Shown: positions 1-64,000 of the stretch, piece after piece | Layout: the number at the start of each line of letters is the position of its first letter | Numbering within the stretch: position 1 is the stretch's first letter | Virus record (IMG/VR): IMGVR_UViG_3300010391_001464 | Location: 26,145 to 90,144 of that record | Source of the DNA: a virus | Length of the DNA stretch: 64,000 nt | Strand: one strand, 5' to 3' | Program-made: the position numbers and the translations under genes | Notes under the pieces: model-generated | What the model was told of the DNA's origin: nothing | What the model saw: only the letters and a program-made list of their open reading frames with translations | Database searches by the model: none

Positions 1-321
1 GGAAAAGAAATCCAAATAATGATGGACTCAGATTTAAATTATATTTGGGATTCTGATCAACAAAAACCACATTTGTACCTAGCTACATTATTAAAAGAAA
101 TTTTAAACTCAATAAAATTTGATAAAGAAGTTAGAACTGTATATCATCAATTCATTAAAGAGTTTACTGGATCTGGTTGGCATGGAGGAGACCCACAAGG
201 TAAATATATTTTACCTAGTGGTGCTGTCCTAAAAGAGACAATTGTAGGAACTATGGATATTTCTAAAGATATTGATATTAGAGATACTTTATTGATTACT
301 GAATGGACTAAAGGAAGATAA
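1..321 (+). CDS. Hypothetical protein, 3' part (frame open from the window edge)
   Basis: Frame of the 19..321 ORF has no stop back to base 1. Confidence 0.6.
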   Translation, partial: GKEIQIMMDSDLNYIWDSDQQKPHLYLATLLKEILNSIKFDKEVRTVYHQFIKEFTGSGWHGGDPQGKYILPSGAVLKETIVGTMDISKDIDIRDTLLITEWTKGR

Positions 322-356
322 AGATATAAAAACCATTAGTATGGAAAGGGGTATTT

Positions 357-695
357 ATGAAAATTAAAAGCGATTTTGTGACTAATAGTTCTAGTTCTTC
401 ATATATAGTATATATTCCTAAAAATGTAACATTTGATAAGTTAAAGATACAAGATAATATTGAAGGATCAAACTTGGCAAGTTTAGAAAAAGTTTATAAC
501 GAATTACTAAAATCTAAAAAGTTTAATGAATATGACAGTTCCGAAATATTTAGTACTCTTAGAACATTCTTATATAATAATAAGTTAATTGTGAGTTCAA
601 TAGATACGGGACCTGATTTTGGTTCTATTATATTGGTAGATTTAGAATCGATAAATAAAATAAATGAGAGGTTTTCTGATGATACGAATAGCTAA
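357..695 (+). CDS. 'FVTNSSS'-motif protein
   Basis: N-terminus MKIKSDFVTNSSSSSYIV; paralogous N-termini at 63166 and 63621. Confidence 0.8.
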   Translation: MKIKSDFVTNSSSSSYIVYIPKNVTFDKLKIQDNIEGSNLASLEKVYNELLKSKKFNEYDSSEIFSTLRTFLYNNKLIVSSIDTGPDFGSIILVDLESINKINERFSDDTNS

Positions 696-1700
696 CTGGT
701 TATTGACAAGAAGATGTAATCTTAAATGTTCTTATTGTGCTATTGCAATGGATTATCCTAAAATGCCATTAGAATATCCTGAAATGGCTCATTATTCAAA
801 ATATGAAATGAGAACTGAAATAGTATTAGATTATTTAGAAAGACTTAAAGCTCATAATCCAAATATGTTTCATATTTTCTATGGTGGTGAACCGCTCTTA
901 AGAAAGATCTTCCTGAAATAATTAAGTTTTGTAATGATAAAGATATTCAATATACTATTATTACAAATAACTCAAATGCTATTCAACCCGCTTTAAATGA
1001 ATTAGTACAAAAAGTTGGAACTTTAAAAGGACTAACTTCTTCAGTTGATCCTATAATTATGAGGTCTGACTATTCCGATTTAGATAGATTAAAGAAAAGT
1101 AAGGCTGGATTTGAAAGATTAACTGAATGGAAGAAAAAAATAAATGACGTAGTTGCAGAAGTAACAGTGGATGAAGAAATGCTAGATGATTTAATACCAT
1201 TAGTATCAATGTTAACCGAAAATGGTATTAGTAGTTCTATAACATTTGTGGATATTTCAAAAAGTAAATATTATGATTTTTCAAATATAACAGATGAAAA
1301 AGTACTAGTCAATAAGAGTGAAAAAGTAAGGAATATTCTTAAAGAATTGGAAAATGATAAATATGACGTTCATATGGCTAAAGAGCTATTGCCTAGGATT
1401 TATGATATATTACCATCAAATCTAGATTGTGGACTTGATAAGAATGTGCATAATTTAACCATAGATGCTGATGGGTCTGTCAGATTATGCCTTAGAGTTA
1501 GAGGATGTAAAACATCTGACCATTATCTAGATGAATATATTAACTATGATGGAAATATAAATGATAATCTATTATATAATATTAGAGAAGATAAAAAAGA
1601 GTTTTGTCTTAGATGTAATTGGACATGTGGAATCATGACATCTTTAATTGAAGAAGGAAGTTCAAATTATAATAAGTTAGTACATTCTGATAGGAGATAA
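679..1700 (+). CDS. Radical SAM protein with Cys-rich (SPASM/twitch-like) C-terminus; frameshift near 905
   Basis: CNLKCSYC (CxxxCxxC) and YGGEP; one added A gives RKDLPEIIKFC...YTIITN joining ORF 1059..1700; DADGSVRLC and CLRCNWTC. Confidence 0.85.
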
Positions 1701-1705
1701 TTATT

Positions 1706-2035
1706 ATGGCTAATGTAATTAAAACTGCAGTTGAATTTTTGCAAAGAGTTAAAGAAGGAGATTTTGTTTTAATTAAGTTTGTTAAAAAAGATGGTACTGA
1801 TAGAATTATGAAGGCCACTTTAAATTTTTTAAAAATACCAAATGATAAAAAACCTAAGGGAGTAGATTTAGTAAAAATTTTAAAACTACTTCAAAATAGC
1901 AAAATGCTTAGAGTTTTTGATATAGAAAAAATGGACTGGAGAACTGTACCATTTGAATCAGTTGAATGGTTAAAAACCTTGGATAAACAAAGAAAAATAA
2001 CAACATATACTATCGAAAAAAGAATAAAGGAATAA
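1706..2035 (+). CDS. WYL_2/DUF2693-like SH3 beta-barrel phage protein
   Basis: F.KKDG..R.M.ATL and VFD.EK.DWR motifs. Confidence 0.65.
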   Translation: MANVIKTAVEFLQRVKEGDFVLIKFVKKDGTDRIMKATLNFLKIPNDKKPKGVDLVKILKLLQNSKMLRVFDIEKMDWRTVPFESVEWLKTLDKQRKITTYTIEKRIKE

Positions 2036-2371
2036 TTGAAATTTATGAGAATAAAAAAGAATCTATCTCTCGCTATATTAGAAGTAGATACTAAAACAGG
2101 AAAACTTTGGTTAAATTCACCAGGATGTGTACTAAGAATTAGTGGAATAGAATTTATTAACAAATCTATAACAGATAAATTTTCTTTTATTGATATTATT
2201 GATAATAAAGCAGTATTAATAAAAGGAGAAGCATCATCTTATTTTGATGAAAACTTAAATGATTTTCTAATACAGTTAATTCAACTAATGCATTTAAATC
2301 TACAAGAAAAAACTAATATAATACAAAAACAATATTATAAAAAATTAATGAAAGTAATTAAAGAGTTTTAA
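2036..2371 (+). CDS. Hypothetical protein
   Basis: ORF track; abuts upstream gene. Confidence 0.55.
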   Translation: MKFMRIKKNLSLAILEVDTKTGKLWLNSPGCVLRISGIEFINKSITDKFSFIDIIDNKAVLIKGEASSYFDENLNDFLIQLIQLMHLNLQEKTNIIQKQYYKKLMKVIKEF

Positions 2372-2443
2372 GGAGTAAGATTAATAAAATATTATTTGTT
2401 TAAAATGTAGTAGAAGTGGTATTAGAATAACTTAAACCTCTTA

Positions 2444-2818
2444 TTGGAGAAAGTAGTGACAATTCTAGATGAAATTTTAAAAGAAATAAAAGAACCTGAT
2501 ATTGATAATAAAATTAGACAAATATGTGATAGAATAGCAGAAGAAGAAAAAGTAAAACATAGCCTCCCACCTGAAGCACCAAAAGGCCCAAATATTTTTC
2601 TAGTTCTAGAAACTTTCCCAATTAGTAACTATGATAAAAATTATACATTTTTGACATTAGAACGAGAGTCGTACGGAAAATATATAATTGGAGTTTGGAA
2701 AGAAATTGAAATTGGAAAAGTTAGAAGAGTTAGAGTAATAGATATTAATGAAGACGACCCGAAAAGAATTATAAGAAAATATGCAGAGAAATACAAAGTT
2801 ATGACTATTAAAAAATAA
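2444..2818 (+). CDS. Hypothetical protein
   Basis: ORF track. Confidence 0.55.
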   Translation: MEKVVTILDEILKEIKEPDIDNKIRQICDRIAEEEKVKHSLPPEAPKGPNIFLVLETFPISNYDKNYTFLTLERESYGKYIIGVWKEIEIGKVRRVRVIDINEDDPKRIIRKYAEKYKVMTIKK

Positions 2819-2902
2819 CTGAAAGGGTAAAAATATGTCCATTCCGAAACCTATAGAAAATAATACAAAAGAAGTAGAAATTAAAATTAAAAGAATAAAG
2901 AT

Positions 2903-5536
2903 ATGATGAATTCAAATTCTATATTAATATCTCCCAATCAAGTAAGTATAGTATCAACTGATTTATTTTATACACATGTTGGAGAATCTAGTGTTGTTGA
3001 TCCAGTGGCTAGAACAGTAAAAAAAGTGATAAATAGTGAAGATTTTATACGTAAAGTTTCTTCTAGAATGTATCCAGACACATCTAGTAAACTTCTTCCG
3101 CCTAATTGTAGATATCATAAATCTCTACCAAATAATCGAAGTATAGTTGTTATAGAAGAACAACCTCAAATGAGAACTATTTTAACTAGTAATCAAGTTA
3201 GTAGAGATATTGAAGCTTTAAAGAAAACTGGAGCATGGGAACAATATGGATATAAGGGTCTTGAAAATACAAAATATGGTTTAGGGGATGGTTCATCATT
3301 TAAATTTACTTTATCTTTTCCATATATAGTATATATTATGTCATTTAATGGAAATGATTTATGCAATATGACTATATATTTCAGACTGTCTCCTATAACT
3401 ACATTGAATGATTATTTATTATTAGCCCCTTTACATAATATACCACAAGATCAAAGAATATGTTTAGGTTCATGGAGGGACTCCAAAACTATATCTGGTT
3501 CAGTATCCGAAGAAGTAGAAAAGGTAATAACTACTTTTTGGTCTGGAGTATTTAATATGGATTATACAAATAATTGTCTAAAATACTCAGACGTGTATGA
3601 ATTAAGCAACTATTTTGTATGGCAATATTTCTCAAAAACTAATCCAATGTTTATTTTTAAAGTTAAATGGCATCAATGGAATAGTAATTTAATTACTGAA
3701 GTAAAACGTCTTCAGAGTATTCTTGGAGTTGGTACTAATACTGTGCCGTTTAGTTTTCCAGCTCTATGTGATGTATTATTATCTCCTACATTAGTTGCTG
3801 AAGAGGAAAAATCTCCTGATGTAAAGTTTCCTCTTTTTGAAAATTTTGTGGAGTCAATACATCTAGGAAACGGAAGTCTCTCAATTGGAGATGACATTGT
3901 TTATCTAGGAAAAAAATATTATATAACAGACTTTTTGGGAAATGTTAATTACAGTAATAGTCCCAGTTATATAGTTTTTACAGATGAAGAAGGTAAAAAG
4001 GATTCACTTAAATTAGACAGTAATACTAAAACAGAATTAAATAGTGTATTTGCTACAACAAAAGAATCAAAAACTATTAAATTACCTGCTTGTGGAGTTA
4101 CTATAAATATTGGAGATATAGTAGAATTTACTGTAGATGAAACATTTAAAGGATATAGAAAAGTTGAAAATATCAGACTAGGTCTTGATAAGAGAAACCA
4201 TATTAGACTAGGGAATGACTATTATTTTGCAGATTCTTTAAAAGTAAAAATTCTTGACTTAAGTAAAGGTATTGAACTACCTAACGGAACTACTATTATA
4301 ATCGGCAATACATATTCATTTTTAGTAGATATAGGAACTTCATTACCAATTAAAAGAATTTTTGATGTAAAAGTTGAAGAATATATAGTACAAAGTGATA
4401 AATTAGCCATTAAAATAAGATACTTAGAAGGTGGAAGACTTGAAATTCATGATATCCATAATCTTTCCAATTTAGGAAATATTATTGATTTTTCTAAATT
4501 AGAAATAGTAGAATATAAAGAGAAAGTATTAAGACTTGGATTTAATTTACTAGACTTTAAAAAATCAATATTTGAAAAAGCATATATAGATACTAACAAT
4601 TTAGATTTATATGTTAAATATACTCGAGCAGCATCAGAAAATTATGGAACTTATCCGATACAACAATATTTAAGTCAAAACTTCCCTCCATCTATAAATG
4701 ATATATTAATCGAAAATAGACAAAGATTATTTATTCCTAGTTTTGAATTTAATATAGATTTTAAAATTGGAGATAATGTAGTAGTTGCTGATTGGTCTAA
4801 TCCTCAAGAAATATTAAAAGTAAGAACTATTCAAGGATTTACTTTCGATGAGTCAACATATCTTTTAAATATAATTGTTAATGATCCAATAACTAATACT
4901 TCAAAGGTAGTTCCTTATGTAAATCTAGATCTAAGATTAGTAAAAGTTGGAAGTGTTAGAAAAGTATCTATAAAGCAAAGTTCTTATGAGATAGGAGATC
5001 AAATAAGAGCAATGTCAAGAGGAATTGCAGATTTTCCAATGAAAGATACTGTTTCTATTGTAGCATTTTTAATTGATACTGGAATTGAACCAATGGTGTT
5101 ATGTTCAAATTTAGCAACTATATGGTTCAGTGATTTGAGGAAACATTTTGCTAAAGTTCCTGGTAAGAATATAACAATAGATCCATCTACATTTAAGAAG
5201 TTTACAACAAGTCCAGGAAATATGGTAATACTTGGAAGAGATAGTTCTTGTCCATGTTTTATATTAGAATATACAAAATCTCCACAAGATGTAGAAATTA
5301 TGGAACAAGAGAAATTATTTAGACCAAGACTTATTGATCCACAAAAAGGAGGTTCTGTTTGTAGTGCTGAAGGATCATTAACCTATCATTTACCATATGG
5401 AATTCCAATTCCAAGACTAAGCCAAGCAGAATATATGAGTAAAAAATTACAAAAATGTTATATGAATGCACATGGTAGTTATATAAAGAATAAAAATTCA
5501 CAATATGGAATAAGAGCTACTAAGTTTATGAATTAA
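2903..5536 (+). CDS. Large protein with N-terminal prokaryotic E2 family D-like (PRTRC protein B-like) domain
   Basis: LSFPYIVY...LLLAPLHNI...RICLG...TTFWSGVFN pattern; adjacent to JAB and ThiF genes. Confidence 0.65.
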   Translation: MMNSNSILISPNQVSIVSTDLFYTHVGESSVVDPVARTVKKVINSEDFIRKVSSRMYPDTSSKLLPPNCRYHKSLPNNRSIVVIEEQPQMRTILTSNQVSRDIEALKKTGAWEQYGYKGLENTKYGLGDGSSFKFTLSFPYIVYIMSFNGNDLCNMTIYFRLSPITTLNDYLLLAPLHNIPQDQRICLGSWRDSKTISGSVSEEVEKVITTFWSGVFNMDYTNNCLKYSDVYELSNYFVWQYFSKTNPMFIFKVKWHQWNSNLITEVKRLQSILGVGTNTVPFSFPALCDVLLSPTLVAEEEKSPDVKFPLFENFVESIHLGNGSLSIGDDIVYLGKKYYITDFLGNVNYSNSPSYIVFTDEEGKKDSLKLDSNTKTELNSVFATTKESKTIKLPACGVTINIGDIVEFTVDETFKGYRKVENIRLGLDKRNHIRLGNDYYFADSLKVKILDLSKGIELPNGTTIIIGNTYSFLVDIGTSLPIKRIFDVKVEEYIVQSDKLAIKIRYLEGGRLEIHDIHNLSNLGNIIDFSKLEIVEYKEKVLRLGFNLLDFKKSIFEKAYIDTNNLDLYVKYTRAASENYGTYPIQQYLSQNFPPSINDILIENRQRLFIPSFEFNIDFKIGDNVVVADWSNPQEILKVRTIQGFTFDESTYLLNIIVNDPITNTSKVVPYVNLDLRLVKVGSVRKVSIKQSSYEIGDQIRAMSRGIADFPMKDTVSIVAFLIDTGIEPMVLCSNLATIWFSDLRKHFAKVPGKNITIDPSTFKKFTTSPGNMVILGRDSSCPCFILEYTKSPQDVEIMEQEKLFRPRLIDPQKGGSVCSAEGSLTYHLPYGIPIPRLSQAEYMSKKLQKCYMNAHGSYIKNKNSQYGIRATKFMN

Positions 5537-5546
5537 TGGAGGATTA

Positions 5547-6743
5547 ATGTTTAACGTACATATTAATGATGGATCTAAACCAATACCCAATGATGATATT
5601 TGTTATATTATTGGAAAAGATGGAATATATTTAAAGAAAAAATTAGGAATGGTTGAAAGTTGTACAAAAGTTGATAATATTTCAATATTAAATCCAGTAA
5701 ATATATATGGAAAGATACATCTTCCTAAAATACCATCTAAAGTATTTTGTAAAGTAGTCTCTTTCTTTAGAGCAGCATATGAGAAATATAAAGGTGAGTC
5801 AGCTATAGTTTTATATTTCAATGAAAAAAAGAATCAATATAAAATTGTAGTACCAGAACAAAAAGTTTCTGGTGTTGCAGTTGATTATGAAGTTGATACA
5901 GAACAGACTGTTCCTGGATATAAATTAGTAGGTACTATTCATAGTCATGCCAATTTTGGCGCTTTTCATTCAGGAACAGATCAAAATGATGAAAAGAATT
6001 TTGATGGACTTCATATAACTGTAGGAAATGTAGCCGAACCTGATGGGTCATTTTCTTTATCTACTTCTGTAGTTATAAATGCTTCAAGATTTATTGAAAA
6101 ATCTGAAGATTATTTAGAAGATGTTATTTCTACAGATGGCGAAAAGAAAACATTTGTTGTAGAAGGAAAAATATATGAATATATATCTCAGGCTAATAAA
6201 GATAGATTTATATTTAAAGATAATGTAAAAGATGAAGATTTTGAATTCAACCCAAAATGGATGGATAAGGTTGAAGCAAAGAAATATATTACATATTATA
6301 GTGCTGGAAATAGTTATACACCACATTGGCAAAATTGGTTCGATCATGATGATTATGATCGAATGATGCAATATAGAAAAGATGCTCCTTATCGATATAA
6401 AGGCAAATATTGTTATAAAAATGCTAATGGAAAACATAGTAAGAAAAACGGTAATAGGAGAAACGATAATATTATACAATTTCCTAATGAGAAGCATGAA
6501 GAAGATTTACAAATTAATATGTTTAAATTAAATGAAGCAGAAAGAAATACTCAAACTGATGTTCCATGTGAGAAATGCATCTATAAAGATTTAAAATTAG
6601 ATATTATAATTGATGAAATAGATGAACAAGCTGAAGAATTAAAAGAGGAAAAAGATGAGTTAAGACAATATGTTAGACAAATGTATCCAGATTTACCAGA
6701 TAATGAGGTAGATAAAGTAATGGAGGGTATGCATTTTGAATAA
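5547..6743 (+). CDS. JAB/JAMM (MPN+) metalloprotease
   Basis: Upstream Glu (GESAIVL) plus HSHANFGAFHSGTD = HxH-x7-S-x2-D. Confidence 0.88.
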   Translation: MFNVHINDGSKPIPNDDICYIIGKDGIYLKKKLGMVESCTKVDNISILNPVNIYGKIHLPKIPSKVFCKVVSFFRAAYEKYKGESAIVLYFNEKKNQYKIVVPEQKVSGVAVDYEVDTEQTVPGYKLVGTIHSHANFGAFHSGTDQNDEKNFDGLHITVGNVAEPDGSFSLSTSVVINASRFIEKSEDYLEDVISTDGEKKTFVVEGKIYEYISQANKDRFIFKDNVKDEDFEFNPKWMDKVEAKKYITYYSAGNSYTPHWQNWFDHDDYDRMMQYRKDAPYRYKGKYCYKNANGKHSKKNGNRRNDNIIQFPNEKHEEDLQINMFKLNEAERNTQTDVPCEKCIYKDLKLDIIIDEIDEQAEELKEEKDELRQYVRQMYPDLPDNEVDKVMEGMHFE

Positions 6744-7434
6744 TATTAAAATAGTAGGTTTGGGTGGTATTGGGTCTGTACTAATAGAATCTATTTCAAG
6801 ATTTTTAAACTATTCCATTCAATCACAAGATCCTATATATATAACTTTAATAGATGGAGATGTTTTTGAATCAAAAAATTATGAAAGACAAATCTTTCAT
6901 ATGTTAGGTAATAAGGCCGAAGTTAAAACTAAAGAACTTCAAATGAAATTTGATAGAGTAAATTTTAAGGCCATAAATTCTTTTGTTAATTCAGAAAATA
7001 TTTCAAGTATAATTTCGAACGGTGATATATTGTTTTTATGTGTTGATAATCATAAGACAAGAAAATGTGTATCAGATTTCTGTAAAACTTTAGAAAATGT
7101 TACTTTAATAAGTGGTGGTAATGAAATTACAGATGGTAATGTTCAAGTCTTTATAAGAAGGGAGGGAAAAGATTTAACTTCATCACTAACTGATTATCAT
7201 CCTGAGATAGAAAATCCTACAGATAAATCTCCAGATGAAATGAGTTGTGAAGAATTAAGTAAATCAGCACCACAACTATTTTTTACTAATCTAACTGTAG
7301 CAACTATTATGTGTTGGACATTTTTTAACTTTGTAGCAAATAATAAAGTCACAACATATTCAGAAATATATTTTGATATTAAAACAATGAGCACGTTACC
7401 AAAATTTAGAAAAGTGAAACAAAAAGCAGCTTAA
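6736..7434 (+). CDS. ThiF/E1-like adenylyltransferase
   Basis: VGLGGIGS, IDGD..E.KN..RQ, NKAE, CVDN...R, candidate catalytic Cys in MSCEE. Confidence 0.9.
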   Translation: MNNIKIVGLGGIGSVLIESISRFLNYSIQSQDPIYITLIDGDVFESKNYERQIFHMLGNKAEVKTKELQMKFDRVNFKAINSFVNSENISSIISNGDILFLCVDNHKTRKCVSDFCKTLENVTLISGGNEITDGNVQVFIRREGKDLTSSLTDYHPEIENPTDKSPDEMSCEELSKSAPQLFFTNLTVATIMCWTFFNFVANNKVTTYSEIYFDIKTMSTLPKFRKVKQKAA

Positions 7435-7550
7435 ATAAACTTTTTAAATTCAAACAGTCCTTATTTTAAAATGATAATTATTATGTTTATTTTCTTAAAA
7501 GATTCCTAATTATCATAAACCTTTATAAACAAAAAATTAGGAGATATAGA

Positions 7551-8111
7551 ATGGATAGTAAGTATACCTATGAGAATCTTGAAGTAATGACAGTTGCAGA
7601 ATTAAAGGGAATTGTAAAGGAACTTGGTGTTACTGGTTATAGTAAGTCCACAAAATATGATATTATTGATATGATTCTTTCAGAACAGGGAGTAGAAGTA
7701 ACTCAAGAAAATTTAGCAGAGAAGACTATTGCAGAGTTAAAAGACATTGCAAGAAATCTTGATATGAAGGTTGAGAAGGGTGTTACCAAGGCAGATTTAT
7801 TAAACAGAATTCTTGCAGTAGATGCAGGCGGTAAGGATGAAGTACATGCATTCGGTGGTAACATAGAAGCAGCACATAATATGGTTCAGGGTGGTCCTGC
7901 AACTATTACCGTATCATGTGGTGCTTCTGGTGGTAAATTTCCTGTTATCGGAAAGACAGTTAATGCAGTTGCAGATTTCTTAAAAGAAATCCTCAACATT
8001 GATCCGACCGCAACAGCCATGGTTAACGGCGAGTCAGTCAAAGGAAACTTTGTACTCGGTGAGGGTGACAACGTCGAATTTGTAAAGCAAGCTGGATCAA
8101 AAGGCTGCTAA
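7551..8111 (+). CDS. Ubiquitin-like (beta-grasp) protein with two N-terminal Rho-N/HeH-like repeats
   Basis: Repeats ENLEVMTVAELKGIVKELGV / ENLAEKTIAELKDIARNLDM; C-terminal AMVNGE...VLGEGDNVEFVKQAGSKGC (ThiS/MoaD/Prok_Ub-like); SD AGGAG. Confidence 0.8.
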   Translation: MDSKYTYENLEVMTVAELKGIVKELGVTGYSKSTKYDIIDMILSEQGVEVTQENLAEKTIAELKDIARNLDMKVEKGVTKADLLNRILAVDAGGKDEVHAFGGNIEAAHNMVQGGPATITVSCGASGGKFPVIGKTVNAVADFLKEILNIDPTATAMVNGESVKGNFVLGEGDNVEFVKQAGSKGC

Positions 8112-8118
8112 TTAAATA

Positions 8119-8161
8119 AAAATCCGAGGATTTAAAAATAGTACAAATCCTCGGGTTTTTT
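8119..8161 (+). terminator. Intrinsic terminator after the Ubl gene
   Basis: CCGAGGATTT...AAATCCTCGG stem followed by a T-run. Confidence 0.75.
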
Positions 8162-8281
8162 AATTGAAAAATTAAAAAAATAATTTAAAATAATACAAAA
8201 ATATGCTTCAAAATATAAAATAAATTCGGAATCTAACTGTTTTAATAAGAACATAATAAATGATATGGAGGTGCAAAAATT

Positions 8282-9223
8282 TTGCATCAAGATATAGAAA
8301 GAATAAAAACTGTAAATGAGTTCTTAGAAAAAACTTCTACAACTACATATATTACTATATGTGTTATAGGGATAGGAACTCTAGGTGGATTTCTTTCTAG
8401 ATGCATCTCTGACCTGGAAGAAGTAACTGAATTATGCATAATTGATTATGATATTATAGAAGAAAAGAATTTAATAAATTCAATATACACATATGAAGAT
8501 CTGGGGCAGTATAAAGTAGATGCATTAGAAAGAATAATTAAAAGAGAGAATAAGAATATAAATATAACAAAAATAAACGAGAGATATATTGAAAGTAAAA
8601 CGATTCTACCGAAGAAATATGATTTAGTTTTAGATTGTAGAGATTTTACTTATGACAGACTAAAAGAAATATCTGCTCGATTATATATTACATCAAGATA
8701 TCTTATTATCGATTGTAGAAAAAATGTAACATATGATACTCATACAGAAGGAAAGTATTTATCTTTTTTAAGTAAAAATGATTTAAGATATGCAAGCGTT
8801 GAAGCAACAATGTTGATTATTAAAGGTGGTTTAAAGTTACTTATAGAAAATGAGTCAGTTATGTCAATTGAACTAGATCATCTAGATAGAAAAGTACATG
8901 ATGACATTTCAAAATCAAAAGAAGTAGATATTATATATGAGCCTCACCAAAATGAAAAAAGATTCGTTAATTTAAAAGAAGTATTTAATTTGATAATCGA
9001 ATATAATAAACTAAACGATTTAGTCATATGCTTGGGCAGTAAAAACGATTCCAATATAGATAAACTTGTTCAAAGGTCAAGTCTAAAAAGTTATCAAGAT
9101 GTTTTACAAGTTTTAATGCCGCTAGTTTCTCTTCCCTATACACATTCAAGCTATCTAATTAAATTACAGATAGTAGATAATAAATATTATATTGAATTAT
9201 TACCTGACACAGGAGCCGCGTAA
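8282..9223 (+). CDS. Second ThiF/E1-like protein
   Basis: IGIGTLGG, IDYD.IE.KNL, YKVDAL, LDCRD; TTG start after GGAGGT. Confidence 0.8.
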   Translation: MHQDIERIKTVNEFLEKTSTTTYITICVIGIGTLGGFLSRCISDLEEVTELCIIDYDIIEEKNLINSIYTYEDLGQYKVDALERIIKRENKNINITKINERYIESKTILPKKYDLVLDCRDFTYDRLKEISARLYITSRYLIIDCRKNVTYDTHTEGKYLSFLSKNDLRYASVEATMLIIKGGLKLLIENESVMSIELDHLDRKVHDDISKSKEVDIIYEPHQNEKRFVNLKEVFNLIIEYNKLNDLVICLGSKNDSNIDKLVQRSSLKSYQDVLQVLMPLVSLPYTHSSYLIKLQIVDNKYYIELLPDTGAA

Positions 9224-9910
9224 ATGATCCCATTCAAACACGAAAAAGTAGGAGACATTGAAAGCTTCAACTTTAATATAGAAATAGTTCCGGAATTTAT
9301 ACAATATCAAGGAAAGATTAAGAAAATTGTAAAAATACCAAATGACTATTTCAAGATTAGAGAGTTTAGAATTATAGTAAACAAAAATGTAGTTGAAGAT
9401 TTAATTATAATGAATGCATTTCATCCAAATGCAACTCCAAATCCTAATGAAGTAGGACTAAAATTTGGAGAAACACCACCTTATATTCAATTTTTCTGTC
9501 TTCCAGAAAATTTGAAGAATAAAGATATGGGAATAGATTTTAATATTGAGCATTATATAGAATATTTTATCCAAATGTTAAAAACATATAACTATGATTC
9601 ATCTTATTGGATAAGATGGAATGGATTTACTCTAATTGATTATGAACATGTGATAGATAAAGATGATAAAAAGTTAGAGAAAAAAGGTAAGAAGGAAAAT
9701 CTTAAGTCTGCTTTAAAAGACTTAGGTACTTATGTAATATCAGATACTACTAATGCAGCTAAAAAATCATTATCAGAAGTAGTTTCATCTGATAATTTTA
9801 GGTTTCCTAGAAGTTCTTTTGAACTGGAATTGAGGATGGATCAACTATTATTACAACTAGAAAGAAATTTAATATTAGCGTTGCAACGGAGATTAGATGG
9901 TAAACAATAA
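9224..9910 (+). CDS. Putative E2/UBC-like protein
   Basis: AFHPN...FFCLP...MLKTYNYDS resembles the UBC HPN motif and catalytic Cys; abuts ThiF gene. Confidence 0.45.
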   Translation: MIPFKHEKVGDIESFNFNIEIVPEFIQYQGKIKKIVKIPNDYFKIREFRIIVNKNVVEDLIIMNAFHPNATPNPNEVGLKFGETPPYIQFFCLPENLKNKDMGIDFNIEHYIEYFIQMLKTYNYDSSYWIRWNGFTLIDYEHVIDKDDKKLEKKGKKENLKSALKDLGTYVISDTTNAAKKSLSEVVSSDNFRFPRSSFELELRMDQLLLQLERNLILALQRRLDGKQ

Positions 9911-10091
9911 AGAAGATTCATTAGAAGTAGTTATAAGAAAAATGATTCATAAAGAATTAGAAATAGTTGAACGAGAAAAGGTTGACCAACTTGTAAAAGA
10001 ATTAATTCCTGAGTTAGATAAATTAATTTGTATTAAGGTTAAAGAACATCTAAAAGGAATTGCAGAATTTATATTAGAAAAGACTAAGTAA
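9897..10091 (+). CDS. Small hypothetical protein
   Basis: ORF track, SD GGAG. Confidence 0.55.
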   Translation: MVNNKEDSLEVVIRKMIHKELEIVEREKVDQLVKELIPELDKLICIKVKEHLKGIAEFILEKTK

Positions 10092-10110
10092 TATATGGGG
10101 AGGTTTATGG

Positions 10111-12813
10111 ATGCCCAAATTTTTAAATTTTCATGAATTTTGTAAAGAGTTGCCAGAAATAACAAGTGTAAAAATTATAGATAAAAAAAATTTCCATTCA
10201 GAAGGTTTATTTTCTGAGCAGATCTTTGGACCATTAAATAATTATACATGTCAATGTGGTATTTATTACGGCTCATCAAAGGATGGTTATTTATGTCCTG
10301 AATGTAATGTACAAGTTGTAAATAGTGATGAGAGGAGAAGAAGATTTGCAAAAATTATACTTCCTATTCCAGTAGTAAATCCATTATTTTATGATATGTT
10401 AGTAGATATTGGAGATGGAGATTTAAAAGATATATTAGATGAAATTATGAAAAGTGATGTTAGTATTATGTATAAAGATAAAGATGTTTATTATGTTACG
10501 GAACAAGGAAAACAACCGGAAGGAGTAGAAACCTGGGAACGACTTGATGCAATATATGAAGTAGTAAGTAATATCTCAAATAAATTAGCTGAGAAAGGAA
10601 TCGAAGAGTGGAAAATAGTTAATAAAAATTTAGATAATCTAATAATAGATCAGATTATCGTGTTACCACCTGACTTACGGCCAGCAGCTAAGGGAATTGA
10701 GAGAAATAATCAAGTACTTGACCAAATTAATAGGTACTATGCTCAAATCCTTCATAAGAAGGAATCTATGAAGGATACAATTATTGATATTGAAAAAGAT
10801 AAGAAACTATATTATAGTTATTATAGGCAAATTCAAAAAGATGTGTCAGAACTATATAAACATATACTTGAAAAACTTTCTAAAAAAGAAGGACTAATTA
10901 GAGGAAATATTTTAGGGAAAAGAATTGATTTTTCAGGAAGAGCAGTTATTGTTCCTGACCCAACTCTTGACTTAGATTCATGTGTATTACCTTATCTTAT
11001 GTTTTTAGAATTATTTAAACTTCAAGTATCTAAACGATTAATATATAAAGGAAAGTTTAAACTTCTCAATAACGCAATTGATTTTGTTGATAAATGTATT
11101 GAATTAAAAACTACATCATTATTTAGAATATGTGAAGAAATTGCAAAAGATGAAGTATGTATTTTAAATAGACAACCATCTTTACATCGTTTAAGCATGA
11201 TAGGTTTTAATATAAAAATATCATTAGATGAAGTAATTAAAATTCATCCATTGGTATGTCCTGGATTTAATGCTGACTTTGACGGGGATCAAATGGCAGT
11301 ATATGTTCCTATTACTGAAGTCACTAAACAAGAAGTTAAAGATAAGCTTCTAATGTCAAAGAATTTAAATAATCCATCTGACAATAGTTTGAGTACTACT
11401 CCTAGCCAAGATATTATTTTAGGTCTTTATTCTTTATCTGCAAATTTATTTCCAGATTTACTGGAAATAGTTGAATTTAAAGGAAGAAAGATTACAGAAA
11501 GTAGAAAAATTGTAAATGAATGTTTTCCAGATGATTATCCAATAGTAGATGAAGAGTTAAAAAAATTAAATATTATAAAAATTTTGAATGATATTAAAGA
11601 CAGATATCCTGAATCAGTTATAAAGGAAGTATTAGATAAAACTAAATTAGTAGGTTTTAAATATTCTACATTGTTTGGTTCAACAATGGCATTAAATGAA
11701 TGTTACCTTAAAGATGCTGACAAATATAAACAAATTATTTATTCTGAACAAGCAATATCACAACAGTTGAATAGAGTTTCTTCTAATGAAACCAAAGACT
11801 TAATGAAAAAGAACTTTAATTATGCATATACAGTTGAATCTGGAGCTAGAGGAAGTTGGGATCAAGTTAGACAAATCATTTTAACTAGAGGATTTATATC
11901 TAACTTTAAAGGACAGATACTTCCAGTTCCAATTAAACATAGTTTAATAGATGGATTAAATCAAGAAGAATTTTTTCTATCAACATATGGTTGTAGAAAA
12001 GGACTTCTTGATGTAGCTTTAAATACTGGAATCTCAGGTTATTTATCTAGAAAATTAATATTTACTTGTTCAAATCTTCAGTTAGATGAAAACTTAAAAG
12101 ATTGTGGAACTACCGATACATTAAGTATTTTTGTAAAAGATGAAAAGAAAGCAAAAATGTTAATCGGTAGATGGTTTGTAATTAATAATAATTTAATTTT
12201 GATTACAAAGGCTAATTACGAATCTTTTGTAGGTCAAACTTTAAATTTAAGAAGTCCAATATTATGTAAAAGCCCAAAAGTATGTACTACTTGCTATGGA
12301 GATTTATATAAATCTTTACATAGTAAATTTGTAGGAGTTATATCAGCTCAGTCTTTAGGTGAATGTAATACTCAACTCGTTCTCCGCACGTTTCACACGA
12401 GTGGAGTTGCATCTGTAAAAGATAAGATAAATAATAAAGATATGATCCAACAAGATATTATTGGAGATTTATCTTCAGTGTCTAAAATGCTTCATAATTT
12501 TCAAGGAAAAAATTATACAGATTTAGTTAGTAAGCTTTTTGAGGTATATAATAATAGTAGAAAAATTCATCATGTTCATTTTGAAGTATTGGTTGCACAA
12601 TTGATGTGGAATAATCTCCATAAGTGGAGATTATTAGAAGATAGAGATAAAAAAGAAATACAATTTTACTCAGTTCAAACTGTGCCAGCAAAAGAAAGTT
12701 GGTTGTTAGGTTTAGCATTTAGCAACCCAAAGAAAAATATCCTTAGTGGTATTCTTTATCCTGGAAACTATACTGGAGTAATGGATAAAATTCTATGTGG
12801 AGAAAAGATATAG
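10111..12813 (+). CDS. rpoC: Phage multisubunit RNA polymerase beta'-like subunit
   Basis: NADFDGD catalytic motif, GKRIDFSGR, LNRQPSLHR, SGYLSRKL bridge helix, TQLVLRTFH trigger loop, two Cys clusters. Confidence 0.97.
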   Translation: MPKFLNFHEFCKELPEITSVKIIDKKNFHSEGLFSEQIFGPLNNYTCQCGIYYGSSKDGYLCPECNVQVVNSDERRRRFAKIILPIPVVNPLFYDMLVDIGDGDLKDILDEIMKSDVSIMYKDKDVYYVTEQGKQPEGVETWERLDAIYEVVSNISNKLAEKGIEEWKIVNKNLDNLIIDQIIVLPPDLRPAAKGIERNNQVLDQINRYYAQILHKKESMKDTIIDIEKDKKLYYSYYRQIQKDVSELYKHILEKLSKKEGLIRGNILGKRIDFSGRAVIVPDPTLDLDSCVLPYLMFLELFKLQVSKRLIYKGKFKLLNNAIDFVDKCIELKTTSLFRICEEIAKDEVCILNRQPSLHRLSMIGFNIKISLDEVIKIHPLVCPGFNADFDGDQMAVYVPITEVTKQEVKDKLLMSKNLNNPSDNSLSTTPSQDIILGLYSLSANLFPDLLEIVEFKGRKITESRKIVNECFPDDYPIVDEELKKLNIIKILNDIKDRYPESVIKEVLDKTKLVGFKYSTLFGSTMALNECYLKDADKYKQIIYSEQAISQQLNRVSSNETKDLMKKNFNYAYTVESGARGSWDQVRQIILTRGFISNFKGQILPVPIKHSLIDGLNQEEFFLSTYGCRKGLLDVALNTGISGYLSRKLIFTCSNLQLDENLKDCGTTDTLSIFVKDEKKAKMLIGRWFVINNNLILITKANYESFVGQTLNLRSPILCKSPKVCTTCYGDLYKSLHSKFVGVISAQSLGECNTQLVLRTFHTSGVASVKDKINNKDMIQQDIIGDLSSVSKMLHNFQGKNYTDLVSKLFEVYNNSRKIHHVHFEVLVAQLMWNNLHKWRLLEDRDKKEIQFYSVQTVPAKESWLLGLAFSNPKKNILSGILYPGNYTGVMDKILCGEKI

Positions 12814-12814
12814 G

Positions 12815-13828
12815 ATGTACTTTTGCGATTATGGTTGTGGTAATGAAGCAATAATTACGTTCAAAAATGGAAAAAAGTGTTGCCAAGAAAAATATTCAAA
12901 ATGTCCCGGGTTACGAAAAAAATATAGTAACCCGGGATCTAAAAATCCAAGATTTGGTAAGCATTGGTCTGAGGAATGGAAAAAAAATCATTCTGAAAAA
13001 TTAGTAGGAAGAAAGATTAAAAGAACTTTTATTCCTATAAAATTAGAAGAAGACAAAAATATCTTATGTGATTTTTGTAATAAAAGACTAGCTAAGTATA
13101 AATTAAATAATGGAAAAAATTGTTGTGAAGAACATCAAAGTAAATGTCCAGAAATAAGAGTTAAAATAGGAAAAAAAATAAAAGGAAAAATGGTTGGTAT
13201 AAATCATCCATTTTTTGGAAAAACTCACACAGATGAAGTTAAACAATTACAATCTATTAGAGTAAAAGGAAATAAATATAATTTAAATACATTAAATAAG
13301 ATAAATAAAAAGTATCCATTTTTTTCAGAGATTGAAAATACAAAAGAGATAAATGGAAGTTTAATAGTAAAATGTAAACATTGTAAAAAATGGTTTGAAC
13401 CTACAAGATCTCAGTTATATGAAAGAATTTATGCTATAAAAAATAAAGGGACTATTCATGATACAGGAAATTCATATTTTTACTGTTCTTCTGAATGTAA
13501 ACTAGAGTGTGTATATTATTACAGAAAAAAAGATCCTGACATTCTAAGAGAATATGAAAGATATAAACAAAATGTATTAAAATATACTAATAGAAATATA
13601 AAATTTAACTTTGATAAAATCGAAAATTCAAGTAAAAAAATAAATGGAGATAACTTAGAACTGGATCATAAATTTTCAATATATTCAGGTTTTATAAATA
13701 ATATTGATCCAAAAATAATTGGTCATTGGAAAAATTTAAAATATATAAAAAAAGTAGAAAATAGAAAGAAAAGAGAATCTTGTTCTATAACTATTGAAGA
13801 AGTTCTTTCATATTCACAGGAGGTTTAA
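12815..13828 (+). mobile_element. Free-standing HNH/NUMOD3-type homing endonuclease between the RNAP genes
   Basis: NPRFGKHWSEE and HPFFGKTHTDE NUMOD3 repeats, CxxC motifs, C-terminal ELDH...HWKNL...N..K. Confidence 0.8.
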
Positions 13829-13832
13829 AATA

Positions 13833-16800
13833 TTGAATATTATTAATCCTAATTTTAAAGTTAATGAAGATAAAAATATTTTTAATATTAGACAAAAGGA
13901 ATTTGATAACTTAGAACCTTTAATAAGACAAACTATTTCTCCAGTAGAGGAACTTGGTTTTACTGTTAAAGAATTTGGAATCAGAGAAAGTAGATATACT
14001 GCAGGAGATCTAAGTAAAACTTTAAAACAAAATATAGTTATTAAACTTGAGAAAAATAGTACTGATATAGATATAACTTTAGCAATGCCAACATTGGTTG
14101 ATAAAAATTATATAGTTATAGGTGGAAGAAAAAAAATTCCTCAATTTCAATTATTTGATGTTCCAGTTATAACAAGAGGAAAAAGTACTAAAATAAGAAC
14201 GAATGTTGCTACAATTATAGTAGAAGAGGAAAAAAATCCACCATTTATTAGCGTAACTGTATTAAGTAAAAAAGTTCCACTTTCTCTTATTATTTTTGCT
14301 AAATATTCTAAACAAGAAATTATTGATAGATTTAAATTAGTGGACCTTGATGAGGAGTCATTAAAAAGAGATAATTATTATGAAAAATTATTATATGATT
14401 TAAAGAAAACATATATTGAAGCAATAAATTCTGAAATGACTCAAGATGATTTTATTAAAGCTCTCGGTGAGTACTACTCAAAATATAATGCTAAAGTAAA
14501 AGGTGAAGATGTCATATATGCTTTAGATATTATGTTAAAAGTAGATATTATGACCGCTAGATTTTTTAAATCTAAAAATATCATAGATGAAATAATTGAA
14601 GTAATAAAATTAGGTGAGATTGATGATCTAGATTATAGAAATAAAAGAATTAGATGTTTTGAGTATATAGTATTAGCAAAAGTTTCAAAAATTATATTCG
14701 ACCTTTGTACATCAAATAGATCGCTAAAACAACCAAAATTTAATGTAAATTCTACTCAAATTTTAACTGAATGTAACGTGTCTGATATAGTTCAGTTTGA
14801 TTTTTCTATTAATCCTATAGAGGAATTAACTAAACTATCTAGAGTAAGTTTAGTAGGCCCAGGTGGTTTTGATAAACAAAATATTCCGGAGCATCTAAGG
14901 GATGTAGCTCCTACAATGTTTGGAAGAATATGTCCAGTTGATACTCCAGATAGAGAAAATTGTGGAGTTCAGCATAATTTATTACCAAATGTTGATTTAG
15001 ACGAAAATCTTAAATTTACAGATAAAATCCTAGATAAACAACCAATATCTATTCCAGTAGCAATGGTTCCATTCCTAGAACATGATGATCAAACCAGACT
15101 TCAAATGTCTTCTTCACAAATGAGACAGGCAATTATGTTAAAGGATTTTGACCAAGCATTAGTACAATCTGGAATAGAAGGAATATATACTGATCAAACT
15201 CAGTTTTTAAAACGTGCTAAAAAAGATGGAGAAATATTATATGTAGATAATAAATATATAATAGTTGTTTATGATGATAAAGAAGTTGAAATATTTGATA
15301 TATCATATAGAAAAATTTATGTAGGAAATATGGACATATTCAAAGTCTATATAAAACAAGGAGACAAAGTAAAGCGAGGTGATATATTAGCTGAAAGTAA
15401 TTATTGCCATGATGGAAGGATACAATTTGGAAAGAATTTATTAACAGGTGTAATGATTCATTATGGTTATAATTATGAAGACGGTATAGTAATATCAGAT
15501 AGATTAGTAAAGGATGGAATTCTTACTTCTCCTCATTTTGTAGATTTATCATTTAATATCCCAACTAATAAGGTTTTATTAACTCTTGATTCTAAGAAGT
15601 ATAAACCCTTGCCAGAAATAGGCGAAGAGATAAAAAATGGTAATCCCTACGCAATAATAAAAGAAATGCCAACAGATAACATGGTTGATTATTATACTGT
15701 GTTCGAAGAATCAAATCCATTATTAACTAAAAATGACACGATTGTAACTGAAGCAAACATATTTATTAATGAATGGAATGAGAATATTCCAGAATTTAAT
15801 CATTGGGTTAAAGATGTAATTAAAAAGCAAAATAGAGAAGAAGAACAATTTCAAGGAATTCTTAATGAATATTTACCGAAAGACTCAGCTACTAAATTTA
15901 TAAAAGATAATGATTTAGATAAATTTTCATCAGTTGGTAAATATAAAATAAAGAATGAAAAAATAAATGGTATTCATGTAGAAATGTATGGAATATTCTT
16001 TAGGCCTATAAAGGTCGGAGATAAAATTGGAAATAGACATGGTAATAAAGGTATAATTTCAAATATAGTACCACATGATAAAATGCCAAAGTTAGAGGAT
16101 GGTAGACATCTTGATATTTGTATAAATCCACTTGGTATTATATCTAGAATGAATATTGGTCAATTATTTGAATTACATTTAACAATGTCTATTAATGATT
16201 TAAAGAAAAATCTTTTAGTAATGTTGAACAGTAGTTCAAATACTAAACAGATTGATATGAAAAAATATTTAATAGAATATATTAAGATTTTAGATAATAC
16301 TGTTGGTAATTGGTATTCTTGTCAGTTCATATCTCAAATTCCAAAAGTTATAGATGAAAACTTTATAAATAATTTATTTATAGTTCAACCACCGTTTGAA
16401 TCAACTCCAATACAAAAGATTGAAGAGGCATTAAAATTTACAGGTACTAATTTTACTTATAATTTACATGATCCTATTTCTAATCATAATTTCTTAAATA
16501 AAATAGCAGTAGGTTATATGTATTTCTTCAGAATGGTACATATAGCTGAAAACAGACTAGCGGCTAGAGGTATTGCATCTTACGCTAGAAGAACTCTTCA
16601 ACCATTAGCAGGAAGAAAAAACCGTGGTGGACAAAGATGTGGAGAAATGGAAACTGCATGTTTAATTGCGCATGATGCCCCACATAATTTATATGAATTT
16701 CAGACTACTAAATCTGACTGTATAGATTTAAAAAATAAATATATTCGAGAACAAATAGAAACAGATTTAGTTAAAGAAGAAAAAGAGATTGATTCTGTAT

Positions 16801-16862
16801 CAGAGTCAGTTAAATTACTGAATGCATACCTCACTGTAATAGGTGTAGATCGTAAAAACTAA
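13833..16862 (+). CDS. rpoB: Phage multisubunit RNA polymerase beta-like subunit
   Basis: GRICPVDTPD, PFLEHDD, YNYEDG, GDKIGNRHGNKG, SRMNIGQ, GGQRCGEME; TTG start after GGAGG. Confidence 0.97.
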   Translation: MNIINPNFKVNEDKNIFNIRQKEFDNLEPLIRQTISPVEELGFTVKEFGIRESRYTAGDLSKTLKQNIVIKLEKNSTDIDITLAMPTLVDKNYIVIGGRKKIPQFQLFDVPVITRGKSTKIRTNVATIIVEEEKNPPFISVTVLSKKVPLSLIIFAKYSKQEIIDRFKLVDLDEESLKRDNYYEKLLYDLKKTYIEAINSEMTQDDFIKALGEYYSKYNAKVKGEDVIYALDIMLKVDIMTARFFKSKNIIDEIIEVIKLGEIDDLDYRNKRIRCFEYIVLAKVSKIIFDLCTSNRSLKQPKFNVNSTQILTECNVSDIVQFDFSINPIEELTKLSRVSLVGPGGFDKQNIPEHLRDVAPTMFGRICPVDTPDRENCGVQHNLLPNVDLDENLKFTDKILDKQPISIPVAMVPFLEHDDQTRLQMSSSQMRQAIMLKDFDQALVQSGIEGIYTDQTQFLKRAKKDGEILYVDNKYIIVVYDDKEVEIFDISYRKIYVGNMDIFKVYIKQGDKVKRGDILAESNYCHDGRIQFGKNLLTGVMIHYGYNYEDGIVISDRLVKDGILTSPHFVDLSFNIPTNKVLLTLDSKKYKPLPEIGEEIKNGNPYAIIKEMPTDNMVDYYTVFEESNPLLTKNDTIVTEANIFINEWNENIPEFNHWVKDVIKKQNREEEQFQGILNEYLPKDSATKFIKDNDLDKFSSVGKYKIKNEKINGIHVEMYGIFFRPIKVGDKIGNRHGNKGIISNIVPHDKMPKLEDGRHLDICINPLGIISRMNIGQLFELHLTMSINDLKKNLLVMLNSSSNTKQIDMKKYLIEYIKILDNTVGNWYSCQFISQIPKVIDENFINNLFIVQPPFESTPIQKIEEALKFTGTNFTYNLHDPISNHNFLNKIAVGYMYFFRMVHIAENRLAARGIASYARRTLQPLAGRKNRGGQRCGEMETACLIAHDAPHNLYEFQTTKSDCIDLKNKYIREQIETDLVKEEKEIDSVSESVKLLNAYLTVIGVDRKN

Positions 16863-16906
16863 CTAAAAGAAGGGATATATTTATATATCCCATAAGGGAG
16901 AAACAA

Positions 16907-17203
16907 ATGACTACTGTAACAATCGTAACATTAACTATCGAACAAGTAAAAGCTTATTTTGAAGGAAAGGGTCTAAATGTTGAAGATCCTGGAACCACTA
17001 ATCTAACTTATAACAAGATGTTAGTTATAGAAAAAGATGCTGAAGCAACATATGGCAAAGAATTTTCAAAGTTCGTACGTAGTATCTGGGACAAAACCAC
17101 AAAAGAGTCAGCAACAGGAAAGCGTAAATTTTGGAATTACTTTCCAAAGTACAAGTCATGGAATGATTTGACAACTGCCTATACTGCCTCTATAAAGAAG
17201 TAA
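16907..17203 (+). CDS. Hypothetical protein
   Basis: ORF with SD GGGAG. Confidence 0.65.
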   Translation: MTTVTIVTLTIEQVKAYFEGKGLNVEDPGTTNLTYNKMLVIEKDAEATYGKEFSKFVRSIWDKTTKESATGKRKFWNYFPKYKSWNDLTTAYTASIKK

Positions 17204-17345
17204 GCTTAGATAAAAGTGGAGTTGGTTAACCCTGCCATATAATAGGGAGTGGTAAACACTTTTTCTAAACTACAGTTGGTGGAAACTTTAAAAGCCATAT
17301 AGGATTTTTTAAATTGGTAGGGACCATGGTTGGAGGGGACTCTAT

Positions 17346-17376
17346 AAAATCTATTCATTAGAATAGATTTTTTTTA
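17346..17376 (+). terminator. Intrinsic terminator
   Basis: AAAATCTATTC-ATTA-GAATAGATTTT plus T-run. Confidence 0.75.
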
Positions 17377-17437
17377 GTCAAAAAAAGTTTTAAAAAAATA
17401 TCTAGTACACGTTTTTAATTTTAATTGAAACAAATTC

Positions 17438-17452
17438 CTATATATATTAATT
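17438..17452 (+). promoter_or_regulatory. Conserved motif CTATATATATTAATT (putative phage promoter)
   Basis: Identical copies at 39537 and 62052, and 14/14 on the minus strand at 45608-45621; all intergenic upstream of gene starts. Confidence 0.6.
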
Positions 17453-17471
17453 TCTAAGGAGGAAGTTTATT

Positions 17472-17504
17472 ATGACCAAACACTAGCTTATTCGTCCGCC
17501 GTAA
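17472..17504 (+). promoter_or_regulatory. Leader peptide MTKH(UAG)LIRPP-stop
   Basis: SD AAGGAGG then ATG ACC AAA CAC TAG CTT ATT CGT CCG CCG TAA. Confidence 0.65.
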
Positions 17505-17557
17505 AGTAATCTCTTTTATGTAGTATTATTAATTAAAAAACTAAAAAGGAGATTACT
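17505..17557 (+). promoter_or_regulatory. SD-sequestering hairpin for ORF 17561
   Basis: AGTAATCTCTTTT pairs with AAAGGAGATTACT, which contains the SD of the next gene. Confidence 0.7.
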
Positions 17558-17560
17558 AAA

Positions 17561-17974
17561 ATGAATACGATTCAAAACACACCAAAAGAACTATTCAAAT
17601 CAAAAGAACAATATCTACAGTTCATTCAAGCATGGAAAAAAGCATATAAAGAAAATAAACAATCTTTAACTTTAAAGCAACATATGTTGTACGCAATGTT
17701 CAGAAATAAAGATTGGAGAAAATGTTGTACTCCATGTACTAATAAAAATAAAATTAATAATGGTCAAAAACCAAATCAAACCACATTTACTGCATTTTTT
17801 GAATTAAGAAGAAATTATAGAAGTTTATGTGTTTTTGGTGAAAATGTTACGAATGAAATGTACGATAATTTAATTTCAAAATATCTTCCTGACCCAAAAG
17901 AGTTTAATTTAGGCGATTCAATTCCAAATTCCCCATATAAGGTTATAAATGAAACTGTTTGTTCTGGTTCGTAA
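17561..17974 (+). CDS. Hypothetical protein (first gene of the attenuated operon)
   Basis: ORF track; SD AAGGAG. Confidence 0.7.
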   Translation: MNTIQNTPKELFKSKEQYLQFIQAWKKAYKENKQSLTLKQHMLYAMFRNKDWRKCCTPCTNKNKINNGQKPNQTTFTAFFELRRNYRSLCVFGENVTNEMYDNLISKYLPDPKEFNLGDSIPNSPYKVINETVCSGS

Positions 17975-18245
17975 GGACCTTAGTAAAAATCAACAAGCAG
18001 TTCAAGCTGGACATGTAGTAGCTCAATATCTATTACATGTCCAGAATCATTCATGGACTAACGGAACATTAATCTATCTCGGAGTTGATAATAAAGAAGA
18101 GCTAGAGATATGGGGAGATAAATTAGACATGCAAGGATTAAACTGGGTTGGATTTAAAGAACCTGATTTGAATAATGAAATGACTGCATTAAGTATTGCT
18201 TCAGATGAAAATCCTTTCAAAAGATTAAAACTAATGGAATTATAA
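17949..18245 (+). CDS. Pth2-like peptidyl-tRNA hydrolase
   Basis: KLFVLVRKDL....QAVQAGH and FKEPDL...TAL motifs of the PTH2 fold. Confidence 0.75.
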   Translation: MKLFVLVRKDLSKNQQAVQAGHVVAQYLLHVQNHSWTNGTLIYLGVDNKEELEIWGDKLDMQGLNWVGFKEPDLNNEMTALSIASDENPFKRLKLMEL

Positions 18246-18343
18246 ACATGGGATTGATGTAATAACCAAGACAGTACGAAGAGGATAGACATATAACACA
18301 CCATCATTCTCTTAACGACAATCGGGTAAATCAGTCCCATGTT
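18245..18343 (+). ncRNA. Putative structured RNA
   Basis: AACATGGGATTGAT...ATCAGTCCCATGTT closing stem; inner AAGAGGAT/ATTCTCTT stem. Confidence 0.45.
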
Positions 18344-18358
18344 ATTAAAAAAGTAAAC

Positions 18359-18430
18359 ACCTCATTAGCTCAGCGGTAGAGCGATGGTCCCTAAAACCAA
18401 ATGTCACGGGTTCAAATCCTGTATGAGGTA
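18359..18430 (+). tRNA. tRNA with CUA anticodon (putative amber suppressor, Trp-like arm); no encoded CCA
   Basis: Acceptor ACCTCAT/ATGAGGT, D arm GCTC/GAGC, anticodon arm TGGT-CC CTA AA-ACCA, T arm ACGGG TTCAAAT CCTGT; C rather than U at position 33. Confidence 0.7.
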
Positions 18431-18464
18431 TTTAATATTAACCACTAACCAATAAGGACAAAAC

Positions 18465-19211
18465 ATGAAGAGGATTTTCGGAACTATCATCTTATTAGTT
18501 TTAGTAGCATCTAGTGCTTTCGCATATCGTCCCTTTTACACAGAAGATGCTGAGATTGTAGGTGATAAAGTATTTCAAAATGAATTCAGTATCGATCAAA
18601 TAGAATGGAAGTCAGAAGACACAGACACAATTATTACTGACATTGTTTATTACGGAATAAATAAGAATATTCATGTTGCTGCTGGCATCCCTTATTCCAA
18701 ACATAAGATCTATAAAGGAGACTCATTCAAAGGATATGGAGATTTTTTCCTTGTCGGAAAATATATTGTTATAAGAGATAAGAATGATATGGCAAGGATT
18801 GCTATCAAAGCTACCGGAAAATGGAATAATGGTAGTTATGATAAATATGTTGGTTTTGGAGATAAGGAATATGCAGGTATTCTTTGTTTTACTCAACCAA
18901 TATCTGAAAAGATACTTGTCCATGCTCAAAGTGGATATACAGTCGTAACTGACAGAAAAAATCCCGACTATAAGAATTATTGGTTATATGCTGTCGGTAC
19001 TGACCTTACCATAACAAAGAAAGGTCATTTAATTGCAGAATTAATCGCCAATAAAAATTTAATCTCAACTCTTCAACAGCAGAGGTTCATAAATGTTGGA
19101 GGATATTATATTATTAATAATTACTGGAATTTTGACTTAACTTATCGTAATGGATTAACTGATACAGCTCAAGATCATGGTTTTGGTGTTGGCCTTGTAT
19201 TTCATTATTAA
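18465..19211 (+). CDS. Exported outer-membrane beta-barrel-like protein
   Basis: Signal peptide ending SAFA, alternating amphipathic strands, C-terminal GVGLVFHY. Confidence 0.6.
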   Translation: MKRIFGTIILLVLVASSAFAYRPFYTEDAEIVGDKVFQNEFSIDQIEWKSEDTDTIITDIVYYGINKNIHVAAGIPYSKHKIYKGDSFKGYGDFFLVGKYIVIRDKNDMARIAIKATGKWNNGSYDKYVGFGDKEYAGILCFTQPISEKILVHAQSGYTVVTDRKNPDYKNYWLYAVGTDLTITKKGHLIAELIANKNLISTLQQQRFINVGGYYIINNYWNFDLTYRNGLTDTAQDHGFGVGLVFHY

Positions 19212-19621
19212 AAAATTTGAGGAAATATGAAACCTATCAAAAATATAACTAAATGTGGAGCAATATGTATGGATAAGACCAAATAATAAGATTACCAAGA
19301 GGACTCCCTGTTTTATATATAGTTGCTTGGCCATTCGATTTTTTATATACTATATATAAGAAAGAATTTAAAAGATATGGGATCAGTTATACAGAAGATG
19401 ACACTAAGTTTTATATTAAAGGATTTGTTTCTGGAGATACTCATGAGAAAGGACTTAGTATTGTAGCACTCGACAATGAGAAATGCTGTCTTTTGTATTA
19501 TCGAGATGAAAAAGCTGAAATAATACGAAAAACTGCAAGGCTCGGATGGTACAGAAGAAATGAAATTATGGATGCTGGTATTGCAAATTGTCCCTACTAA
19601 ATTATTAAGATAGGAGTAAAT

Positions 19622-20242
19622 ATGTCTACGAGTACACCTACTACACCAGAAGTAAAAAAGAAAGGGATCTTCAATAGGGCCCTTGATATTTTAGTTCCGC
19701 CAATTGAAGAAAAACCTTCAGTACAACCTCAAACACAGAGTGTTGTATCTGAGGTAAAAAGTATAAAATCTCCCAAAATTGACCAGGATATGTACGCATC
19801 TATCATGGAAGCATTGAAGGGAAGAGGGAGAGTTTTTCATGAATTTATGGGGAAGTCAGAGGAAATGAAAACCTTCGTTCCTGACGAGCCGGCGAGAATA
19901 AAAGCAACATCTATTGCGATGTCAGTTTCTAAGGAAGCTCTTTCATCTGCCATTAATGAGATCAGAACTGGTCTTACTGTTGAGAAAAATGGGTTTAGTA
20001 TTGAAATTGAAAAAGCTTTAAAAGATAATTCACTCATTACAAACAATATCAACAGCATAGAGAAACAAATATCAGATCTTCAAGAAAAACTTGTTAGTCT
20101 TACAGAAAAGAAAACAAGTATGGCAACAGAACTTCAGGAGAAAATTCAAAAAGTTGAATCAATAAAAGAAATTTTTGAAGCAACTCTTGCAGCAATTACA
20201 TCTGAGATCGATGCAATGGAATCAAAAATAAACTTCATATAA
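19622..20242 (+). CDS. Coiled-coil hypothetical protein
   Basis: Heptad-rich C-terminus; SD GGAG. Confidence 0.65.
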   Translation: MSTSTPTTPEVKKKGIFNRALDILVPPIEEKPSVQPQTQSVVSEVKSIKSPKIDQDMYASIMEALKGRGRVFHEFMGKSEEMKTFVPDEPARIKATSIAMSVSKEALSSAINEIRTGLTVEKNGFSIEIEKALKDNSLITNNINSIEKQISDLQEKLVSLTEKKTSMATELQEKIQKVESIKEIFEATLAAITSEIDAMESKINFI

Positions 20243-20252
20243 GGGGGCAACC

Positions 20253-21272
20253 ATGGATATAGGTGATAAATCAAAATCATTTTGGGAACGTCCGGAGGGA
20301 ACAACTGGAATGATAACATTAGCACTTCTAGGAATAGGCGGTGCTATTCTGTTAAGTACTGTTCTTCCCTTCATCATATCTCTTTTACAGAATACTATAT
20401 ATGCAGCTTTCCTTTTTACGATCCTTGCAGCTATTGTATTTCTGGTAACAAATAAGAAGATAAGAACTATAGTATCTTATATGTTCAAATCAATCATGAG
20501 GTCAATGACAAATGTTTTTATTACAATTGACCCTATCGGAATATTAAAGAATTATATTTCCGATCTTGAAAGTAGTCTTGTAGACATGGATGAACAGAAT
20601 GCAATAGTGAAAGGACAAATAAGAGCTCTAGACATAGAAATAAATAATAATGAGTCTAAGAGACAAAAGTCCCTAAATATCGCAAAGGTTGCAAATGAAC
20701 AGGGACAAAAACTTGCTGTTACTCTTGAAGGAAGAAAGGCCGGAAGACTTAAAGAAACAAATTTAACATATCAAGGGCTCAGAACCAAGTTTGAGCTCTT
20801 ATATCGTACATTAATAAAAATGTACGAAAGATCTGACTTTCTTCTACAAGATATGAAGTCAGAAGTAGAAGTAAAAGAAAAAGAATATAATATAGTTAAA
20901 GCATCCTATTCTGCCTATAGGTCGGCAGTAAAGATAGTCAATGGTGATAAGGATGCAAGAGAACTTTTCGAACAGACCATGGAATATTTGGCTGAAGACT
21001 ATGGAAAGAAGCTCGGAGAAATTGAACACTTTATGGAAACCAGTCAAAAATTTGTAGCTTCAGTTGATATTCAAAATGGAATATATGAAGCAGATGCTCT
21101 GAAGAATCTGGAAACATGGGAAAAAGACATGGATAATATTCTTCTTCCGGGCCCAGAAAAAAGAGAACTGATCGAAATGTCAAACGATATCAGTCATCCC
21201 CTTGTTTTTGAAAAAGAAAAAGTACCAGTTGCTGCAAGAAAGAAATCTGGAAATAAATATCTGGATGTTTAA
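20253..21272 (+). CDS. Membrane-anchored coiled-coil (PspA-like) protein
   Basis: Two N-terminal TM helices, then DPIGIL..YI.DL and a long coiled coil. Confidence 0.55.
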   Translation: MDIGDKSKSFWERPEGTTGMITLALLGIGGAILLSTVLPFIISLLQNTIYAAFLFTILAAIVFLVTNKKIRTIVSYMFKSIMRSMTNVFITIDPIGILKNYISDLESSLVDMDEQNAIVKGQIRALDIEINNNESKRQKSLNIAKVANEQGQKLAVTLEGRKAGRLKETNLTYQGLRTKFELLYRTLIKMYERSDFLLQDMKSEVEVKEKEYNIVKASYSAYRSAVKIVNGDKDARELFEQTMEYLAEDYGKKLGEIEHFMETSQKFVASVDIQNGIYEADALKNLETWEKDMDNILLPGPEKRELIEMSNDISHPLVFEKEKVPVAARKKSGNKYLDV

Positions 21273-21300
21273 AAATCAATCGGAAAAGGAGAACATCTAC

Positions 21301-22842
21301 ATGCAAGGAAGACGTATGGGTCCAGCACTAAAAGGAATAATTATTTTCGCAGTTGCAGCAGCACTTTTCTTCGGATTCGTAAAGTACAAACATATGATCA
21401 TACCCGAAGGAAGACAAACAAAATCAATTCTTTCTGATGACACCAAAAAGGCGGTCAAGGACGGGACCAAGGTTTACAGTATATGTGTTGTTACTTGGCC
21501 CGGATATGCAGGAGCCCAGTTATTTAACAATGGATTCTCTGCAAACAAGGATTCTGAGTATTACAAAAAGTATGGGATCATGGTTGATTTCAAGATTATA
21601 GATGACCTTAAACCCAGTCGGGATGCTTTCATTGATGGTAAATGTGATCTTCTATGGATGACATTTGACTCAATGTCCCCAGAAGCAGATTCCTTAGCTA
21701 AAGTTGGGGCAGAAGCTGTATGGGGGGCTGATAAGAGCAGAGGTGGAGATGTTGTTGTTGTTACACATGACATCAAAACTATAAATGATCTGGCCGGTCA
21801 GCCAGTAGCTTTTGCCCAAGCATCACCATCAAACTCATATCTTTTGATTCTTTTGAAAGCGGCTGGAAAGGAATGGAGTTTTATAAAACCAGTTGCTGTC
21901 GACTCGGCTATCACTGCAGCAAAATATTTCCAAGATGGGAAAGTAAAGGCTGCAATCGTATGGTCTCCAGACGATGAAACATGTGTAAGTAAGGTTCCGG
22001 GTGCAAGAAAATTTGCATCTACAAAGACCCATACAGATGTGATAAGCGATGGATTTTGGGCCAAGAAGGAAAATGTTGAAGCCAACTTCAATGACTTCGT
22101 CAATATCTATCGTGGATGGATGATTGGAAATGCTAGAATAAATTCTTCTTCTGAGCAAAAGATTAAAGCTGCTAAGATTTTATCTTCTGGATTAAATATA
22201 TCAGAAGGAGATGCAATGAATGCCTTGGATAAGGTGAGGCTTCTAACTCATGGTGATAATATAAATCTATTTGGAATGAATTCCTCGTTTACAGGTATAA
22301 CTGCAGACGACCTTTATTCCAATACTGCAAGGATTTATGAAGCCATTGGTTATGCCTCAAATTCTCCTTCATGGCGAACTGTAAGTACTAATAAGATCAT
22401 TGCGGCTGCTAGTGACCTTACGTCAGAACCAGGTCAGAATGCAGAAGGTCAAATGAAATTTACCGCTGCATCTCCAAGTCTCCTAAATGAACCGGTTATC
22501 GCAAGTCAAGCTGTAAGTATTACCTTCAACACAGGTTCATCTGAAATTGATGACAATGGAAAAGTTATCCTTCAGATAGCAGTTGGTGAAACTCTCCGGA
22601 AACTATCTTGATCAAGGGTAAAAATTGAAGGACATACTGATAACATCGGAGATCCAGCAAGCAACAGACGTCTATCAAAAAGAAGGGCAGAGTCCGTTGT
22701 TGGATATCTCGTATCTAAATATAACTTCGATCGAAACAGATTTATTGTTGATGGGAAGGGACAAGAACATCCCATTATGACAAATGAAACAGAAGAAGGT
22801 CGAAGAACAAACAGAAGAACTGAAATTGCAATTTTGAATTAA
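21301..22842 (+). CDS. ABC substrate-binding protein (SsuA/NMT1-like) fused to an OmpA-like peptidoglycan-binding domain; in-frame TGA at 22609
   Basis: TWPGY, D.SRGGD, VWSPD; after the TGA the frame continues IEGHTDNIGD..SN..LSKRRAESV...NRRTE to TAA at 22842. Confidence 0.8.
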
Positions 22843-22966
22843 ACTTCAAGTGGAGATGTATTATTAAATAATATTTGTTCGATAGTGTAAATCCTAGATT
22901 GCTTGTTGCAATAGGTATATCGATAAATCTGATAATACATCTCCACAATTTCTTTAAAGGAGAACT

Positions 22967-23770
22967 ATGAATTATTCTTCTCTGTTTGAATTGAGAGGAT
23001 TTGTACAAGAACGAGATAAAAAAATTTTAAGCATTATTGGAACGATGGGTGTTATATTTATATGGCAATTAATTGTAACAATATTTAATATAAATGAGGC
23101 AACATTACCTTCACCGATTAAAGTAATGTACTCATTTAAGGAGTTGCATTTTGAAGATGCATTGATAAGAAATGCATTATATTCATTAAAATTGAACCTT
23201 CTTGGTATGACATATGCAGTTTTATTTGCATTACCCTTAGGGTTTTTAATTGGACTATTTCCAATATTTAAACATCTTACTGAAAAACAAATAGCAGTGT
23301 TTAGATATTTACCATTGACATTACTTATAGGTGTTTTTATACATGCTTTTGGATTTTATGATATGATGAAGATGAGTTTTTTAGCAGTTGGTATTTTCGT
23401 TTATCTTCTACCTACTGTTGTACTTCGAGTAAGTGAAGTAGATGAAGTATATGTACAAACTGTTAAAACTCTAGGTGCGTCAAAATGGCAAACGATAAAG
23501 ACTATTTTTGTCCCAGGAGTCTTATCAAAAACCTTTGATGACATAATAGTCTTAGCACCAATATCCTGGACATATATTATCATTGCTGAAATGATGAATA
23601 ATACAGGTGGTTTAGGAGCTCTAGCATATCTTGCTGGACGACAATCAAGGGCAGATAAAGCATTTGCAATCCTTGTAACTGTCTTTATAATAGGAATGAT
23701 TCTAGATAAAGGATTTTCCTATCTAGATAAAATTTTCTTTAAATTCAAATATGTAAAGAAGGGGGATTGA
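22967..23770 (+). CDS. ABC transporter permease (SsuC/TauC-like)
   Basis: LPSP, multiple TM helices, EAA-like KTLGASKWQ, W.YIIIAE. Confidence 0.88.
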   Translation: MNYSSLFELRGFVQERDKKILSIIGTMGVIFIWQLIVTIFNINEATLPSPIKVMYSFKELHFEDALIRNALYSLKLNLLGMTYAVLFALPLGFLIGLFPIFKHLTEKQIAVFRYLPLTLLIGVFIHAFGFYDMMKMSFLAVGIFVYLLPTVVLRVSEVDEVYVQTVKTLGASKWQTIKTIFVPGVLSKTFDDIIVLAPISWTYIIIAEMMNNTGGLGALAYLAGRQSRADKAFAILVTVFIIGMILDKGFSYLDKIFFKFKYVKKGD

Positions 23771-23774
23771 TAAA

Positions 23775-24575
23775 ATGAGTGTAGAATTTAAAAATACATC
23801 CCTTCCAGATATTATTGAGTTGAGAAATATAAATCAGTCATATGGTGACAAAGTAATTATAAAAGATTTTAATTTATTAGTTGAAGATAAACCAAATATG
23901 GGGCAATTTGAAGTAATTCTAGGCGAATCTGGATGTGGAAAGTCTACTATTTTAAGATATATCGCAGGACTACAAAAACCTACTTCAGGTGAAGTTTTTA
24001 TTCATGCAAAACCAAGAACTAATGAACCGATAAGTATGGTATTCCAAAGATACTCTTCAATTCCGTGGTTATCAGTCCTTCAAAATGTAATACTTCCCTT
24101 AGATATTAGAAATGAGGGAGATAAAAAGGAAAGAGAACAAAAAGCAAGAGAAATGATAAAAACGGTTGATCTAGAAGGGCATGAAGATAAATATGCAGTT
24201 TATCCTCTCCTTTCTGGTGGACAACTTCAGAGAGTAGCTATTGCTAGAAGTTTGATTTCCAATCCTGAAATTTTATTAATGGATGAGCCTTTTGGGGCTC
24301 TTGATAATAATACAAGAAATAAGATGCAGGTAATGTTAGCAAAATTATGGGAGAAGTACCAATCAACTATAATCTTTGTTACCCATGATATACGCGAAGC
24401 AGTATTTTTGGCAGATAATATCTACATAATGAAGTCAAATCCCGCATATATTGAAAAACTAATTCATATTGATTTACCTTTAGTAAGAGATAGATATACT
24501 AAGAATGAAAAGAAGTTCTTAGATCTCGTAGATTATGTTGAGAATGCTCTACTAAATATCAATGTGAAAAAATAA
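23775..24575 (+). CDS. ABC transporter ATPase (SsuB/TauB-like)
   Basis: GESGCGKS, LSGGQ, LLMDEPFGALD, VTHD. Confidence 0.95.
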   Translation: MSVEFKNTSLPDIIELRNINQSYGDKVIIKDFNLLVEDKPNMGQFEVILGESGCGKSTILRYIAGLQKPTSGEVFIHAKPRTNEPISMVFQRYSSIPWLSVLQNVILPLDIRNEGDKKEREQKAREMIKTVDLEGHEDKYAVYPLLSGGQLQRVAIARSLISNPEILLMDEPFGALDNNTRNKMQVMLAKLWEKYQSTIIFVTHDIREAVFLADNIYIMKSNPAYIEKLIHIDLPLVRDRYTKNEKKFLDLVDYVENALLNINVKK

Positions 24576-24889
24576 GTTTGATTCTTAAAAAGTCAGAATA
24601 AATAATATAAAAGTCGGGGGCATTAATAGAAGACCTGTGAATCTTCAATGCCTTTGAATTTTGGAGAAATTATAGAGATGAAAGAAAATGGAATATGGAC
24701 TCCAGAAGTAGAAAATGGAAAAATATTTATAGAAAGTTCTGACTTCTCTCATGATGTAAGATTATATATCGATGGTGATTTTAAAGACATAAAACAAAAG
24801 ATGAAATATGCAACTGAACTTGCAGTAAGATTAAATTTTGTGAATTTAATAAAGTAGAAAAAGTCTTAAACCTTATAAAATATAGAAAT

Positions 24890-24963
24890 TCGGGAGTCAT
24901 CTAGTGGTAGGATGTAGTCCTTTGAAGACTGTCACGGTCGTTCGACCCGACCCTCTCGAACCA
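24890..24963 (+). tRNA. tRNA-Gln(UUG)
   Basis: Cloverleaf, anticodon loop CTTTGAA, CCA end. Confidence 0.9.
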
Positions 24964-25390
24964 TTTAAAAAATAATTTAACATATGAGAGAAAAAAGTGA
25001 AAAATAATATTACATTTATTCAGTGGTTTAAATCCTCCGGTATTTATATATCTATTATTTCATTAATAGTTTTAATCTACATGGGAATATTTTTAAGATT
25101 TGGATTTTATATGGTATATGAATTTCAATATAAAAAATATGTTCAAGAAGAAATCAAAGGAATGATTAATAAGGAGTGTTTAACGAATGATCATAAATAT
25201 TAGTTGCAAAATATGTAAAAAAAGAGTACAAATTGATTCAACAGAGTATATATTAAAAACAGATGACTTCGGTAAATGTCCTGATTGTACAGGATTAAAA
25301 AAGATCATTCAACCAAAATTAGAAGACAAACATGAATGTAATATCTGTACAGATTATTGCACATGTAAATAAAGTTATCGCTCGGGGGCT

Positions 25391-25484
25391 AATGAATGGT
25401 GGTCATTAAAGGGCATTCCAGGTGATGTAAGACCATATGGGCCATGCTACAGATATTAAATCGTGGACTTGACTGCCATTCATT
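25391..25484 (+). ncRNA. Putative structured RNA
   Basis: 15-bp closing stem AATGAATGGTGGTCA/TGACTGCCATTCATT in a GC-richer intergenic stretch. Confidence 0.4.
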
Positions 25485-25533
25485 TTCTTTACTAAACTTT
25501 TGAGTATTGTTTTAATAGTAATCATTAATATAA

Positions 25534-25566
25534 GCCCTTATAATTCAACTGGTAGAATAGCTGATC
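25534..25566 (+). pseudogene. Orphan tRNA 5' half
   Basis: GCCCTTA-TA-ATTC AACTGGTA GAAT-A-GCTGA, then interrupted. Confidence 0.6.
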
Positions 25567-25603
25567 TCTTTCTATATAGAACATATATAGAAAGAGGTTA
25601 GTA

Positions 25604-26277
25604 ATGTTTTGTAAATTTTGCAATAAAGAATGTAAAAACAATAATTCGATTATAAATCATGAAAGATTATGCAAATTAAATTCTAATAGACATATAAGTT
25701 CATTTATAGAATATAATAAAAAAGTAAAGAATTTAGAAGTAATAAAATTAAATACTAATGGTGCTACAAAAGCAAAAAATTTAGGAAAAGTATTTATAAT
25801 ATCTAATAAAACTAGAGAAAAAATTAGAATTAAAAGTTTAGGAAGAAAACATTCAGAAAAGTTTAAGACTAACCAAAGATTTAATGCTTTTAAAAATAAA
25901 TTAGGTGGGCACACTTCTAAAAAAGTCTTTATTATAAAAAAGAACATGGAGATATAGTATATTTACATTCAAGTTATGAATTAATAGTCGCTAAAGAACT
26001 TGATTATTATCATATAGAATGGACTAGACCTGATCCTTTAATTTGGACAGATAATGTAAAACATAGATATTATCCAGATTTTTATTTACCTGAATTTAAT
26101 ATATATTTAGATACAAAGAATGATTACTTGATAGAAAAAGATAAATATAAAATAGATAAAGTTATAAAAGAGAATAATATCAAATTATTTATAATAGATA
26201 AAAATAATCTATCATGGCTTAAAATAAAAAATATAATTTGCCCGCTAAGCATTAATGGTGATGCAGAGGTTTTGTAA
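25604..26277 (+). mobile_element. NUMOD3 plus PD-(D/E)xK (TnsA-like) homing endonuclease; frameshift near 25922
   Basis: GRKHSE repeat; second frame LHSSYE...YYPDFYLPEFNIYLDTKN; stop TAA falls in the tRNA-Thr anticodon loop. Confidence 0.75.
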
Positions 26278-26314
26278 ACCTCAGAACTCGGTTCGATACC
26301 GGGAGTGGGCTCCA
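26240..26314 (+). tRNA. tRNA-Thr(UGU)
   Basis: GCCCGCT/AGTGGGC acceptor, GAGGT-TTTGTAA-ACCTC anticodon arm, CCA end. Confidence 0.9.
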
Positions 26315-26396
26315 TTTTAGGAGAAAAAGAAAGATGAGATATAATTATTATAAATGGTACTTCCATTAAGTAATTTTGCTTAATAGGAGGTACATA

Positions 26397-26702
26397 ATGA
26401 AATTTTATACTTATAATTATTATAAAGGGGATAGATTTAAAATGTATTATAATTTTAGATCTGACTCAGTTCCAGGAATACATAAAAGAAGAAGATGGTT
26501 CAAAATTTATTATCATTGCCATATTGATTGCATGAATGAAAAAAGAAGATGGACTGATGATTTTAAGTTAATAAAAGAGTACCATATAAAATTCAGAATT
26601 AAAAGATCTATATCAAATCTTCCAGATACTTGGGATGATATTCCTAAAGGTAGAACAACTAAAGGTTGGAAAAGATCAAGAAAACAAAAACAATGGATGT
26701 AA
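26397..26702 (+). CDS. Basic hypothetical phage protein
   Basis: ATG after GGAGG; LPDTWDD...KGWK. Confidence 0.55.
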   Translation: MKFYTYNYYKGDRFKMYYNFRSDSVPGIHKRRRWFKIYYHCHIDCMNEKRRWTDDFKLIKEYHIKFRIKRSISNLPDTWDDIPKGRTTKGWKRSRKQKQWM

Positions 26703-26729
26703 TTTGGTGAATATAAATGGAGGAATAAA

Positions 26730-27206
26730 ATGAAAACCAAAGAAGAATTATTATCTGATTTAAAAAAGAAATATAAAGAATATGATGATAAATTTTCTAT
26801 ACTATCTAGAGAAAGTAGAACTATAGAACAAGAAATAGAAAAATTAAGTTCTGATATAATTTTAGAGAATAAATATCTATCTAAAGAATCTTGGACTCTA
26901 TCTATCGGAAGAAGTAAAAAAGATTTTTATTTAACTAGTCATTTGAAAAATAGAAAGAATTTTCATGAAATATTAAAACTATCAAGTGGACCATATCATC
27001 ATTCAATTTCAATTAATGAAGTTACATTATCATTTAATGACAATGATGTATATTTATATTTTAAATCTTCAAAACAAGGATTAGAATTTATAAAAGAACA
27101 AGGTATAAAACCAAATATAACAACACTCAAAAAAGATTTTGATGAATTAGAATCATCATTAATTAGTATTAAAACTATTCTGGAGATGTTTAGTGAAAAC
27201 AATTAA
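26730..27206 (+). CDS. Hypothetical protein
   Basis: ORF with SD GGAGG. Confidence 0.6.
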   Translation: MKTKEELLSDLKKKYKEYDDKFSILSRESRTIEQEIEKLSSDIILENKYLSKESWTLSIGRSKKDFYLTSHLKNRKNFHEILKLSSGPYHHSISINEVTLSFNDNDVYLYFKSSKQGLEFIKEQGIKPNITTLKKDFDELESSLISIKTILEMFSENN

Positions 27207-27219
27207 CGAATAAGTTCCT

Positions 27220-27660
27220 TTGAGTATTATAATACTCAAAGGAATTATTTTTTTTGATGGTGAGTATAGATTTTTATCAAATTTCTATATATGTGAAGTA
27301 CCATTTGAAGGGAATATTTATTCTTCTTCCGAACATGCATATCAAGCTGCAAAAAGTTTAGATGTTGAAATTAGAGAACAAATTAGACTTTTAAAAACTC
27401 CAGGTGAGTCTAAAAAGTTCGGCGGAAAAATTAAAATAAGACCTAACTGGAATCAAATTAAATTCAATAAAATGTATGAAATAGTTTTAAATAAATTCTA
27501 TAATAATAAAGAATTAAAAAAATTATTACTAGAAACTGGAGATGCAGAATTAATTGAAGGAAATTACTGGAATGATACTTTTTGGGGTATATGTAATGGA
27601 GTAGGAGAAAATAACTTAGGAAAGATTCTTATGGCAGTAAGAGAATTATTGAAAGGTTAG
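27220..27660 (+). CDS. NADAR (YbiA-like) family protein
   Basis: FLSNFY, SEHAYQAAK, LLETGD..LIE...D.FWG, GENNLGKILM. Confidence 0.92.
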   Translation: MSIIILKGIIFFDGEYRFLSNFYICEVPFEGNIYSSSEHAYQAAKSLDVEIREQIRLLKTPGESKKFGGKIKIRPNWNQIKFNKMYEIVLNKFYNNKELKKLLLETGDAELIEGNYWNDTFWGICNGVGENNLGKILMAVRELLKG

Positions 27661-27661
27661 T

Positions 27662-28216
27662 ATGAGTAATTCGTATTATACAGGCGATGAACATTATAAT
27701 CATAAAAATATTATAAAATATTGTAATCGTTCATTTAAGAATATAGAAGAGATGAATGAAACTATGATTGAGAATAATAATAAAGTTGTCAAATATGGTG
27801 ACAAGGTTTATCATGTAGGGGATTTTTGCTTTGGTTTAGGTAAAGATATAGTTGATAGATTAAATGGACAACATTATTTAATAATTGGAAGTCATGATAG
27901 AAATAATCAAAAAATATATGGTACTATGGTTATAATTGGAGAAGTATATGAGGTTAAAATAAATAATACTTTTATTTTTCTTAATCATTATGCTCAAAGA
28001 GTTTGGCCAAAATCTCACTATGGTTCATGGCATTTATTCGGTCATTCACATGGTAACTTGCCTTCATATGGTAAATCATTTGATGTTGGTGTTGATTCAC
28101 ATAATTTTACACCATGGTCATATAGTGAGATTAAAGAAAGAATGGACTCTATAGAAGTATCTGAATATAAAATATTCGAATCAAGATGGGATAGACCTAT
28201 TAAATCAAAAGAATAA
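27662..28216 (+). CDS. Calcineurin-like metallophosphoesterase
   Basis: GDEH, GDF, GSHD, GHSH, DVGVD. Confidence 0.88.
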   Translation: MSNSYYTGDEHYNHKNIIKYCNRSFKNIEEMNETMIENNNKVVKYGDKVYHVGDFCFGLGKDIVDRLNGQHYLIIGSHDRNNQKIYGTMVIIGEVYEVKINNTFIFLNHYAQRVWPKSHYGSWHLFGHSHGNLPSYGKSFDVGVDSHNFTPWSYSEIKERMDSIEVSEYKIFESRWDRPIKSKE

Positions 28217-28353
28217 GGTTAAAATAAAATGTTTAGAAAATATGAAAAACATTTAGAATTATTGTTCCAAGTATAGATATTAAAGGAAAATTATTTTTAT
28301 CAAAGGAAGAAGATAATAATTGGACATATAAAAAATTAATAAAAATAAGTTAC

Positions 28354-29691
28354 TTGGAGAATAACGTGGAAAAAGTAATACAAATAGCTAAAGAAATAAA
28401 AAAGAATAATGGTTATTGTTATATAAATGGAGGATATGTAAGAGATAAAGTTTTAGGATATCCTTCTAAAGATATTGACGTTGAAGTTTATAAGTTAAAT
28501 CCACAGATTCTTTTCAATATTCTTTCTAAATTTGGAACACCAAAATTAGGAGGTAAAAGTTTTGGAGTATTCAAATTAGATGAATATGATTTTAGTCTTC
28601 CAAGAAGAGAGAAAAAGATAGGGTCCAAACATACGGATTTTGATGTAGAATGTGATAAAAATATGACTCCAGAAGAAGCATGTATAAGAAGAGATCTAAC
28701 AATAAATGCGTTATTAATGGATCCCTTTACAAATTCTATTTACGATTATTATGGTGGTCTTGACGATATAAAAAATAAAATTATTAGACATGTGTCTAAT
28801 AAATTTTCTGAAGATCCTTTAAGAGTAATAAGAGTTGCAAGATTCAGTTCAAGATTTGAATTTGAAATTTATAAAGAAACTAAACTATTATGTGAGTCTC
28901 TATTATGTGAATTAAAATATTTACCAAAAGAAAGATTTTTTACTGAGTTTGAAAGTATTTTATTAAAGAGCAAAAATCCTTCTATTGCATTTAATTTCTT
29001 ATCTTCAATTGGTATAATAGAATCTTATTATCCTGAATTAGATGTATTAAAATATATTGAGCAGGGAGAAAAATATCATCCTGAAGGATCTGTATGGAAC
29101 CATGTTTTAATGGCATTAGACCAAATACCTTTAGAGGAAAGAACATTAACAACAATGTTAGCAATTCTATGTCATGATATGGGAAAAGCAATAGTGAAGC
29201 AAGAAGATAAAGGTGATGGTCATATCTCATTTAAATATCATGCAGATGATGGTGTTTATCCAGCTGAAAAGTTTTTAAAAAGTATAACTAATGAAACTCA
29301 GTTAATAAATAATGTTTTAAATTTAGTAAAACATCATATGAGGCCATATGATTTAAAGAAACAAATTAATAAAAATAACATAAGAAGACTTGCATTAACT
29401 GTTGATATTCCTTCATTAATGATAGTACATAAAGCAGATAAATTAAGAAGAGGTTATCAAGAATTAGATTTAGACTATATTCAGAAGATGATAAAAGTAT
29501 ATAATGAAATAAAAGATGAAGTTAAACCTTTAATTCAAGGAAGACATTTAATTGAATTAGGTTTAGAACCAGGAAACTATTTTGGCCCGATCTTAAAACA
29601 AATATTTGAGTTACAAATAAATGGTGAATTCTCAAATATTGAAGATCGAATTAAATTAGCGAAAGAGAGAAATATAATATGTCTAAAATGA
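28354..29691 (+). CDS. cca: tRNA nucleotidyltransferase (CCA-adding class II) with HD domain
   Basis: GGYVRD, DIDVE, RRDLTINA, EDPLRVIR.ARF, HPEG...H, LCHDMGK. Confidence 0.9.
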   Translation: MENNVEKVIQIAKEIKKNNGYCYINGGYVRDKVLGYPSKDIDVEVYKLNPQILFNILSKFGTPKLGGKSFGVFKLDEYDFSLPRREKKIGSKHTDFDVECDKNMTPEEACIRRDLTINALLMDPFTNSIYDYYGGLDDIKNKIIRHVSNKFSEDPLRVIRVARFSSRFEFEIYKETKLLCESLLCELKYLPKERFFTEFESILLKSKNPSIAFNFLSSIGIIESYYPELDVLKYIEQGEKYHPEGSVWNHVLMALDQIPLEERTLTTMLAILCHDMGKAIVKQEDKGDGHISFKYHADDGVYPAEKFLKSITNETQLINNVLNLVKHHMRPYDLKKQINKNNIRRLALTVDIPSLMIVHKADKLRRGYQELDLDYIQKMIKVYNEIKDEVKPLIQGRHLIELGLEPGNYFGPILKQIFELQINGEFSNIEDRIKLAKERNIICLK

Positions 29692-30113
29692 TATTAAGAG
29701 AAATGTATCAAGGTTGTTATAAGATGTGGAATTGGTTAGCAAAAAATCCTAAACATGATAAATCTGAATATCTTAATATTATTGGTATTTGTAGACCAAT
29801 TCTTAAAAATAATTGTTATGCCTGTGAATATGTTAAACAACGATATAGAGGAGTTAGATCTAGTGGATGTAGAAGATGTCCTTTAAAAAGTTTATGGGTA
29901 TCTAGAAGATCTTTAATAGATGATTATGGTAATAAAGTTAATTCATATTTTTGTGAAGATATAGAAGGGTCACCTTATGAAATTTGGGTTAATAATAATA
30001 GTTTTTATAGAAAAAGTAGTGCCAGAAAAATTGCAAGTTATTGTAAATTAAAACTAAAACAACTTGATAAGAAAAATGAAAGAAGACATGCAAAAAATAA
30101 AAGTAAGGTGTAA
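29679..30113 (+). CDS. Cys-rich hypothetical protein
   Basis: CYACEY, CRRCPL. Confidence 0.55.
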   Translation: MSKMILREMYQGCYKMWNWLAKNPKHDKSEYLNIIGICRPILKNNCYACEYVKQRYRGVRSSGCRRCPLKSLWVSRRSLIDDYGNKVNSYFCEDIEGSPYEIWVNNNSFYRKSSARKIASYCKLKLKQLDKKNERRHAKNKSKV

Positions 30114-30544
30114 ATGGGAATTTAACCATTTTAATAATTGTAATATTTGTTTATTTCAATTTGATTTTAAACATAAATATGTTAAATGTAATGAAGTTTT
30201 TGAAGTCGACTGGACATCTTTTTTAATTAATAAACATTTATTTACTGAAATAGGAGATAGGTAAAAATGAAAGTAAAAATTGAAACTGTAATAGATATTC
30301 CAGATAAAGTTTTATTAAAAGAAAGTGAATTTGCCTCAGCAGTTCAATTAATTTTTGATGATATTACTAACTATATAACATGTAGTCATTTACAAGATGC
30401 AATTATTTGGTGTTCTAAAGCTAAAACTGGAAGTCCAGAAGAAAATAAAAATTCTACTGAATATAGTATATATAAACATCACGAATGGTGGGGCAAAACA
30501 TGTGGAGAACTTGATTGGAAATATAAAGAGATTAAAAAGGAATA

Positions 30545-31498
30545 ATGAATAACTACGAAGAAAATAAAATACTAGAAGTAGTAACTGGTTCTAATTTATA
30601 TGGAACCAACACTCCTTCTTCCGATAAAGATTATGTAGATGTTATGATAGGAGATATAAATACTTATCTAGGACTTGAAAAAGTTAAAGAGGTAGACCTA
30701 TCAATAAAATCAAAAGACGAAAATGGAGAAAATAATAAAAATGCAGTAGATAGGAAATTATATGAGTTAAGAAATTTTATAGGATTAGCTATGCAAAATA
30801 ATCCCAATTTAATAGAAATATTATTTGTAAATAAAGAGAATATAGTTTCTATAAATGACTTTGGAAATCGTCTTTTAGAAAATAAACATTTATTTCCATG
30901 GAAGGGCGCAAAACAAAAATTTTTAGGATATGCATTTAGTCAAAAGCATCATATGATAATAAGAACTGAGAGCTTTTTTGAATTAAATGCTGCATTTAAT
31001 TATATATCTGAGAATCTACATTCGTTCCATGAAATATTTGGTAACAAACTATTAGCAGAATTTAGAGATAAAAATTTACCATTTTTAAATTTTACTAAAG
31101 GAACTTCATGTTCAATAGGAGACTTAAGTTTTGACATATCGAGAAAAATGAAAGATGTTGTTAAGATATTAAATGATAGAATAAGTAAAGCAACTAATAG
31201 AGCTGGACTAATGGAAAAGTATGGATATGATACTAAATTTGCTTCCCATTTAGTCCGGCTTTTATTAGAAGGGAAAGAACTTTTACTAACTGGAGAAATA
31301 AAATTTCCATTAAGTTATAGAAATTTTTTATTAGAGATAAAACAAGGTAAATATTCTATAAAACATGTATTGGATCTTGCAGATAGTATAGAATCTGAAT
31401 TTGAAGAAATAACAAATAAAAGTAAACTTCCTTCAAAACCAAAATATGATGAAATAAATAATCTTTTAATTGATATGGTTAAAGAGTCATTATTCTAA
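30545..31498 (+). CDS. Pol-beta-superfamily nucleotidyltransferase (phage type)
   Basis: GSNLYGTNTPSSDKD, NPN.IE.LF, YDTKFASH.VRL. Confidence 0.85.
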   Translation: MNNYEENKILEVVTGSNLYGTNTPSSDKDYVDVMIGDINTYLGLEKVKEVDLSIKSKDENGENNKNAVDRKLYELRNFIGLAMQNNPNLIEILFVNKENIVSINDFGNRLLENKHLFPWKGAKQKFLGYAFSQKHHMIIRTESFFELNAAFNYISENLHSFHEIFGNKLLAEFRDKNLPFLNFTKGTSCSIGDLSFDISRKMKDVVKILNDRISKATNRAGLMEKYGYDTKFASHLVRLLLEGKELLLTGEIKFPLSYRNFLLEIKQGKYSIKHVLDLADSIESEFEEITNKSKLPSKPKYDEINNLLIDMVKESLF

Positions 31499-31511
31499 GG
31501 AATAATAATTA

Positions 31512-31754
31512 ATGAATAGCTTCAAGTATTTTAAAAATTCAGAGTGTAAATTCTTTCCATGCCATCATATGTGTGGAGATTTTTATAACTGTCTTTTCTG
31601 TTTTTGTCCAATTTACAAATTCAAATGTAAAGGTAATTATAAATTAAAAGATGGAATAAAAGATTGCTCTAATTGTATTTTACCACATGAAGAAACTGGA
31701 TGGGATTATGTAGTTAATTTTTTAAAAAAACATCATTTCGAAAGAAAGGAGTGA
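31512..31754 (+). CDS. Cysteine-rich small domain protein
   Basis: CKFFPCH, NCLFCFCP, KDCSNC.LPH. Confidence 0.75.
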   Translation: MNSFKYFKNSECKFFPCHHMCGDFYNCLFCFCPIYKFKCKGNYKLKDGIKDCSNCILPHEETGWDYVVNFLKKHHFERKE

Positions 31755-31764
31755 GATCCTATTA

Positions 31765-32262
31765 ATGGAGTCGGTAGTATTATTAAATCAAGATTTTTCT
31801 TTTATACAAGTTATTAATTGGCAACGAGCACTTCGGTTACTTATAAAAAAGAAAGTTGAAGTAATTGAATATACAGATAAAGTTGTAAAAAATGAAGAAA
31901 GAACATTTGTTATAACTTTACCCAGAATTTTAAAACTTATTTATTATGTTAAGAATTTCTACAAGAAGAAAGTAAAATTCAACAGAAAAAATATGCTTCT
32001 TAGAGATAATTATGAATGTGCTTATTGTGGAACTACCGGCAACAAAAATAATAAGCTCACTATGGATCATATAATTCCTAAGTCAAAAGGTGGTAAAAGT
32101 ACTTTTGAAAATACAGTTACTTGTTGTACCTCATGTAATAGTAAAAAGAAGAATAGAACTCCTGAAGAATCAGGAATGGTTTTAATAAAGAAAGCATATG
32201 AACCAACACGTTATGATTTATTTAAAGACCAAATCTCTAATATAATTGCAAGATTTTTATAA
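31765..32262 (+). CDS. HNH endonuclease (McrA/HNH_5-like)
   Basis: RDNYECAYCG, TMDHIIPKSKGG, N.V.CC..CN..K. Confidence 0.9.
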   Translation: MESVVLLNQDFSFIQVINWQRALRLLIKKKVEVIEYTDKVVKNEERTFVITLPRILKLIYYVKNFYKKKVKFNRKNMLLRDNYECAYCGTTGNKNNKLTMDHIIPKSKGGKSTFENTVTCCTSCNSKKKNRTPEESGMVLIKKAYEPTRYDLFKDQISNIIARFL

Positions 32263-33057
32263 GGAGAAGTATGTTACAAAGACTAAAACAAATTTTTAGA
32301 AACTCATTTACATTTCACAATCAATGGACATCAGTGTGGTTAAAACAAATAATATGGTTTAATATTAATTTTAGTACAGAATCACATAGATCTGTAATCA
32401 ATCTTAAAATTATAAGTTTTGAATTATATCTTTGCGGTTTTGGTATTATTATTGATATCTTCATATGAGGATAATAAATGAACGAAAAAGAAAAACACAT
32501 CGTAGGGATGTTATTATTACTTCAAGCTCATTCTGACCCAAATTCAGACTTTACAAAAAATGGCTTTTGTTGTGTAGGTTATGATTCATCACATAAAATT
32601 ATAAGTCCAACTATATATGAAGTTCCAACTTCAATATTATTTTCTATAGTAAAAGTAGGAGATATATTAGAAAAAATTAAAAATGATGACTCTATAGAAT
32701 TTCTAGATGTTGCTATCACTGGAAAAAGAATAGTTCCAGTACTTAAAGATAAAAATCTTAAGGATTAACTAGGAAAAAATGAATGACTTAGAAAAAGATT
32801 TATGTAAAAAAAATGCTTTCTCTTCAAGGATATCTAGAACCAACAAGAGCAGGATATTGCTTTGTAGTTTTTGATGATAAACATCTAGAACCAACTAGTA
32901 TTCTTAATGATTCAATACATATATTAAATATAGAAACTATGGAATTAGGAAAAATTATTGACATTATTAATGAAGATAAAGTTAAATTAGTAGATTTTAC
33001 GGTAATACATAAATTTATTTGTCCAGTATTCGATAGAGTACTTGTATAGATTAAAAT

Positions 33058-33131
33058 GGGGCCATAGTTTAGAGGGAAAACAACACGTTTGCACCGTGTA
33101 GTCCAGAGTTCAAGTCTCTGTGGTTCCACCA
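33058..33131 (+). tRNA. tRNA-Ala(UGC)
   Basis: Cloverleaf, anticodon loop TTTGCAC, G3:U70, CCA end. Confidence 0.92.
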
Positions 33132-33201
33132 GTCTATTATAATCCTCCACCATTAATAGAGTGAATTATTAAAACTCTACCATAGAGGTTAATATATAAA
33201 A

Positions 33202-33570
33202 ATGAAAGTGATTATCGCAGGAACTAGAACATTTAATGATTATAAACTTCTTAAATCAAATTTAGATATATTTAAAAATCATATTGAAATATATCATAAA
33301 GATAAACTACCTATCATAATAATTTCAGGTAGTGCTAGAGGAGCTGATTCTCTAGGTAAAAGATATGCTATAGAAAATAATTTACAAGTTAAAGAATATC
33401 CAGCAGATTGGGATAAATATGGTAAATCTGCTGGATATCGTAGAAATGAAGAAATGGGAAAGATAGCAGATGTTCTTATATGTTTTTGGGATGGAAGGTC
33501 TAAAGGAACATTACACATGTTAAATATAATGAAGAAATTAAAAAAAGAGTGGAAGATTATTTATTTTTAA
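33202..33570 (+). CDS. SLOG/YspA-like (DUF2493) protein
   Basis: IIAGTR.F, SG.ARGAD, ADW..YGKSAG..RN..M, FWDG.SKGT. Confidence 0.85.
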   Translation: MKVIIAGTRTFNDYKLLKSNLDIFKNHIEIYHKDKLPIIIISGSARGADSLGKRYAIENNLQVKEYPADWDKYGKSAGYRRNEEMGKIADVLICFWDGRSKGTLHMLNIMKKLKKEWKIIYF

Positions 33571-35363
33571 GGAATTTAAAATGACTGAAAAAGCAAGTCT
33601 AAAAGTATTTTTTACTATCCTAGGAGTTGACCAAATAAAAACATCAGTAACATATGAAGGAATAACTAAAGAACGTATAACCAATAAACAAAAAAGAGTT
33701 TATGAAACTATGAATTTAATAAAAGAAATAATAATAGAAAAACATGGTCCGGACAGTTTTAAAGGATAATTATAAAATTAGTTTGTTTCTTATTTAAAAA
33801 ATAAGAACAAAATTATAAATAAAATAATCAATGTATAATAAGGAGATTTAAAAATGGTAAGGCTTCAAGATTCAATTCATTTTCCTAAATATATTAGGAC
33901 TAATGAAAAATGTAGTATTGTAGAAAAGGGACATAGATGTGAAAATAAAGCTGAAATAGAAATGATAGTTGATGGAGATAAAATTTCTACAATAGTAAAA
34001 TTCTGTGATACTCATGCTAAACTTTATGATGAACAATCTTATAATGAGTTAAAGTATAGAGATGAATCTTAATAACGGAGGAAATATGTTAATATGTGAA
34101 TGTGGAAATTCTACTAAATTTTATGAAAGAATTGTGACCGTATATAAGGTTGATGAGGTGGGAACTAGGCATCTTAGAGAAGGACAAGTTACTAGACAAT
34201 ATTTTTGTGCTAATTGTATAAATATGAAGGAGGTATTTAAAAGTGAAAAATCCATATGTGGGACTTACTCATATACTACCAACATGGGAGTGGCTCCTAA
34301 AGTTGTGGAAAAAGATTCTGTGTAAAAGAGGATGGCATTTATTTGATGAAGTATATTCACCACCTAATCATTATCTTTCATGTGATGCTTGTGACCTAGA
34401 TGTACATATTGAAAAAATAGAGGAGCATAAAAATGATTAGAAAAAAGTGTCCAGTTTGTAATAACAATATTGTTTTTGATTTTGTAGTTCCTACTAAACA
34501 TTTCTATATTAGTGAAGTTGGTGAAATCAAGAGGGAAGAGTCCAGTATATGGATGGAAAATGCACGTTCACATTGTATTACACAATGTGATTCTCCAGGA
34601 CTAGAATTTTATTGTAATCTAGACAAAGATCATAATATTGATACTCTGGAAATTATTGAATGGATGGATCAAGTTGAAATTGAATTTAGAGAAAAGAAAT
34701 GTTTAGATTTAATAGGAGAATAAATTGTCCTTCATATATAATATTTTAATTGGATTAGGTATTATTTTAGGAATTTATATTTATGTAGTTTTAGTACTTA
34801 AAAACTTTAGAAGATTAGAACGTATTATAGGTTGTAATTATTACAGTGATTATTTTGAAATCCTAGAATTAAAACATAAAACTATAATAGTTTTATGTTT
34901 TATCCCTTGTTCACTTAATATCTTACAACAAACAGAAAGATTTATAAAAAGATTTATAGAACATTTTAATTTTACTAAAAAATATATAGAATATGACAAT
35001 TCGCTTGAAAAAATTATAGATAATGTAAGGAAATAGGAGAAGTAATGGATATTAAACTAATATTATTAGTAATATTTGGGTTCTCTCTTTTGGGATTTGC
35101 ATATGTTATGACTGTATTATTAAATTTTAGTTTTATAAAAGATTCATACATAAGTAAAACTAAACTATTTAAATATATAAAATTAAAAAATATAACTATA
35201 GTAATAATAGCTTTTATACCTTTTTCTATAAACTTTATTTTTCTCTTAGAACATTTATATAAGAAACTTAAAGAAGCTATAAAATTTCTGAAAGAATATA
35301 TTGCTTATGATAAATCGATCGAAAAGATTATAGATAAATCTAGAGAATAGAGGTAATGAATAA

Positions 35364-36221
35364 GTGGTAAAAGAAAATCTACCTGATGTTCAAGAAACTA
35401 AACCGAAGATTCAAATACCAATTAATCAAGTTGGTGTAGAAAATGTAGAAGTTCCTTTCATGCTACAAACTAAAAATGGTCCTTTTCATGAGCTTACTGC
35501 AAAGACATCAATTCGTACTAATTTAGGTTCAAATAAAAAAGGAATATCAATGTCAAGGCTAATATTAACATTAAGACCTTTTTTAATGAAACCTTTAAAA
35601 CACTTCTTAATTAATGATATTCTAACACAATTAAAAACAAATTTAGGAACAGATGATAGTTTCATCAAATTTGAATTTAAACTTCCCCTGATTAAAAAAT
35701 CACCAAAGTCAGAAAATGAATTTCCTTTATATTATAATTGTCAATTTGAAGGAAAATTAGTAAATGATAAATTCTCATTTTATCAGGCAGTTAAAGTTCA
35801 ATATGCATCTTATTGTCCATGTTCTGCAGAATTGTCAAAAGATTTATTAAATAAGGGTTACTCATCTCAAGGATTTCCTCATGCTCAAAGATCATATGCA
35901 ACTGTAGCAATTGAACCAGTAAAAGATAAATATATATGGTTAGAAGATATTATTGAACTAGTTGAAAAGTCTATTGCTACAATTCCATATCCAATTATTA
36001 AAAGAATAGATGAACAAGAAATAGCTCGAATTGCGTCTGAAAATCCTATTTTCGTTGAAGATGCTATTCGACAAATATCTAGCAGTTTAAATTCAAAAAG
36101 TGAAATATATGATTGGATTATAAAATGTTCTCACGAAGAGTCTATACATACTCATGAAGCTATTGCTATATCATATAAAGGAATAAAAGAAGGATTTAAC
36201 GATAGATCTTTTATAATATAG
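35364..36221 (+). CDS. folE2: GTP cyclohydrolase IB
   Basis: LPDVQ, KGISMSR, CPCS, HAQRS, KR.DE, FVED..R, ESIH.H.A. Confidence 0.93.
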   Translation: MVKENLPDVQETKPKIQIPINQVGVENVEVPFMLQTKNGPFHELTAKTSIRTNLGSNKKGISMSRLILTLRPFLMKPLKHFLINDILTQLKTNLGTDDSFIKFEFKLPLIKKSPKSENEFPLYYNCQFEGKLVNDKFSFYQAVKVQYASYCPCSAELSKDLLNKGYSSQGFPHAQRSYATVAIEPVKDKYIWLEDIIELVEKSIATIPYPIIKRIDEQEIARIASENPIFVEDAIRQISSSLNSKSEIYDWIIKCSHEESIHTHEAIAISYKGIKEGFNDRSFII

Positions 36222-36872
36222 TAAAGATAGGAATTTATAAGATGGAATATGAAAAAACTGAAGACACGCCAGGAGATCTAATATTATCTATCACACAAGA
36301 ACTTTATAGTTCTGATATATCTATAATTATTAAAAATTTAAATAATAAACCTATTATAAAAATAGTAAAAAATCGAATGGGAAATAATATTTCTTATACT
36401 AATGGAAAAGAATTTATACCATTTGCAGCTTGGTTATTAGCTATAATGAGAGACAAAAAAAGTGGTATAAAATTTTTTGAAGAAGCTACAGTTAAAGATA
36501 TTCAAGAAAAGATAGAAGAATTAATGAGACCTTATATGGATGAAAAGATGGATGTACCTGACATACCTGGAGGTATATAATAGAAATGAAATTTCCAAAA
36601 ATCCCATTTGATAGAAAAGATATATTTGAATCAGATTTAAATTTTTCTTGTAGTATAGATGAACATATTGAAAAACCTATAATACTTGTTGGAACGAATA
36701 GATATCTTATAATAGATAGTATAAAAAATTTAAATGATACAATAGATCTAGTTACTCATATGTTAGTAGCAATGAGGCCAGATAGGACAAAAATAAGATT
36801 ATTTGAAGATGGTATTAAAGAAGAAGTAAAGAATGAAATAAAAAAACTAATGAAAAATATACGGAGGAAATA

Positions 36873-37997
36873 ATGACAAAGCCTAAGGAAGTCGCAAAAT
36901 CTCTGAAGGAGATTTTAGTAAATAATGATATGAAAATAATTCTTGACAAATCATCTAATATAGAACCTATTATAGAAAAAGTAATTGATTGGTGGTCTTA
37001 TGATTTATACTCAAGGAGACCTGGTCCAGCATATACAGATGATAATGTATTCCAAGGTACTGATTTAGATATGGCTGCATTTTTATATGCTTTATCTGAT
37101 AGAGGTGCTGCAATAAATATTCCATCATATGATAGAATGAGAAAATCTAGACTAAAAGAAGGACAAATTATAATCTCAAAAGAAAATAGACATGGTGAAA
37201 TTGTAGGCCTTACTGCTAATAAAGAAACATTTACTTTTTCTGTAAAAATTAAAGATATGAATGTTATGAAAAGTAATGGTTTTGGAGATTTTAGAAACTT
37301 TTCTCTAACAGATATGGATGGTTCATGGTATGAAGGATGGAAACAAATTCAATTTATTCCATCAGAAAAAGAAGATAATTTTTTGAATGAATTTAGAGTA
37401 AAAGCAAATCATAATACTGTAATGTTTAAGAATTTTATTCATCCCAATAGGTGGATTAGTTTTTTCGGTCAATATTATTTTATAACAAAAGCACTTATAA
37501 ATAGATTAGACGAAGAGTCAAAAGATTTAAATATTCAAATAAAAAGAATGTTAGAGAATGGGATTAATTACCCTCCTATAAGTGAAGAAGCTCAATCTAA
37601 ACCAGCATCAATTCCTCAAGAGAATGGAAAACGAATTAATGTTAAGGCATTTGAAGTTGAGATTGATGTTCCTAATAATAGTACTAAATTTCCAGTATAT
37701 TCAGATAGTCAGGAAAATTTAATATTAATTACTAGAAAAAGAAAAGATTATGTATATAAAATAATTCCTAAGTTACGTTTTGCAACTAGAGCAACAGAAT
37801 ATGCTTATTATTCAAATGGAGAAGGAAAATTTCCAACATGGTTAGAAAATGTAAAATGGGAAGCAGATTATATACAAAAAGGAAAAAGAAAAAAATGGGA
37901 TAGATTAGTTTTATTTCAACCTAGTGTCGGTGAAATAGGTGTTTCTATAAGAAAAAGAGACTATGATAAAGTTGAGGTAGTATCAGAAAATTATTAA
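36873..37997 (+). CDS. Hypothetical protein
   Basis: 374-aa ORF, TAATG overlap with upstream gene. Confidence 0.7.
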   Translation: MTKPKEVAKSLKEILVNNDMKIILDKSSNIEPIIEKVIDWWSYDLYSRRPGPAYTDDNVFQGTDLDMAAFLYALSDRGAAINIPSYDRMRKSRLKEGQIIISKENRHGEIVGLTANKETFTFSVKIKDMNVMKSNGFGDFRNFSLTDMDGSWYEGWKQIQFIPSEKEDNFLNEFRVKANHNTVMFKNFIHPNRWISFFGQYYFITKALINRLDEESKDLNIQIKRMLENGINYPPISEEAQSKPASIPQENGKRINVKAFEVEIDVPNNSTKFPVYSDSQENLILITRKRKDYVYKIIPKLRFATRATEYAYYSNGEGKFPTWLENVKWEADYIQKGKRKKWDRLVLFQPSVGEIGVSIRKRDYDKVEVVSENY

Positions 37998-38275
37998 GGA
38001 GACATAGAGAAGATGGATGAGATTTTATTTTGGATATTAATAGCTATTGCTCTTGCAGCTATAGTATCATCATAAGTCGGAGGAATATGGATATAGATAA
38101 ATTAAAAAAAGTTTTAGATCAAAATTTTGGAGAACCATTCTTACCTAAAGGTAAGGTAGAAACTAGTATTAGAACTGTTGGAAGAAGAGATATTGAATTA
38201 GACAATAATTTAAATGTTGTAAGCTCAGGAACTTGTTTGATAGAGGATTATATAACAGTAGAGGAATAATGAAAA

Positions 38276-39208
38276 TTGAATTATAAAGAATACGGATATG
38301 GTGTTGGTAGTACTGCAGGAAAATATCTTAGAAATGAATTATTAAAAATACAAGAATATAAATGTGCTATTTGTGATGAAAAATTTAAAACAAAAAGAAC
38401 TACAAATATGGATCATAATCATAAAACAAATGATATAAGAGGATTATTATGTAATAATTGCAATTCAATTTTAGGTTTTTCTAAAGAAAATATAGAAATT
38501 CTACAAAAATCAATTAAATATTTAAATAAACAATATAATCATAATGAAAAAATTAAGAATTTAATTGGTTCAAAAAGAAATATTTATAAAATAAATTTAT
38601 GGTTAAAACAAGAAAATAGTTGTGCTATTTGTGAAATTAAATATCAAGAATTAGATAAAACTATTCATCTAGATCATAATCATGAAGATGGTATCATAAG
38701 AGGTATGTTGTGTCAATATTGTAATTGGATTTTAGGACATTGTAATGATAATATAAAAATACTTAATGAATCTATTAAATATCTTGAAAATAATGGATTA
38801 AAAAATATTATAAAAATAATTGAACCTAATATTAAATTAATAAAGGAAAAAACTTTTAAAGATAAATTCATTAAAATAGGACAGAAATTAAAATGGAGAA
38901 AGAAAAAACCATTTTCTGAAGAGACAAAAAGAAGAATGAGTGAATCAAGTAAAGGGAAAAAGAAAAACCCGACATCTGAAGAAACAAAATTAAAAATAAG
39001 TAAATCAACTAAAGGAAAAAATAAGAAGCCATTTTCAGATGATCATAAAAAACATTTAAGTGAATCAAATAAAGGAAAAAGATTAGGAACAAGAAAACCA
39101 ATGTCAATAGAAGCAAAAATAAATATGAAAAAAGGACAAAAAAGAAGACGTGATATAGAAAAAATGGAGAATCTAAATGAAAATAGAAACTATAATGGAA
39201 CTATATGA
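38276..39208 (+). mobile_element. Homing endonuclease with two EndoVII-type domains and NUMOD3 repeats
   Basis: Two copies of CAIC...DHNH...RG.LC..CN..LG; SEETK repeats. Confidence 0.85.
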
Positions 39209-39533
39209 AAAAGAGCGTTTATATCAAGAAAAAGTATTTGGAGATTATGAAAATAATCCGGCTTTAAATGTTGCGTCATTTCTTAATTTTATAGAGATGT
39301 ATTTAGAAAAAGCAAAAAAATCATATGCCGAGCCATGGACTCATTATGAAAAGTTTCCTGAATGGTTTACTACATGTAAAGAACATAGTACCCAAGATAT
39401 GGCACCAGTAAAAACATATGAGTACCTAATAAAAATAATGGTCCTAGCTGGTGCAGCATTAGAAGCATATTCGGAATTAGATCCTGATTTTTGGCGAGAA
39501 GATAATAAACCAAAAGAAAAATGGACTAGGTAG
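39177..39533 (+). CDS. Hypothetical protein (MazG-like helical fold possible)
   Basis: ER.YQ...G and LIKI..LA.AALE. Confidence 0.45.
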   Translation: MKIETIMELYEKERLYQEKVFGDYENNPALNVASFLNFIEMYLEKAKKSYAEPWTHYEKFPEWFTTCKEHSTQDMAPVKTYEYLIKIMVLAGAALEAYSELDPDFWREDNKPKEKWTR

Positions 39534-39536
39534 TTT

Positions 39537-39551
39537 CTATATATATTAATT
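39537..39551 (+). promoter_or_regulatory. CTATATATATTAATT motif copy
   Basis: Exact repeat, upstream of ORF 39585. Confidence 0.6.
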
Positions 39552-39584
39552 AGAAATAAAGAATTTTGGTTCGGAGGTTATTCT

Positions 39585-40328
39585 ATGAAAGGAAATCTTT
39601 CAGAGGTTTTAAAAAGAAAAGAAGTTATACAAGAAAAACCAAGAGAAGATGAATTAGATATTCCTGATAAAACTACTCCAGTTGAAGCAACTAGTAGTTC
39701 AGTTATCGAAGAAGAAAAAAGAAGTATAGATATTGGGTTTACAAATCTTTCATCCTGGTTTATAGAAAATGTTAAGAATTTTCCAAATATAAAACAAGTA
39801 AAAGTAAGCATCCAAGGAATAGATCCCAATAAGACTTTAATATATTCAGAACCAGAACCTACTCCTACTGATCCAAACAACAGGAAACTGCAAGTTATTT
39901 ATAATGCAATTGATACTCCAGTTTTAAATATACCTGGACAATTATTTGAGACTTATTTTTCTGGATTTAGAGTAATTCATGAAGAAAAAAATGGTATGTT
40001 ATTAAAAGCATATATTGTTAAAACTGGAATGTATATTACTCATTGTATTATAGTAGATGGATTACCAATACCAGTAAAGATTGAAAAAGTCAAAAAGAAA
40101 TCTAAAGGTATAGGACTTTTGAAAGTAGATATTAAAAATATACAGGATAAATTCGACAAGATCGTAGATTTAGAAAATATTCAATTACAATATAAACAAA
40201 TTCAAAAACATATAAAGGATTTAAAAACAATAAAAGATGTAACTATATGGATGCTCCAAAGGCAAAAAGATATATCGGACATAAATCATCATCTTAAGCT
40301 TGACGAGCTTATAATCTCATTATTTTAA
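39585..40328 (+). CDS. Hypothetical protein
   Basis: SD GGAGG; followed by a hairpin at about 40334-40362. Confidence 0.7.
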   Translation: MKGNLSEVLKRKEVIQEKPREDELDIPDKTTPVEATSSSVIEEEKRSIDIGFTNLSSWFIENVKNFPNIKQVKVSIQGIDPNKTLIYSEPEPTPTDPNNRKLQVIYNAIDTPVLNIPGQLFETYFSGFRVIHEEKNGMLLKAYIVKTGMYITHCIIVDGLPIPVKIEKVKKKSKGIGLLKVDIKNIQDKFDKIVDLENIQLQYKQIQKHIKDLKTIKDVTIWMLQRQKDISDINHHLKLDELIISLF

Positions 40329-40575
40329 ATTAGAAGGGAGAGATATTAATATCTCTCCCCTTAATTAAGAAGGTTTAATGAAAAATATTTATTTTTATAA
40401 TGTAAAAATGGGAAGATGTAAACTAGAAGAAAATTTCAAAATATGTCCAAAATGTAAAGGATTTGGGGTTAGAGAATATTATATTACTTTTGATATAATT
40501 AGGCCGCCAGTTTGTGCTTCATGTGATGGAAAGGAATTTTAGACTGGATACAATCATTAATAATGAGAGAATAAA

Positions 40576-41303
40576 ATGAATATAAATCATACTTGTAATC
40601 TTTTTCTAAGAGATATTTATTCATATGATATTGTTTCATGCCATTATACTATCTTAGAAAATTTAGGTATTGATCTATCAAATATTCCAAAAGATGAAAA
40701 AGAATTTAGGAATATTAAAATCGGTTTGTTAATGAAAGATAACCCAAAACTCATTCATATACTAAGGTCAATAACTAATTCAACTATAAGTGAATATATT
40801 TTAAGAAATGAACTAAAAGATAATGAAATTATATTAAGACAATATGATGGTATAATAACTACTAAACCATTAAATGAAACTACTGAAAGATATATGTCAT
40901 TAGAACTCAGATGTATTATTCAACATATGATAATATCTATAGATAGAAATATGTATTTAGCATTTGATGGCAGTAAAGAAATAATAAAGGGTGTACCAAA
41001 TACATATGAAAAAATAGAGGAAGTTTATTCAAAAATTTTACATATAAATTTTTTAAATAAAACTGGAATATTTTTATCTATGCAAAAAATAAAGAATAAA
41101 ATTATAATGTCTGAAGATCCATTATTATTTGCTATTCCTATAAATAATGATCAAAATATAGTATATTTAAAAAATATGGAGAAGTAAAAATATCAAGTGG
41201 AATGGTGAAAGTTATGGACATAAACGATATAGATAGAGTAAAGTATTTTGATTTTTATATAAAACCATTTTTTAAAAGTATAGTAAAAGAGTTTTTGAAG
41301 TAA
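40576..41303 (+). CDS. Minimal family-B polymerase palm-like protein; frameshift near 41175
   Basis: YSYDIVSCH (motif A-like), RQYDGI (motif C-like), IKGV, C-terminal IDRVKY. Confidence 0.45.
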
Positions 41304-41722
41304 GAGGATTAAATGATATTAATAAAATATGATGATTTTTTAAAATTAAGAGAGGAAATAGCTGATAATGGTTTATATGGAGTAGTTATATTTGACGTGA
41401 CTATAAAAAATATTACAGAAAAATTAGATACTTCTATATCTATGATAGAAAAATATATAAATGAATGTTATCCAGATAGAAACCTTGAAGTATCTGATAT
41501 ATATAGATCTGTTCATAAAGTAAAAAGTAGCTTAGGAAGGACTGATTTAATTATAATTGCAAAACCTGATGATTTAGCAATTAATATCATATTAAATTCT
41601 TTTGAAGGTCAACTTAAATTACATACTAAATTTTTTAATAAAGATGAATTTTATAATAGTTTTTTTAGTAATATGTATAAATAAAATTTTAAAGAAAGGT
41701 CAATAAAAAAGAAAGGTTAAAT

Positions 41723-42358
41723 ATGATTGTAGGAAAAACTATTTTAAATTTAGGTGCAGGAAAAAATCTACTTAAGACGAATGACTATCCAGACGGAACT
41801 ATATTTCAAGTAAATGTAGATTCAATTTATGCAAATGAAGAAGTTGAACATATAATTAATATTGAAAAAAAACATAGAAGTTTTGATTTAGATTCTAAAA
41901 TTTATAATAATTTAGGGAGTGTTATATTATATTCTAATTTAGATATATTTGAATTTTTAAATAAATATAAGGTTAGATTTAATTATATTATAATGCATAG
42001 ATTTCTAGAACATGTTTCAAGAAGTAATTTACAATATTTTTTATATCTTTTATCAACAGTTGTAAATTCTGGAGGAATAGTAGATATTATTGTTCCTGAT
42101 AATCATATTCTTTCGAGAAGACTGTTAGTAGAAGAACCCAATTCAAAAGATTGGGATGTTGAAGATACAATTCTTACAACTGAAATAGTAAATGAACCGA
42201 ATATGCCTCATGCTTCTATTTGGACGGTACCTAGGGCTTATAAATATATAGAATTAGAAGGGAGATTTAAGATATATAAAACTGAAACTCCATATATATT
42301 TGATGGTCGAAATATTTATAGGAGAGTATTGGCAATAAGAGAAGATAAAATAAAATAG
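41723..42358 (+). CDS. SAM-dependent methyltransferase-like protein
   Basis: ILNLGAG, FLEH, SGG.V.I.VPD. Confidence 0.65.
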   Translation: MIVGKTILNLGAGKNLLKTNDYPDGTIFQVNVDSIYANEEVEHIINIEKKHRSFDLDSKIYNNLGSVILYSNLDIFEFLNKYKVRFNYIIMHRFLEHVSRSNLQYFLYLLSTVVNSGGIVDIIVPDNHILSRRLLVEEPNSKDWDVEDTILTTEIVNEPNMPHASIWTVPRAYKYIELEGRFKIYKTETPYIFDGRNIYRRVLAIREDKIK

Positions 42359-42395
42359 GAACTCTTATGAGAAAAAAGAAAAGAGGAGATTTAAT

Positions 42396-43310
42396 ATGTC
42401 TTTTAAAGATAGACATTTAGAAATGGGACTTGTAGAAGTCCTAGAAGGCACTTATCAATATTCTGATAAGTATAGTCAAGTTCAGTATAAAGAGCTAGAA
42501 ACTAAAGAAGATCATTTATCGATCCCTGCTCTTGGAGTTTTTACTGCTAAACCAGAAAGTGAAATAGTAAACAGTGTTACAACATGGAGATTTTGCGGTA
42601 TAGTATCAGATGATTATAAATTTACTGGTAATGAAAAAGAAATTAATCTATTAAGAAATTCTATAGGAGATGCATTATTTAAAGAATCTTCTTTTGTTAA
42701 TCTACCAGCAAGAACTCAAATAAGATGTGAACTAGTTATTTCTAATAATAATAGTATTAGAAATGTTGGAGACATTTATCCACAAGTAGTTTTAGAAAAT
42801 AACTATAATGGAAAAAAGAAAATAAAAATTTCATTTGGTTTAATGATTGAAGATGGATCAAGAAGTATCTTAAGTTTCTCATTCAAAAATAAACTTATAA
42901 CATTAAGTCAGATACATATCAATTCATCAAAAACTAGATCTAGTGAAGTAGGTAGTTATGTTCAAATTTTTAACCAAAATGTATCTCAATTAATTTCTGA
43001 GAATTATAATAAAAGATTAACAGAAGTTGATATATTTAATACTCTAGATTTAATCGAAAGGATTGGTAAAAGAAAAAGAGAATCTGTTTCAGCTATTTTA
43101 ACTGAGATGAAAAGTGAAAATAAAAATCCAGTTACTTCTTGGGAGTTATTTTAGCTATTTCTAAATATTCTACATTAGAAAAAAATTTAAATATAAAGAC
43201 ATATCTTGAAGATGCTGCTGAAAGAGTATTAGTAGTTCCGGCCCAAATGATTAATATGGTAAAAAAGTTAGAGTTAATGCATGGAGTAGGAATTGTTGAT
43301 ATCAAATAAT
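42396..43310 (+). CDS. DUF932-like protein; frameshift near 43150
   Basis: GIVSDDYK...N, LENNYNG, SWELF; end coordinate approximate. Confidence 0.45.
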
Positions 43311-43443
43311 AATTTTTCTCTTAGAACAATGGTAAGAGAATTATATAGAATTAATCCATGTAATTTATGTTTAGTTAAATCAGTATATAGTAAAGGTTGT
43401 GACGAAATTAAATATTTGCTATTAAAAAAATTAATGAAAGAAT

Positions 43444-43478
43444 AAAAAAAGAGAGAATATATATTCTCTCTTTTTTTT
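43444..43478. terminator. Bidirectional intrinsic terminator
   Basis: A7-GAGAGAAT-ATAT-ATTCTCTC-T8. Confidence 0.75.
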
Positions 43479-43521
43479 GTTTCTAATATATTAGAACAAA
43501 AATAAAAAGGAGAACTTAATA

Positions 43522-44793
43522 ATGCCTGATAGTTTTGACAGTAGGTATAGTACTTCAAGATCATATAATTTTAAAGTTACTATTGGTAATCTGGACTATT
43601 CTGGAGATTTAACAAATCTTAAAATTATATCATCTATATCTAGACCTTATCAAGTATTTGAATTAACCTTTTTATTAGATCCTACTGACGTTATTATTGC
43701 AGACAAAGATGGAAACGGATTATTTGGTCAGAAAACTATTAATCTATCTACAATACTAATAGGACAAGATGAAGTTGAAAAAGAAAGTATAGATTATGAG
43801 TTAGTTTGTATAGGAGTTTTACAAACTAAACTCCCAATTAGACCATTATTTGGAGAAGATAAAAAGGGTACTGAAAAAGAGAGAGCTGCTTATAGGTTTA
43901 CAGGAGTTCCTAAAGAAGCATTCAAAACAATGAATACATTTGTAAATAAAACATATTTTGGAAAAAATATGAAAGAAATTCTTACAGATTTATTAGAGAA
44001 TATTGCTGGACTAAGTAAAGATAATTATTATTTTGATGAAGAATATATTAACTCAAATACATTTGAACAAGTCATTTTACCTCCTACTACTTTAAATAAT
44101 ACTTTAAAATATTTAGATGAAACATTTGGTATTTATAGTGGTCCACTTTGTTATTTTTGTGACTTTGAAAATATAACATATATATTAAATTTAGCCACAT
44201 GGGTAAATCTATCTCCTGCTTTCACTATATATCATTTAGCAACAGACTCAGATGAATCAGTTGATCTGCAAAAAAAGACATTAGATGGAGAACATTTTAT
44301 ATCATATTCCCCTATAAGAAGTGATTATGCGGGAAATACCAAATTTGCAGTTCTTTCTAAAAATCCTACTTTTATATTAAAACCTTCTGATGATTTATAT
44401 TTGAAAGTCGAAAAGGATCTAACAAATATATGTTCAAAAAATGGAATAATATATAAATCAGATTATATTTTTTTAGATCCAACTGTAGAACAAAGAAAAA
44501 GATATTTTACTGAATTTACTGGGTATGAAAAAGATGATACAATGGTAATTTCTTATCTTAGTTCTGAAATAGCAAATCTTACATATACATCTGTTGATCT
44601 TTCTGGGAATTTACCATTAGATAAATTATTTGATGTTGGAAATTCTGTTAAACTAGAAACTCAGACAGTTCAATATCAGGGAGTATCAGGAAATTATATA
44701 TTACATTCAACTGAAATAAGTTTTATTAAAAAAGCAGAATGGGATTCTTTAGCAACAGTTAATTTAATCAGAACTAATAAATTAATAAATTAA
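43522..44793 (+). CDS. Putative baseplate hub/tail protein
   Basis: Size and C-terminal G..V.L......SGNY.L.S..I pattern of hub proteins; structural context. Confidence 0.5.
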   Translation: MPDSFDSRYSTSRSYNFKVTIGNLDYSGDLTNLKIISSISRPYQVFELTFLLDPTDVIIADKDGNGLFGQKTINLSTILIGQDEVEKESIDYELVCIGVLQTKLPIRPLFGEDKKGTEKERAAYRFTGVPKEAFKTMNTFVNKTYFGKNMKEILTDLLENIAGLSKDNYYFDEEYINSNTFEQVILPPTTLNNTLKYLDETFGIYSGPLCYFCDFENITYILNLATWVNLSPAFTIYHLATDSDESVDLQKKTLDGEHFISYSPIRSDYAGNTKFAVLSKNPTFILKPSDDLYLKVEKDLTNICSKNGIIYKSDYIFLDPTVEQRKRYFTEFTGYEKDDTMVISYLSSEIANLTYTSVDLSGNLPLDKLFDVGNSVKLETQTVQYQGVSGNYILHSTEISFIKKAEWDSLATVNLIRTNKLIN

Positions 44794-45059
44794 TAGAAAC
44801 AAAAAAATTAGAACAATAAACTGAGCGCTGACTCATTAGAGTCACACGCTCTAATAATATAAAAAAGGTGAGTCTTTTTTACTACAAAAATCATTCTCTA
44901 TGGTCGTTACTTTGTTTATAGCATCACCTCCTCTTTTTGTATTCTGAAAAGACAATGATGTTCGAGCTCTGGAGTTTGTTATATATTTCTGTTCGCTAAC
45001 CTCCAATGGTAGCAATTGCAACCCCCCTTCCTTTCTGGTAGATTTTCTACGGTCCTATG

Positions 45060-45503
45060 TTATACAACAATACAGAGGTCATAGATCCAGTCTAGTTGAA
45101 TATCATTGTTGGGTTTTTTCCTAAATTTCTTTCTAGTATTAAATTTAGATTTTTTCTGCAACTCAATTTCCGACTCCAAAAAATGCAGTAATTCGATTCT
45201 TCTAGAGTCCATCGGATTTCCTCCGACATAGTTCTTTCGTCCCTGACGGATTTTACTTCTCTTTCCAATTTGAATAGATCCCTTGTAAGCTACCAACTGC
45301 TTACATAGAAGACATTCCCCAAATGAGAAAGTTCTACTAATCGCTTCTGTGAATAGGAGCTGAACTGGTGACTTTTTACATGCTGGGCAAATATTTTCAG
45401 TTCCTACTTCCCATGATGTATGTGTAAAGATAATGTGTAATTTTTTTAAATCATCTTTAACATGACCACATTCAGCTATTTTATACATTAGTTTCCCACT
45501 CAT
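45060..45503 (-). CDS. Zn-binding hypothetical protein
   Basis: CPAC, CLLC; promoter-like motif upstream at 45608-45621. Confidence 0.5.
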   Translation of the reverse strand: MSGKLMYKIAECGHVKDDLKKLHIIFTHTSWEVGTENICPACKKSPVQLLFTEAISRTFSFGECLLCKQLVAYKGSIQIGKRSKIRQGRKNYVGGNPMDSRRIELLHFLESEIELQKKSKFNTRKKFRKKPNNDIQLDWIYDLCIVV

Positions 45504-45693
45504 AATTTTAATATATTACCACCTCCAATATAAAAAATTGAACTTTGGCATACTCCTTTCTTTTTCTAGATTTTATACCATATTAAAACGACTTCCTCTA
45601 CTTAGTTATTAATATATATAGATTTTAGAAAGAAACAATAATAAAAACTGGTAGAACAAATAATAAATTTAATTAAATTTAGGAGTTAAATTC

Positions 45694-47357
45694 ATGTCAA
45701 ATGTATTAAAAGCGAAGACTGAGAAATATTTAGAAGAATTTTTAAGATGTAAAAATTACTTCTCTTATTTTTGTAGTAGGTATATTTATATCGAACTTCC
45801 AGGTGGAGATGTTCCGTTAATACCATATAATAAACAAACAGAACTTATTGAAGCTATAAATAGAGACCATTTTATCTTAGTTTTAAAATCTAGACAGATA
45901 GGAATATCTACTATAATACAAGCTTACTCCACATGGTTAACTATATTTAATGACAATGCTGTAATAGGTATTATATCAAAAGATGGTCCTGAGGCTACAA
46001 GTTTTGCTAGAAATATAGCAAACATGATAGATAAGCTTCCTACATGGATGAAACCTCCTGGTGGGTCGGCTGGTCCAGGATATAGAAAAAGGAGTGAACA
46101 AAGTTTTATTCTAACAAATGGTAGTAAGTGCTATGCTGCTACAGTAAACCCGAAAGCTCCAGCTAAGACTCTAAGAGGTAAATCAATAACATTTTTAATT
46201 ATAGATGAAGCCGCATTTATTGAACATTTAGATGAAGCATGGACTAGTATGATTCCATCACTTTCAACTAATCAAATGCATGCTAAAAAACAAAATGTTC
46301 CTTATGGAATCTTAGTACTTTCAACACCAAATAAAACAGTCGGTGTTGGATCCTGGTTTTTTAAAAAATATAAAGATTCTATAGCTGGAACAGAGATATT
46401 AAAACATTTTATTATCCATTGGAAAAAAATTCCTGAGTTAGCAAATGATCCAGATTGGTATAAAAGACAATGTCAATTATTTGATAATGATCCAAGAAAG
46501 ATTCAACAAGAATTAGAATTAAAATTTGTCGCAACATCTGGAACATTTTTTGATGAAAGAATATGTACTATATTACAAGAAAATACAACAGAACCTATTG
46601 AAAAAGTAAAAATATTTAATGGAGAAATATGGAAATTTGCAGAACCTATTTTCAACAGGTATTATCTAATAGGAGTAGATACAGCAACTGAATATGGTGG
46701 TGATAGGTCTGCTATAACTATATGGGACTTTCATACTCTTGAACAAGTATGGGAATATCAAGGTAAATGTGAAATTAAAAACTTTATTAAAATAGTTGAT
46801 TTTGCTGTATCATCTTATCCTGGTTTATGTATTATTGAAAGAAATAGCTATGGAGAACAGGTTGCTAAACATGTAAGAGATTCTGAATTTGCACATATGT
46901 TATATAAAGAGAAGACTGGTAAAGATGGAAGTATATTAAAACCAGGTATTGGAACTACATTAAAGACAAGACCGCTTATAATAGAATCATTACATAATTA
47001 TGTAACTCAATTTCCAGAATGTATTAAATCTAAACGTCTTGTATTAGAGTTAATAGGATTAGTTGAAAAACATAATGGAAGAGTCGAAGCCGAAACTGGA
47101 TCTACTGACGACTTAGTTTTAGTGCTGCCATATCTTTTTATGTAAGAAAATATGATGCTCCATTAGTATTAAGTCAACCAGAAGAATTTAGTAGTAGTTT
47201 TAAAGATATTATTAATATGAATGATGATATGAAAAGAGTTATAAATATGGGAGAAGGGGGCTCTTTAATAATGAAACAATTAAAAGATCATTCAAATAAA
47301 AATATTGAAAAACAAGTATATATAGATATGTTTTCTGCAATATATAACAGGAAGTAG
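45694..47357 (+). CDS. terL: Terminase large subunit; frameshift near 47118
   Basis: KSRQIGIST Walker A, IIDEAAF Walker B, STPN, GVDTA, IERN, TDDLV. Confidence 0.93.
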
Positions 47358-47373
47358 AGAGGATAGCTTATAC

Positions 47374-48271
47374 ATGGATGAAAAATATTTAAAGGAGTTA
47401 TTTGCATTACCAATAGGATTAAAGAAAGCAATAACTATAGACGATGAAGTATTATATACATCTGATAATTTAAAAGAAAAATTAAAAGTTGCTCTAGTTA
47501 AAGCTGATTTAACTAAATCTTCATCTATATCTATATCTAAAATGATAGAAAAAGATATGATAGTACCTTGTTTTTATAATAAAAAATTATAGATTTAATA
47601 AAATTTAAAATTTATGAAAAAAATGGTCCTAAAAAATTTGCATATGGTTTTTATTCTTTAAATACTAGAAAAATTATTCTTATTTTAGATAATATATATC
47701 ATTTGGATATGTATCAAATAATTGGATTGGTCTTTTAGTTATACATGAATTAATGCATAAAGCATGTCATGAATTAGGATCTAAATTTTTTAGTATTTTT
47801 AAAACAGAATTATTAGAATATTATATTAATGTTTTTTCCACTTTTTTTAATATAGAAAAAAATAAAGACTTTATAGAAAAAACTGAAGGTATTTATAATT
47901 TTTTATGTAAGTTAGAAATGTCAAAAAAAGAATATTCTTTAAAACAAGTAGTAGATAAATACACTAATTATTTTAATTCTATATCACAATACAGTAAGTT
48001 CAAAAGTACAACTACTAAAAATAAAATAGATTTATATAACACAGCTTTAATAACATTTTTTAAAGATCCAATAAAGTATAGAAATTCATCAATTTTTAAT
48101 GAATTTAAAGATGCTCTTAATAGTGGTTATAGTACTATTATATCTGGGAGTCCTGATTTAAATACTTTACATATACAAGAAGCATTTGTACCATCTGAAG
48201 TTATTTCTATTATATCTGAACATATAAAATCTGATAAATTTGATAAAGTTATTAAAATGATAAGTAAATAA
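47374..48271 (+). CDS. Hypothetical protein with HExxH motif; broken by frameshifts
   Basis: Frame upstream of 47753 reads LLVIHELMHKACH. Confidence 0.5.
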
Positions 48272-48283
48272 AGGAGTTAAAAT

Positions 48284-51200
48284 ATGGCTGGAGAAGATTT
48301 TGATATTATGGATGAAGGAGTAGGTGAGATCAATCCAAATAATGTAAGCAGTGTAACCTCTAAACTAACTCAAGTAGAACTTAAAGCTAGAAAACAAATA
48401 TTAGCACATAAAAGATTAGCTAACGATCAAGCTGGTACTATTTCTGCATTTAGAGTTGCAATAGATCAGTTAAATAAATTAATGGTCCAAATTGGTCAAT
48501 CTTCAAGAAATATGGCGGTTAGTACAGCAAGATTTACTAGAGATAGCATGAGAGATTTTAGACAAACTATGAGTCAGGAATTTAATGTAAATAAACCTAA
48601 TCTAGTAGTATGTCAATATCTAAAGTAATGGGTCCAATAGTAGGATTTGTTGCTGCTAAATTTGTAGAATCTGGTGTCGTTCAAAATGCACTAAATAAAG
48701 TTAAACAAAAAATGGGCGATACTTTTGAAAATTTAAAAGAGAGATATAAAGAAAGAAAAGAGAATAAAAGAAGAAATATTGAAAGATTGATTGAAGAAGG
48801 GAATAAGGGCAAAGTTCCGAGATTAGCAGCAGGCGGTATAATTAAAAGAGATACTTTTGCTAGAGTACATAGTGGAGAAGCTGTAGTACCAGTTAATAAA
48901 CTTATAGCACCTTTAGAAAAAATCGCCAACTCATTTAGTGGTTCTGTTAAAGAAAAGAAAAAAGGAATGTTTGGAGATATAGGAGCTTCTGTTACAGGAA
49001 GCTATAAAGGATCTATATTCCAAAAAATGTTAGCAAATCTACAAGATATTAGAACTGGAATAGTAGGTCAAATGGGTACATTTAGAATTGTATTACATAA
49101 AATGTACATTGAAAATCCAATCTTTAGAAATGCTATTCGAGCTATAAGATTAGTAAATTTTGCATTTACCGCTCATAAAAAACTAATAGGATGGCTTTAC
49201 AGACCTAGAGGTGGATATATAAAAGACCTTCCTAAAAAGGGATCACCTCCAGAGCAAACTGCAGCAATATTAGGTTTAATGTATACTGGATTCATGACTA
49301 AATATGATCAAATTTTATTTTATTTAAAAACAATGTCTGGTGGAGCGAAAGCTCCAAAGCTAAAGGTTTAAAGGATTCAATTTATAATAGGATTAAGAAA
49401 GCAAAAGAAGTAGAAGGTTTAATGAATAAATTTAAGGTTATGTCTGGGTATAAATCAAATGTTAAAGAAGATATTAATAAACTTCAAAAAACAATGTTTT
49501 CTGTTTTTTCAGGGTTTATACCTAAACTTACAAAAGATCATATGGATAAAACTATATCTAAAAGATTTAATATAAATAAGAGTGTTAGAGAAAAACTGAA
49601 TGTTACTGTTCCTAAAAATTTAATTAAAGAAAAATTAAAATTACCTAGCAGATTTGATCTAGTTTCTAATTTAAGAAAAATGGATACTAGTTTAAAAGAA
49701 AAAAGAAATAAAAGAATTGAAGAAAGAAATTTATTAAAGGAACAAAAAAGAATAGAAAAGTCTAAAAAGAGGGAAGAAACTATAAATGCTATAAAAACTG
49801 GTACTATAATTAGTCTTTTAAAAAAGAGAAAAGAAGAAAAAAATTCTAAAGGTATATTAAATAAAACAGCTGGAGGGGTAAAATCATGGTTTGAAGAAAA
49901 AGCTAGAAAAAGAGAAGTAGAAAAAAGACAGAAACAAGTAAGTGAGTCTTTAATTAACGAAAGTAACTTATATAGAAAACAAATGGAAACAAGATTTAAA
50001 AGAGAAGAAATAGAAAGAAAGTTTAAAAGTTTTATAAGAGGAGAATATTTTAGAGACTGGAAAAATAGAACTAAGATATGGTGGAATAATAGAAGTAAAA
50101 CAGGAGATAGAAAAACATTAGCTCAAAAAATTAAATCTATATGGGAAAATAAAAAATTCAAGAAGAAACAAATTAGCTTATTAGAACGTGCTGCAAACGG
50201 AATTGAATCTATAAGAAATGATACTAAAAAAGGATTCATTAAAAAACTATTTTCTTATATTATGTTGGCCGGCGGTTTGTTAATTAGAGGAATTGCTAAG
50301 ATATTTACAACAGGTATTTGGAAGAGTATTACAGTTTTATTACCTATGTTAATAAAAGGATTTTTATTTAAGTATAAATTAATTCTTTCAGTAGGTAAAA
50401 AAATATTAGGTATAATACCATCATTTTTAAAATTTGCAAGACCGGCAATTGCTTTCTTATCTAAATTATTCTTAAGATTTGCAGGTGGTGCAGCTGGAGC
50501 GGCCTTATTAGGAATAGATGCCTTTAAGGGAACAAAAAAATCTAAAGAATGGGGTGTTTCAAAATCAATGGCTGGAATAGCTGGAGCTTTAGGTGGAACA
50601 AAGGGTTCATTTACTTCTGCAGGAGCTCTAGCCGGTGTGGCAAAAGGAGCTGCAATAGGAACTTTATTTGGACCAGGAGTCGGTACTGCAATAGGTGCAT
50701 TAATAGGTGGTTTATTAGGATTTATAGGCGGAGAAAAAATAGCTAAAGGTATGGATTGGTTATGGAGAAAAATTGGAAGAGTTGTAAGTTTTATAACTAA
50801 AGTTATTACATGGCCAATTAAAGCTTTATGGATCATTGGTAAAAAGTTTATTTCAAATATTAGTTTAGTATTTGGTGGTGTATTAAAGAATTTATGGAAA
50901 GTAACAAAGGATATATCTTCTATTATATGGACTATATTAAAACTCCCATTTAAAGCATTATGGTTTGTAGTAAAAGATTTAACATCTAATATATGGAAAA
51001 TGGTATCATCAATTTTTAAAGGTGATGTTGATAAGTTAAGCGAATCTATTTTAGATTTAATAGGATTTCCATTTAGAATGATCTTTAAATTAGGCGATGT
51101 AGTAATATCAAAAGTAAAATCATTATGGAAAGATAAAAATCCAGTAATAACTTCAATTAATAAAATTTGGAGAATTCTTACATTTATACCAATAACTATC

Positions 51201-51653
51201 ACATCTATAGTATCGGGAATTGTAAAATGGATTATGGAATCTGCTGTAGATTTATTACCTTCATCAATAGGAAATAGGATAAAAAATACGTCAGTTTTTA
51301 AAGATTCTATTTCATTTCTAGAAAGTTTAGCAAAAGGAAGTTTTGCAACAGAAATAATACATCCAACTTTAACATCTAATGATGTTGCTAATATGGAAAC
51401 AACAAAAAGTCTAACTATCGCTAAAGCTCAAGTTGGTGAAACCGCAAAACAAAATCAATCAGCCGCAGCTGCTATAAAAGAAACAAATGAAAAGCTTGCT
51501 GGCGCAATTGTAAATAGTACTATTATAATAAATAATTTTTTAGCTAATGTATCATCTACTGTAAGTAGTTCTATGGGCGGCGGTGGAGGAGGAGGATTTG
51601 AAAGACATAGGGACGAAGGAACATTAGATGTAGCTTCTGGAAAGATAAAGTAA
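48284..51653 (+). CDS. Tape-measure-like protein (three ORF pieces, frameshifts near 48610 and 49370)
   Basis: Long helical/basic region, LAAGGI...VHSGEAVVP, Gly/Ala-rich hydrophobic stretch, Trp/Phe periodic repeats. Confidence 0.65.
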
Positions 51654-51666
51654 AGGAGATATAAAT

Positions 51667-52854
51667 ATGATAGAGATACCAGAAATTATAGGGTTGCCGC
51701 CAAGTACATATGTAAGTGATGCTTTAATGGAAAATACATTTCCAGTTTTAGAAATAACTCCAGGAGTTCCATCTGGATCAAATAATCTTACATCATTTTC
51801 TTTTAAAGAAGATATAGATCAATATTTAAATATATTAAATTCATATGGTTTTAATAATAGTAGTGCATTAGAAGGATATTTAAAGATTGCTTTTATACCA
51901 GATAATTTCCCAACAGATACATTTTCTAATGAATATTCAGAAAATTTTCTTCAAAAAATGGGAGAAGTAGCATCTGATAGTATTGGTCAAATAGCTCAAA
52001 TGACTGGAAATAAAACTGCAACTGGAACAGCTCGTAGTTTTGCTAAAACATTGAGAGAGTCTGGTGTTGCTGGTGGTGATACAATAGGTAGTTTAGTGGA
52101 AGACTCTATAACTCAAATTGAAAATATGGAGAAAAATCTAAGTAGTAAAAAAGGTGCAGCTGGAGCACTCGGTGCTATAGGTAGTATGGCTAATAAACTT
52201 TTGGCTGGTGCTAGGATAGATTTCCCACAATTATGGAAGAATAGTTCTTATAGTCCATCATATTCTTTTACAGTAAGATTATATAATCCTAATCCTTCAA
52301 ATGATGAATCTACCGCCAAATTTATAGTTGGTCCATTAGCATCTATATTATTATTAGCATTACCTCATGCTGTAGATGCTGGTCTATACAGTTGGCCATT
52401 TATACATAAAATATCATGTCCTGGTCTTTTTATTTTAAATCCATGTTATGTAAATAGTATAAACATAATCAAAGGAGGAGATCAACAACAAGTAGCATGG
52501 AATCAAAGATTGTCAATAGTAGATATTAGAATTGATTTTTCTAGTTTATTTAATACAATGGTAGTAGAGAAGAACCCACAAACATCAAATCTTGGAAAGA
52601 GTAGACCCACATTAAAAACCTATTTAGATTCTCTAACTGACTACAGAACTATATGGGATATATATGAACCACCAAATGCATCATCTGAGGTAATAGAAAA
52701 TATTAAGTCTATAAATCCTTTAGGTGATATATTTAGTAAACCAGGTACATTAAGTACTCCACCTGATTATGTAAGTAAACCTTCTCCTAGAATATCAGAT
52801 ACTGAACAGGAGAACTTTGTTGAGTTAAAGAGTAAGCAACCTTCTATAGCTTAG
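51667..52854 (+). CDS. Putative tail tube initiator/baseplate protein
   Basis: FPQLWKNSSYSPSYSFTVRL pattern; follows the tape-measure-like gene. Confidence 0.5.
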   Translation: MIEIPEIIGLPPSTYVSDALMENTFPVLEITPGVPSGSNNLTSFSFKEDIDQYLNILNSYGFNNSSALEGYLKIAFIPDNFPTDTFSNEYSENFLQKMGEVASDSIGQIAQMTGNKTATGTARSFAKTLRESGVAGGDTIGSLVEDSITQIENMEKNLSSKKGAAGALGAIGSMANKLLAGARIDFPQLWKNSSYSPSYSFTVRLYNPNPSNDESTAKFIVGPLASILLLALPHAVDAGLYSWPFIHKISCPGLFILNPCYVNSINIIKGGDQQQVAWNQRLSIVDIRIDFSSLFNTMVVEKNPQTSNLGKSRPTLKTYLDSLTDYRTIWDIYEPPNASSEVIENIKSINPLGDIFSKPGTLSTPPDYVSKPSPRISDTEQENFVELKSKQPSIA

Positions 52855-53948
52855 CAAATAGTATTTCTCATTACCATTGTAATATAATAAGCTAAAAATA
52901 ATTTGCTTAGATATTGAGTTTGACTAGTTTGAGATTCAAACTTTCTTTTAAGGTAAGATTCAACTAATACTAAATCTAATAACATTTCAACTTGTTGTTT
53001 GAAATAAATATGTGAATTACTTCTTTTAGTAGCCATAAGTTTCTGAACTGACATAAAAAATTCTTTGCCACATATTGATTTTACTTCAGTTAAAGATTTT
53101 AAATATAGTTCTAAAATAATTCTAATATTTTCAGAATATTTTAAATTAGATATATTTTTAACTACAATATCAGAAAAGTCTCTACTAACCTTAGTTACTA
53201 ATTTAGACTCAGCTAGTGCTTTAGAATCTATAATTTTATATACTGTTATTTTTTTAACAGTATCATTTACTACTTTAGAAGTTTGACTTGATAATTGTAT
53301 CTCTATTCCTTCTTCAGTTTCATATGGTATTTTTACTGTAAGACCTTTCTCTGCGGCTTCATAATATAAATAACTAAAACTTCTAATACTTTGTACGTGT
53401 CTATGCCTACATTCTTGAATAAACTTCCCAATTTTAAATGGATCTGCATCACGAATTGTTTCAGTATGTTTTCTAATCATTTCAGTTGCCATATAATATA
53501 TAGCATTACTTATAGTTTTATGAACTGAATATAAATGATTTTTTCCTAAATGTTCTAAAGTATATTTAAAATAATCTTTATTACAATATTGAATTTGTCT
53601 GATCATAGAATTAGTATAGGTTCTTATATTATAATATATCATTGTATAATTAAAACCGATTTTATCTCTTTTATCTAAAAAATAACGCATGATAAAAATT
53701 AATAGATTAGTTATAGGATCTATTATAAGTTTATTTTTTTTCTCGTCTCCAGTATAAAATCTTTTCACAAATTCTTTAACATCAGACTCAGTTAAACCAG
53801 TATATCTTAAAAGTTCATAATAGTTTTTCTTTAGAGGTGGATAATAACAGGGTTCTGAAAGACGTGTTAGTTCTTCAGCTGTAGTTTGGGTTATTTATCT
53901 TTTTAGTTCATCATGATTTACTTTAGAAGTTTTTAATAGAATATCCAT
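52851..53948 (-). CDS. Hypothetical protein; true start probably 53948 with one in-frame TAA
   Basis: MDILLKTSKVNHDELKR*ITQ... is in frame with ORF 52851..53768. Confidence 0.6.
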
Positions 53949-53957
53949 AGTCACCAA

Positions 53958-56543
53958 TTATTGAAAGATTTTTACAGTAATATCATCTTCTGTGAAATAA
54001 ATATATTCTGGTCCATATTTTAATAACTCAGTTTGGGTTAGATTTTTAAGTTCAAAATTAAAATAAATATCAGATTCTGGCTTTATAACTCTACAATGTT
54101 TTACTCCTAAAATTTCTTGTACTGTTCTTATAATCTCTGATTTATATAATGAAATGCTTATACCAAATCTTTCTCCAAACTCACTCAATAAAGTTGATTT
54201 AATATTGTTAGATAATTCAACAAATGATATTGTATATAATGGATCTTTAAAAACATGTATTTCTAATTTTAAAGGAATAGTATATTCTGGAAATCTCCAT
54301 CCTATATCATTATATATATATTTTTTATCTTCATTTTCTACATATACTATATCATTGGAAGACGGTGAAGTAAATATCCATTGTGAATTAGTTCCATCCG
54401 AATAATATTCTGTAAAGTTTCCAATTTTTCCTATCCAAGAACTATCTCCTCCAGTTTCATTTCCATTTACTATATACCTATCTCCTATTTCAGGTAATTC
54501 TGGAACTGTACTTTGTGAAATACTTTTTACCGGAAGTCTTGATACTAAATTATATTTCATATTTTCTAATATACCTGTAGTATTAGAAAATTTTAGATTA
54601 ATGAAATCAGTAGTCATTTTATATCCAGAAAATTTAGCAGATGTTAATAGATTTTGTAAAACTACACTTTCAAATTCTACTTTATTTATAGAATCATAAT
54701 ATGATTTTTTAATAGCTGGAACATCATACAATGTAACAGATGTATCGTCATTTACTAAAGCAGTAGACACCATAAAATCATCTAATACTTGTCTAAATGT
54801 TAAAGTAGATGAATATACACCAATCGGAACTGGAGATCCTTCTGGATTTGGGTTTGGTGCATAAAGATAGAATATAAATTTTTGACTACCATCAGGTATT
54901 TTCTCATATGGATCAATAATAGTAGTAAATGTATTACTTGTAGAATCTAATTCCATATTATACTTTGCTCCATTTTTTAATATTTCAAGAACACATGTAG
55001 CTGAAGTTGAATCTGATTCTGGAGACACATAATGGAGCTCAAATTTTACTGCTGAAGTTGAATCTAAACTAACTGTTAATTGATCTACTATAAAATCGAA
55101 TGAAGTACCATAGTTAGTTTCTAATGCAGGTAAAACTTCGATAGTAGATAATACATATTGATATGTAGCAAATTGACTTATCTCGTCAATATATAGATTA
55201 AAAATATTAATATAATCTTCTCCTTCAAAGTTTATAATTTCATCTCTTGGTATTTTACCAATACCACCTTCTATAATTGTTGGAACTGTAAAATATATGT
55301 TTCTAGTAGGTACTATATCATTATTATATAATAATGTTGTAAATAATTCAATTTCATTATTCTTAACATCAGATCTTTTTAATATAGGTAATGAGTTTTG
55401 TCCTATTGGAGAATTTTCAATAATCCTGTTAGCATTTATAAAATCATATTCACTTACTAATCTTTTTAATGACACAATATTAGCGATAGAACTTCTTCTA
55501 ATTTCATCTAATGATTCCTCATCTTCTCCTCCAGTTGCAAGAGATGGGTTGGTCACTGTATATTCAGCTATTCTTGTAACTCCATTATCATTAACATATA
55601 TTCTATCACCTTTAACTATAGATCCAGAAATTATATTACCTTCTGTTCCTAATGTTTCCCAAATTTTAACAACTGCAGTTCCACCAGATGGAGGTTGCAT
55701 ACCTATAATACCATTTCCAAAATAAAGTCTTCTACCATTTGTTGTTCTTCTAGATACATATCCATAATCTTCTGGACCCATTAAAAACAATGTTGAAAAT
55801 TCTGTATATATAGTTTTAGTATTATTTGTAGGATCCTTTATAGATACTTCCATAACAGAAACTTTTCCATTTAAAGGAATATCTAATGTTATGAATTGTA
55901 AATCTTGCAGGTCAGATTCTAATTGGTATTCTTGTTCAATTGGTATTACTTGTTTTACTGGAATAATAAAACTGAAAAATTTATTATTACCAACAGTTGA
56001 AATTTTTACAGGTAAGTTATAAGTATTTATAAAATTATCACCTACTTTAGTTATAGAGGCTGTTACTGTAGTATTATTTATTACAATAACATCAACTGTA
56101 TAATCAGTTGTAAAACCAATACTTTCTAGAGTATAAAATGTAAATGGGGTAGAACTAGGGTCACTATTAACTATATCTCTAGGCGGTATACTAAAATATA
56201 TAGTATCTGAATTTGAGAAAGTCAAAGGAAATGTTAATATAACATCAGTAGTTGAATATTTTGATTCTTTAGGTTTATATACAATATATGCGCTGAGGTT
56301 TAAAATATTTTCTGGAAGTTGAGCCTCTGTCATAAAAAATTCTTTACTTGTAGATAACTGATAGAATAAAAGGTTACTAGTTAGACTTGAAAACACATTT
56401 ATTATAAAAGATAGAAAAGAAGATTTAGATAACTCTACATTTTCTAACTCAAGATATGATTCAGCATAATCTATAATTTGTTGTCTAATTTGATCTCTAG
56501 AAAGATAAATTTGATTTGATATAATATTATTTGTCATAACCAT
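53958..56543 (-). CDS. Baseplate wedge protein (T4 gp6-like)
   Basis: E.F..EAQL, YFGNGIIG.QP, T.G..GNI, A.GGED.ES..EIR...RLVS..DF. Confidence 0.85.
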   Translation of the reverse strand: MVMTNNIISNQIYLSRDQIRQQIIDYAESYLELENVELSKSSFLSFIINVFSSLTSNLLFYQLSTSKEFFMTEAQLPENILNLSAYIVYKPKESKYSTTDVILTFPLTFSNSDTIYFSIPPRDIVNSDPSSTPFTFYTLESIGFTTDYTVDVIVINNTTVTASITKVGDNFINTYNLPVKISTVGNNKFFSFIIPVKQVIPIEQEYQLESDLQDLQFITLDIPLNGKVSVMEVSIKDPTNNTKTIYTEFSTLFLMGPEDYGYVSRRTTNGRRLYFGNGIIGMQPPSGGTAVVKIWETLGTEGNIISGSIVKGDRIYVNDNGVTRIAEYTVTNPSLATGGEDEESLDEIRRSSIANIVSLKRLVSEYDFINANRIIENSPIGQNSLPILKRSDVKNNEIELFTTLLYNNDIVPTRNIYFTVPTIIEGGIGKIPRDEIINFEGEDYINIFNLYIDEISQFATYQYVLSTIEVLPALETNYGTSFDFIVDQLTVSLDSTSAVKFELHYVSPESDSTSATCVLEILKNGAKYNMELDSTSNTFTTIIDPYEKIPDGSQKFIFYLYAPNPNPEGSPVPIGVYSSTLTFRQVLDDFMVSTALVNDDTSVTLYDVPAIKKSYYDSINKVEFESVVLQNLLTSAKFSGYKMTTDFINLKFSNTTGILENMKYNLVSRLPVKSISQSTVPELPEIGDRYIVNGNETGGDSSWIGKIGNFTEYYSDGTNSQWIFTSPSSNDIVYVENEDKKYIYNDIGWRFPEYTIPLKLEIHVFKDPLYTISFVELSNNIKSTLLSEFGERFGISISLYKSEIIRTVQEILGVKHCRVIKPESDIYFNFELKNLTQTELLKYGPEYIYFTEDDITVKIFQ

Positions 56544-56549
56544 CCCTTT

Positions 56550-57189
56550 TAAAAAAAGTAATATCCAGAATTTTGATCTATTTTAGATTTTAAAGATATT
56601 CTTAAATTTTCATTTTTTATTAACATCCTAGTTAAAGATTGAGAATCATCAATAGTATGAATCTTTTTATCATAGTCAAAAAATGTATAAGTATTTATAG
56701 TTTGAACTTCAACCTCATCTATTGTTCTGCTCTGTTCTGTATTAATTTTTAACTTCCAAACCTTTTATCTGAATTAGTTGAAATCTCAGCACCGCTTACT
56801 GTATATATAGGATATGTAGTACTATCATTTAGGTATGATTGTTCTAATTTTATAATATCATTTGTTAACGGTATATAACCATAACTAGATGGAATAACTA
56901 TACTACTTTCATTTTCTTTAATAAGGCCAGTTTCAGTTCCGTCAAATGAAGTATTTATATCTTCTATAAAATATATAGGAAGTAATAATATTTTATTCCA
57001 TTTTATTCCAGATAATGATCCTATCTTTTCATATGCCCCACCCATTAAGTTTTCATTATCCCAAACTGTTTCATTTTGATCTACATGATAATAGGTACTC
57101 AAAAATGCCACAGTATCTTTACTATAAATATCATAAACTAATCTCTGATATTCTTGTATATAATCATATATTCTAGTAAATTTTTGCAT
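56550..57189 (-). CDS. Virion structural protein candidate; frameshift near 56755
   Basis: Lies between gp25-like and wedge genes; end approximate. Confidence 0.45.
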
Positions 57190-57190
57190 T

Positions 57191-57619
57191 TTATCCTGTT
57201 AAATTAATTAATGTATTTTCTAATATACTTGTTTTTAGAGTTGCAGGTTCTCCTCTATAATTAACATCTATTGTTACATTAAATCCTTTTTTATTAGTTA
57301 AAAATTTTATACTTATATTAGTAATTTTGGCCCTATCATCATAAGTCATTAAACATCTTTCAATCTCATTTTTAATTTTATTCATTGTTCTATTGTCTGC
57401 TGGCTGGAAAACTAATTTATGCAAATCTGAACCAAGTTCTGGATCATGGTCATAAGTACCCTTTGGTATATTTAAAAGTATATTCCAAGAATTTAATACA
57501 ACTTCTATACCACTTATTCTTTCAAGGTCTCCAGAAGAGACTATTCTTGGTTTGTAATCATTATCTTTACTTTTTGATCCAACAATATGTTTATTAAACT
57601 TATCTAACAAATTTGCCAT
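57191..57619 (-). CDS. gp25-like baseplate wedge/sheath initiator
   Basis: NILL..P.G....DPELGS.L..LVF.P...I...L..YD.R. Confidence 0.85.
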   Translation of the reverse strand: MANLLDKFNKHIVGSKSKDNDYKPRIVSSGDLERISGIEVVLNSWNILLNIPKGTYDHDPELGSDLHKLVFQPADNRTMNKIKNEIERCLMTYDDRAKITNISIKFLTNKKGFNVTIDVNYRGEPATLKTSILENTLINLTG

Positions 57620-57631
57620 ATTTAATAATCC

Positions 57632-57883
57632 TTATTTAAAATTAACCTTAGGTAATTTAAAATCTTTCCCATTATTAGTAGCCTCTTCAATATTCTTTTG
57701 CTTCTTCTCTTCTAAATCTACTTTCCATTTTATATAATCATACATTTTTTTAACAGGCATATTCATAACTTGATCATATGATTGTCTGCTCAATTCCATG
57801 CAAACAAAAATACTTTCATTCAATGATTTTTTATACTCGTCGTAAAAATTAGATTGAAAGCACGTTTCGAAAAAAGCTCTCAA
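57632..57883 (-). CDS. gp51-like hub/tail assembly chaperone
   Basis: SY..VMNMP motif downstream of the gp26-like gene. Confidence 0.5.
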   Translation of the reverse strand: MRAFFETCFQSNFYDEYKKSLNESIFVCMELSRQSYDQVMNMPVKKMYDYIKWKVDLEEKKQKNIEEATNNGKDFKLPKVNFK

Positions 57884-58628
57884 CTAAATCTATATTAGTA
57901 ACCTCAGAGAATCCACATTTTGGACATTCTGCTTTCATTTTTAATTCTATTCCATACTTCCCAAAGTTCTCCAAATATACCTTATGAATCTCTTTCCTAT
58001 CCCTAGGTAATAGTTGTAAATATCCTTCCAGTATTTCGTTTCTCTGCTCGTATGAGATAGGTTTTTTCTGTTGAGCATCATCTTGTTCAAATTTTAAAAT
58101 TATTAATGATTCAGTTGAAGCATCAGTCAACCCAGCAACTTCTTTAGTCAACTTAATCTCATCTTCTAATGTTGGTTGTTTTATATAAGCAGTAACTCCC
58201 TTAGTGACAGGCAATGGAAGTGGTATAACTCTTTCTAGAATACTAGAATCTCCTGGATATTCATTATAATTAAAAGTATCAGATGCTTTTACTGTTACTG
58301 GATGTTTATTACCACAAGAAGTACATGTTATATCATAATTTCTTATATCATCATATGTAATATGATATAAACCATATAACAACGCATCACGATCTTTAAT
58401 TGTAACATTTTTTAGAAATGAATTATAATCTTTGCAGGTGTCTGGTTTTTTTACTATACATTCGTAAATACAAGTATTGAGATGATCTAATATTTTACCT
58501 GGTGTAACTAAACTTCCTTTTAATTTTTCTTCCTCTTGTACTGTTAACGAACGAACTGTAAAAGATTTTTTTGTCTGTGGGGTTATTACTTCATACTCTG
58601 GAAACTTTATATTAAATCCTGTAAACAT
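57849..58628 (-). CDS. gp26-like baseplate hub assembly protein
   Basis: P.YEV..P.....VR.LTV.EE, DRD.LL, CTSC and CPKC. Confidence 0.75.
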   Translation of the reverse strand: MFTGFNIKFPEYEVITPQTKKSFTVRSLTVQEEEKLKGSLVTPGKILDHLNTCIYECIVKKPDTCKDYNSFLKNVTIKDRDALLYGLYHITYDDIRNYDITCTSCGNKHPVTVKASDTFNYNEYPGDSSILERVIPLPLPVTKGVTAYIKQPTLEDEIKLTKEVAGLTDASTESLIILKFEQDDAQQKKPISYEQRNEILEGYLQLLPRDRKEIHKVYLENFGKYGIELKMKAECPKCGFSEVTNIDLVESFFRNVLSI

Positions 58629-58652
58629 TTATACCTCCTTTAAACTATTCGA

Positions 58653-59282
58653 TTAAATGATTTTATTCAATTTTTTCTTTAACTCTATAATTTTTAAATT
58701 TAATTTGTTATTACATTTATTTGGATTTTTAGTTTTCTTGCAATATTCTTTAAGTTTTTGAATTTGTATTATTCTCTTTAAAATTAATTGTTTTTTTATT
58801 AATCTTATACATTTGTCTTTTTGTTTATATTGTACTTCACCTAATTTATTACATTTTTTTGCTTCTTTAGTAAAATTATTTCTATATATTTTCCAAGTTC
58901 CGAATAATATCAAAGAAACTAATTCTGTACCTGGTATTGGTGCTACCATAAAACCAACTATAGATGCTTTTTGATATGAAGGCATCTTTTTTATAATATT
59001 TATTAGATCTTTAAATTCATATATTCCTCTTTTATATAGATCCATAAAAGGACTGTTCATTATTTTTGATACTTTTTTAATAATATTAAATGCTTTATTA
59101 GTTATTCCTTCTTTTAATATAATATTAATATCTTTTAATAAATCTTTATATTTTTCTTCTATGGGAAAAGAATTAGAAAAAAAATTTTCATTTATAAAAC
59201 TCTTCAGACTAAGAAGATTTTTCTCGCTTAGATTTTTTCTAAATATAGAAAATTTTTCTCCTGTTTTCTTACCAATTTCCAT
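58653..59282 (-). CDS. Basic hypothetical protein of the late operon
   Basis: ORF track; one hydrophobic segment. Confidence 0.55.
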   Translation of the reverse strand: MEIGKKTGEKFSIFRKNLSEKNLLSLKSFINENFFSNSFPIEEKYKDLLKDINIILKEGITNKAFNIIKKVSKIMNSPFMDLYKRGIYEFKDLINIIKKMPSYQKASIVGFMVAPIPGTELVSLILFGTWKIYRNNFTKEAKKCNKLGEVQYKQKDKCIRLIKKQLILKRIIQIQKLKEYCKKTKNPNKCNNKLNLKIIELKKKLNKII

Positions 59283-59284
59283 TT

Positions 59285-59569
59285 TTATTTCTTTCCTTTA
59301 ATATTTATTAAAGACACTACTTCTTTTATAAATTTTTCTTCTGCTACTGGTGCCCATTCACTTTTCTTAAATTTCCATTCCACTACTTTCTTTTCTTTTT
59401 CATTTAAATTTCTTATCTTTCCAGACAAAAGTAAAAACATTAGTTGATGTTTACTTGCTTCTTTTTGAATAAAATTTAACATTGATTTCTTAGAAGACTT
59501 AGGTAATTTAGATTCCGTTACTATAAGTCCACTCATTAATTGTAAAGAACTCTTATTAATATTAGACAT
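59285..59569 (-). CDS. Hypothetical protein of the late operon
   Basis: SD GGAG. Confidence 0.55.
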   Translation of the reverse strand: MSNINKSSLQLMSGLIVTESKLPKSSKKSMLNFIQKEASKHQLMFLLLSGKIRNLNEKEKKVVEWKFKKSEWAPVAEEKFIKEVVSLINIKGKK

Positions 59570-59583
59570 ATTATTCTCCTCTA

Positions 59584-60306
59584 TTAAATACCACTTGGAT
59601 TATAGCCTTGAATAGTTGATCTTGATGTGCTATTTATCATATCCATATATGTTTTACATTTATTTCTTACCCATGGCTCATGCCATACAGTATCCACATT
59701 AAATTCAATTTCAATATCTAATTTACCTACTGTTTCTATATCAGAATTAAATAAATCTTGTGGATCTTTATTTGGGAACATTCCATCATAAGCTGCATAA
59801 TATTCAACAGTTTTTGCATCAGGTGTTGTTGTCCAGTAATACATAAGACCAGCATAAGTTTTCTTTGTGTATCCATCTCCCTGATCACCATCAGTTAGAT
59901 CTGTAACACCTGTTCTATAGTCTCTGATAAGTTTGAACCATCCATGAAATATATCGAAAATTGGAGTTTTATTAAATTCTACAAATTTTATTGTTACTGA
60001 ATTTTGATAATCGATATTTCCAGGAACTGCCCATTTTACTCCACCTAAACCTGTAAATTCTACTTTATTTAAAGTTCCTCCTGGAGGTGTAACACTCATA
60101 CATGAAGCTGCTAATGTATATTGAATTTCAGTCTTACTAGAAAGGCCTGAGTTTCCAGTTGATACATAATTTAATAAACCATCTGGAAGATAATCGAACC
60201 AAATAAAGTGATAACCAGTAATATATGGGTCAGCAACTCCTACTGTAGTACCACCAAATTTTCTTGTTAATATATTTTCTTGAACCCTTTTAAATGAATT
60301 TTTCAT
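59584..60306 (-). CDS. Tail tube protein (T4 gp19-like)
   Basis: SVTPPG, VPG.IDY...VTI.F.E, W...I.D..TG, G.FP, IEF.VD. Confidence 0.7.
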   Translation of the reverse strand: MKNSFKRVQENILTRKFGGTTVGVADPYITGYHFIWFDYLPDGLLNYVSTGNSGLSSKTEIQYTLAASCMSVTPPGGTLNKVEFTGLGGVKWAVPGNIDYQNSVTIKFVEFNKTPIFDIFHGWFKLIRDYRTGVTDLTDGDQGDGYTKKTYAGLMYYWTTTPDAKTVEYYAAYDGMFPNKDPQDLFNSDIETVGKLDIEIEFNVDTVWHEPWVRNKCKTYMDMINSTSRSTIQGYNPSGI

Positions 60307-60318
60307 TGAAACTCCTCC

Positions 60319-61790
60319 TTAATTATTTACCATAGTAAATTTTAAATTACCACAATCCCAGATTCTTTGATACCCTTGTTCTTTTCTTAAAATATATTCA
60401 GGAATATCCTTTGCTTCATCTGGAAGTTTTCTTAAATTAAATCTATGTATTCTATTATATCCTTTTATATACCAATAATTTGGCTTAGTAATATGGTCTA
60501 ATTCAAAATCTAATTTATAATATACATTTCCTTGACTCCACCTTCTATCAGCATAACTGAATATTTGTTTCCATTTATAATTTCTTTTAAAATATTCCAA
60601 AAGCTTTCCAGCAATACCGATAACTCTATAATTAAAATCAATACAAAATCTATTTAATTCCCAAATATCTTCTTCTGATTTTGATCCTTTTGAAATATTT
60701 CCATGGCTGAAAGTCATTATTGATATTAAAATATCATTATAAAATGCTCCTAATTTAATATTAGAACTATCTATTCCCTGTAAATGAAATTTCTCAAGAA
60801 AATTATTTTTGGTTTTAGAATCTATTTCTTTAATTGTACAGTTTCTTGCATATATAATTTTTGATTTATTTTTGTTTAAAATCTGTTCTATACGTTTTTT
60901 AACTATAGATTTTTTAAATAACCATTCATCTTCAAAAATATGAATAAGTCTAATATTTTTATCTTTACATAAATTAGTTTTATTTACATGATAATTAATA
61001 TCTAGTTTATCGTCAGAATGCCAATATAGCCCATCAAATTCTATAGCAACATTATAATCAGGTAAAAATATATCTAGTTCTTTTGGACCAATAATTTTCT
61101 TAGTTTTATAAACCACCTTTTCTATATTTATTTCATTCAAAAATTCTTTTAACTCAATTTCAAATCTAGAAGTTCCATTATTAGTTGGATAGCAGTTAGG
61201 ACACCTTTTACCACACTGAACATAATTCCATATTGTGTTAAATGATGTTTTACATATTTACAAGTAAATGTATATTCTAAATGAGCACCATTATATTCTG
61301 GATCTATTTCTAAATTTTCATTTTTTAAAATTATTTTTACAACTTTTTCTCTTTGATATTTATATCTACTTTCTACTGCTTTAATATTAACTTCTTTTAA
61401 CTTCATCATATTATCAGTTTTATATTTTTTGATAATATTATTTTTAAATTCTTCACTTCCATAACTAAAAGGAACATCAACACCATATTTTTGTTTATTA
61501 GTCTTTTTTCTTTTTTCTTTAGCTATATTTAATTTTTCATCAGTTAATGATATTTTAAATTTTTCTATTCTATCAAGGCTATTATTTGAGCACTTTAAAC
61601 TACAATATTTCTGATATCCTAACGATATATTTTTAAATTTTGTTTCGTTTCCACAAAAACTACAATATTTTTCATTTTCATTCTTTAAAAAAAATTATCA
61701 TAGTAAAATTTACTACTAATATTATGATTTAAAAGATGTTGAGATAAAGACTTTAATGAAACTAGTTCCTTTTTACAAATTTCACAATTC
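60319..61790 (-). mobile_element. Homing endonuclease-like gene (Vsr/PD-(D/E)xK core), frameshifted
   Basis: ELDIFLP..NVAIEFDGLYWH, IHIFEDEW, YARNC, SYADRRWS.G, IWDCG; upstream fragments KYCS..C and TNKQKYGV. Confidence 0.7.
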
Positions 61791-62051
61791 ACTTAATTTA
61801 CCTCTTATCATGTTTTTTTATTAATTTGTTCTTCTTTTTATCTGTTACAACAATTCCATTTTTTTCTGCATCAAGTAAAGTTCTCTTTCTTGTATGTAAA
61901 GAATCAATCGGAAATATAGACTCTACTTTTTGTTGAATTTGTTCTAAATACTTTTCTATTTTTTTCATATTGATTGAACCTCACGAGATAGTCAAATTTT
62001 TAATTTGTTCTAAAGTTTGTTATAAATGAGAATTATTATATTAGTTAATTT

Positions 62052-62066
62052 CTATATATATTAATT
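62052..62066 (+). promoter_or_regulatory. CTATATATATTAATT motif copy
   Basis: Exact repeat upstream of the radical SAM operon. Confidence 0.6.
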
Positions 62067-62221
62067 TTTGAAAAGAATTAAATTATTTAAATTAACTTAT
62101 TTTTTATTGGAAAACTTTATGAAAATTTTTCTTGATTTTAGAATAGAAGGGATATTATATCCCATAAATATATATAGAAAGGGAATATGATAAAAAAAAT
62201 AAAATCTGAAAATATGTAATC

Positions 62222-63169
62222 ATGTTTAACTCTGAGTCTGGAGTAGAAATATTAACTGGTATTAACGGAAATCCAGATCCGTTTGTTTTAGATATGCCAA
62301 ATATGATTGATATTGGAGTTATGGGGCATTGTAAAAATAAATGCCCTATGTGTTATCAGGGAGATAAAGATCAACCTAATATGACTTTTGAGAATTATAA
62401 GAAATTAATGAATGAAGTAAAAGATGTAGTTAATCAAGTTGCTTTAGGTGGACGTGGTGATCCTAATCATCATGAAAATTTTAAAGAAATATTAGAATAT
62501 ACGAGAAAATCAAATATAGTTCCAAATTATACAACTTCTGGAATAGATATTACTGATAATCAAGTAGAAACTTCAAAAATGGCTGGGGCAGTAGCTGTCT
62601 CTGATTATCAAAAAGATTTTACATACATTTCTATTGATAAGTTAATAAGAGCAGGTATAAAAACAAATATTCATACAATATTTTCAAACCAAAATGCTCA
62701 AAGATGTATTGATATGATTAATGGAGTTGATGTATGGAATGGAAGAGTGGATTTAAATAAATTAAATGCCGTTGTATTTTTGTTATTTAAACCTCAAGGA
62801 AAAGGTAAATCACTTCTATCTTGGATTCCGTCAGTGGACCAGATTAGAAGGTTCTCAGACGCGATCAAGGATCCCAAGTGTAAATTTAAAATTGGCATGG
62901 ACAGTTGTACTGTTTGTAAACTAAAACAAATAGGACGAGAGTTCTCCAAAGTAGAGGAAATGATGTTAGATACTTGTGAAGCAGGAAGAATGTCAAGTTA
63001 TATAACACCAGATATGAAATTTATGCCTTGTAGTTTTTGTAATCATGAAAAAGAAGGAATATCAATTCTAGAAAATGATATTAAAAAAGTGTGGGAGGAA
63101 GGGCATTCATTTAAAAACGTTAGAGAAATTTTACTAAATAAACCAATGAGTTGTCCATATTTTTTATGA
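62222..63169 (+). CDS. Radical SAM/SPASM protein (start possibly 62187 with an indel)
   Basis: CKNKCPMC, ALGGRGDP, NYTTSG, CEAGR.S.YI.PD....PCSF, C-terminal CP. Confidence 0.9.
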   Translation: MFNSESGVEILTGINGNPDPFVLDMPNMIDIGVMGHCKNKCPMCYQGDKDQPNMTFENYKKLMNEVKDVVNQVALGGRGDPNHHENFKEILEYTRKSNIVPNYTTSGIDITDNQVETSKMAGAVAVSDYQKDFTYISIDKLIRAGIKTNIHTIFSNQNAQRCIDMINGVDVWNGRVDLNKLNAVVFLLFKPQGKGKSLLSWIPSVDQIRRFSDAIKDPKCKFKIGMDSCTVCKLKQIGREFSKVEEMMLDTCEAGRMSSYITPDMKFMPCSFCNHEKEGISILENDIKKVWEEGHSFKNVREILLNKPMSCPYFL

Positions 63170-63624
63170 GAATTAAAACTGACTTTGTAACAAATAGTTC
63201 TTCCACATCATTTATTATTGATGATGGAAGAACTATTATCCAGGTTGCATTTGAGATTTTAGATATTATAGAAAAAAAATGTTTAGATGATAAGTATACA
63301 GAGTGGTATAAAACTGAAGATGGTAAAGCTAGAATAGATGGTGATTTTTCTAGAGTTCTAAATGCAAAAAAACAAATTAAATATTTAAAATATTTTAGAG
63401 ATATAAATATCTTTATTCCATTTACTACTTATATATCGACTTTTATCTATAAAGAATTTTGTACTTTTTCAAAAATACGAGTAGATACTTCTGATCATCA
63501 TAATTGGAATAGTATAAATTATAAGTACTTTCTTGAAATGGATAAATGTTATGACATAGGTCATGATTTAAAATTTATAAATATTGAAGATCGTACAATT
63601 AATTCGAGAGATAAATCTATATGA
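63166..63624 (+). CDS. 'FVTNSSS'-motif protein
   Basis: MRIKTDFVTNSSSTSFII; ATGA overlap with the radical SAM stop codon. Confidence 0.8.
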   Translation: MRIKTDFVTNSSSTSFIIDDGRTIIQVAFEILDIIEKKCLDDKYTEWYKTEDGKARIDGDFSRVLNAKKQIKYLKYFRDINIFIPFTTYISTFIYKEFCTFSKIRVDTSDHHNWNSINYKYFLEMDKCYDIGHDLKFINIEDRTINSRDKSI

Positions 63625-64000
63625 GACTAAAAATTGATTTTGTAACTAACTCAAGTTCGAGTAGTTTTATAATGATAGGTGTTAAAAATAATGAAATCAT
63701 AGAAAAATATATAGAAAGAATTTTATGGTCAAAACCAGGAAAAAAACTAGATTTTTATAATAGAGATAATTATTTAAATGACTATAATGAGATTTTTGAA
63801 GAAATAGATCATTCAATTTATCAAGTAGGAACATTTTATCATTTTTTTGAGAATGAAGAATATTATGCTTATAAAAACCCAGGTTTTTTAGGGCTTGATT
63901 TAGAAGAAATGTTAAGAAGAAATTTAAATTTTACAGAAATGAAAGCAGAAGTCATTAAAAAATTCAATGATGTTGAAATAGCAGTTGATGAAAAACAAAT
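63621..64000 (+). CDS. 'FVTNSSS'-motif protein, runs off the window (absent from ORF track)
   Basis: ATG AGA CTA AAA ATT GAT TTT GTA ACT AAC TCA AGT TCG AGT AGT TTT = MRLKIDFVTNSSSSSF; ATGA overlap; open to 64000. Confidence 0.8.
   Translation, partial: MRLKIDFVTNSSSSSFIMIGVKNNEIIEKYIERILWSKPGKKLDFYNRDNYLNDYNEIFEEIDHSIYQVGTFYHFFENEEYYAYKNPGFLGLDLEEMLRRNLNFTEMKAEVIKKFNDVEIAVDEKQ

Follow-up and report, generated by a model that had tools for sequence, protein, structure and literature searches.

A putative E1-E2-protease-Ubl cassette conserved in uncultured jumbo phages and located beside their RNA polymerase genes

Introduction

Experimental evidence for the prokaryotic conjugation of ubiquitin-like proteins (Ubls) is so far confined to host anti-phage defence, namely type II CBASS (Cap2/Cap3), Bil and Bub. 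In type II CBASS, Cap2 (an E2-E1 fusion) and Cap3 (a JAB peptidase) act on the C-terminus of the CD-NTase (PMC10097602; bioRxiv 10.1101/2022.03.31.486616), while Bil (BilABCD) and Bub are prokaryotic operons that combine a Ubl with an E1, an E2 and a peptidase (PMC10557695, PMC11601596). A further class, operon class 6d, goes back to Iyer, Burroughs and Aravind 2006 (PMC1779556). No biochemical test of any PRTRC-type system was found in the literature searched.

Here we analysed a 64,000-nt stretch of viral DNA (the window), positions 26,145-90,144 of IMG/VR record IMGVR_UViG_3300010391_001464; all coordinates are those of the window. An earlier note on this DNA had named a large E2-D-like protein, a JAB protease with an intact metal motif, an E1/ThiF, a Ubl, a second ThiF and an HPN..C E2-like gene, and had proposed that the virus carries its own protein-tagging system. 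Our literature search found no published description of the cassette.

Results

We found that the block comprises six ORFs between 2903 and 9910, all on the + strand, in the order E2D, JAB, ThiF, Ubl, ThiF2 and small E2 (Table 1). All six genes proposed earlier were present where they had been placed, and every assignment passed a test. The same gene order recurs in approximately 55 related IMG/VR jumbo-phage contigs, which are uncultured. This is far beyond chance, and the block is therefore a core feature of a phage lineage. The four-gene core E2D-JAB-E1-Ubl is retained even in distant contigs without an adjacent polymerase, and the catalytic residues of all enzyme classes are invariant across 41-50 homologues.

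Table 1. Features of the block and its surroundings, in window coordinates
Feature	Position	Strand	Remarks
WYL_2/Sm-like gene	1706-2035	+	Conserved upstream gene of block; membership in system unsettled
111-aa ORF	2036-2371	+	Conserved upstream gene of block; membership in system unsettled
124-aa ORF	2444-2818	+	Conserved upstream gene of block; membership in system unsettled
Giant E2 (E2D, 877 aa)	2903-5536	+	N-terminal Prok-E2_D domain aa 1-270, then ~600-aa extension
JAB/JAMM metallopeptidase	5547-6743	+	JAMM motif at 5940-5981; C-terminal half variable
Minimal E1, ThiF-type adenylating enzyme (232 aa)	6736-7434	+	C171 at 7246-7248
Ubl (186 aa)	7551-8111	+	HeH/Rho_N modules aa 7-45 and 52-91; linker; beta-grasp aa ~117-185
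Intrinsic-terminator-like hairpin and T-run	8120-8161	+	Closes E2D-JAB-E1-Ubl unit; read from sequence
ThiF2, second, divergent E1-like protein (313 aa)	8282-9223	+	Rossmann/ATP-site N-half, C-terminal ~190 aa
Small UBC-like E2 (228 aa)	9224-9910	+	H67-P68-N69 at 9422-9430, C92 at 9497-9499
Conserved ORF (64 aa)	9897-10091	+	Between small E2 and beta'; homologue in same position in 49 loci
RNA polymerase beta'	10111-12813	+	Downstream of second E1/E2 pair
NUMOD3 endonuclease gene	12797-13828	+	Inserted between beta' and beta
RNA polymerase beta	13794-16862	+	Downstream of beta' and inserted NUMOD3 gene

Our data indicate that the block is most likely a ParB-less relative of the PRTRC/operon-6d class, with which it shares the same four types of protein: a Prok-E2_D-type E2 without the classical His, a JAB, a minimal ThiF-type E1 and a small Ubl with a C-terminal Gly. 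The PRTRC models TIGR03735 (PRTRC_A) and TIGR03736 (PRTRC_ThiF) are the best named-family matches of the JAB protein (E=3.7e-10) and the E1 (E=1.5e-14), yet the scores lie far under the NCBIfam cut-offs (39.7 vs 101.8 for PRTRC_A and 53.9 vs 144.75 for PRTRC_ThiF). The E2 and the Ubl had no NCBIfam match at all, the PRTRC set TIGR03734-03742 included, and no ParB-type match was seen among the ORFs scanned (1059-17203); the genes upstream in L003 gave none either. The block further differs from the PRTRC/6d class in several ways: it resides in phages and is part of the core of a lineage, it carries a 600-aa extension on its E2 and HeH/Rho_N heads on its Ubl, and it has a second E1-like/UBC-like pair linked to RNA polymerase genes.

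The block resembles type II CBASS in that ThiF2 matches Cap2 E1 domains, that E1-type and E2-type modules lie side by side with a JAB, and that the substrate being activated could be a non-ubiquitin tail with small residues at its end, as in Cap2-cGAS. However, the E1 and E2 of the block are separate genes in reverse order, a true beta-grasp Ubl is present, and the small-residue tail is that of the E1-like protein itself. Neither a CD-NTase nor an effector was seen, and apart from ThiF2 nothing in the block matched PADLOC; an assignment to type II CBASS, which calls for an E2-E1 fusion with a CD-NTase and effector, was rejected. Bil and Bub share the operonic set of Ubl, E1, E2 and peptidase, and BubB and BubCD are among the structural and sequence matches of the block proteins. 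In contrast to the block, they are host defence systems, with a sequence relation to it only at the superfamily level, and Bub uses oxyesters and a Ser protease where the block has invariant Cys residues and a JAMM peptidase.

Given that phage defence is the role of those bacterial E1/E2/JAB systems that have been characterised (PMC10097602, PMC10557695, PMC11601596) and that ThiF2 resembles Cap2 E1 domains, the cassette might mainly neutralise host Ubl immunity (Bil, type II CBASS, Bub), with the JAB peptidase stripping host conjugates or with host defence proteins being tagged and disabled. We consider this improbable: anti-defence genes tend to be variable and patchily distributed, whereas the block is syntenic and fixed in position in approximately 55 contigs, beside core replication and transcription genes, and a protease alone would be enough for deconjugation. 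This alternative concerns biological role and is compatible with a conjugation mechanism.

The AlphaFold2 model of the Ubl has a pLDDT of 85.5 overall and approximately 90-97 within the beta-grasp domain (residues 119-178). Foldseek matches of this domain were almost all ubiquitin, NEDD8, SUMO, Urm1, TtuB and MoaD (probability 1.00; TM, by target, 0.56-0.69); the modest E values (4e-3 to 1e-2) reflect the small size of the domain. A beta-grasp in the C-terminal domain of the gene at 7551, on which the earlier note had made its proposal depend beforehand, was thereby borne out. The domain has kinship to ThiS (E=0.0046 in the window, under the Pfam cut-off, and up to 1.3e-18 in relatives), and two Rho_N matches fall in the N-terminal part of the protein. 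Among the best 150 of 1708 relatives (clusters at 50% identity), the Ubl domain is nearly always at the extreme C-terminus, and the relatives include head-to-tail poly-Ubl proteins in which the junction ...AGKKG is followed directly by the next repeat. These repeats and their short C-terminal cap are reminiscent of polyubiquitin; unlike eukaryotic ubiquitin, the Ubl of the block has a ThiS-like sequence and a Lys-Gly end. The window protein terminates in ...AGSKG-C, with G185 at 8103-8105 and the extra Cys at 8106-8108. G185 is invariant, and the end is exactly Lys-Gly in approximately 36 of 52 homologues and Lys-Gly-Cys in approximately 14 of 52. The absence of a Gly-Gly end counts against conjugation. 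The Ubl gene is preceded by a 116-nt AT-rich spacer and an AGGAGA ribosome-binding site.

The N-terminal domain of the 877-aa protein matched Prok-E2_D (PF14460) with E=3e-4 (20.9 bits) when taken alone and E=0.002 (18.3 bits) within the whole protein, both under the Pfam gathering score of 25 bits. At E<=0.1 the model hit 34 of 41 sequences of the family, the best with 1.2e-7, and an Atlas structure match linked the protein to viral Prok-E2_D clusters (TM 0.74, normalised by hit). Within the domain, N179 (3437-3439) and C187 (3461-3463) form an Asn-x7-Cys motif that is invariant in 41 sequences; the Asn is preceded by a variable residue, the classical His is absent and the Cys downstream of the Asn is conserved. 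Together with the Prok-E2_D matches, this motif upholds the E2-D-like reading of the large protein. Within the extension, a C-terminal block at aa ~700-745 (...LCSN..T.W) is conserved, and the C-terminal domain had no PDB sequence match.

The JAB protein scored 27.1 bits against Prok-JAB (cut-off 25), and its JAMM motif, H132-S-H134-x7-S142-x2-D145, is complete, with H132, H134, S142 and D145 conserved in 49 sequences, in agreement with a protease whose metal motif is intact. The E1/ThiF assignment rests on a ThiF match of 81.5 bits (cut-off 28.1), with all adenylation residues kept and an invariant Cys. The invariant motifs are GLGGxG (G8-G13), DGD, E..KN..RQ (R51/Q52), K60, DNH..R, D104 and C171, and PDB profile matches include MoeB, UBA5, ThiF and BubCD. 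C171 is the putative thioester site, inferred from invariance without a structural alignment.

The last two genes of the block form a separate pair. ThiF2 matched ThiF above cut-off (50.7 bits) in its N-terminal half only, and matched the PADLOC E1-E2 (Cap2) models down to 2e-11 in the E1 part only. PDB profile matches include MoeB (8e-14) and Cap2 (9e-10), with similarity to solved E1s confined to the first ~107-120 positions. The gene is a second ThiF as proposed, although a divergent one without the Arg of the RQ motif, where Arg-Gln is replaced by Asn-Ser. At 9206-9220 lies a near-invariant C-terminal tail, (D/E)TGAA (ETGAA in the window); synonymous sites vary in this tail, and the constraint therefore acts on the protein.

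The loss of the Arg in ThiF2 and its retention in the 232-aa E1, and the fact that both ThiFs always occur together in the main clade, would fit a eukaryote-like heterodimeric E1 with an active and a degenerate subunit, with the small E2 as merely an additional E2 that serves the same tag. We regard this as quite improbable since ThiF2 may still bind ATP because GxGxxG, D55/D57, K78 and D118 are kept, since a terminator precedes it and places it in a different transcription unit, since distant four-gene cassettes do without it, and since a heterodimer leaves its conserved C-terminal tail unexplained.

In the small E2, H67, N69 and C92 are invariant and P68 is at least 90% conserved (45 sequences). 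The small E2 resembles eukaryotic E2s in its His-Pro-Asn, in a Cys that stands 8 residues on in most members and in what seems to be a UBC-like core; the window copy has 14 aa inserted between HPN and Cys and continues C-terminally in a long helical extension. In contrast to eukaryotic E2s, the small E2 has no N-terminal helix and is ~145 aa in length. The window protein had no Pfam match, and UQ_con matched only 3 of 45 members (best 0.055). In alignments of the family profile with two solved E2s, HPN..C falls on their active site, at non-significant E values (0.26 and 0.48). The model has a pLDDT of 80, and the VIA matches over residues 1-138, approximately 40 entries, are all E2/UEV, with approximately 100 residues aligned at an rmsd of 3.4-4.5 Å and middling Z values of 4.2-5.7, all under 6 and none reaching 8. 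Foldseek alone gave no clear match. The HPN..C E2-like gene is thus backed by its motif and by structural matches that, over residues 1-138, are UBC-fold proteins only.

The RNA polymerase genes are probably co-transcribed with the ThiF2/small-E2 pair, and the link of the tagging block to RNA polymerase is positional only. Directly upstream lies a radical SAM/SPASM gene, a conserved neighbour whose role is unexplained. This neighbour counts against conjugation, as do the Prok-E2_D and ThiS scores below cut-off, the middling UBC Z values and the placing of the E1 catalytic Cys by invariance alone.

A ThiS-family Ubl that is accompanied by an E1 and a JAMM peptidase can also serve to carry sulfur, which likewise counts against conjugation. 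The E1 would then adenylate the ThiS-like protein to give a thiocarboxylate that donates sulfur to nucleic-acid or cofactor modification, with the HeH head bringing the carrier to DNA or RNA, the JAB peptidase only maturing the C-terminus and the Cys proteins relaying persulfide. The ThiS kinship of the Ubl, the presence of TtuB, Urm1 and MoaD among its fold matches and the conserved radical SAM neighbour speak for such a carrier, as does the Gly-Cys end, which resembles the CysO-Cys adduct trimmed by the JAMM peptidase Mec+. However, no rhodanese was found in six records (this one and five large relatives), and a cysteine desulfurase was present in only one of the five relatives. A TtuA/ThiI-type PP-loop partner was not consistently present either: PP-loop matches occurred in three of the five relatives, far from the cassette, and the PP-loop gene beside a scanned related cassette, considered as a sulfurtransferase, is QueC. 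The radical SAM protein, considered as a MoaA/ThiH type, scored 37 bits against a MoaA cut-off of 284 and resembles a SPASM peptide maturase. Furthermore, known sulfur relays have no role for two E2-type proteins with invariant motifs (Asn...Cys and HPN...Cys) or for poly-Ubl relatives. We therefore hold a sulfur carrier to be very improbable. The earlier statement that no sulfur-transfer, thiamine or Moco genes are nearby needs one correction, for the adjoining radical SAM/SPASM gene, which is not of the MoaA/ThiH type.

Discussion

Our data suggest that the block is probably a working E1-E2-protease-Ubl conjugation system, core to an uncultured jumbo-phage lineage; conjugation is inferred and no conjugate has been observed. 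The proposal that the virus carries its own protein-tagging system is supported by the beta-grasp Ubl and by E2 features in both E2-like proteins.

We hypothesize that the JAB peptidase would trim the HeH-Ubl by the one Cys that follows Gly185 and, in relatives, would cut poly-Ubl precursors after each Lys-Gly. The 232-aa E1 would then adenylate Gly185 and take the Ubl as a thioester on Cys171, from which it would pass to Cys187 of the Prok-E2_D domain, while the 600-aa extension may choose targets, as in an E2/E3 hybrid. No RING or HECT E3 was seen. Placed on a target amine, the Ubl would add a nucleic-acid-binding HeH module, and the JAB peptidase could remove it again. ThiF2 and the small E2 would be a second unit, transcribed with the RNA polymerase genes. 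It may form another arm that serves the same tag or, alternatively, act as a pair in the manner of Cap2, with ThiF2's own ETGAA tail as the substrate to be activated.

The targets of the tag are unidentified. The earlier suggestion that they could be RNA polymerase, host proteins or host Ubl-based defences is conjecture, on which only gene position and the HeH head bear. It is possible, though we think it unlikely, that the lineage depends on a two-arm system in which the giant E2/E3-like enzyme puts the DNA/RNA-binding HeH-Ubl on phage or host transcription or nucleoid proteins, while the E1-like enzyme activates its own ETGAA tail, is conjugated via a eukaryote-type HPN-Cys E2 and is transcribed with the viral RNA polymerase.

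If conjugation holds, the chemistry of host defence would here be on the virus side, core and positionally fixed in a large giant-phage lineage. There is no described counterpart for a nucleic-acid-binding head on a tag, for an 877-aa E2, for a second E1/E2 pair that appears to be transcribed with a viral RNA polymerase or for an E2 with the classical eukaryotic HPN. The block opens the PRTRC/6d class, which has never been put to the test, to experiment, and the E2D-JAB-ThiF trio also occurs in the cultured phages Bacillus vB_BceM_WH1 and Salmonella Arash, which make experiments possible.

Organization of the cassette

Our data confirm that six genes stand in one row ahead of the RNA polymerase beta' and beta genes, namely a giant E2 with an N-terminal Prok-E2_D domain (E2D), a JAMM peptidase (JAB), a ThiF-type E1, a ubiquitin-like tag (Ubl), a second and divergent E1-like protein (ThiF2), and a small E2 with an HPN...Cys motif. 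The gene order that the earlier note had read here holds, as every ORF is present on the plus strand and syntenic in related contigs. The cassette ORFs contain no in-frame TAG and are unaltered if TAG is read as sense. Both ThiF proteins are matched by the Cap2-type "E1-E2" models of PADLOC, the best match (2e-11) being to ThiF2.

The 90-kb parent IMG/VR record, of which the window covers bases 26145-90144, is 29% complete according to CheckV and encodes a phage-type multisubunit RNA polymerase (PHROG matches 1e-94 and 5e-87) and four tRNA genes, an amber suppressor among them (anticodon CTA, 18359-18430, shortly 3' of the polymerase genes). Since the longest related contigs, at 268 kb, reach only 74-79% completeness, the full genome probably exceeds 300 kb. 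The G+C content of the window is 27%; from 18001 to 24000 it rises to 0.33-0.36, compared to 0.25-0.29 in the rest.

Genes of the cassette, the adjoining polymerase genes, and related trios of cultured phages
Feature	Position	Strand	Length (aa)	Remarks
E2D (giant E2)	2903-5536	+	877	Prok-E2_D E=0.002, below cut-off
JAB	5547-6743	+	398	Prok-JAB 27.1 bits, above cut-off; PRTRC_A 3.7e-10
E1	6736-7434	+	232	ThiF 81.5 bits; PRTRC_ThiF 1.5e-14
Ubl	7551-8111	+	186	two Rho_N matches
ThiF2	8282-9223	+	313	ThiF 50.7 bits, N-terminal half only
small E2	9224-9910	+	228	no family match
small ORF	9897-10091	+	64	
RNA polymerase beta'	10111-12813	+	900	
NUMOD3 endonuclease	12797-13828	+	343	
RNA polymerase beta	13794-16862	+	1022	
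vB_BceM_WH1 trio	L062 3611-6705			gp214-216; E2D hhalign 95%; E1 shares EMSC..S.PQ..TN
Arash trio	L061 1519-4539			gp248c-246c; hhalign 78%

Two further ORFs accompany the polymerase genes. The 64-aa ORF directly 5' of beta' is helical, occupies the same position in 49 loci with the motif ...MP.LD..I...VK.H..., and may encode a small polymerase-associated protein. The NUMOD3 ORF overlaps the ends of beta' and beta and looks like a mobile homing-endonuclease insertion, since a homologue occurs in only 2 of 58 related loci and lies between beta' and beta only in one (L053).

Conservation and distribution

A profile of 16 Ubl homologues retrieved 58 IMG/VR loci, in which genes were tallied by phmmer/jackhmmer. 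Wherever the contig is long enough we found a single fixed order: radical SAM/SPASM, WYL_2, (111-aa ORF), 124-aa ORF, E2D (~860 aa), JAB, E1, Ubl, ThiF2, small E2, small ORF, beta', and beta. Ubl and ThiF2 are each present in 55 loci, beta' in 54, E1 in 53, JAB in 51, small E2 in 50, and E2D in 45. An IMG/VR scan with the single 877-aa E2D sequence gave no match, and loci were retrieved by an alignment-based scan instead. More distant contigs (L051, L057/L058, L066, and L067) carry the four-gene core E2D-JAB-E1-Ubl and lack ThiF2, the small E2, and an adjoining polymerase; E2D is represented in L057/L058 by a 482-aa protein (hhalign 98%).

A search of prokaryote genomes (one per species, 185,579 species) gave only six cassette loci, each on a MAG contig; four of them have the same gene sets and two a part of the set, and the family therefore looks essentially viral. 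Three of these contigs (L063, L064, and L067) are binned as archaea (Thermoplasmatales and two Woesearchaeota), and one Atlas ThiF cluster is mostly from Woesearchaeota. The genes nevertheless show ribosome-binding sites and terminators of bacterial type, and beta' is not split; the binning may be an error or a hint at the host.

Upstream of E2D, the radical SAM/SPASM gene heading the block (682-1700) is broken by a frameshift, with homologue residues 5-79 in frame 1 (682-906) and 77-344 in frame 3 (897-1697), which could reflect an error in sequencing, decay into a pseudogene, or programmed frameshifting. In one related contig (L003) the radical SAM gene is itself preceded by SbcD and SbcC genes. 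The C-terminal Arg-Gly-Glu of the 124-aa ORF family was considered as a Ubl tail and rejected, as it is probably the Shine-Dalgarno sequence of the overlapping next gene and is absent in the window.

The Ubl, the E1, and the JAB peptidase

A profile search of solved structures with Ubl matched the Rho_N part only, so the fold was modelled. The AlphaFold2 model, from a 63-row alignment (pLDDT 85.5), contains two helix-extension-helix modules followed by a beta-beta-alpha-beta-beta domain at residues 119-178 (pLDDT 90-97). Foldseek matches of the model in the PDB are, with few exceptions, ubiquitin-fold modifiers (Caldiarchaeum ubiquitin, ubiquitin, NEDD8, SUMO, Urm1, TtuB, and MoaD; probability 1.00, TM by target 0.56-0.69). 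The proposal of a tagging system was to fall if the C-terminal domain of the gene at 7551 were not beta-grasp; the modelled domain is beta-grasp, and the proposal passes on this point. G182, K184, and G185 are invariant, and among 52 distinct homologues ~36 end exactly in ...Lys-Gly while ~14, the window copy included, have one extra Cys.

A profile of the beta-grasp domain alone found 1708 representatives in 1.84 billion proteins (571 at E<=1e-10), with the domain almost always at the extreme C-terminus. Several relatives consist of 2-4 units head to tail, with junctions of the form ...AGKKG|next unit and a short cap following the final unit, the same architecture as polyubiquitin. Examples are P0098, P0099, P0101, P0120, and P0176, whose repeats each end ...AG.KG; a search of IMG/VR with P0098 gave no match. 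Against Pfam ThiS, such repeats score up to 67.8 bits and attain the cut-off, compared to 17.9 bits (E=0.0046) for the window domain. In L054, a related contig, three tandem Ubl genes lie 3' of E1 (983-2356), the first without a terminal Gly and the other two ending ...AGKKG.

The E1 has 43 invariant columns in 46 sequences, including GLGGxG, DGD, E..KN..RQ, Lys60, DNH..R, and Cys171, and among solved structures its closest relatives are a ThiF-type protein (9egc), MoeB, UBA5, Uba4, ThiF, MccB, and BubCD. From its invariance and its position within the segment EMSCEEL...PQL..TN we infer that Cys171 is the thioester site. JAB keeps the whole motif H132-x-H134-x7-S142-x2-D145, which is conserved across 49 sequences; its first 170 residues resemble PRTRC_A, and its C-terminal half is variable.

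The giant E2

N179 and C187 of E2D are invariant in 41 N-domains, and their Asn-x7-Cys arrangement is the classical UBC spacing. The residue preceding N179 is variable, in line with the published account of this class of prokaryotic E2 (PMC1779556). Prok-E2_D is matched by 34 of 41 E2D members (best 1.2e-7), and an Atlas model of E2D itself aligns with viral Prok-E2_D clusters at TM 0.74 by hit; a profile search of solved structures with the N-domain found nothing usable. Since relatives outside the clade are only 240-350 aa long, the 600-aa extension is a feature of this clade. Its internal repeats amount to one weak pair (aa ~326-373 versus ~620-675, hhalign 67%). The last 240 residues contain a conserved block (...PLVLCSN..T.W...) and have no detectable relative, with nothing usable from a profile search of solved structures. 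By analogy with E2/E3 hybrids, we infer that the extension might be the part that selects targets. On a 34-kb MAG contig (L066, 213-8243), JAB-E1-Ubl is preceded by four E2D paralogues, of which the last three stand in tandem; it looks as though a single E1 and a single tag served several E2s.

ThiF2 and the small E2

An AT-rich spacer and an AGGAGA ribosome-binding site of its own precede the Ubl gene, and a hairpin with a T-run (8120-8161) follows it, which suggests that the gene ends one transcription unit and that ThiF2 opens another running into the polymerase genes. ThiF2 retains GxGxxG, D55/D57, N63, K78, and D118, with Asn-Ser in place of the E1-type Arg-Gln, and matches solved E1s (MoeB 8e-14, ThiF, MccB, PaaA, and Cap2 9e-10) over its first ~107-120 positions only. 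Its C-terminus is near-invariant, ...(I/L)(P/E)ETGAA-COOH, and since synonymous codons vary freely (four for Thr, four for Gly) the constraint is on the protein rather than on a ribosome-binding site. Cap2 adenylates the CD-NTase tail (bioRxiv 10.1101/2022.03.31.486616), and a tail of small residues beside an E2 recalls that of Cap2 systems. We found no support for the C-terminal ~110 aa being a Ubl in hhalign against the Ubl profile (probability 0.2%) or in a PDB profile search, which was empty, and no Atlas model covers this part.

The small E2 family is found in 50 loci and in 76 clusters of a large database, is typically ~145 aa long, and has no Pfam family, UQ_con being its commonest weak match (3 of 45). 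P23, H67, N69, and C92 are invariant, and most members have HPN-x8-C, the window copy with a 14-residue insert. The two best matches of its profile in the PDB are E2 enzymes aligned at HPN...C, at non-significant E-values of 0.26 and 0.48. Foldseek gave no clear match for the model (pLDDT 80), and a first VIA search was dominated by its C-terminal helices. Structural matches covering residues 1-138 are all UBC-fold (UBE2K, UBE2S, UBE2D, UbcH7, UbcH10, Ubc9, UBE2A, Pex4p, CDC34, bacterial BubB, and the Tsg101 UEV), at modest Z of 4.2-5.7 over ~100 residues. The motif and the modelled fold agree despite the modest Z. No kinship with the E2D family was shown (hhalign probability 1.2%), and a predicted complex of ThiF2 with small E2 residues 1-145 scored 0.00, which speaks neither for nor against binding.

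A putative conjugation pathway and its known relatives

A complete conjugation cascade would explain the gene set most economically, although no conjugate has been shown. JAB would trim Ubl, E1 would activate it, E2D and perhaps also the small E2 would carry it to a target amine, and JAB could reverse the conjugation. The suggestion of a phage-encoded conjugation module is supported by sequences and models, with conjugation itself not demonstrated.

We asked whether Ubl could instead be a sulfur carrier, a reading weakened by its surroundings. The parent record and five large relatives contain no rhodanese and no consistently present TtuA/ThiI-type enzyme or cysteine desulfurase, and their PP-loop matches lie far from the cassette. 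The sole cassette-adjoining PP-loop gene scanned, in L051, is QueC, and the radical SAM protein nearby belongs to the generic SPASM-maturase type (37 bits versus the MoaA cut-off of 284). Furthermore, known sulfur relays leave no room for two E2-type proteins or for poly-Ubl relatives. Within the conjugation reading, a counter-defence role is possible but fits poorly with the fixed core position. The likely co-transcription of ThiF2 and small E2 with beta' and beta, together with the HeH head of the tag, makes a link to the RNA polymerase a lead rather than a finding.

For bacteria, a 2006 study (PMC1779556) predicted proteins of these types occurring together, as operon class 6d; NCBIfam calls the set PRTRC. 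The phage cassette does not qualify as PRTRC, since it lacks ParB and its scores fall far short of the cut-offs. Superfamily-level relatives known from experiment are Cap2/Cap3, Bil, and Bub, all of them host-side. Full-text literature searches and a jumbo-phage review (PMC7824862) yielded no description of a phage system of this kind. Two cultured phages, Bacillus phage vB_BceM_WH1 and Salmonella phage Arash, have the E2D-JAB-E1 trio; both trios are unannotated, and no Ubl gene was recognised beside either. Mass spectrometry of Arash particle preparations detected 116 proteins, gp246-248 among them (PMC10585845); as the list is broad, with many enzymes in it, this indicates expression rather than packaging.

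What the first reader, a model, noticed from the sequence alone, without database searches (positions are those of the whole stretch)
17438..18430. Amber-readthrough-sensing translational attenuator heading a Pth2 plus amber-suppressor-tRNA operon
Seen: promoter-like motif, strong SD (AAGGAGG), mini-ORF ATG ACC AAA CAC TAG CTT ATT CGT CCG CCG TAA (MTKH-amber-LIRPP-stop). Immediately after it, a hairpin (17505-17557) buries the SD of ORF 17561. Downstream are a Pth2-like hydrolase, a structured RNA and a tRNA with CUA anticodon. The CGT CCG CCG codons stand out in AT-rich DNA. Known: Pro-Pro before a stop and R-x-PP-type motifs slow or stall ribosomes, and stalled ribosomes open SD hairpins in ermC/cat-type attenuation. 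Inference: only ribosomes that read through UAG (RF1 scarce or inhibited, or suppressor present) reach RPP-stop, stall over the 5' hairpin arm and switch on the genes that recycle peptidyl-tRNA. This would be a phage sensor of termination stress, perhaps countering translation-targeting defence. I do not recognise it as a described system.
Basis: partly seen in the sequence, partly recalled or inferred. Interest (0 to 1): 0.93.

Follow-up and report, generated by a model that had tools for sequence, protein, structure and literature searches.

The report
Stop-codon-gated stalling leader in phage
A giant sediment phage starts a small operon with a ten-codon leader whose ribosome-stalling end is reached only if an early UAG stop is read through, which should uncover the next gene's ribosome-binding site; about a hundred unrelated phage loci share this design, and I found no published description of such a natural sensor of stop-codon read-through.

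Summary
All parts sit at the stated coordinates: a strong SD, the mini-ORF MTKH-TAG-LIRPP-TAA, a 13-bp hairpin burying the SD of ORF 17561, a Pth2-fold gene, a structured RNA and a tRNA-CUA.

Of 110 non-redundant phage loci with a homologous Pth2-like gene, 76 carry a leader of the form ATG, up to 12 codons, 1-3 TAG codons, then [R/K]-x-P followed by Pro or a stop. That is 1.18 per kb in the zone before the gene, against 0.015 and 0.006 per kb elsewhere.
- Arg is written with five different codons.
- In a 31-locus sample, x is only G, S, P, A or D, the set that ApdA/ApdP mutagenesis found permissive.
- TAG makes up 8.4% of leader codons but 0.18% of the two downstream ORFs.
- The mRNA a stalled ribosome would cover pairs with the next ORF's SD (median z -3.7; 66 of 76 loci).
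- A more distant Pth2-like subfamily has no leader and instead opens M-x(1-5)-TAG.
- Most loci carry a tRNA-CUA beside the gene.

Stalling, read-through and the switch itself are inferred, not shown. The role of the Pth2-like protein is open. No published description was found. Earlier agents of this scan reported the same device in at least 35 other genomes.

The parts
17348..17375 (+). Terminator-like hairpin (9-bp AT-rich stem, loop ATTA) followed by a run of T. It marks the likely end of the upstream unit, so the leader heads its own unit.
   Evidence: Read. The consensus scan missed it because the stem has too few G-C pairs. A weak BTnc231-like Rfam alignment covers its 3' hairpin (E 0.4, far below the gathering score).
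17456..17462 (+). Shine-Dalgarno sequence AAGGAGG of the leader, 9 nt before its ATG.
   Evidence: In the family, 50 of 76 leaders match AGGAGG at 5 of 6 positions or better, against 69 of 760 control ATGs.
17472..17504 (+). Leader mini-ORF M-T-K-H-TAG-L-I-R-P-P-TAA.
   Evidence: It is the only such ORF in the 90-kb contig.
17484..17486 (+). In-frame amber codon, the gate. If RF1 terminates here, the ribosome stops about 20 nt before the hairpin.
   Evidence: TAG makes up 8.4% of leader codons and 0.18% of the downstream ORFs' codons across 76 loci. Its +4 base here is C, which is atypical: it is a purine after 58 of 63 TAGs counted in a 31-locus sample.
17493..17504 (+). Arrest motif CGT CCG CCG TAA. 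R-P-P would end the P-site peptidyl-tRNA and the stop codon would sit in the A site.
   Evidence: Motif class RPP-stop, 7 of 76 loci. Across the family the form is [R/K]-x-P followed by Pro or a stop. R-x-P with x = A, G, S, D or P is the arrest core of ApdA/ApdP (PMC12992588). Stalling itself is inferred.
17505..17557 (+). Anti-SD hairpin. The 5' arm 17505-17517 pairs with 17545-17557, which holds the SD of ORF 17561.
   Evidence: MFE stem. The duplex is -15.9 kcal/mol, and none of about 300 control windows is as strong. The anti-SD runs from +5 to +19 relative to the P-site codon.
17561..17974 (+). First regulated ORF, 137 aa, with no detectable family. It occupies the place of the helical 'FRHxHIAYCxLRGR' protein found in other loci.
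   Evidence: hhalign against that family gives E 0.07, so homology is not shown.
17949..18245 (+). Pth2-fold protein, 98 aa. It overlaps the previous ORF by 26 nt, so translational coupling is likely.
18245..18343 (+). Rod-like structured RNA between the Pth2-like gene and the tRNA. Function unknown.
   Evidence: -30.7 kcal/mol, z -5.3. No Rfam match. No homologue in 155 loci.
18359..18430 (+). tRNA with anticodon CUA (amber suppressor). It has C33 instead of the near-universal U33 and no encoded CCA.
   Evidence: A tRNA-CUA lies within the fetched locus in 56 of 69 first-batch loci, mostly just after the Pth2-like gene.

Best explanation
The leader is a translational switch that reports whether UAG is being read as sense.

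OFF state: the leader is translated from a strong SD. If RF1 wins at UAG (codon 5), the ribosome leaves about 20 nt before the hairpin. The hairpin stays closed, and the SD of ORF 17561 stays hidden. The Pth2-like gene overlaps that ORF and is probably coupled to it, so it stays off too.

ON state: if the suppressor tRNA wins, the ribosome goes on to R-P-P-TAA. The R-x-P peptidyl-tRNA-Pro then reacts poorly with whatever is in the A site. Here that is a release factor; in most relatives it is Pro-tRNA. The parked ribosome covers the 5' arm (17505 onward), the SD is freed, and the two proteins are made.

The tRNA-CUA is encoded just downstream, apparently in the same unit. The proteins should therefore appear only after that tRNA is matured, charged and able to compete with RF1. 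This amounts to a delay or checkpoint in the phage's use of UAG.

Shown: the anatomy, its conservation, and the geometry. Inferred: read-through, stalling, and the direction of regulation. Open: what the Pth2-fold protein and its partner do.
For: 1. All parts are in place.
2. 76 of 110 non-redundant loci with a homologous Pth2-like gene have the leader. Density is 1.18 per kb in the zone -800 to -200, against 0.015 per kb on the rest of the + strand and 0.006 per kb on the - strand.
3. Selection acts on the peptide. In a 31-locus sample Arg is written as AGA, CGT, AGG, CGG or CGA, Pro by all four codons, and x is G 13, S 8, P 7, A 2, D 1. This is the set found fully or partly permissive in ApdA/ApdP mutagenesis (PMC12992588).
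4. There is no nucleotide similarity between leaders, so the architecture is conserved rather than the sequence.
5. TAG is 47-fold enriched in leaders, and 46 of 76 leaders have 2-3 TAGs. The last TAG lies 4-7 codons before the stall site in 65 of 76.
6. The stall window pairs with the SD window: median z -3.7, and in 66 of 76 loci no more than 5% of control windows do as well. The anti-SD spans a median of +2 to +18 from the P-site codon, and the P site lies a median of 62 nt before the ATG.
7. An independent second design exists. Leaderless, longer Pth2-like genes open M-x(1-5)-TAG in at least 10 loci, in the 735-kb phage LR756501 and in cultured Salmonella phage Arash.
8. A tRNA-CUA lies within the fetched locus in 56 of the 69 first-batch loci, mostly directly after the Pth2-like gene.
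9. UAG is read as sense in relatives: in-frame stop codons interrupt conserved positions of several Pth2-like genes, confirmed as TAG in L005.
10. In this contig, TAG-ending ORFs have a back-up TAA or TGA a median of 3 codons later, against 7.5-8 for ORFs ending in the other stops (p 0.009).
11. RAPP/RGPP arrests occur with R-A-P in the P site and Pro in the A site, resist EF-P and work with varied N-terminal sequences (PMC7897499; PMC12992588; PMC10951233).
Against: - There is no experimental or expression evidence of any kind.
- The window's motif is R-P-P-stop. Arrest of termination by an R-x-P nascent chain has not been tested in the papers I read, and ApdA/ApdP need Pro in the A site.
- The nascent chain at the stall would be only 10 residues here and a median of 15 in the family. 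Studied arrest peptides are longer.
- A KPP-stop class (19 of 76) has Lys where Arg was irreplaceable in ApdA/ApdP.
- This contig mostly uses TAG as a stop (19 of 115 ORFs), and only one candidate gene has an in-frame TAG (39177-40328). Recoding in this particular phage is therefore not demonstrated, and about 70% of the genome is missing.
- The tRNA has an unusual C33.
- The base after the window's TAG is C, unlike most relatives.
- The window's first regulated ORF is not detectably related to the ORF found at that place elsewhere.
Confidence: 0.77

Rival explanations
1. The leader senses host termination capacity, meaning RF1 loss or inhibition, for example by a translation-targeting defence. 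It does not sense the phage's own tRNA. The operon would then be a stress response that clears peptidyl-tRNA.
For: The switch reads the ratio of suppression to RF1, so low RF1 would also turn it on. Near-cognate read-through exists in any cell. Pth2 in jumbo phages has been discussed as a ribosome-rescue factor (PMC7824862). Small GGQ/RF-1-domain proteins lie nearby in a few relatives.
Against: A tRNA-CUA lies within most loci, usually directly after the Pth2-like gene. Two or three TAGs in 46 of 76 leaders would make basal read-through negligible without a dedicated suppressor. No defence or anti-defence gene is consistently linked.
Confidence: 0.1
2. The leader is an ordinary RAPP-type arrest leader that responds to something else, such as Pro-tRNA, the downstream hydrolase releasing its own stall, or growth state. 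Its TAGs are just sense codons of a recoded phage and have no gating role.
For: Relatives do read TAG as sense. Known arrest leaders are usually released by the activity of the downstream gene product, and a peptidyl-tRNA hydrolase could plausibly release a short stalled chain.
Against: TAG is 8.4% of leader codons against 0.18% in the adjacent genes. It sits at codon 2-3 in most leaders and again 4-7 codons before the stall site. The leaderless subfamily places TAG at codons 3-7 of the Pth2-like gene itself. The window's phage ends 19 ORFs with TAG. A feedback role for the hydrolase is compatible with gating and may add to it.
Confidence: 0.08
3. The two- to four-codon frame ending at TAG acts as a 'minigene', like the bar minigenes of phage lambda. 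It would shed peptidyl-tRNA and deplete a tRNA, with the Pth2-like enzyme as the remedy. The RPP tail and the hairpin would be incidental.
For: M-T-TAG is the commonest start (23 of 76). From my own knowledge, very short ORFs with strong SDs promote peptidyl-tRNA drop-off. A hydrolase lies downstream.
Against: This does not explain the in-frame, peptide-level conservation after TAG, the [R/K]-x-P-(P/stop) motif, the further TAGs, or the anti-SD geometry.
Confidence: 0.03
4. It is a chance short ORF next to a chance hairpin in an AT-rich intergenic region.
For: Short ORFs and weak hairpins are common in DNA of 27% G+C. The hairpin's z-score alone is modest (-2.6).
Against: The enrichment at the homologous position is roughly 80- to 200-fold, and the duplex statistics hold across 76 loci.
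Confidence: 0.01

Closest known systems
RAPP-like regulatory arrest peptides: ApdA, ApdP (RAPP), ApcA (RAPG), SecM (RAGP), and the Streptomyces RAPP/RGPP uORFs (PMC7897499, PMC10951233, PMC10987492, PMC12992588)
   Same: - The core is R-x-P at the end of the P-site peptide with Pro in the A site.
- The same residues are allowed at x.
- The peptide is encoded just upstream of the regulated gene.
- The stall site overlaps a stem that hides the next gene's SD.
   Different: - Here the motif lies behind one to three in-frame UAG codons, so the input is stop-codon read-through rather than secretion or membrane insertion.
- The peptides are 7-33 residues long, with no signal sequence or membrane segment.
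- Many, including the window's, end R-x-P-stop or K-P-P-stop, which would be an arrest at termination.
- The hosts are phages.
Leader-peptide translational attenuation (ermC, cat) and codon-sensing leaders (trp, his); prfB autoregulation by an in-frame UGA
   Same: A short leader is translated, and the ribosome's fate at particular codons decides an RNA structure or a downstream reading. Like prfB, the sensed quantity is how efficiently one stop codon terminates. The comparison with prfB is from my own knowledge.
   Different: There is no antibiotic, no amino-acid starvation, no frameshift and no transcription terminator: the hairpin is not followed by a run of U. The sensed codon is a stop codon competing with a suppressor tRNA.
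Engineered amber-codon switches: UAG placed in trp/tna leaders or in target genes, with multiple UAGs for tightness (review PMC6412442)
   Same: The logic is the same. The leader must be translated beyond an inserted UAG for the downstream gene to be expressed, and multiplying UAGs lowers leakage.
   Different: Those switches are man-made and act on transcription through an exposed rut site. This one is natural and acts on an SD through an arrest peptide.
AMD1 C-terminal tail in mammals: read-through followed by an arrest peptide (PMC13025110, seen, abstract only)
   Same: Only ribosomes that read through a stop codon reach a downstream arrest sequence and stall there.
   Different: It is eukaryotic and lies at the 3' end of a gene. 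The stall is thought to limit translation of the same mRNA, not to open a downstream start.
Phage 'code change modules' (suppressor tRNA, aaRS, release factor; Borges et al., 10.1101/2021.08.26.457843) and Pth2 of jumbo phages (PMC7824862)
   Same: A suppressor tRNA sits in a large phage and is thought to time late gene expression. Pth2-family genes are known in jumbo phages.
   Different: Neither paper links Pth2 to suppressor tRNAs or describes a TAG-bearing leader. No aaRS or release factor lies in this locus.

Membership tests
RAPP-like arrest peptides | C-terminal core R-x-P with x = A or G (S, D and P partly permissive), and Arg irreplaceable | tested here: met
   The window has R-P-P. 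In a 31-locus sample, x is G 13, S 8, P 7, A 2, D 1 and nothing else, compared with PMC12992588. Exception: a K-P-P-stop class, 19 of 76 loci, has Lys in place of Arg.
RAPP-like arrest peptides | [quoted passage not shown] | tested here: not met
   In the window the A-site codon is TAA. In the 31-locus sample it is Pro in 21 loci and TAA or TGA in 10. The window therefore belongs to a termination-arrest variant that has not been studied.
RAPP-like arrest peptides | The stall site overlaps a structure that hides the SD of the downstream gene | tested here: met
RAPP-like arrest peptides | Monitoring substrate: an N-terminal signal or membrane segment, with the arrest released by the localisation machinery | tested here: not met
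   Leaders are 7-33 residues long at the stall and have no hydrophobic segment.
RAPP-like arrest peptides | Demonstrated ribosome arrest (toeprint, peptidyl-tRNA) | not testable with these tools
   This needs in vitro translation.
Translational attenuation of the ermC type | A short leader ORF with its own SD, a hairpin that sequesters the SD of the next ORF, and no terminator | tested here: met
   No run of T follows the 3' arm.
Pth2 peptidyl-tRNA hydrolase (PF01981) | Sequence match above Pfam's threshold | tested here: not met
   17.5 bits against a cut-off of 23. The family profile does hit solved Pth2 2zv3 at E 4.9e-7, and some relatives carry a precomputed PF01981 hit.
Pth2 peptidyl-tRNA hydrolase (PF01981) | Pth2 fold | tested here: met
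   AlphaFold2 pLDDT 94.5. The top Foldseek matches are archaeal Pth2 and human Bit1, TM 0.72-0.83, E 2e-6 to 2e-4.
Pth2 peptidyl-tRNA hydrolase (PF01981) | Catalytic residues (the Lys and Asp reported for Sulfolobus Pth2, recalled from memory) and hydrolase activity | tested here: inconclusive
   The Q-x-G-H and E-P-D / T-A motifs are conserved. The acidic residue lies near the D of Pth2's D-A-G motif in the alignment, but the Lys-bearing loop is shorter and not conserved. Activity cannot be tested here.
Phage code-change module (Borges et al.) | A suppressor tRNA together with an aaRS and/or a release factor, next to recoded late genes | tested here: inconclusive
   A tRNA-CUA is present. No aaRS or release factor lies in the locus, and tblastn with a phage GGQ protein finds none in the 90-kb contig. 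Only one candidate recoded gene is seen in the contig, and the genome is about 29% complete.

The most novel reading that the evidence does not exclude
Large phages carry a dedicated checkpoint for their own change of genetic code. A multi-UAG arrest leader measures how well the phage suppressor tRNA out-competes RF1. Only above a threshold does it release a Pth2-fold enzyme and its helical partner, which in some phages are fused into one protein. These would then act on peptidyl- or aminoacyl-tRNA to complete or stabilise the switch. Possible actions are clearing drop-off products of read-through, releasing the stalled leader as feedback, or tuning the suppressor itself. The leader would be the first natural sensor of genetic-code state, and the Pth2-like pair a missing component of phage code switching.
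Probability: 0.35. Interest if true: 0.95.

Novelty: new variant of a known kind. Interest (0 to 1): 0.86.

Why it matters
How phages with reassigned stop codons switch an infected cell from one code to another, and how they time that switch, is an open question. Known parts are suppressor tRNAs and, occasionally, release factors or synthetases.

This device would be a natural read-out of suppression efficiency built from a minimal arrest peptide. It ties a conserved, uncharacterised enzyme pair to the suppressor tRNA.

It makes three things directly testable with simple reporters:
- whether phage suppressor tRNAs work;
- when they work;
- what the Pth2-like proteins do.

It also extends RAPP-type arrest to very short peptides and possibly to termination. 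Finally, it offers a compact natural part for amber-dependent gene control.

Tried and rejected
- The search for related loci with ORF 17561 found no relative.
- tblastn of ORF 17561 against 155 loci found nothing.
- The ESM Atlas gave no usable hit for ORF 17561.
- hhalign of ORF 17561 against the helical-protein family gave E 0.07.
- blastn of 17200-19300 against the phage records gave no match.
- tblastn of the window's Pth2-like protein against phage records at E 1e-6 gave no match. Relatives were reached only with other family members.
- nhmmer with the leader and with the structured RNA against all loci gave nothing.
- Rfam matched only the tRNA.
- Foldseek found no match for the helical partner protein.
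- The sigma-70 promoter scan found nothing before the leader.
- The look-up of sequencing runs listed no RNA holder. Only the source sediment sample holds the stretch, so expression could not be examined.
- No [R/K]xP leader was seen in the seven GenBank phage records I inspected, four of them from cultured phages.
- Transcription attenuation was rejected as a reading because no run of U follows the hairpin.
Full report
**What is there**

The window is part of a 90-kb viral contig from a sediment metagenome. The contig has 27% G+C and CheckV rates it about 29% complete, so it comes from a very large phage.

After a terminator-like hairpin (17348-17375) comes the SD AAGGAGG (17456-62). The mini-ORF follows: ATG ACC AAA CAC TAG CTT ATT CGT CCG CCG TAA (17472-17504).

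Directly after it, 17505-17517 pairs with 17545-17557. The stem has 13 pairs. Its 3' arm holds the AAGGAG that serves ATG 17561.

Downstream lie:
- an orphan 137-aa ORF;
- an overlapping 98-aa ORF;
- a 99-nt rod-like RNA (z -5.3, no Rfam family);
- a tRNA with anticodon CUA.

A second assembly of the source sample agrees base for base over the leader.

**The 98-aa protein**

Pfam PTH2 is below its threshold for this protein. A 48-sequence family profile hits solved Pth2 at E 5e-7. A confident model (pLDDT 94.5) superposes on archaeal Pth2 and human Bit1 at TM 0.72-0.83. The fold is therefore Pth2, but the chemistry is not established.

The family is metagenomic and viral throughout, and sources name it 'hypothetical' or 'peptidyl-tRNA hydrolase'.

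**Comparison with other loci**

Searching viral and metagenome contigs with the Pth2-like family gave 148 loci. Five regularities emerge.

1. A tRNA-CUA lies within the fetched locus in 56 of the 69 first-batch loci, mostly a few bases after the gene. The tRNAs themselves are very diverse.

2. Upstream of the gene there is nearly always a roughly 100-aa all-helical protein with the motif [FY]RHxHIAYCxLRGR. It has no Pfam, PHROG or PDB relative. In several phages it is fused to the Pth2-like domain. This suggests the two act together.

3. Before that protein lies a leader. Of 110 non-redundant loci with enough upstream sequence, 76 have ATG, up to 12 codons, TAG, then [R/K]-x-P followed by Pro or a stop. 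Further loci carry the same tail at the end of a longer frame.
   - The pattern occurs 1.18 times per kb in the expected zone, 0.015 per kb elsewhere on the + strand, and 0.006 per kb on the - strand.
   - Stall motifs are RGPP 30, KPP-stop 19, RPP-stop 7 (the window's class), RSPP 6, RSP-stop 4, RAPP 2 and RDPP 2, plus a few others.
   - 46 leaders have two or three TAGs.
   - TAG is 8.4% of leader codons and 0.18% of the two downstream genes' codons.
   - There is no nucleotide similarity among leaders, and Arg is written with five codons. Selection therefore acts on the peptide, which means the part after TAG is translated.

4. The stretch from -3 to +24 around the predicted P-site codon pairs with the SD region of the next ORF far better than other windows of the same locus. 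The median z is -3.7; 66 of 76 loci are within the best 5% of controls and 51 within the best 1%. The anti-SD spans a median of +2 to +18 from the P-site codon, roughly the mRNA a stalled ribosome would cover. The last TAG lies 4-7 codons upstream in 65 of 76 loci, so a ribosome terminating there does not cover it.

5. A more distant, longer Pth2-like subfamily has no leader. There the gene itself opens M-x(1-5)-TAG. The same is seen in the 735-kb phage LR756501 and in cultured Salmonella phage Arash. In Arash, GenBank splits the gene, and a nearby tRNA annotated Phe is CUA by ARAGORN.

Two different designs thus make synthesis of the Pth2-like protein depend on amber read-through.

**Link to known biology**

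[quoted passage not shown] They resist EF-P. Systematic mutagenesis allows only A or G (fully) and S, D or P (partly) at the middle position, and RGPP is the strongest form (PMC7897499, PMC10951233, PMC12992588). In the 31-locus sample of phage leaders, exactly this residue set appears, with G commonest.

Several such peptides act by opening an SD-hiding stem. What is new here is the gate: in-frame UAG codons ahead of the arrest motif.

I found no paper describing a natural leader of this kind. The nearest items in the literature are:
- engineered UAG-bearing leaders (PMC6412442);
- the eukaryotic AMD1 read-through tail (PMC13025110);
- the general proposal that phage suppressor tRNAs time late genes (10.1101/2021.08.26.457843);
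- Pth2 in jumbo phages, noted without this context (PMC7824862).

**This window in particular**

It is a divergent member of the family.
- The motif is R-P-P-stop, so the arrest would be at termination, which has not been studied.
- The nascent chain is only 10 residues long.
- The base after TAG is C, where relatives have a purine.
- The first regulated ORF is an orphan.
- The tRNA is separated from the Pth2-like gene by a structured RNA.
- The tRNA has C33, a feature shared with L028 and L047.

The contig uses TAG as a stop in 19 of 115 ORFs, but with unusually close back-up stops: a median of 3 codons, against 7.5-8 for ORFs ending in the other stops (p 0.009). This fits a cell in which UAG is sometimes read through. 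Only one candidate gene has an in-frame TAG (39177-40328).

**Verdict**

The input is probably the phage's own suppressor tRNA competing with RF1, rather than defence-related stress.

Stalling, read-through and regulation remain inferences. The role of the Pth2-fold protein and its partner is open.

Other agents of this scan reported the same device in at least 35 other genomes. I re-derived the evidence independently here.

Noticed in passing
window 18359-18430; L028 1753-1828; L047 2805-2880: The amber-suppressor tRNA has C33 in place of the near-universal U33 (anticodon loop CC-CTA-AA). The same is true in two other AT-rich relatives, so it is a shared trait and not an error. The other 53 tRNA-CUA genes have T33.
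   Followed up: partly
whole contig G000:C1 (window 1-64000 and the 26 kb before it): ORFs ending in TAG (19 of 115) have a second stop, TAA or TGA, a median of 3 codons downstream. The median is 7.5-8 for ORFs ending in TAA or TGA (Mann-Whitney p 0.009). This looks like insurance against amber read-through.
   Followed up: yes
window 39177-40328 (+): Two same-frame ORFs of 118 and 247 aa join into one 383-aa frame if the single TAG at 39531-39533 is read as sense. This is the only candidate recoded gene in the contig. It has no Pfam or PHROG match.
   Followed up: partly
window 18245-18343 (+): A rod-like structured RNA (-30.7 kcal/mol, z -5.3) lies between the Pth2-like gene and the tRNA. 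It has no Rfam family and no homologue in 155 related loci. In most relatives the tRNA follows the gene directly.
   Followed up: partly
L052 2234-2791, L062 2243-2791, L056, L058, L059: The helical 'FRHxHIAYCxLRGR' protein and the Pth2-like domain are fused into one 183-189-aa protein. This suggests that the two separate proteins work together elsewhere.
   Followed up: partly
L162 (Salmonella phage Arash OQ632216) 1483-1812 and 2798-2872: In this cultured phage the Pth2-like frame reads M-L-TAG-N-K-H-W... GenBank annotates it as two pieces. A tRNA annotated Phe has anticodon CUA by ARAGORN. This is a possible laboratory model for the direct-gated form.
   Followed up: partly
L157 (Mycobacterium phage Myrna NC_011273) 1477-1833 and 1963-2034: gp84 is a Pth2-like protein inside a tRNA cluster. 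The tRNA annotated Ser at 1963-2034 has anticodon CUA by ARAGORN. GTG-TAG-GTG precedes the annotated start in frame.
   Followed up: no
L158 (Xanthomonas phage XacN1) 940-1800; L160 (Stenotrophomonas phage RAS14) 937-1800; L067 about 1928-2800: These are fusions of an HD-like domain with a Pth2-like domain. The frame opens M-K-TAG (M-N-T-TAG in L067) a few codons before the annotated ATG.
   Followed up: no
L068 3648-3686, L069 2816-2842, L075 3266-3301: In the leaderless Pth2-like subfamily, similar TAG leaders (for example MNYK-TAG-VTARPP-stop) stand before a different 112-146-aa ORF. The device therefore seems modular.
   Followed up: no
L003 1178-1510, L004 2022-2360, L014 1742-2053, L133, L101: Small (about 110 aa) GGQ-motif RF-1-domain proteins, ArfB-like in size, lie within 1-2 kb of the module in a few phages. 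None is found in the window's contig.
   Followed up: partly
leaders of L014, L017, L077, L105, L114, L134, L152 and others: The second TAG is often preceded by Pro-Pro, Phe-Thr or Gly-Leu, and TAG is followed by Val or Ile (87 of 131). This is a conserved context that may slow RF1 or favour the suppressor.
   Followed up: no
window 2903-9910, 10111-16862, 18465-24575: Earlier first-reader notes list a ubiquitin-like conjugation cassette, a compact two-subunit RNA polymerase and an envelope/ABC cassette. Of these I confirmed only the Rpb2-domain polymerase subunit (13794-16862) and the MetA-like barrel (18465-19211) by Pfam.
   Followed up: no

Follow-up and report, generated by a model that had tools for sequence, protein, structure and literature searches.

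The window, i.e. the whole stretch of 64,000 nucleotides analysed here, comprises bases 26145-90144 of a viral record of 90,144 bp. Six ORFs in this record open with M(K/R)(I/L)KxDF(V/I)TNSSSxS(F/Y), all of them on the plus strand and each with this motif (the tag) at residue 1, and they form two clusters that are each coupled to one radical SAM gene (rSAM-1 and rSAM-2). Three of these ORFs start in the window, exactly where an earlier note on this DNA had placed them, and three further copies were found just upstream of it (genome positions 24800, 25476 and 25878). The pattern DF(V/I)TNSSS, back-translated, occurred three times in the window compared with 0.00 times expected from 100 shuffles. 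The features of the two clusters in window coordinates are as follows.

1-321, plus strand: tagged protein P0001, 195 aa, the ORF at genome 25878; the window part is the C-terminal 106 residues.
357-695, plus strand: tagged protein of 112 aa, pI 4.9, starting with MKIKSDFVTNSSSSSY; the tag is residues 1-16 (bases 357-404).
679-903, plus strand: N-terminal part of rSAM-1, starting with MIRIANWLLTRRCNLKCSYC and containing CX3CX2C.
897-905, plus strand: frameshift in rSAM-1; relative to full-length homologues (340-360 aa), AAGAAAG is one base short.
906-1700, plus strand: C-terminal part of rSAM-1 in another frame, with the auxiliary-cluster cysteines C...C...CxxCxxxC.
62222-63169, plus strand: rSAM-2, 315 aa, GHCKNKCPMCYQG; pLDDT of the AlphaFold model 93.
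63166-63624, plus strand: tagged protein of 152 aa, starting with MRIKTDFVTNSSSTSF; its start codon and the stop codon of rSAM-2 overlap in ATGA.
63621-64000, plus strand: tagged protein of more than 126 aa, starting with MRLKIDFVTNSSSSSF; it overlaps the preceding gene in ATGA and is truncated where the record ends.

P0001 starts 266 bases ahead of the window with MKIKTDFITNSSSTSF; besides the tag it has another conserved motif, GxGWxGGDPxGxY. At 63166 and 63621 the ATGA overlaps were as previously described and the coupling of both loci to radical SAM genes also stood, with the correction that the gene following the 357-695 ORF carries a one-nucleotide frameshift, which may be either genuine or an artefact of assembly. 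The 17-base overlap of rSAM-1 with the end of the 357-695 ORF (679-695) holds if the ATG at 679 is the start of the enzyme, as it is in the homologues; the in-frame ATG at 664 is an alternative possible start.

When the six copies of the tag were aligned, M1, K4, D6, F7, T9, N10, S11, S12, S13 and S15 were invariant, no alignment was obtained beyond the tag, and the bodies that follow it fell into separate BLAST clusters. Between copies, 10-21 of the 48 bases of the tag differed. Since the serines are encoded by both AGY and TCN codons, the conserved entity is the peptide, and the suggestion that selection acts on a shared peptide followed by dissimilar proteins is thereby borne out. A profile of the tag matched 12,842 protein clusters (at least 12,800 tag-bearing clusters at 50% identity), nearly all at residue 1, and 272 bodies were distributed over 61 BLAST clusters. 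The tagged proteins range from about 80 to 511 aa, are variable and mostly acidic, and occur in phages in hyperplastic arrays. These results support the view that the tag is a module placed on unrelated bodies. In the AlphaFold model of the P0001 family residues 1-12 were coil (pLDDT <50) and the body began at residue 15, with motif residues 15-18 forming part of its first strand; the tag is thus modelled as a disordered, free and serine-rich N-terminal tail of 13-16 residues.

The body of the 357-695 protein had no relatives among the loci sampled, and the P0001 body fold gave no PDB match at E 0.001, only weak START-like alignments (TM 0.35). Searches of the tagged proteins against Pfam, PHROGs, NCBIfam and PADLOC returned only phrog_7397 and phrog_21396, both of which cover the tag alone, and in the ESM Atlas the matches to P0001 and to a tagged protein of Tissierella were all unnamed clusters, most of them viral.

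Both enzymes passed the gathering threshold of PF04055 (33.9 and 35.0 bits compared with 29.5), and no relatedness between rSAM-1 and rSAM-2 was detectable. The SAM-cluster motif CX3CX2C is RRCNLKCSYC in rSAM-1 and C37-x3-C41-x2-C44 (GHCKNKCPMC) in rSAM-2, which also has four conserved auxiliary cysteines (229, 252, 270 and 311). In its AlphaFold model strands and helices alternate in a partial TIM-barrel that begins at residue 28. A Foldseek search with this model returned radical SAM structures only, the nearest being SuiB (5v1q, E 1e-14, TM 0.69-0.71), then SkfB (6efn) and PqqE (6c8v), with viperin close behind these peptide maturases.

The earlier note had proposed a SPASM-type maturase. 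The auxiliary-cysteine set of rSAM-2 is twitch-like and the term SPASM-type fits only loosely: the four auxiliary cysteines are there, and the final CxxCx5CxGGC block that is kept by its bacterial relatives is missing. Generic Radical_SAM was the only significant Pfam match for either enzyme; rSAM-1 scored E 0.33 and 11.7 bits against SPASM (PF13186; cut-off 21.5), although a CxxCxxxC is present. The seven-cysteine motif of the SPASM subfamily (PF13186/TIGR04085), including CX2CX5CX3C, was found in neither enzyme, and none of the curated maturase families reached its cut-off.

The association between tag and enzyme was examined in both directions. A homologue of rSAM-1 or rSAM-2 was found within 10 kb in 61/72 of the viral loci retrieved with the tag alone, always on the strand of the tag and with the genes in a constant order: the tag gene was always upstream of rSAM-1 (median gap 0), and for rSAM-2 the adjoining tag gene was downstream in 39/41 cases (median gap 131). 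Further tag-bearing contigs had the enzyme elsewhere on the contig in 4/5 cases. Conversely, tags were present in 67/80 loci retrieved with rSAM-2 alone, and of the tags in these loci (1.04 Mb) 153 were on the strand of the enzyme and 0 on the opposite strand. One partner was seen without the other in 13/80 enzyme loci and in one contig that was 84% complete. Up to seven different tagged proteins occurred per enzyme. The co-occurrence of motif and radical SAM genes that had been anticipated was thus found from either side, and the pairing suggests that whole proteins are modified at the N-terminus by a system so far undescribed. Literature searches with the motif strings and on phage radical SAM enzymes, RiPPs and jumbo phages gave no description of such a system. 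Among cultured phages there was no DNA match to the window and no match to rSAM-1 or to an 83-aa tagged protein; RB16, KP27 and Miro-like phages have rSAM-2 relatives at 28% identity, and the relative in RB16 has no tagged neighbour gene.

The pair is not confined to phages. In bacteria and archaea we found a cassette consisting of an Avs2-like STAND NTPase followed by a tagged protein of ~135 aa, a tag-less paralogue and an enzyme of the rSAM-2 family. The ~135-aa tagged gene was directly followed by the rSAM-2 homologue in about 40/46 prokaryotic loci, with one tag per cassette, beside the enzyme, and no virion genes. This adjacency is kept in many prokaryotic phyla and in archaea, and Agrobacterium pAt in the plasmid collection is a cultured example; a cassette of four genes occurs there as well as in Tissierella praeacuta DSM 18095. 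The paralogue lacks only residues 1-12 (hhalign probability 97%). The NTPase matched Avs2 in PADLOC with E 2e-24 and the NCBIfam Avs2 model with 55 bits, far under its cut-off of 1000. The phage record has no STAND NTPase gene. Of the earlier proposal of a phage modification system with variable bodies, the variable bodies therefore remain and the restriction to phages does not.

A similar gene arrangement is known from the KpAvs2 operon, in which an Avs2-type STAND NTPase is encoded together with Avap1 (radical SAM) and Avap2 (DUF6375) (Bechon et al. 2024, PMC11564622). Avap2, the small component of that operon, binds to the sensor. Radical SAM partners of sensors of the Avs2 type are required for defence against some phages by a chemistry that is not known. 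Compared by gene make-up, the bacterial relatives of the pair likewise combine a STAND NTPase, a radical SAM enzyme and a ~130-aa partner, but the cassettes add a second small paralogue, and the phage window has no STAND gene. The available part of the paper makes no mention of a TNSSS tag. With HMMER, PF19902 (DUF6375) matched neither the tagged protein nor the paralogue, whereas the paper used a profile-profile search. PF19902 also gave no match in five cassette genomes or to 19 tagged proteins at E up to 10, and this label was absent among the matches of the paralogue and the tagged body; in 301 genomes of one phylum neither PF19902 nor the control gave a match. An enterobacterial copy was sought on plasmids and only copies from Rhizobiales and Rhodobacter were found. 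The position beside Avs2-like immune sensors in bacteria is suggestive of a function in the conflict between phage and host.

To predict the complex of peptide and enzyme, as the earlier note had advised, rSAM-2 was co-folded with the first 45 residues of the 63166-63624 protein. The tag was placed in the active-site barrel with ipSAE values of 0.82, 0.69 and 0.78, well above the best of three controls (0.00); the partner had a pLDDT of 62-64 and at least 65% of the contacts were common to the runs. In the calibration of the tool 58/80 solved complexes and 2/110 mismatched pairs attained this ipSAE mark, a calibration that is only rough here because alignments and ligands were custom-supplied. 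The interface contained 23/51 of the invariant or near-invariant enzyme columns (Fisher p = 8e-8). Any pose in which the barrel is filled would show such an enrichment of conserved active-site residues. The co-folding may also lean on remembered complexes of peptide maturases, such as SuiB-SuiA or anSME with peptide.

We consider it probable that the tag, a peptide common to all clients, is both the docking element and the substrate of a protein-modifying radical SAM system; that catalysis takes place on the tag is an inference. The first ~13 residues, MK(I/L)KxDF(V/I)TNSSS, would form a free tail that serves the radical SAM enzymes encoded by the adjacent genes both for docking and as substrate. 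In the predicted complex the tail threads into a lateral opening of the enzyme barrel, where D6-T9 reach furthest in, close to SAM and the cluster, and residues 2-5 pair with the N-terminal strand of the enzyme itself. Each client would then undergo a radical-mediated change in its tail or beside it, and a single enzyme might mature an entire group of unrelated small proteins, most of them acidic. The site that is modified is only a guess, drawn by analogy with SPASM/twitch peptide enzymes: it may be the invariant F7-x-T9/N10 stretch, e.g. by a C-C cross-link or by abstraction of a Calpha or Cbeta hydrogen. The serine modification put forward in the earlier note is likewise a guess. There is no precedent for the reaction type, since the tag has no Cys, no C/S-x-P/A-x-R and no Gly motif. 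Other points that count against this reading are the frameshift in rSAM-1, the distant relative in RB16 that lacks a tagged neighbour, and the enzyme loci and the contig in which only one of the partners was seen.

Alternatively, the tag may dock on the radical SAM enzyme without being its substrate. In that case the tagged proteins would be adaptors, regulators or carriers that direct the enzyme to other targets or keep its active site gated until a signal comes, and the actual substrate would be a small molecule or another macromolecule. The bacterial cassettes behind Avs2-like NTPases fit such an arrangement and co-folding gives binding geometry only; in the KpAvs2 operon it is the sensor that Avap2 binds, and the substrate of the radical SAM enzyme is not known there (PMC11564622). 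However, the tag is predicted to fill the substrate-binding barrel against conserved residues, up to seven tagged proteins per enzyme are more easily understood as clients than as regulators, and the fold is nearest to peptide maturases and not to small-molecule enzymes, even though viperin is close behind. We therefore regard this explanation as unlikely, albeit the most serious competitor.

The tag always stands at residue 1 of small phage proteins that are variable, mostly acidic and arranged in hyperplastic arrays, and it could also be a sorting, packaging or turnover signal independent of the enzymes, such as a capsid targeting sequence or an N-degron. The polymorphic internal proteins of T4 have only a short N-terminal targeting sequence in common, a pattern that the tag resembles, and the T4 capsid targeting sequence consists of ~10 N-terminal residues ending in an (L/I)xE prohead-protease site. 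The conserved tag contains no Glu and hence no such site, and it is also found in non-viral cassettes of bacteria and archaea that have no virion genes, always beside the enzyme. The linkage to the enzyme is far too tight for an unrelated signal, which makes this explanation very improbable.

We give even less credence to the tag being a self-processing site (Asn-Ser cleavage or a Ser-derived pyruvoyl group, an autoprocessing option that had also been raised) with the radical SAM enzyme linked for some other reason: an invariant Asn followed by Ser-Ser-Ser does recall the chemistries of Asn-cyclisation and Ser-Ser self-cleavage, but the tail is modelled as disordered with no surrounding fold to catalyse the reaction, and the MK(I)K-DFV half as well as the enzyme linkage would be left unexplained. 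That the tagged proteins are merely fast-evolving paralogues in which the first strand alone is conserved, with the radical SAM neighbours an accident of lineage-specific synteny, is scarcely credible, for although small phage proteins diverge quickly and motif residues 15-18 lie within the first strand of the body, the bodies form 61 BLAST clusters and vary in length between about 80 and 511 aa, a tag-less paralogue exists, the same adjacency recurs across two unrelated enzyme lineages, many prokaryotic phyla and archaea, and the tag stands at residue 1 in 12,842 clusters.

Among the closest known systems are SuiB-SuiA (streptide), SkfB and PqqE-PqqA, which share with the present enzymes CX3CX2C, C-terminal auxiliary cysteines and a translationally coupled substrate gene. 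In contrast to these SPASM/twitch peptide maturases, the clients here are whole proteins of 83-511 aa, the conserved extreme N-terminus is common to many unrelated clients, and none of the Cys, Trp or Lys motifs of known cross-links occurs in the tag. Nor do the short precursor and the RRE/PqqD-like domain of RiPP maturases appear: no RRE/PqqD-type recognition domain was seen in either enzyme and the clients are of protein size. The anSME/AtsB enzymes likewise use a radical SAM protein with auxiliary clusters to modify full-size proteins at a short Ser/Cys-containing motif, and anSME is a structural neighbour of rSAM-2 (4k36, E 6e-9). However, TIGR03942 scored 24.2 bits compared with 349, on the rSAM-1 fragment only, the clients are not sulfatases and the tag contains no C/S-x-P/A-x-R, so that the analogy with anaerobic sulfatase maturases drawn earlier had to be abandoned. 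In the HXS antiphage system HxsA is matured by the radical SAM enzymes HxsB and HxsC (PMC13128918); two radical SAM enzymes and a protein effector matured at its N-terminal part in phage-host conflict would be common to both systems, but here there are no His-Xaa-Ser repeats, no HxsD and no peptidoglycan-binding domain, and the HxsB and HxsC models scored low (TIGR03977, 17.6 compared with 268; TIGR03978, 19.8 compared with 370).

A wider reading, which we put forward only tentatively, is that of a widespread protein-level modification in which twitch/SPASM radical SAM enzymes act on a universal 13-residue tail of dozens of unrelated proteins. In bacteria and archaea such a system would provide Avs2-like immune sensors with their effector or adaptor arm; jumbo phages might have taken it over, with a duplication of the enzyme giving rise to the two lineages and an expansion of the clients to arrays that serve as a matured arsenal for or against defence. 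Should the tail be a radical SAM substrate, it would be a portable tag by which one enzyme modifies many folded proteins, a new class of viral post-translational modification, and a possible tool by which any tagged protein could be modified by one enzyme. It would also offer a testable handle on an open question in bacterial immunity, namely the chemistry of the radical SAM partners of Avs2-type sensors (PMC11564622). Since the 12,842 tag-bearing clusters have no Pfam, NCBIfam or PADLOC model, they represent a large blind spot in phage genomes.

The residue following NSSS leaned towards Ser near phage rSAM-2 and towards Thr near rSAM-1. Since Thr is also found in the rSAM-2 cassettes of bacteria, the difference may be one of lineage and not of specificity.

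Three open reading frames beginning with a DFVTNSSS peptide, at 357, 63166 and 63621, had been singled out in an earlier note; all are present in the translated window with starts as described, and a degenerate DNA pattern for DF(V/I)TNSSS occurred three times in the window versus none in 100 shuffles. Three further tagged ORFs lie just upstream of the window (genome 24800, 25476 and 25878, the last ending at window 321), giving a total of six in the record at two places. In the first cluster a row of four tagged ORFs, with one untagged ORF between, closes with the radical SAM gene rSAM-1 (window 679-1700), and in the second rSAM-2 (62222-63169) is followed by two tagged ORFs, the latter cut by the record end. 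The translational coupling to the radical SAM genes was verified as ATGA overlaps at 63166 and 63621 and a 17-base overlap at 679-695. When the six paralogues were aligned, M1, K4, D6, F7, T9, N10, S11-13 and S15 were invariant and no alignment extended beyond the tag, in agreement with the bodies having been called dissimilar. The first 48 bases of the tagged ORFs show 10-21 differences between copies, and the tag serines are written in AGY as well as TCN codons. This indicated that the peptide is kept and not an RNA or DNA element, which upholds the proposed selection on the peptide.

The association between tag and enzyme was examined in both directions. IMG/VR was scanned for DF(V/I)TNSSS (406 stretches, 189 confirmed), and the best 72 loci, carrying 244 tagged ORFs (1-7 per locus, mainly in tandem), were analysed. 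An rSAM-1 or rSAM-2 homologue was found within 10 kb in 61 of these best 72 loci (21 rSAM-1 and 41 rSAM-2 genes), always on the strand of the tags. In the same loci the tag gene was upstream of the rSAM-1 homologue in every case (median gap 0) and adjoined the rSAM-2 homologue on its downstream side in 39/41 cases (median gap 131), a fixed order that the window's own arrangement matches. Among five contigs with an enzyme-less tag locus, four had one or both enzymes elsewhere, and two of those contigs had both enzyme types, as in this record. Conversely, 80 loci were fetched by rSAM-2 similarity alone and 8 kb around each (1.04 Mb in total) was searched; 67/80 had tags within 8 kb, with 153 tags on the same strand as the rSAM-2 homologue versus 0 on the opposite strand. 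Given this two-way linkage, the outcome that would have refuted the proposed reading, an occurrence of the motif proteins independent of radical SAM genes, was not observed.

In the earlier note the peptide was taken to be a tag recognised or modified by a radical SAM enzyme in a phage system. The tag role is supported; the restriction to phages is not, given that the pair is also present in bacterial and archaeal genomes. A search of prokaryotes with the tag pattern, one genome per species, gave 46 loci from Clostridia, Bacteroidales, Desulfobacterota, Nitrospirota, Campylobacterota, Omnitrophota, Planctomycetota, Chloroflexota and archaeal bins, and in about 40 of them one tagged gene of about 135 aa is directly followed by an rSAM-2 homologue. 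In 25 of these loci the tagged gene is preceded by two others, one for a 730-1070-aa protein and one for a protein of about 135 aa. The former is an Avs2-like STAND NTPase (PADLOC Avs2, E 2e-24; 55 bits against NCBIfam Avs2, far below the cut-off), and the latter, paralogous to the tagged protein, lacks residues 1-12 only (hhalign alignment beginning at residue 13, probability 97%). The cassette consists of four genes, for the Avs2-like/SMEK STAND NTPase, the tag-less paralogue, the tagged protein, which almost always has Trp at its C-terminal end, and an rSAM-2 homologue in which the SPASM Cys block is complete. Examples from cultured organisms are:

L103:5387-9457, four-gene cassette of Tissierella praeacuta DSM 18095
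L125:2583-7035, four-gene cassette on the pAt plasmid of Agrobacterium tumefaciens Ach5, with MKLKMDFVSNSSSTSF as its tag

Both enzymes of the record contain CX3CX2C. The generic Radical_SAM model was the sole family model passed by either, no NCBIfam equivalog came near its cut-off, PADLOC gave nothing but weak viperin-like matches, and BLAST detected no similarity between the two. The start of rSAM-1 is likely the ATG at 679, because homologues begin MIRIANWLLTRRCNL. This gene is broken, a full-length homologue aligning to 682-903 in one frame and to 897-1697 in another, with one base missing in AAGAAAG at 897-905; in 22 homologues the gene is intact, a single ORF of 340-360 aa. The break may mark a pseudogene or a programmed shift, or may come from an assembly error. 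For rSAM-2 the predicted structure (pLDDT 93) best matched SuiB (E 1e-14), followed by SkfB, PqqE, viperins and anSME. The proposed SPASM type was correct in part: the rSAM-2 subgroup keeps four auxiliary cysteines and lacks the final CxxCx5CxGGC block of its bacterial relatives, and judged by these cysteines the enzyme is twitch-like, not full SPASM. In other subgroups of the family the first cluster motif has non-canonical spacing, CX3CX2C being replaced by longer spacings such as HCxHGxSGLCxxxGVxCYQ (homologues in loci L006, L010, L031 and others) or, in phage RB16 (L078:3896-5050), CX8CX2C. No tagged neighbour of RB16-type enzymes was found in cultured T4-like phages.

Of 1.84 billion cluster representatives, 12,842 matched a profile built on residues 1-45 with E no higher than 0.001; nearly all of the 150 matches listed aligned from residue 1, and among 273 unique tags 95% began at Met1. 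When the bodies of 272 tagged proteins (median 128 aa, median pI 4.7) were grouped by BLAST, 61 clusters resulted. Three of the window's own bodies had no relative in this sample, one belonged to a 29-member family, and another, that of the 195-aa protein P0001, belonged to a further family. The P0001 family has a second invariant motif, GxGWxGGDPxGxY, near the C-terminus, and its members are often directly upstream of rSAM-1:

P0001, window 1-321 and the 266 bases before it
L104:601-1293, family member in a fetched locus
L079:12195-12890, family member in a fetched locus
L028:8202-8891, family member in a fetched locus

The fold model of the family was of moderate quality (pLDDT 69) and had no match in the PDB. 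In some tagged clients (L007:3984-4571, L010:11219-11818 and L006:11640-12203) a CxxC motif follows directly on the tag (NSSSSSYICEICG), so that the cargo may include zinc-ribbon bodies.

AlphaFold modelled residues 1-12 of the P0001 family as coil (pLDDT under 50), with a first strand beginning at residue 15. Together with the tag-less paralogue, this model indicates that residues 1-12 or 13 are a free tail attached to a folded body. The complex of peptide and enzyme suggested earlier was modelled by co-folding rSAM-2 (61-row alignment) with residues 1-45 of the coupled client (100-row alignment), two clusters and SAM, and the tag was placed in rSAM-2 with ipSAE 0.82, 0.69 and 0.78 (median 0.78), whereas the highest value among three controls was 0.00. 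The partner had a pLDDT of 62-64, and the runs had no fewer than 65% of contacts in common; in the tool's calibration the mark was reached by 58/80 solved complexes and 2/110 mismatched pairs, figures only roughly valid with own alignments and ligands. In the model tag residues 1-19 contact the enzyme, residues 2-5 pairing with rSAM-2 residues 8-11 and D6, F7, V8 and T9 lying against strands 72-74, 100-104, 122-125, 147-151, 182-183 and 223-229, and the interface includes 23/51 invariant or near-invariant rSAM-2 columns (odds ratio 6.7, p = 8e-8). The model supports, short of proof, a tail that docks in the substrate site; it may lean on known structures of peptide maturases with their peptides, and it does not bear on the reaction.

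Docking without catalysis, with the tagged proteins as adaptor or gate, is a plausible alternative. A sorting or turnover signal unrelated to the enzymes, a self-processing site, or plain paralogy with accidental synteny are each hard to reconcile with linkage in both directions, with the cassettes of prokaryotes and with a paralogue that has no tag. If, as seems more likely, the tag is modified by the enzyme, the invariant F7-x-T9-N10 stretch, the deepest part of the tag in the co-fold, would be the first place to look, as a tentative candidate reaction site; some SPASM enzymes cross-link similar aromatic-x-residue motifs. The tag sequence does not match the anSME motif, so that the analogy drawn earlier with these maturases fails and the Ser modification proposed with it is a conjecture; nor does the tag fit a Cys pattern for thioether formation, a glycyl-radical site or HxS repeats.

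The nearest published system is the KpAvs2 operon, which contains Avap1 (radical SAM) and Avap2 (DUF6375); Avap2 binds the KpAvs2 sensor, and Avap1, its chemistry unknown, is required against some phages (PMC11564622). Membership of the tagged family in DUF6375 was searched for and not established, and the connection to this operon is a tentative lead. No description of a tag-radical SAM system was found in the literature searched.

The viral record (IMG/VR, 90,144 bp, of which the window is bases 26145-90144; completeness 29% by CheckV, GC 27%) has a sediment metagenome as its sole public source. It encodes split multisubunit RNA polymerase beta-like proteins, a large terminase, baseplate proteins and a tRNA nucleotidyltransferase, and is therefore a piece of a large, probably jumbo, phage. 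ORFs upstream of the window resemble, by eye alone, genes for an Mre11/Rad50-type nuclease and an SMC-type ATPase. The polymerase ORFs mark the record as jumbo-phage-like, not classical T4-like:

10111-12813 and 13794-16862, two large ORFs matching RNA polymerase beta-type subunits of the phage multisubunit type (phrog_25354, phrog_24349, phrog_3015, phrog_3295)
28354-29691, phage-encoded tRNA nucleotidyltransferase of the CCA-adding type (phrog_2244, E 9e-78)
60319-61140, minus strand, 273-aa homing/HNH endonuclease-like ORF (phrog_3339, E 1e-90)

The last of these sits amid virion genes; it aligns with the C-terminal half of the homing/HNH endonuclease families of phages, and there is a weaker Mom-like match.
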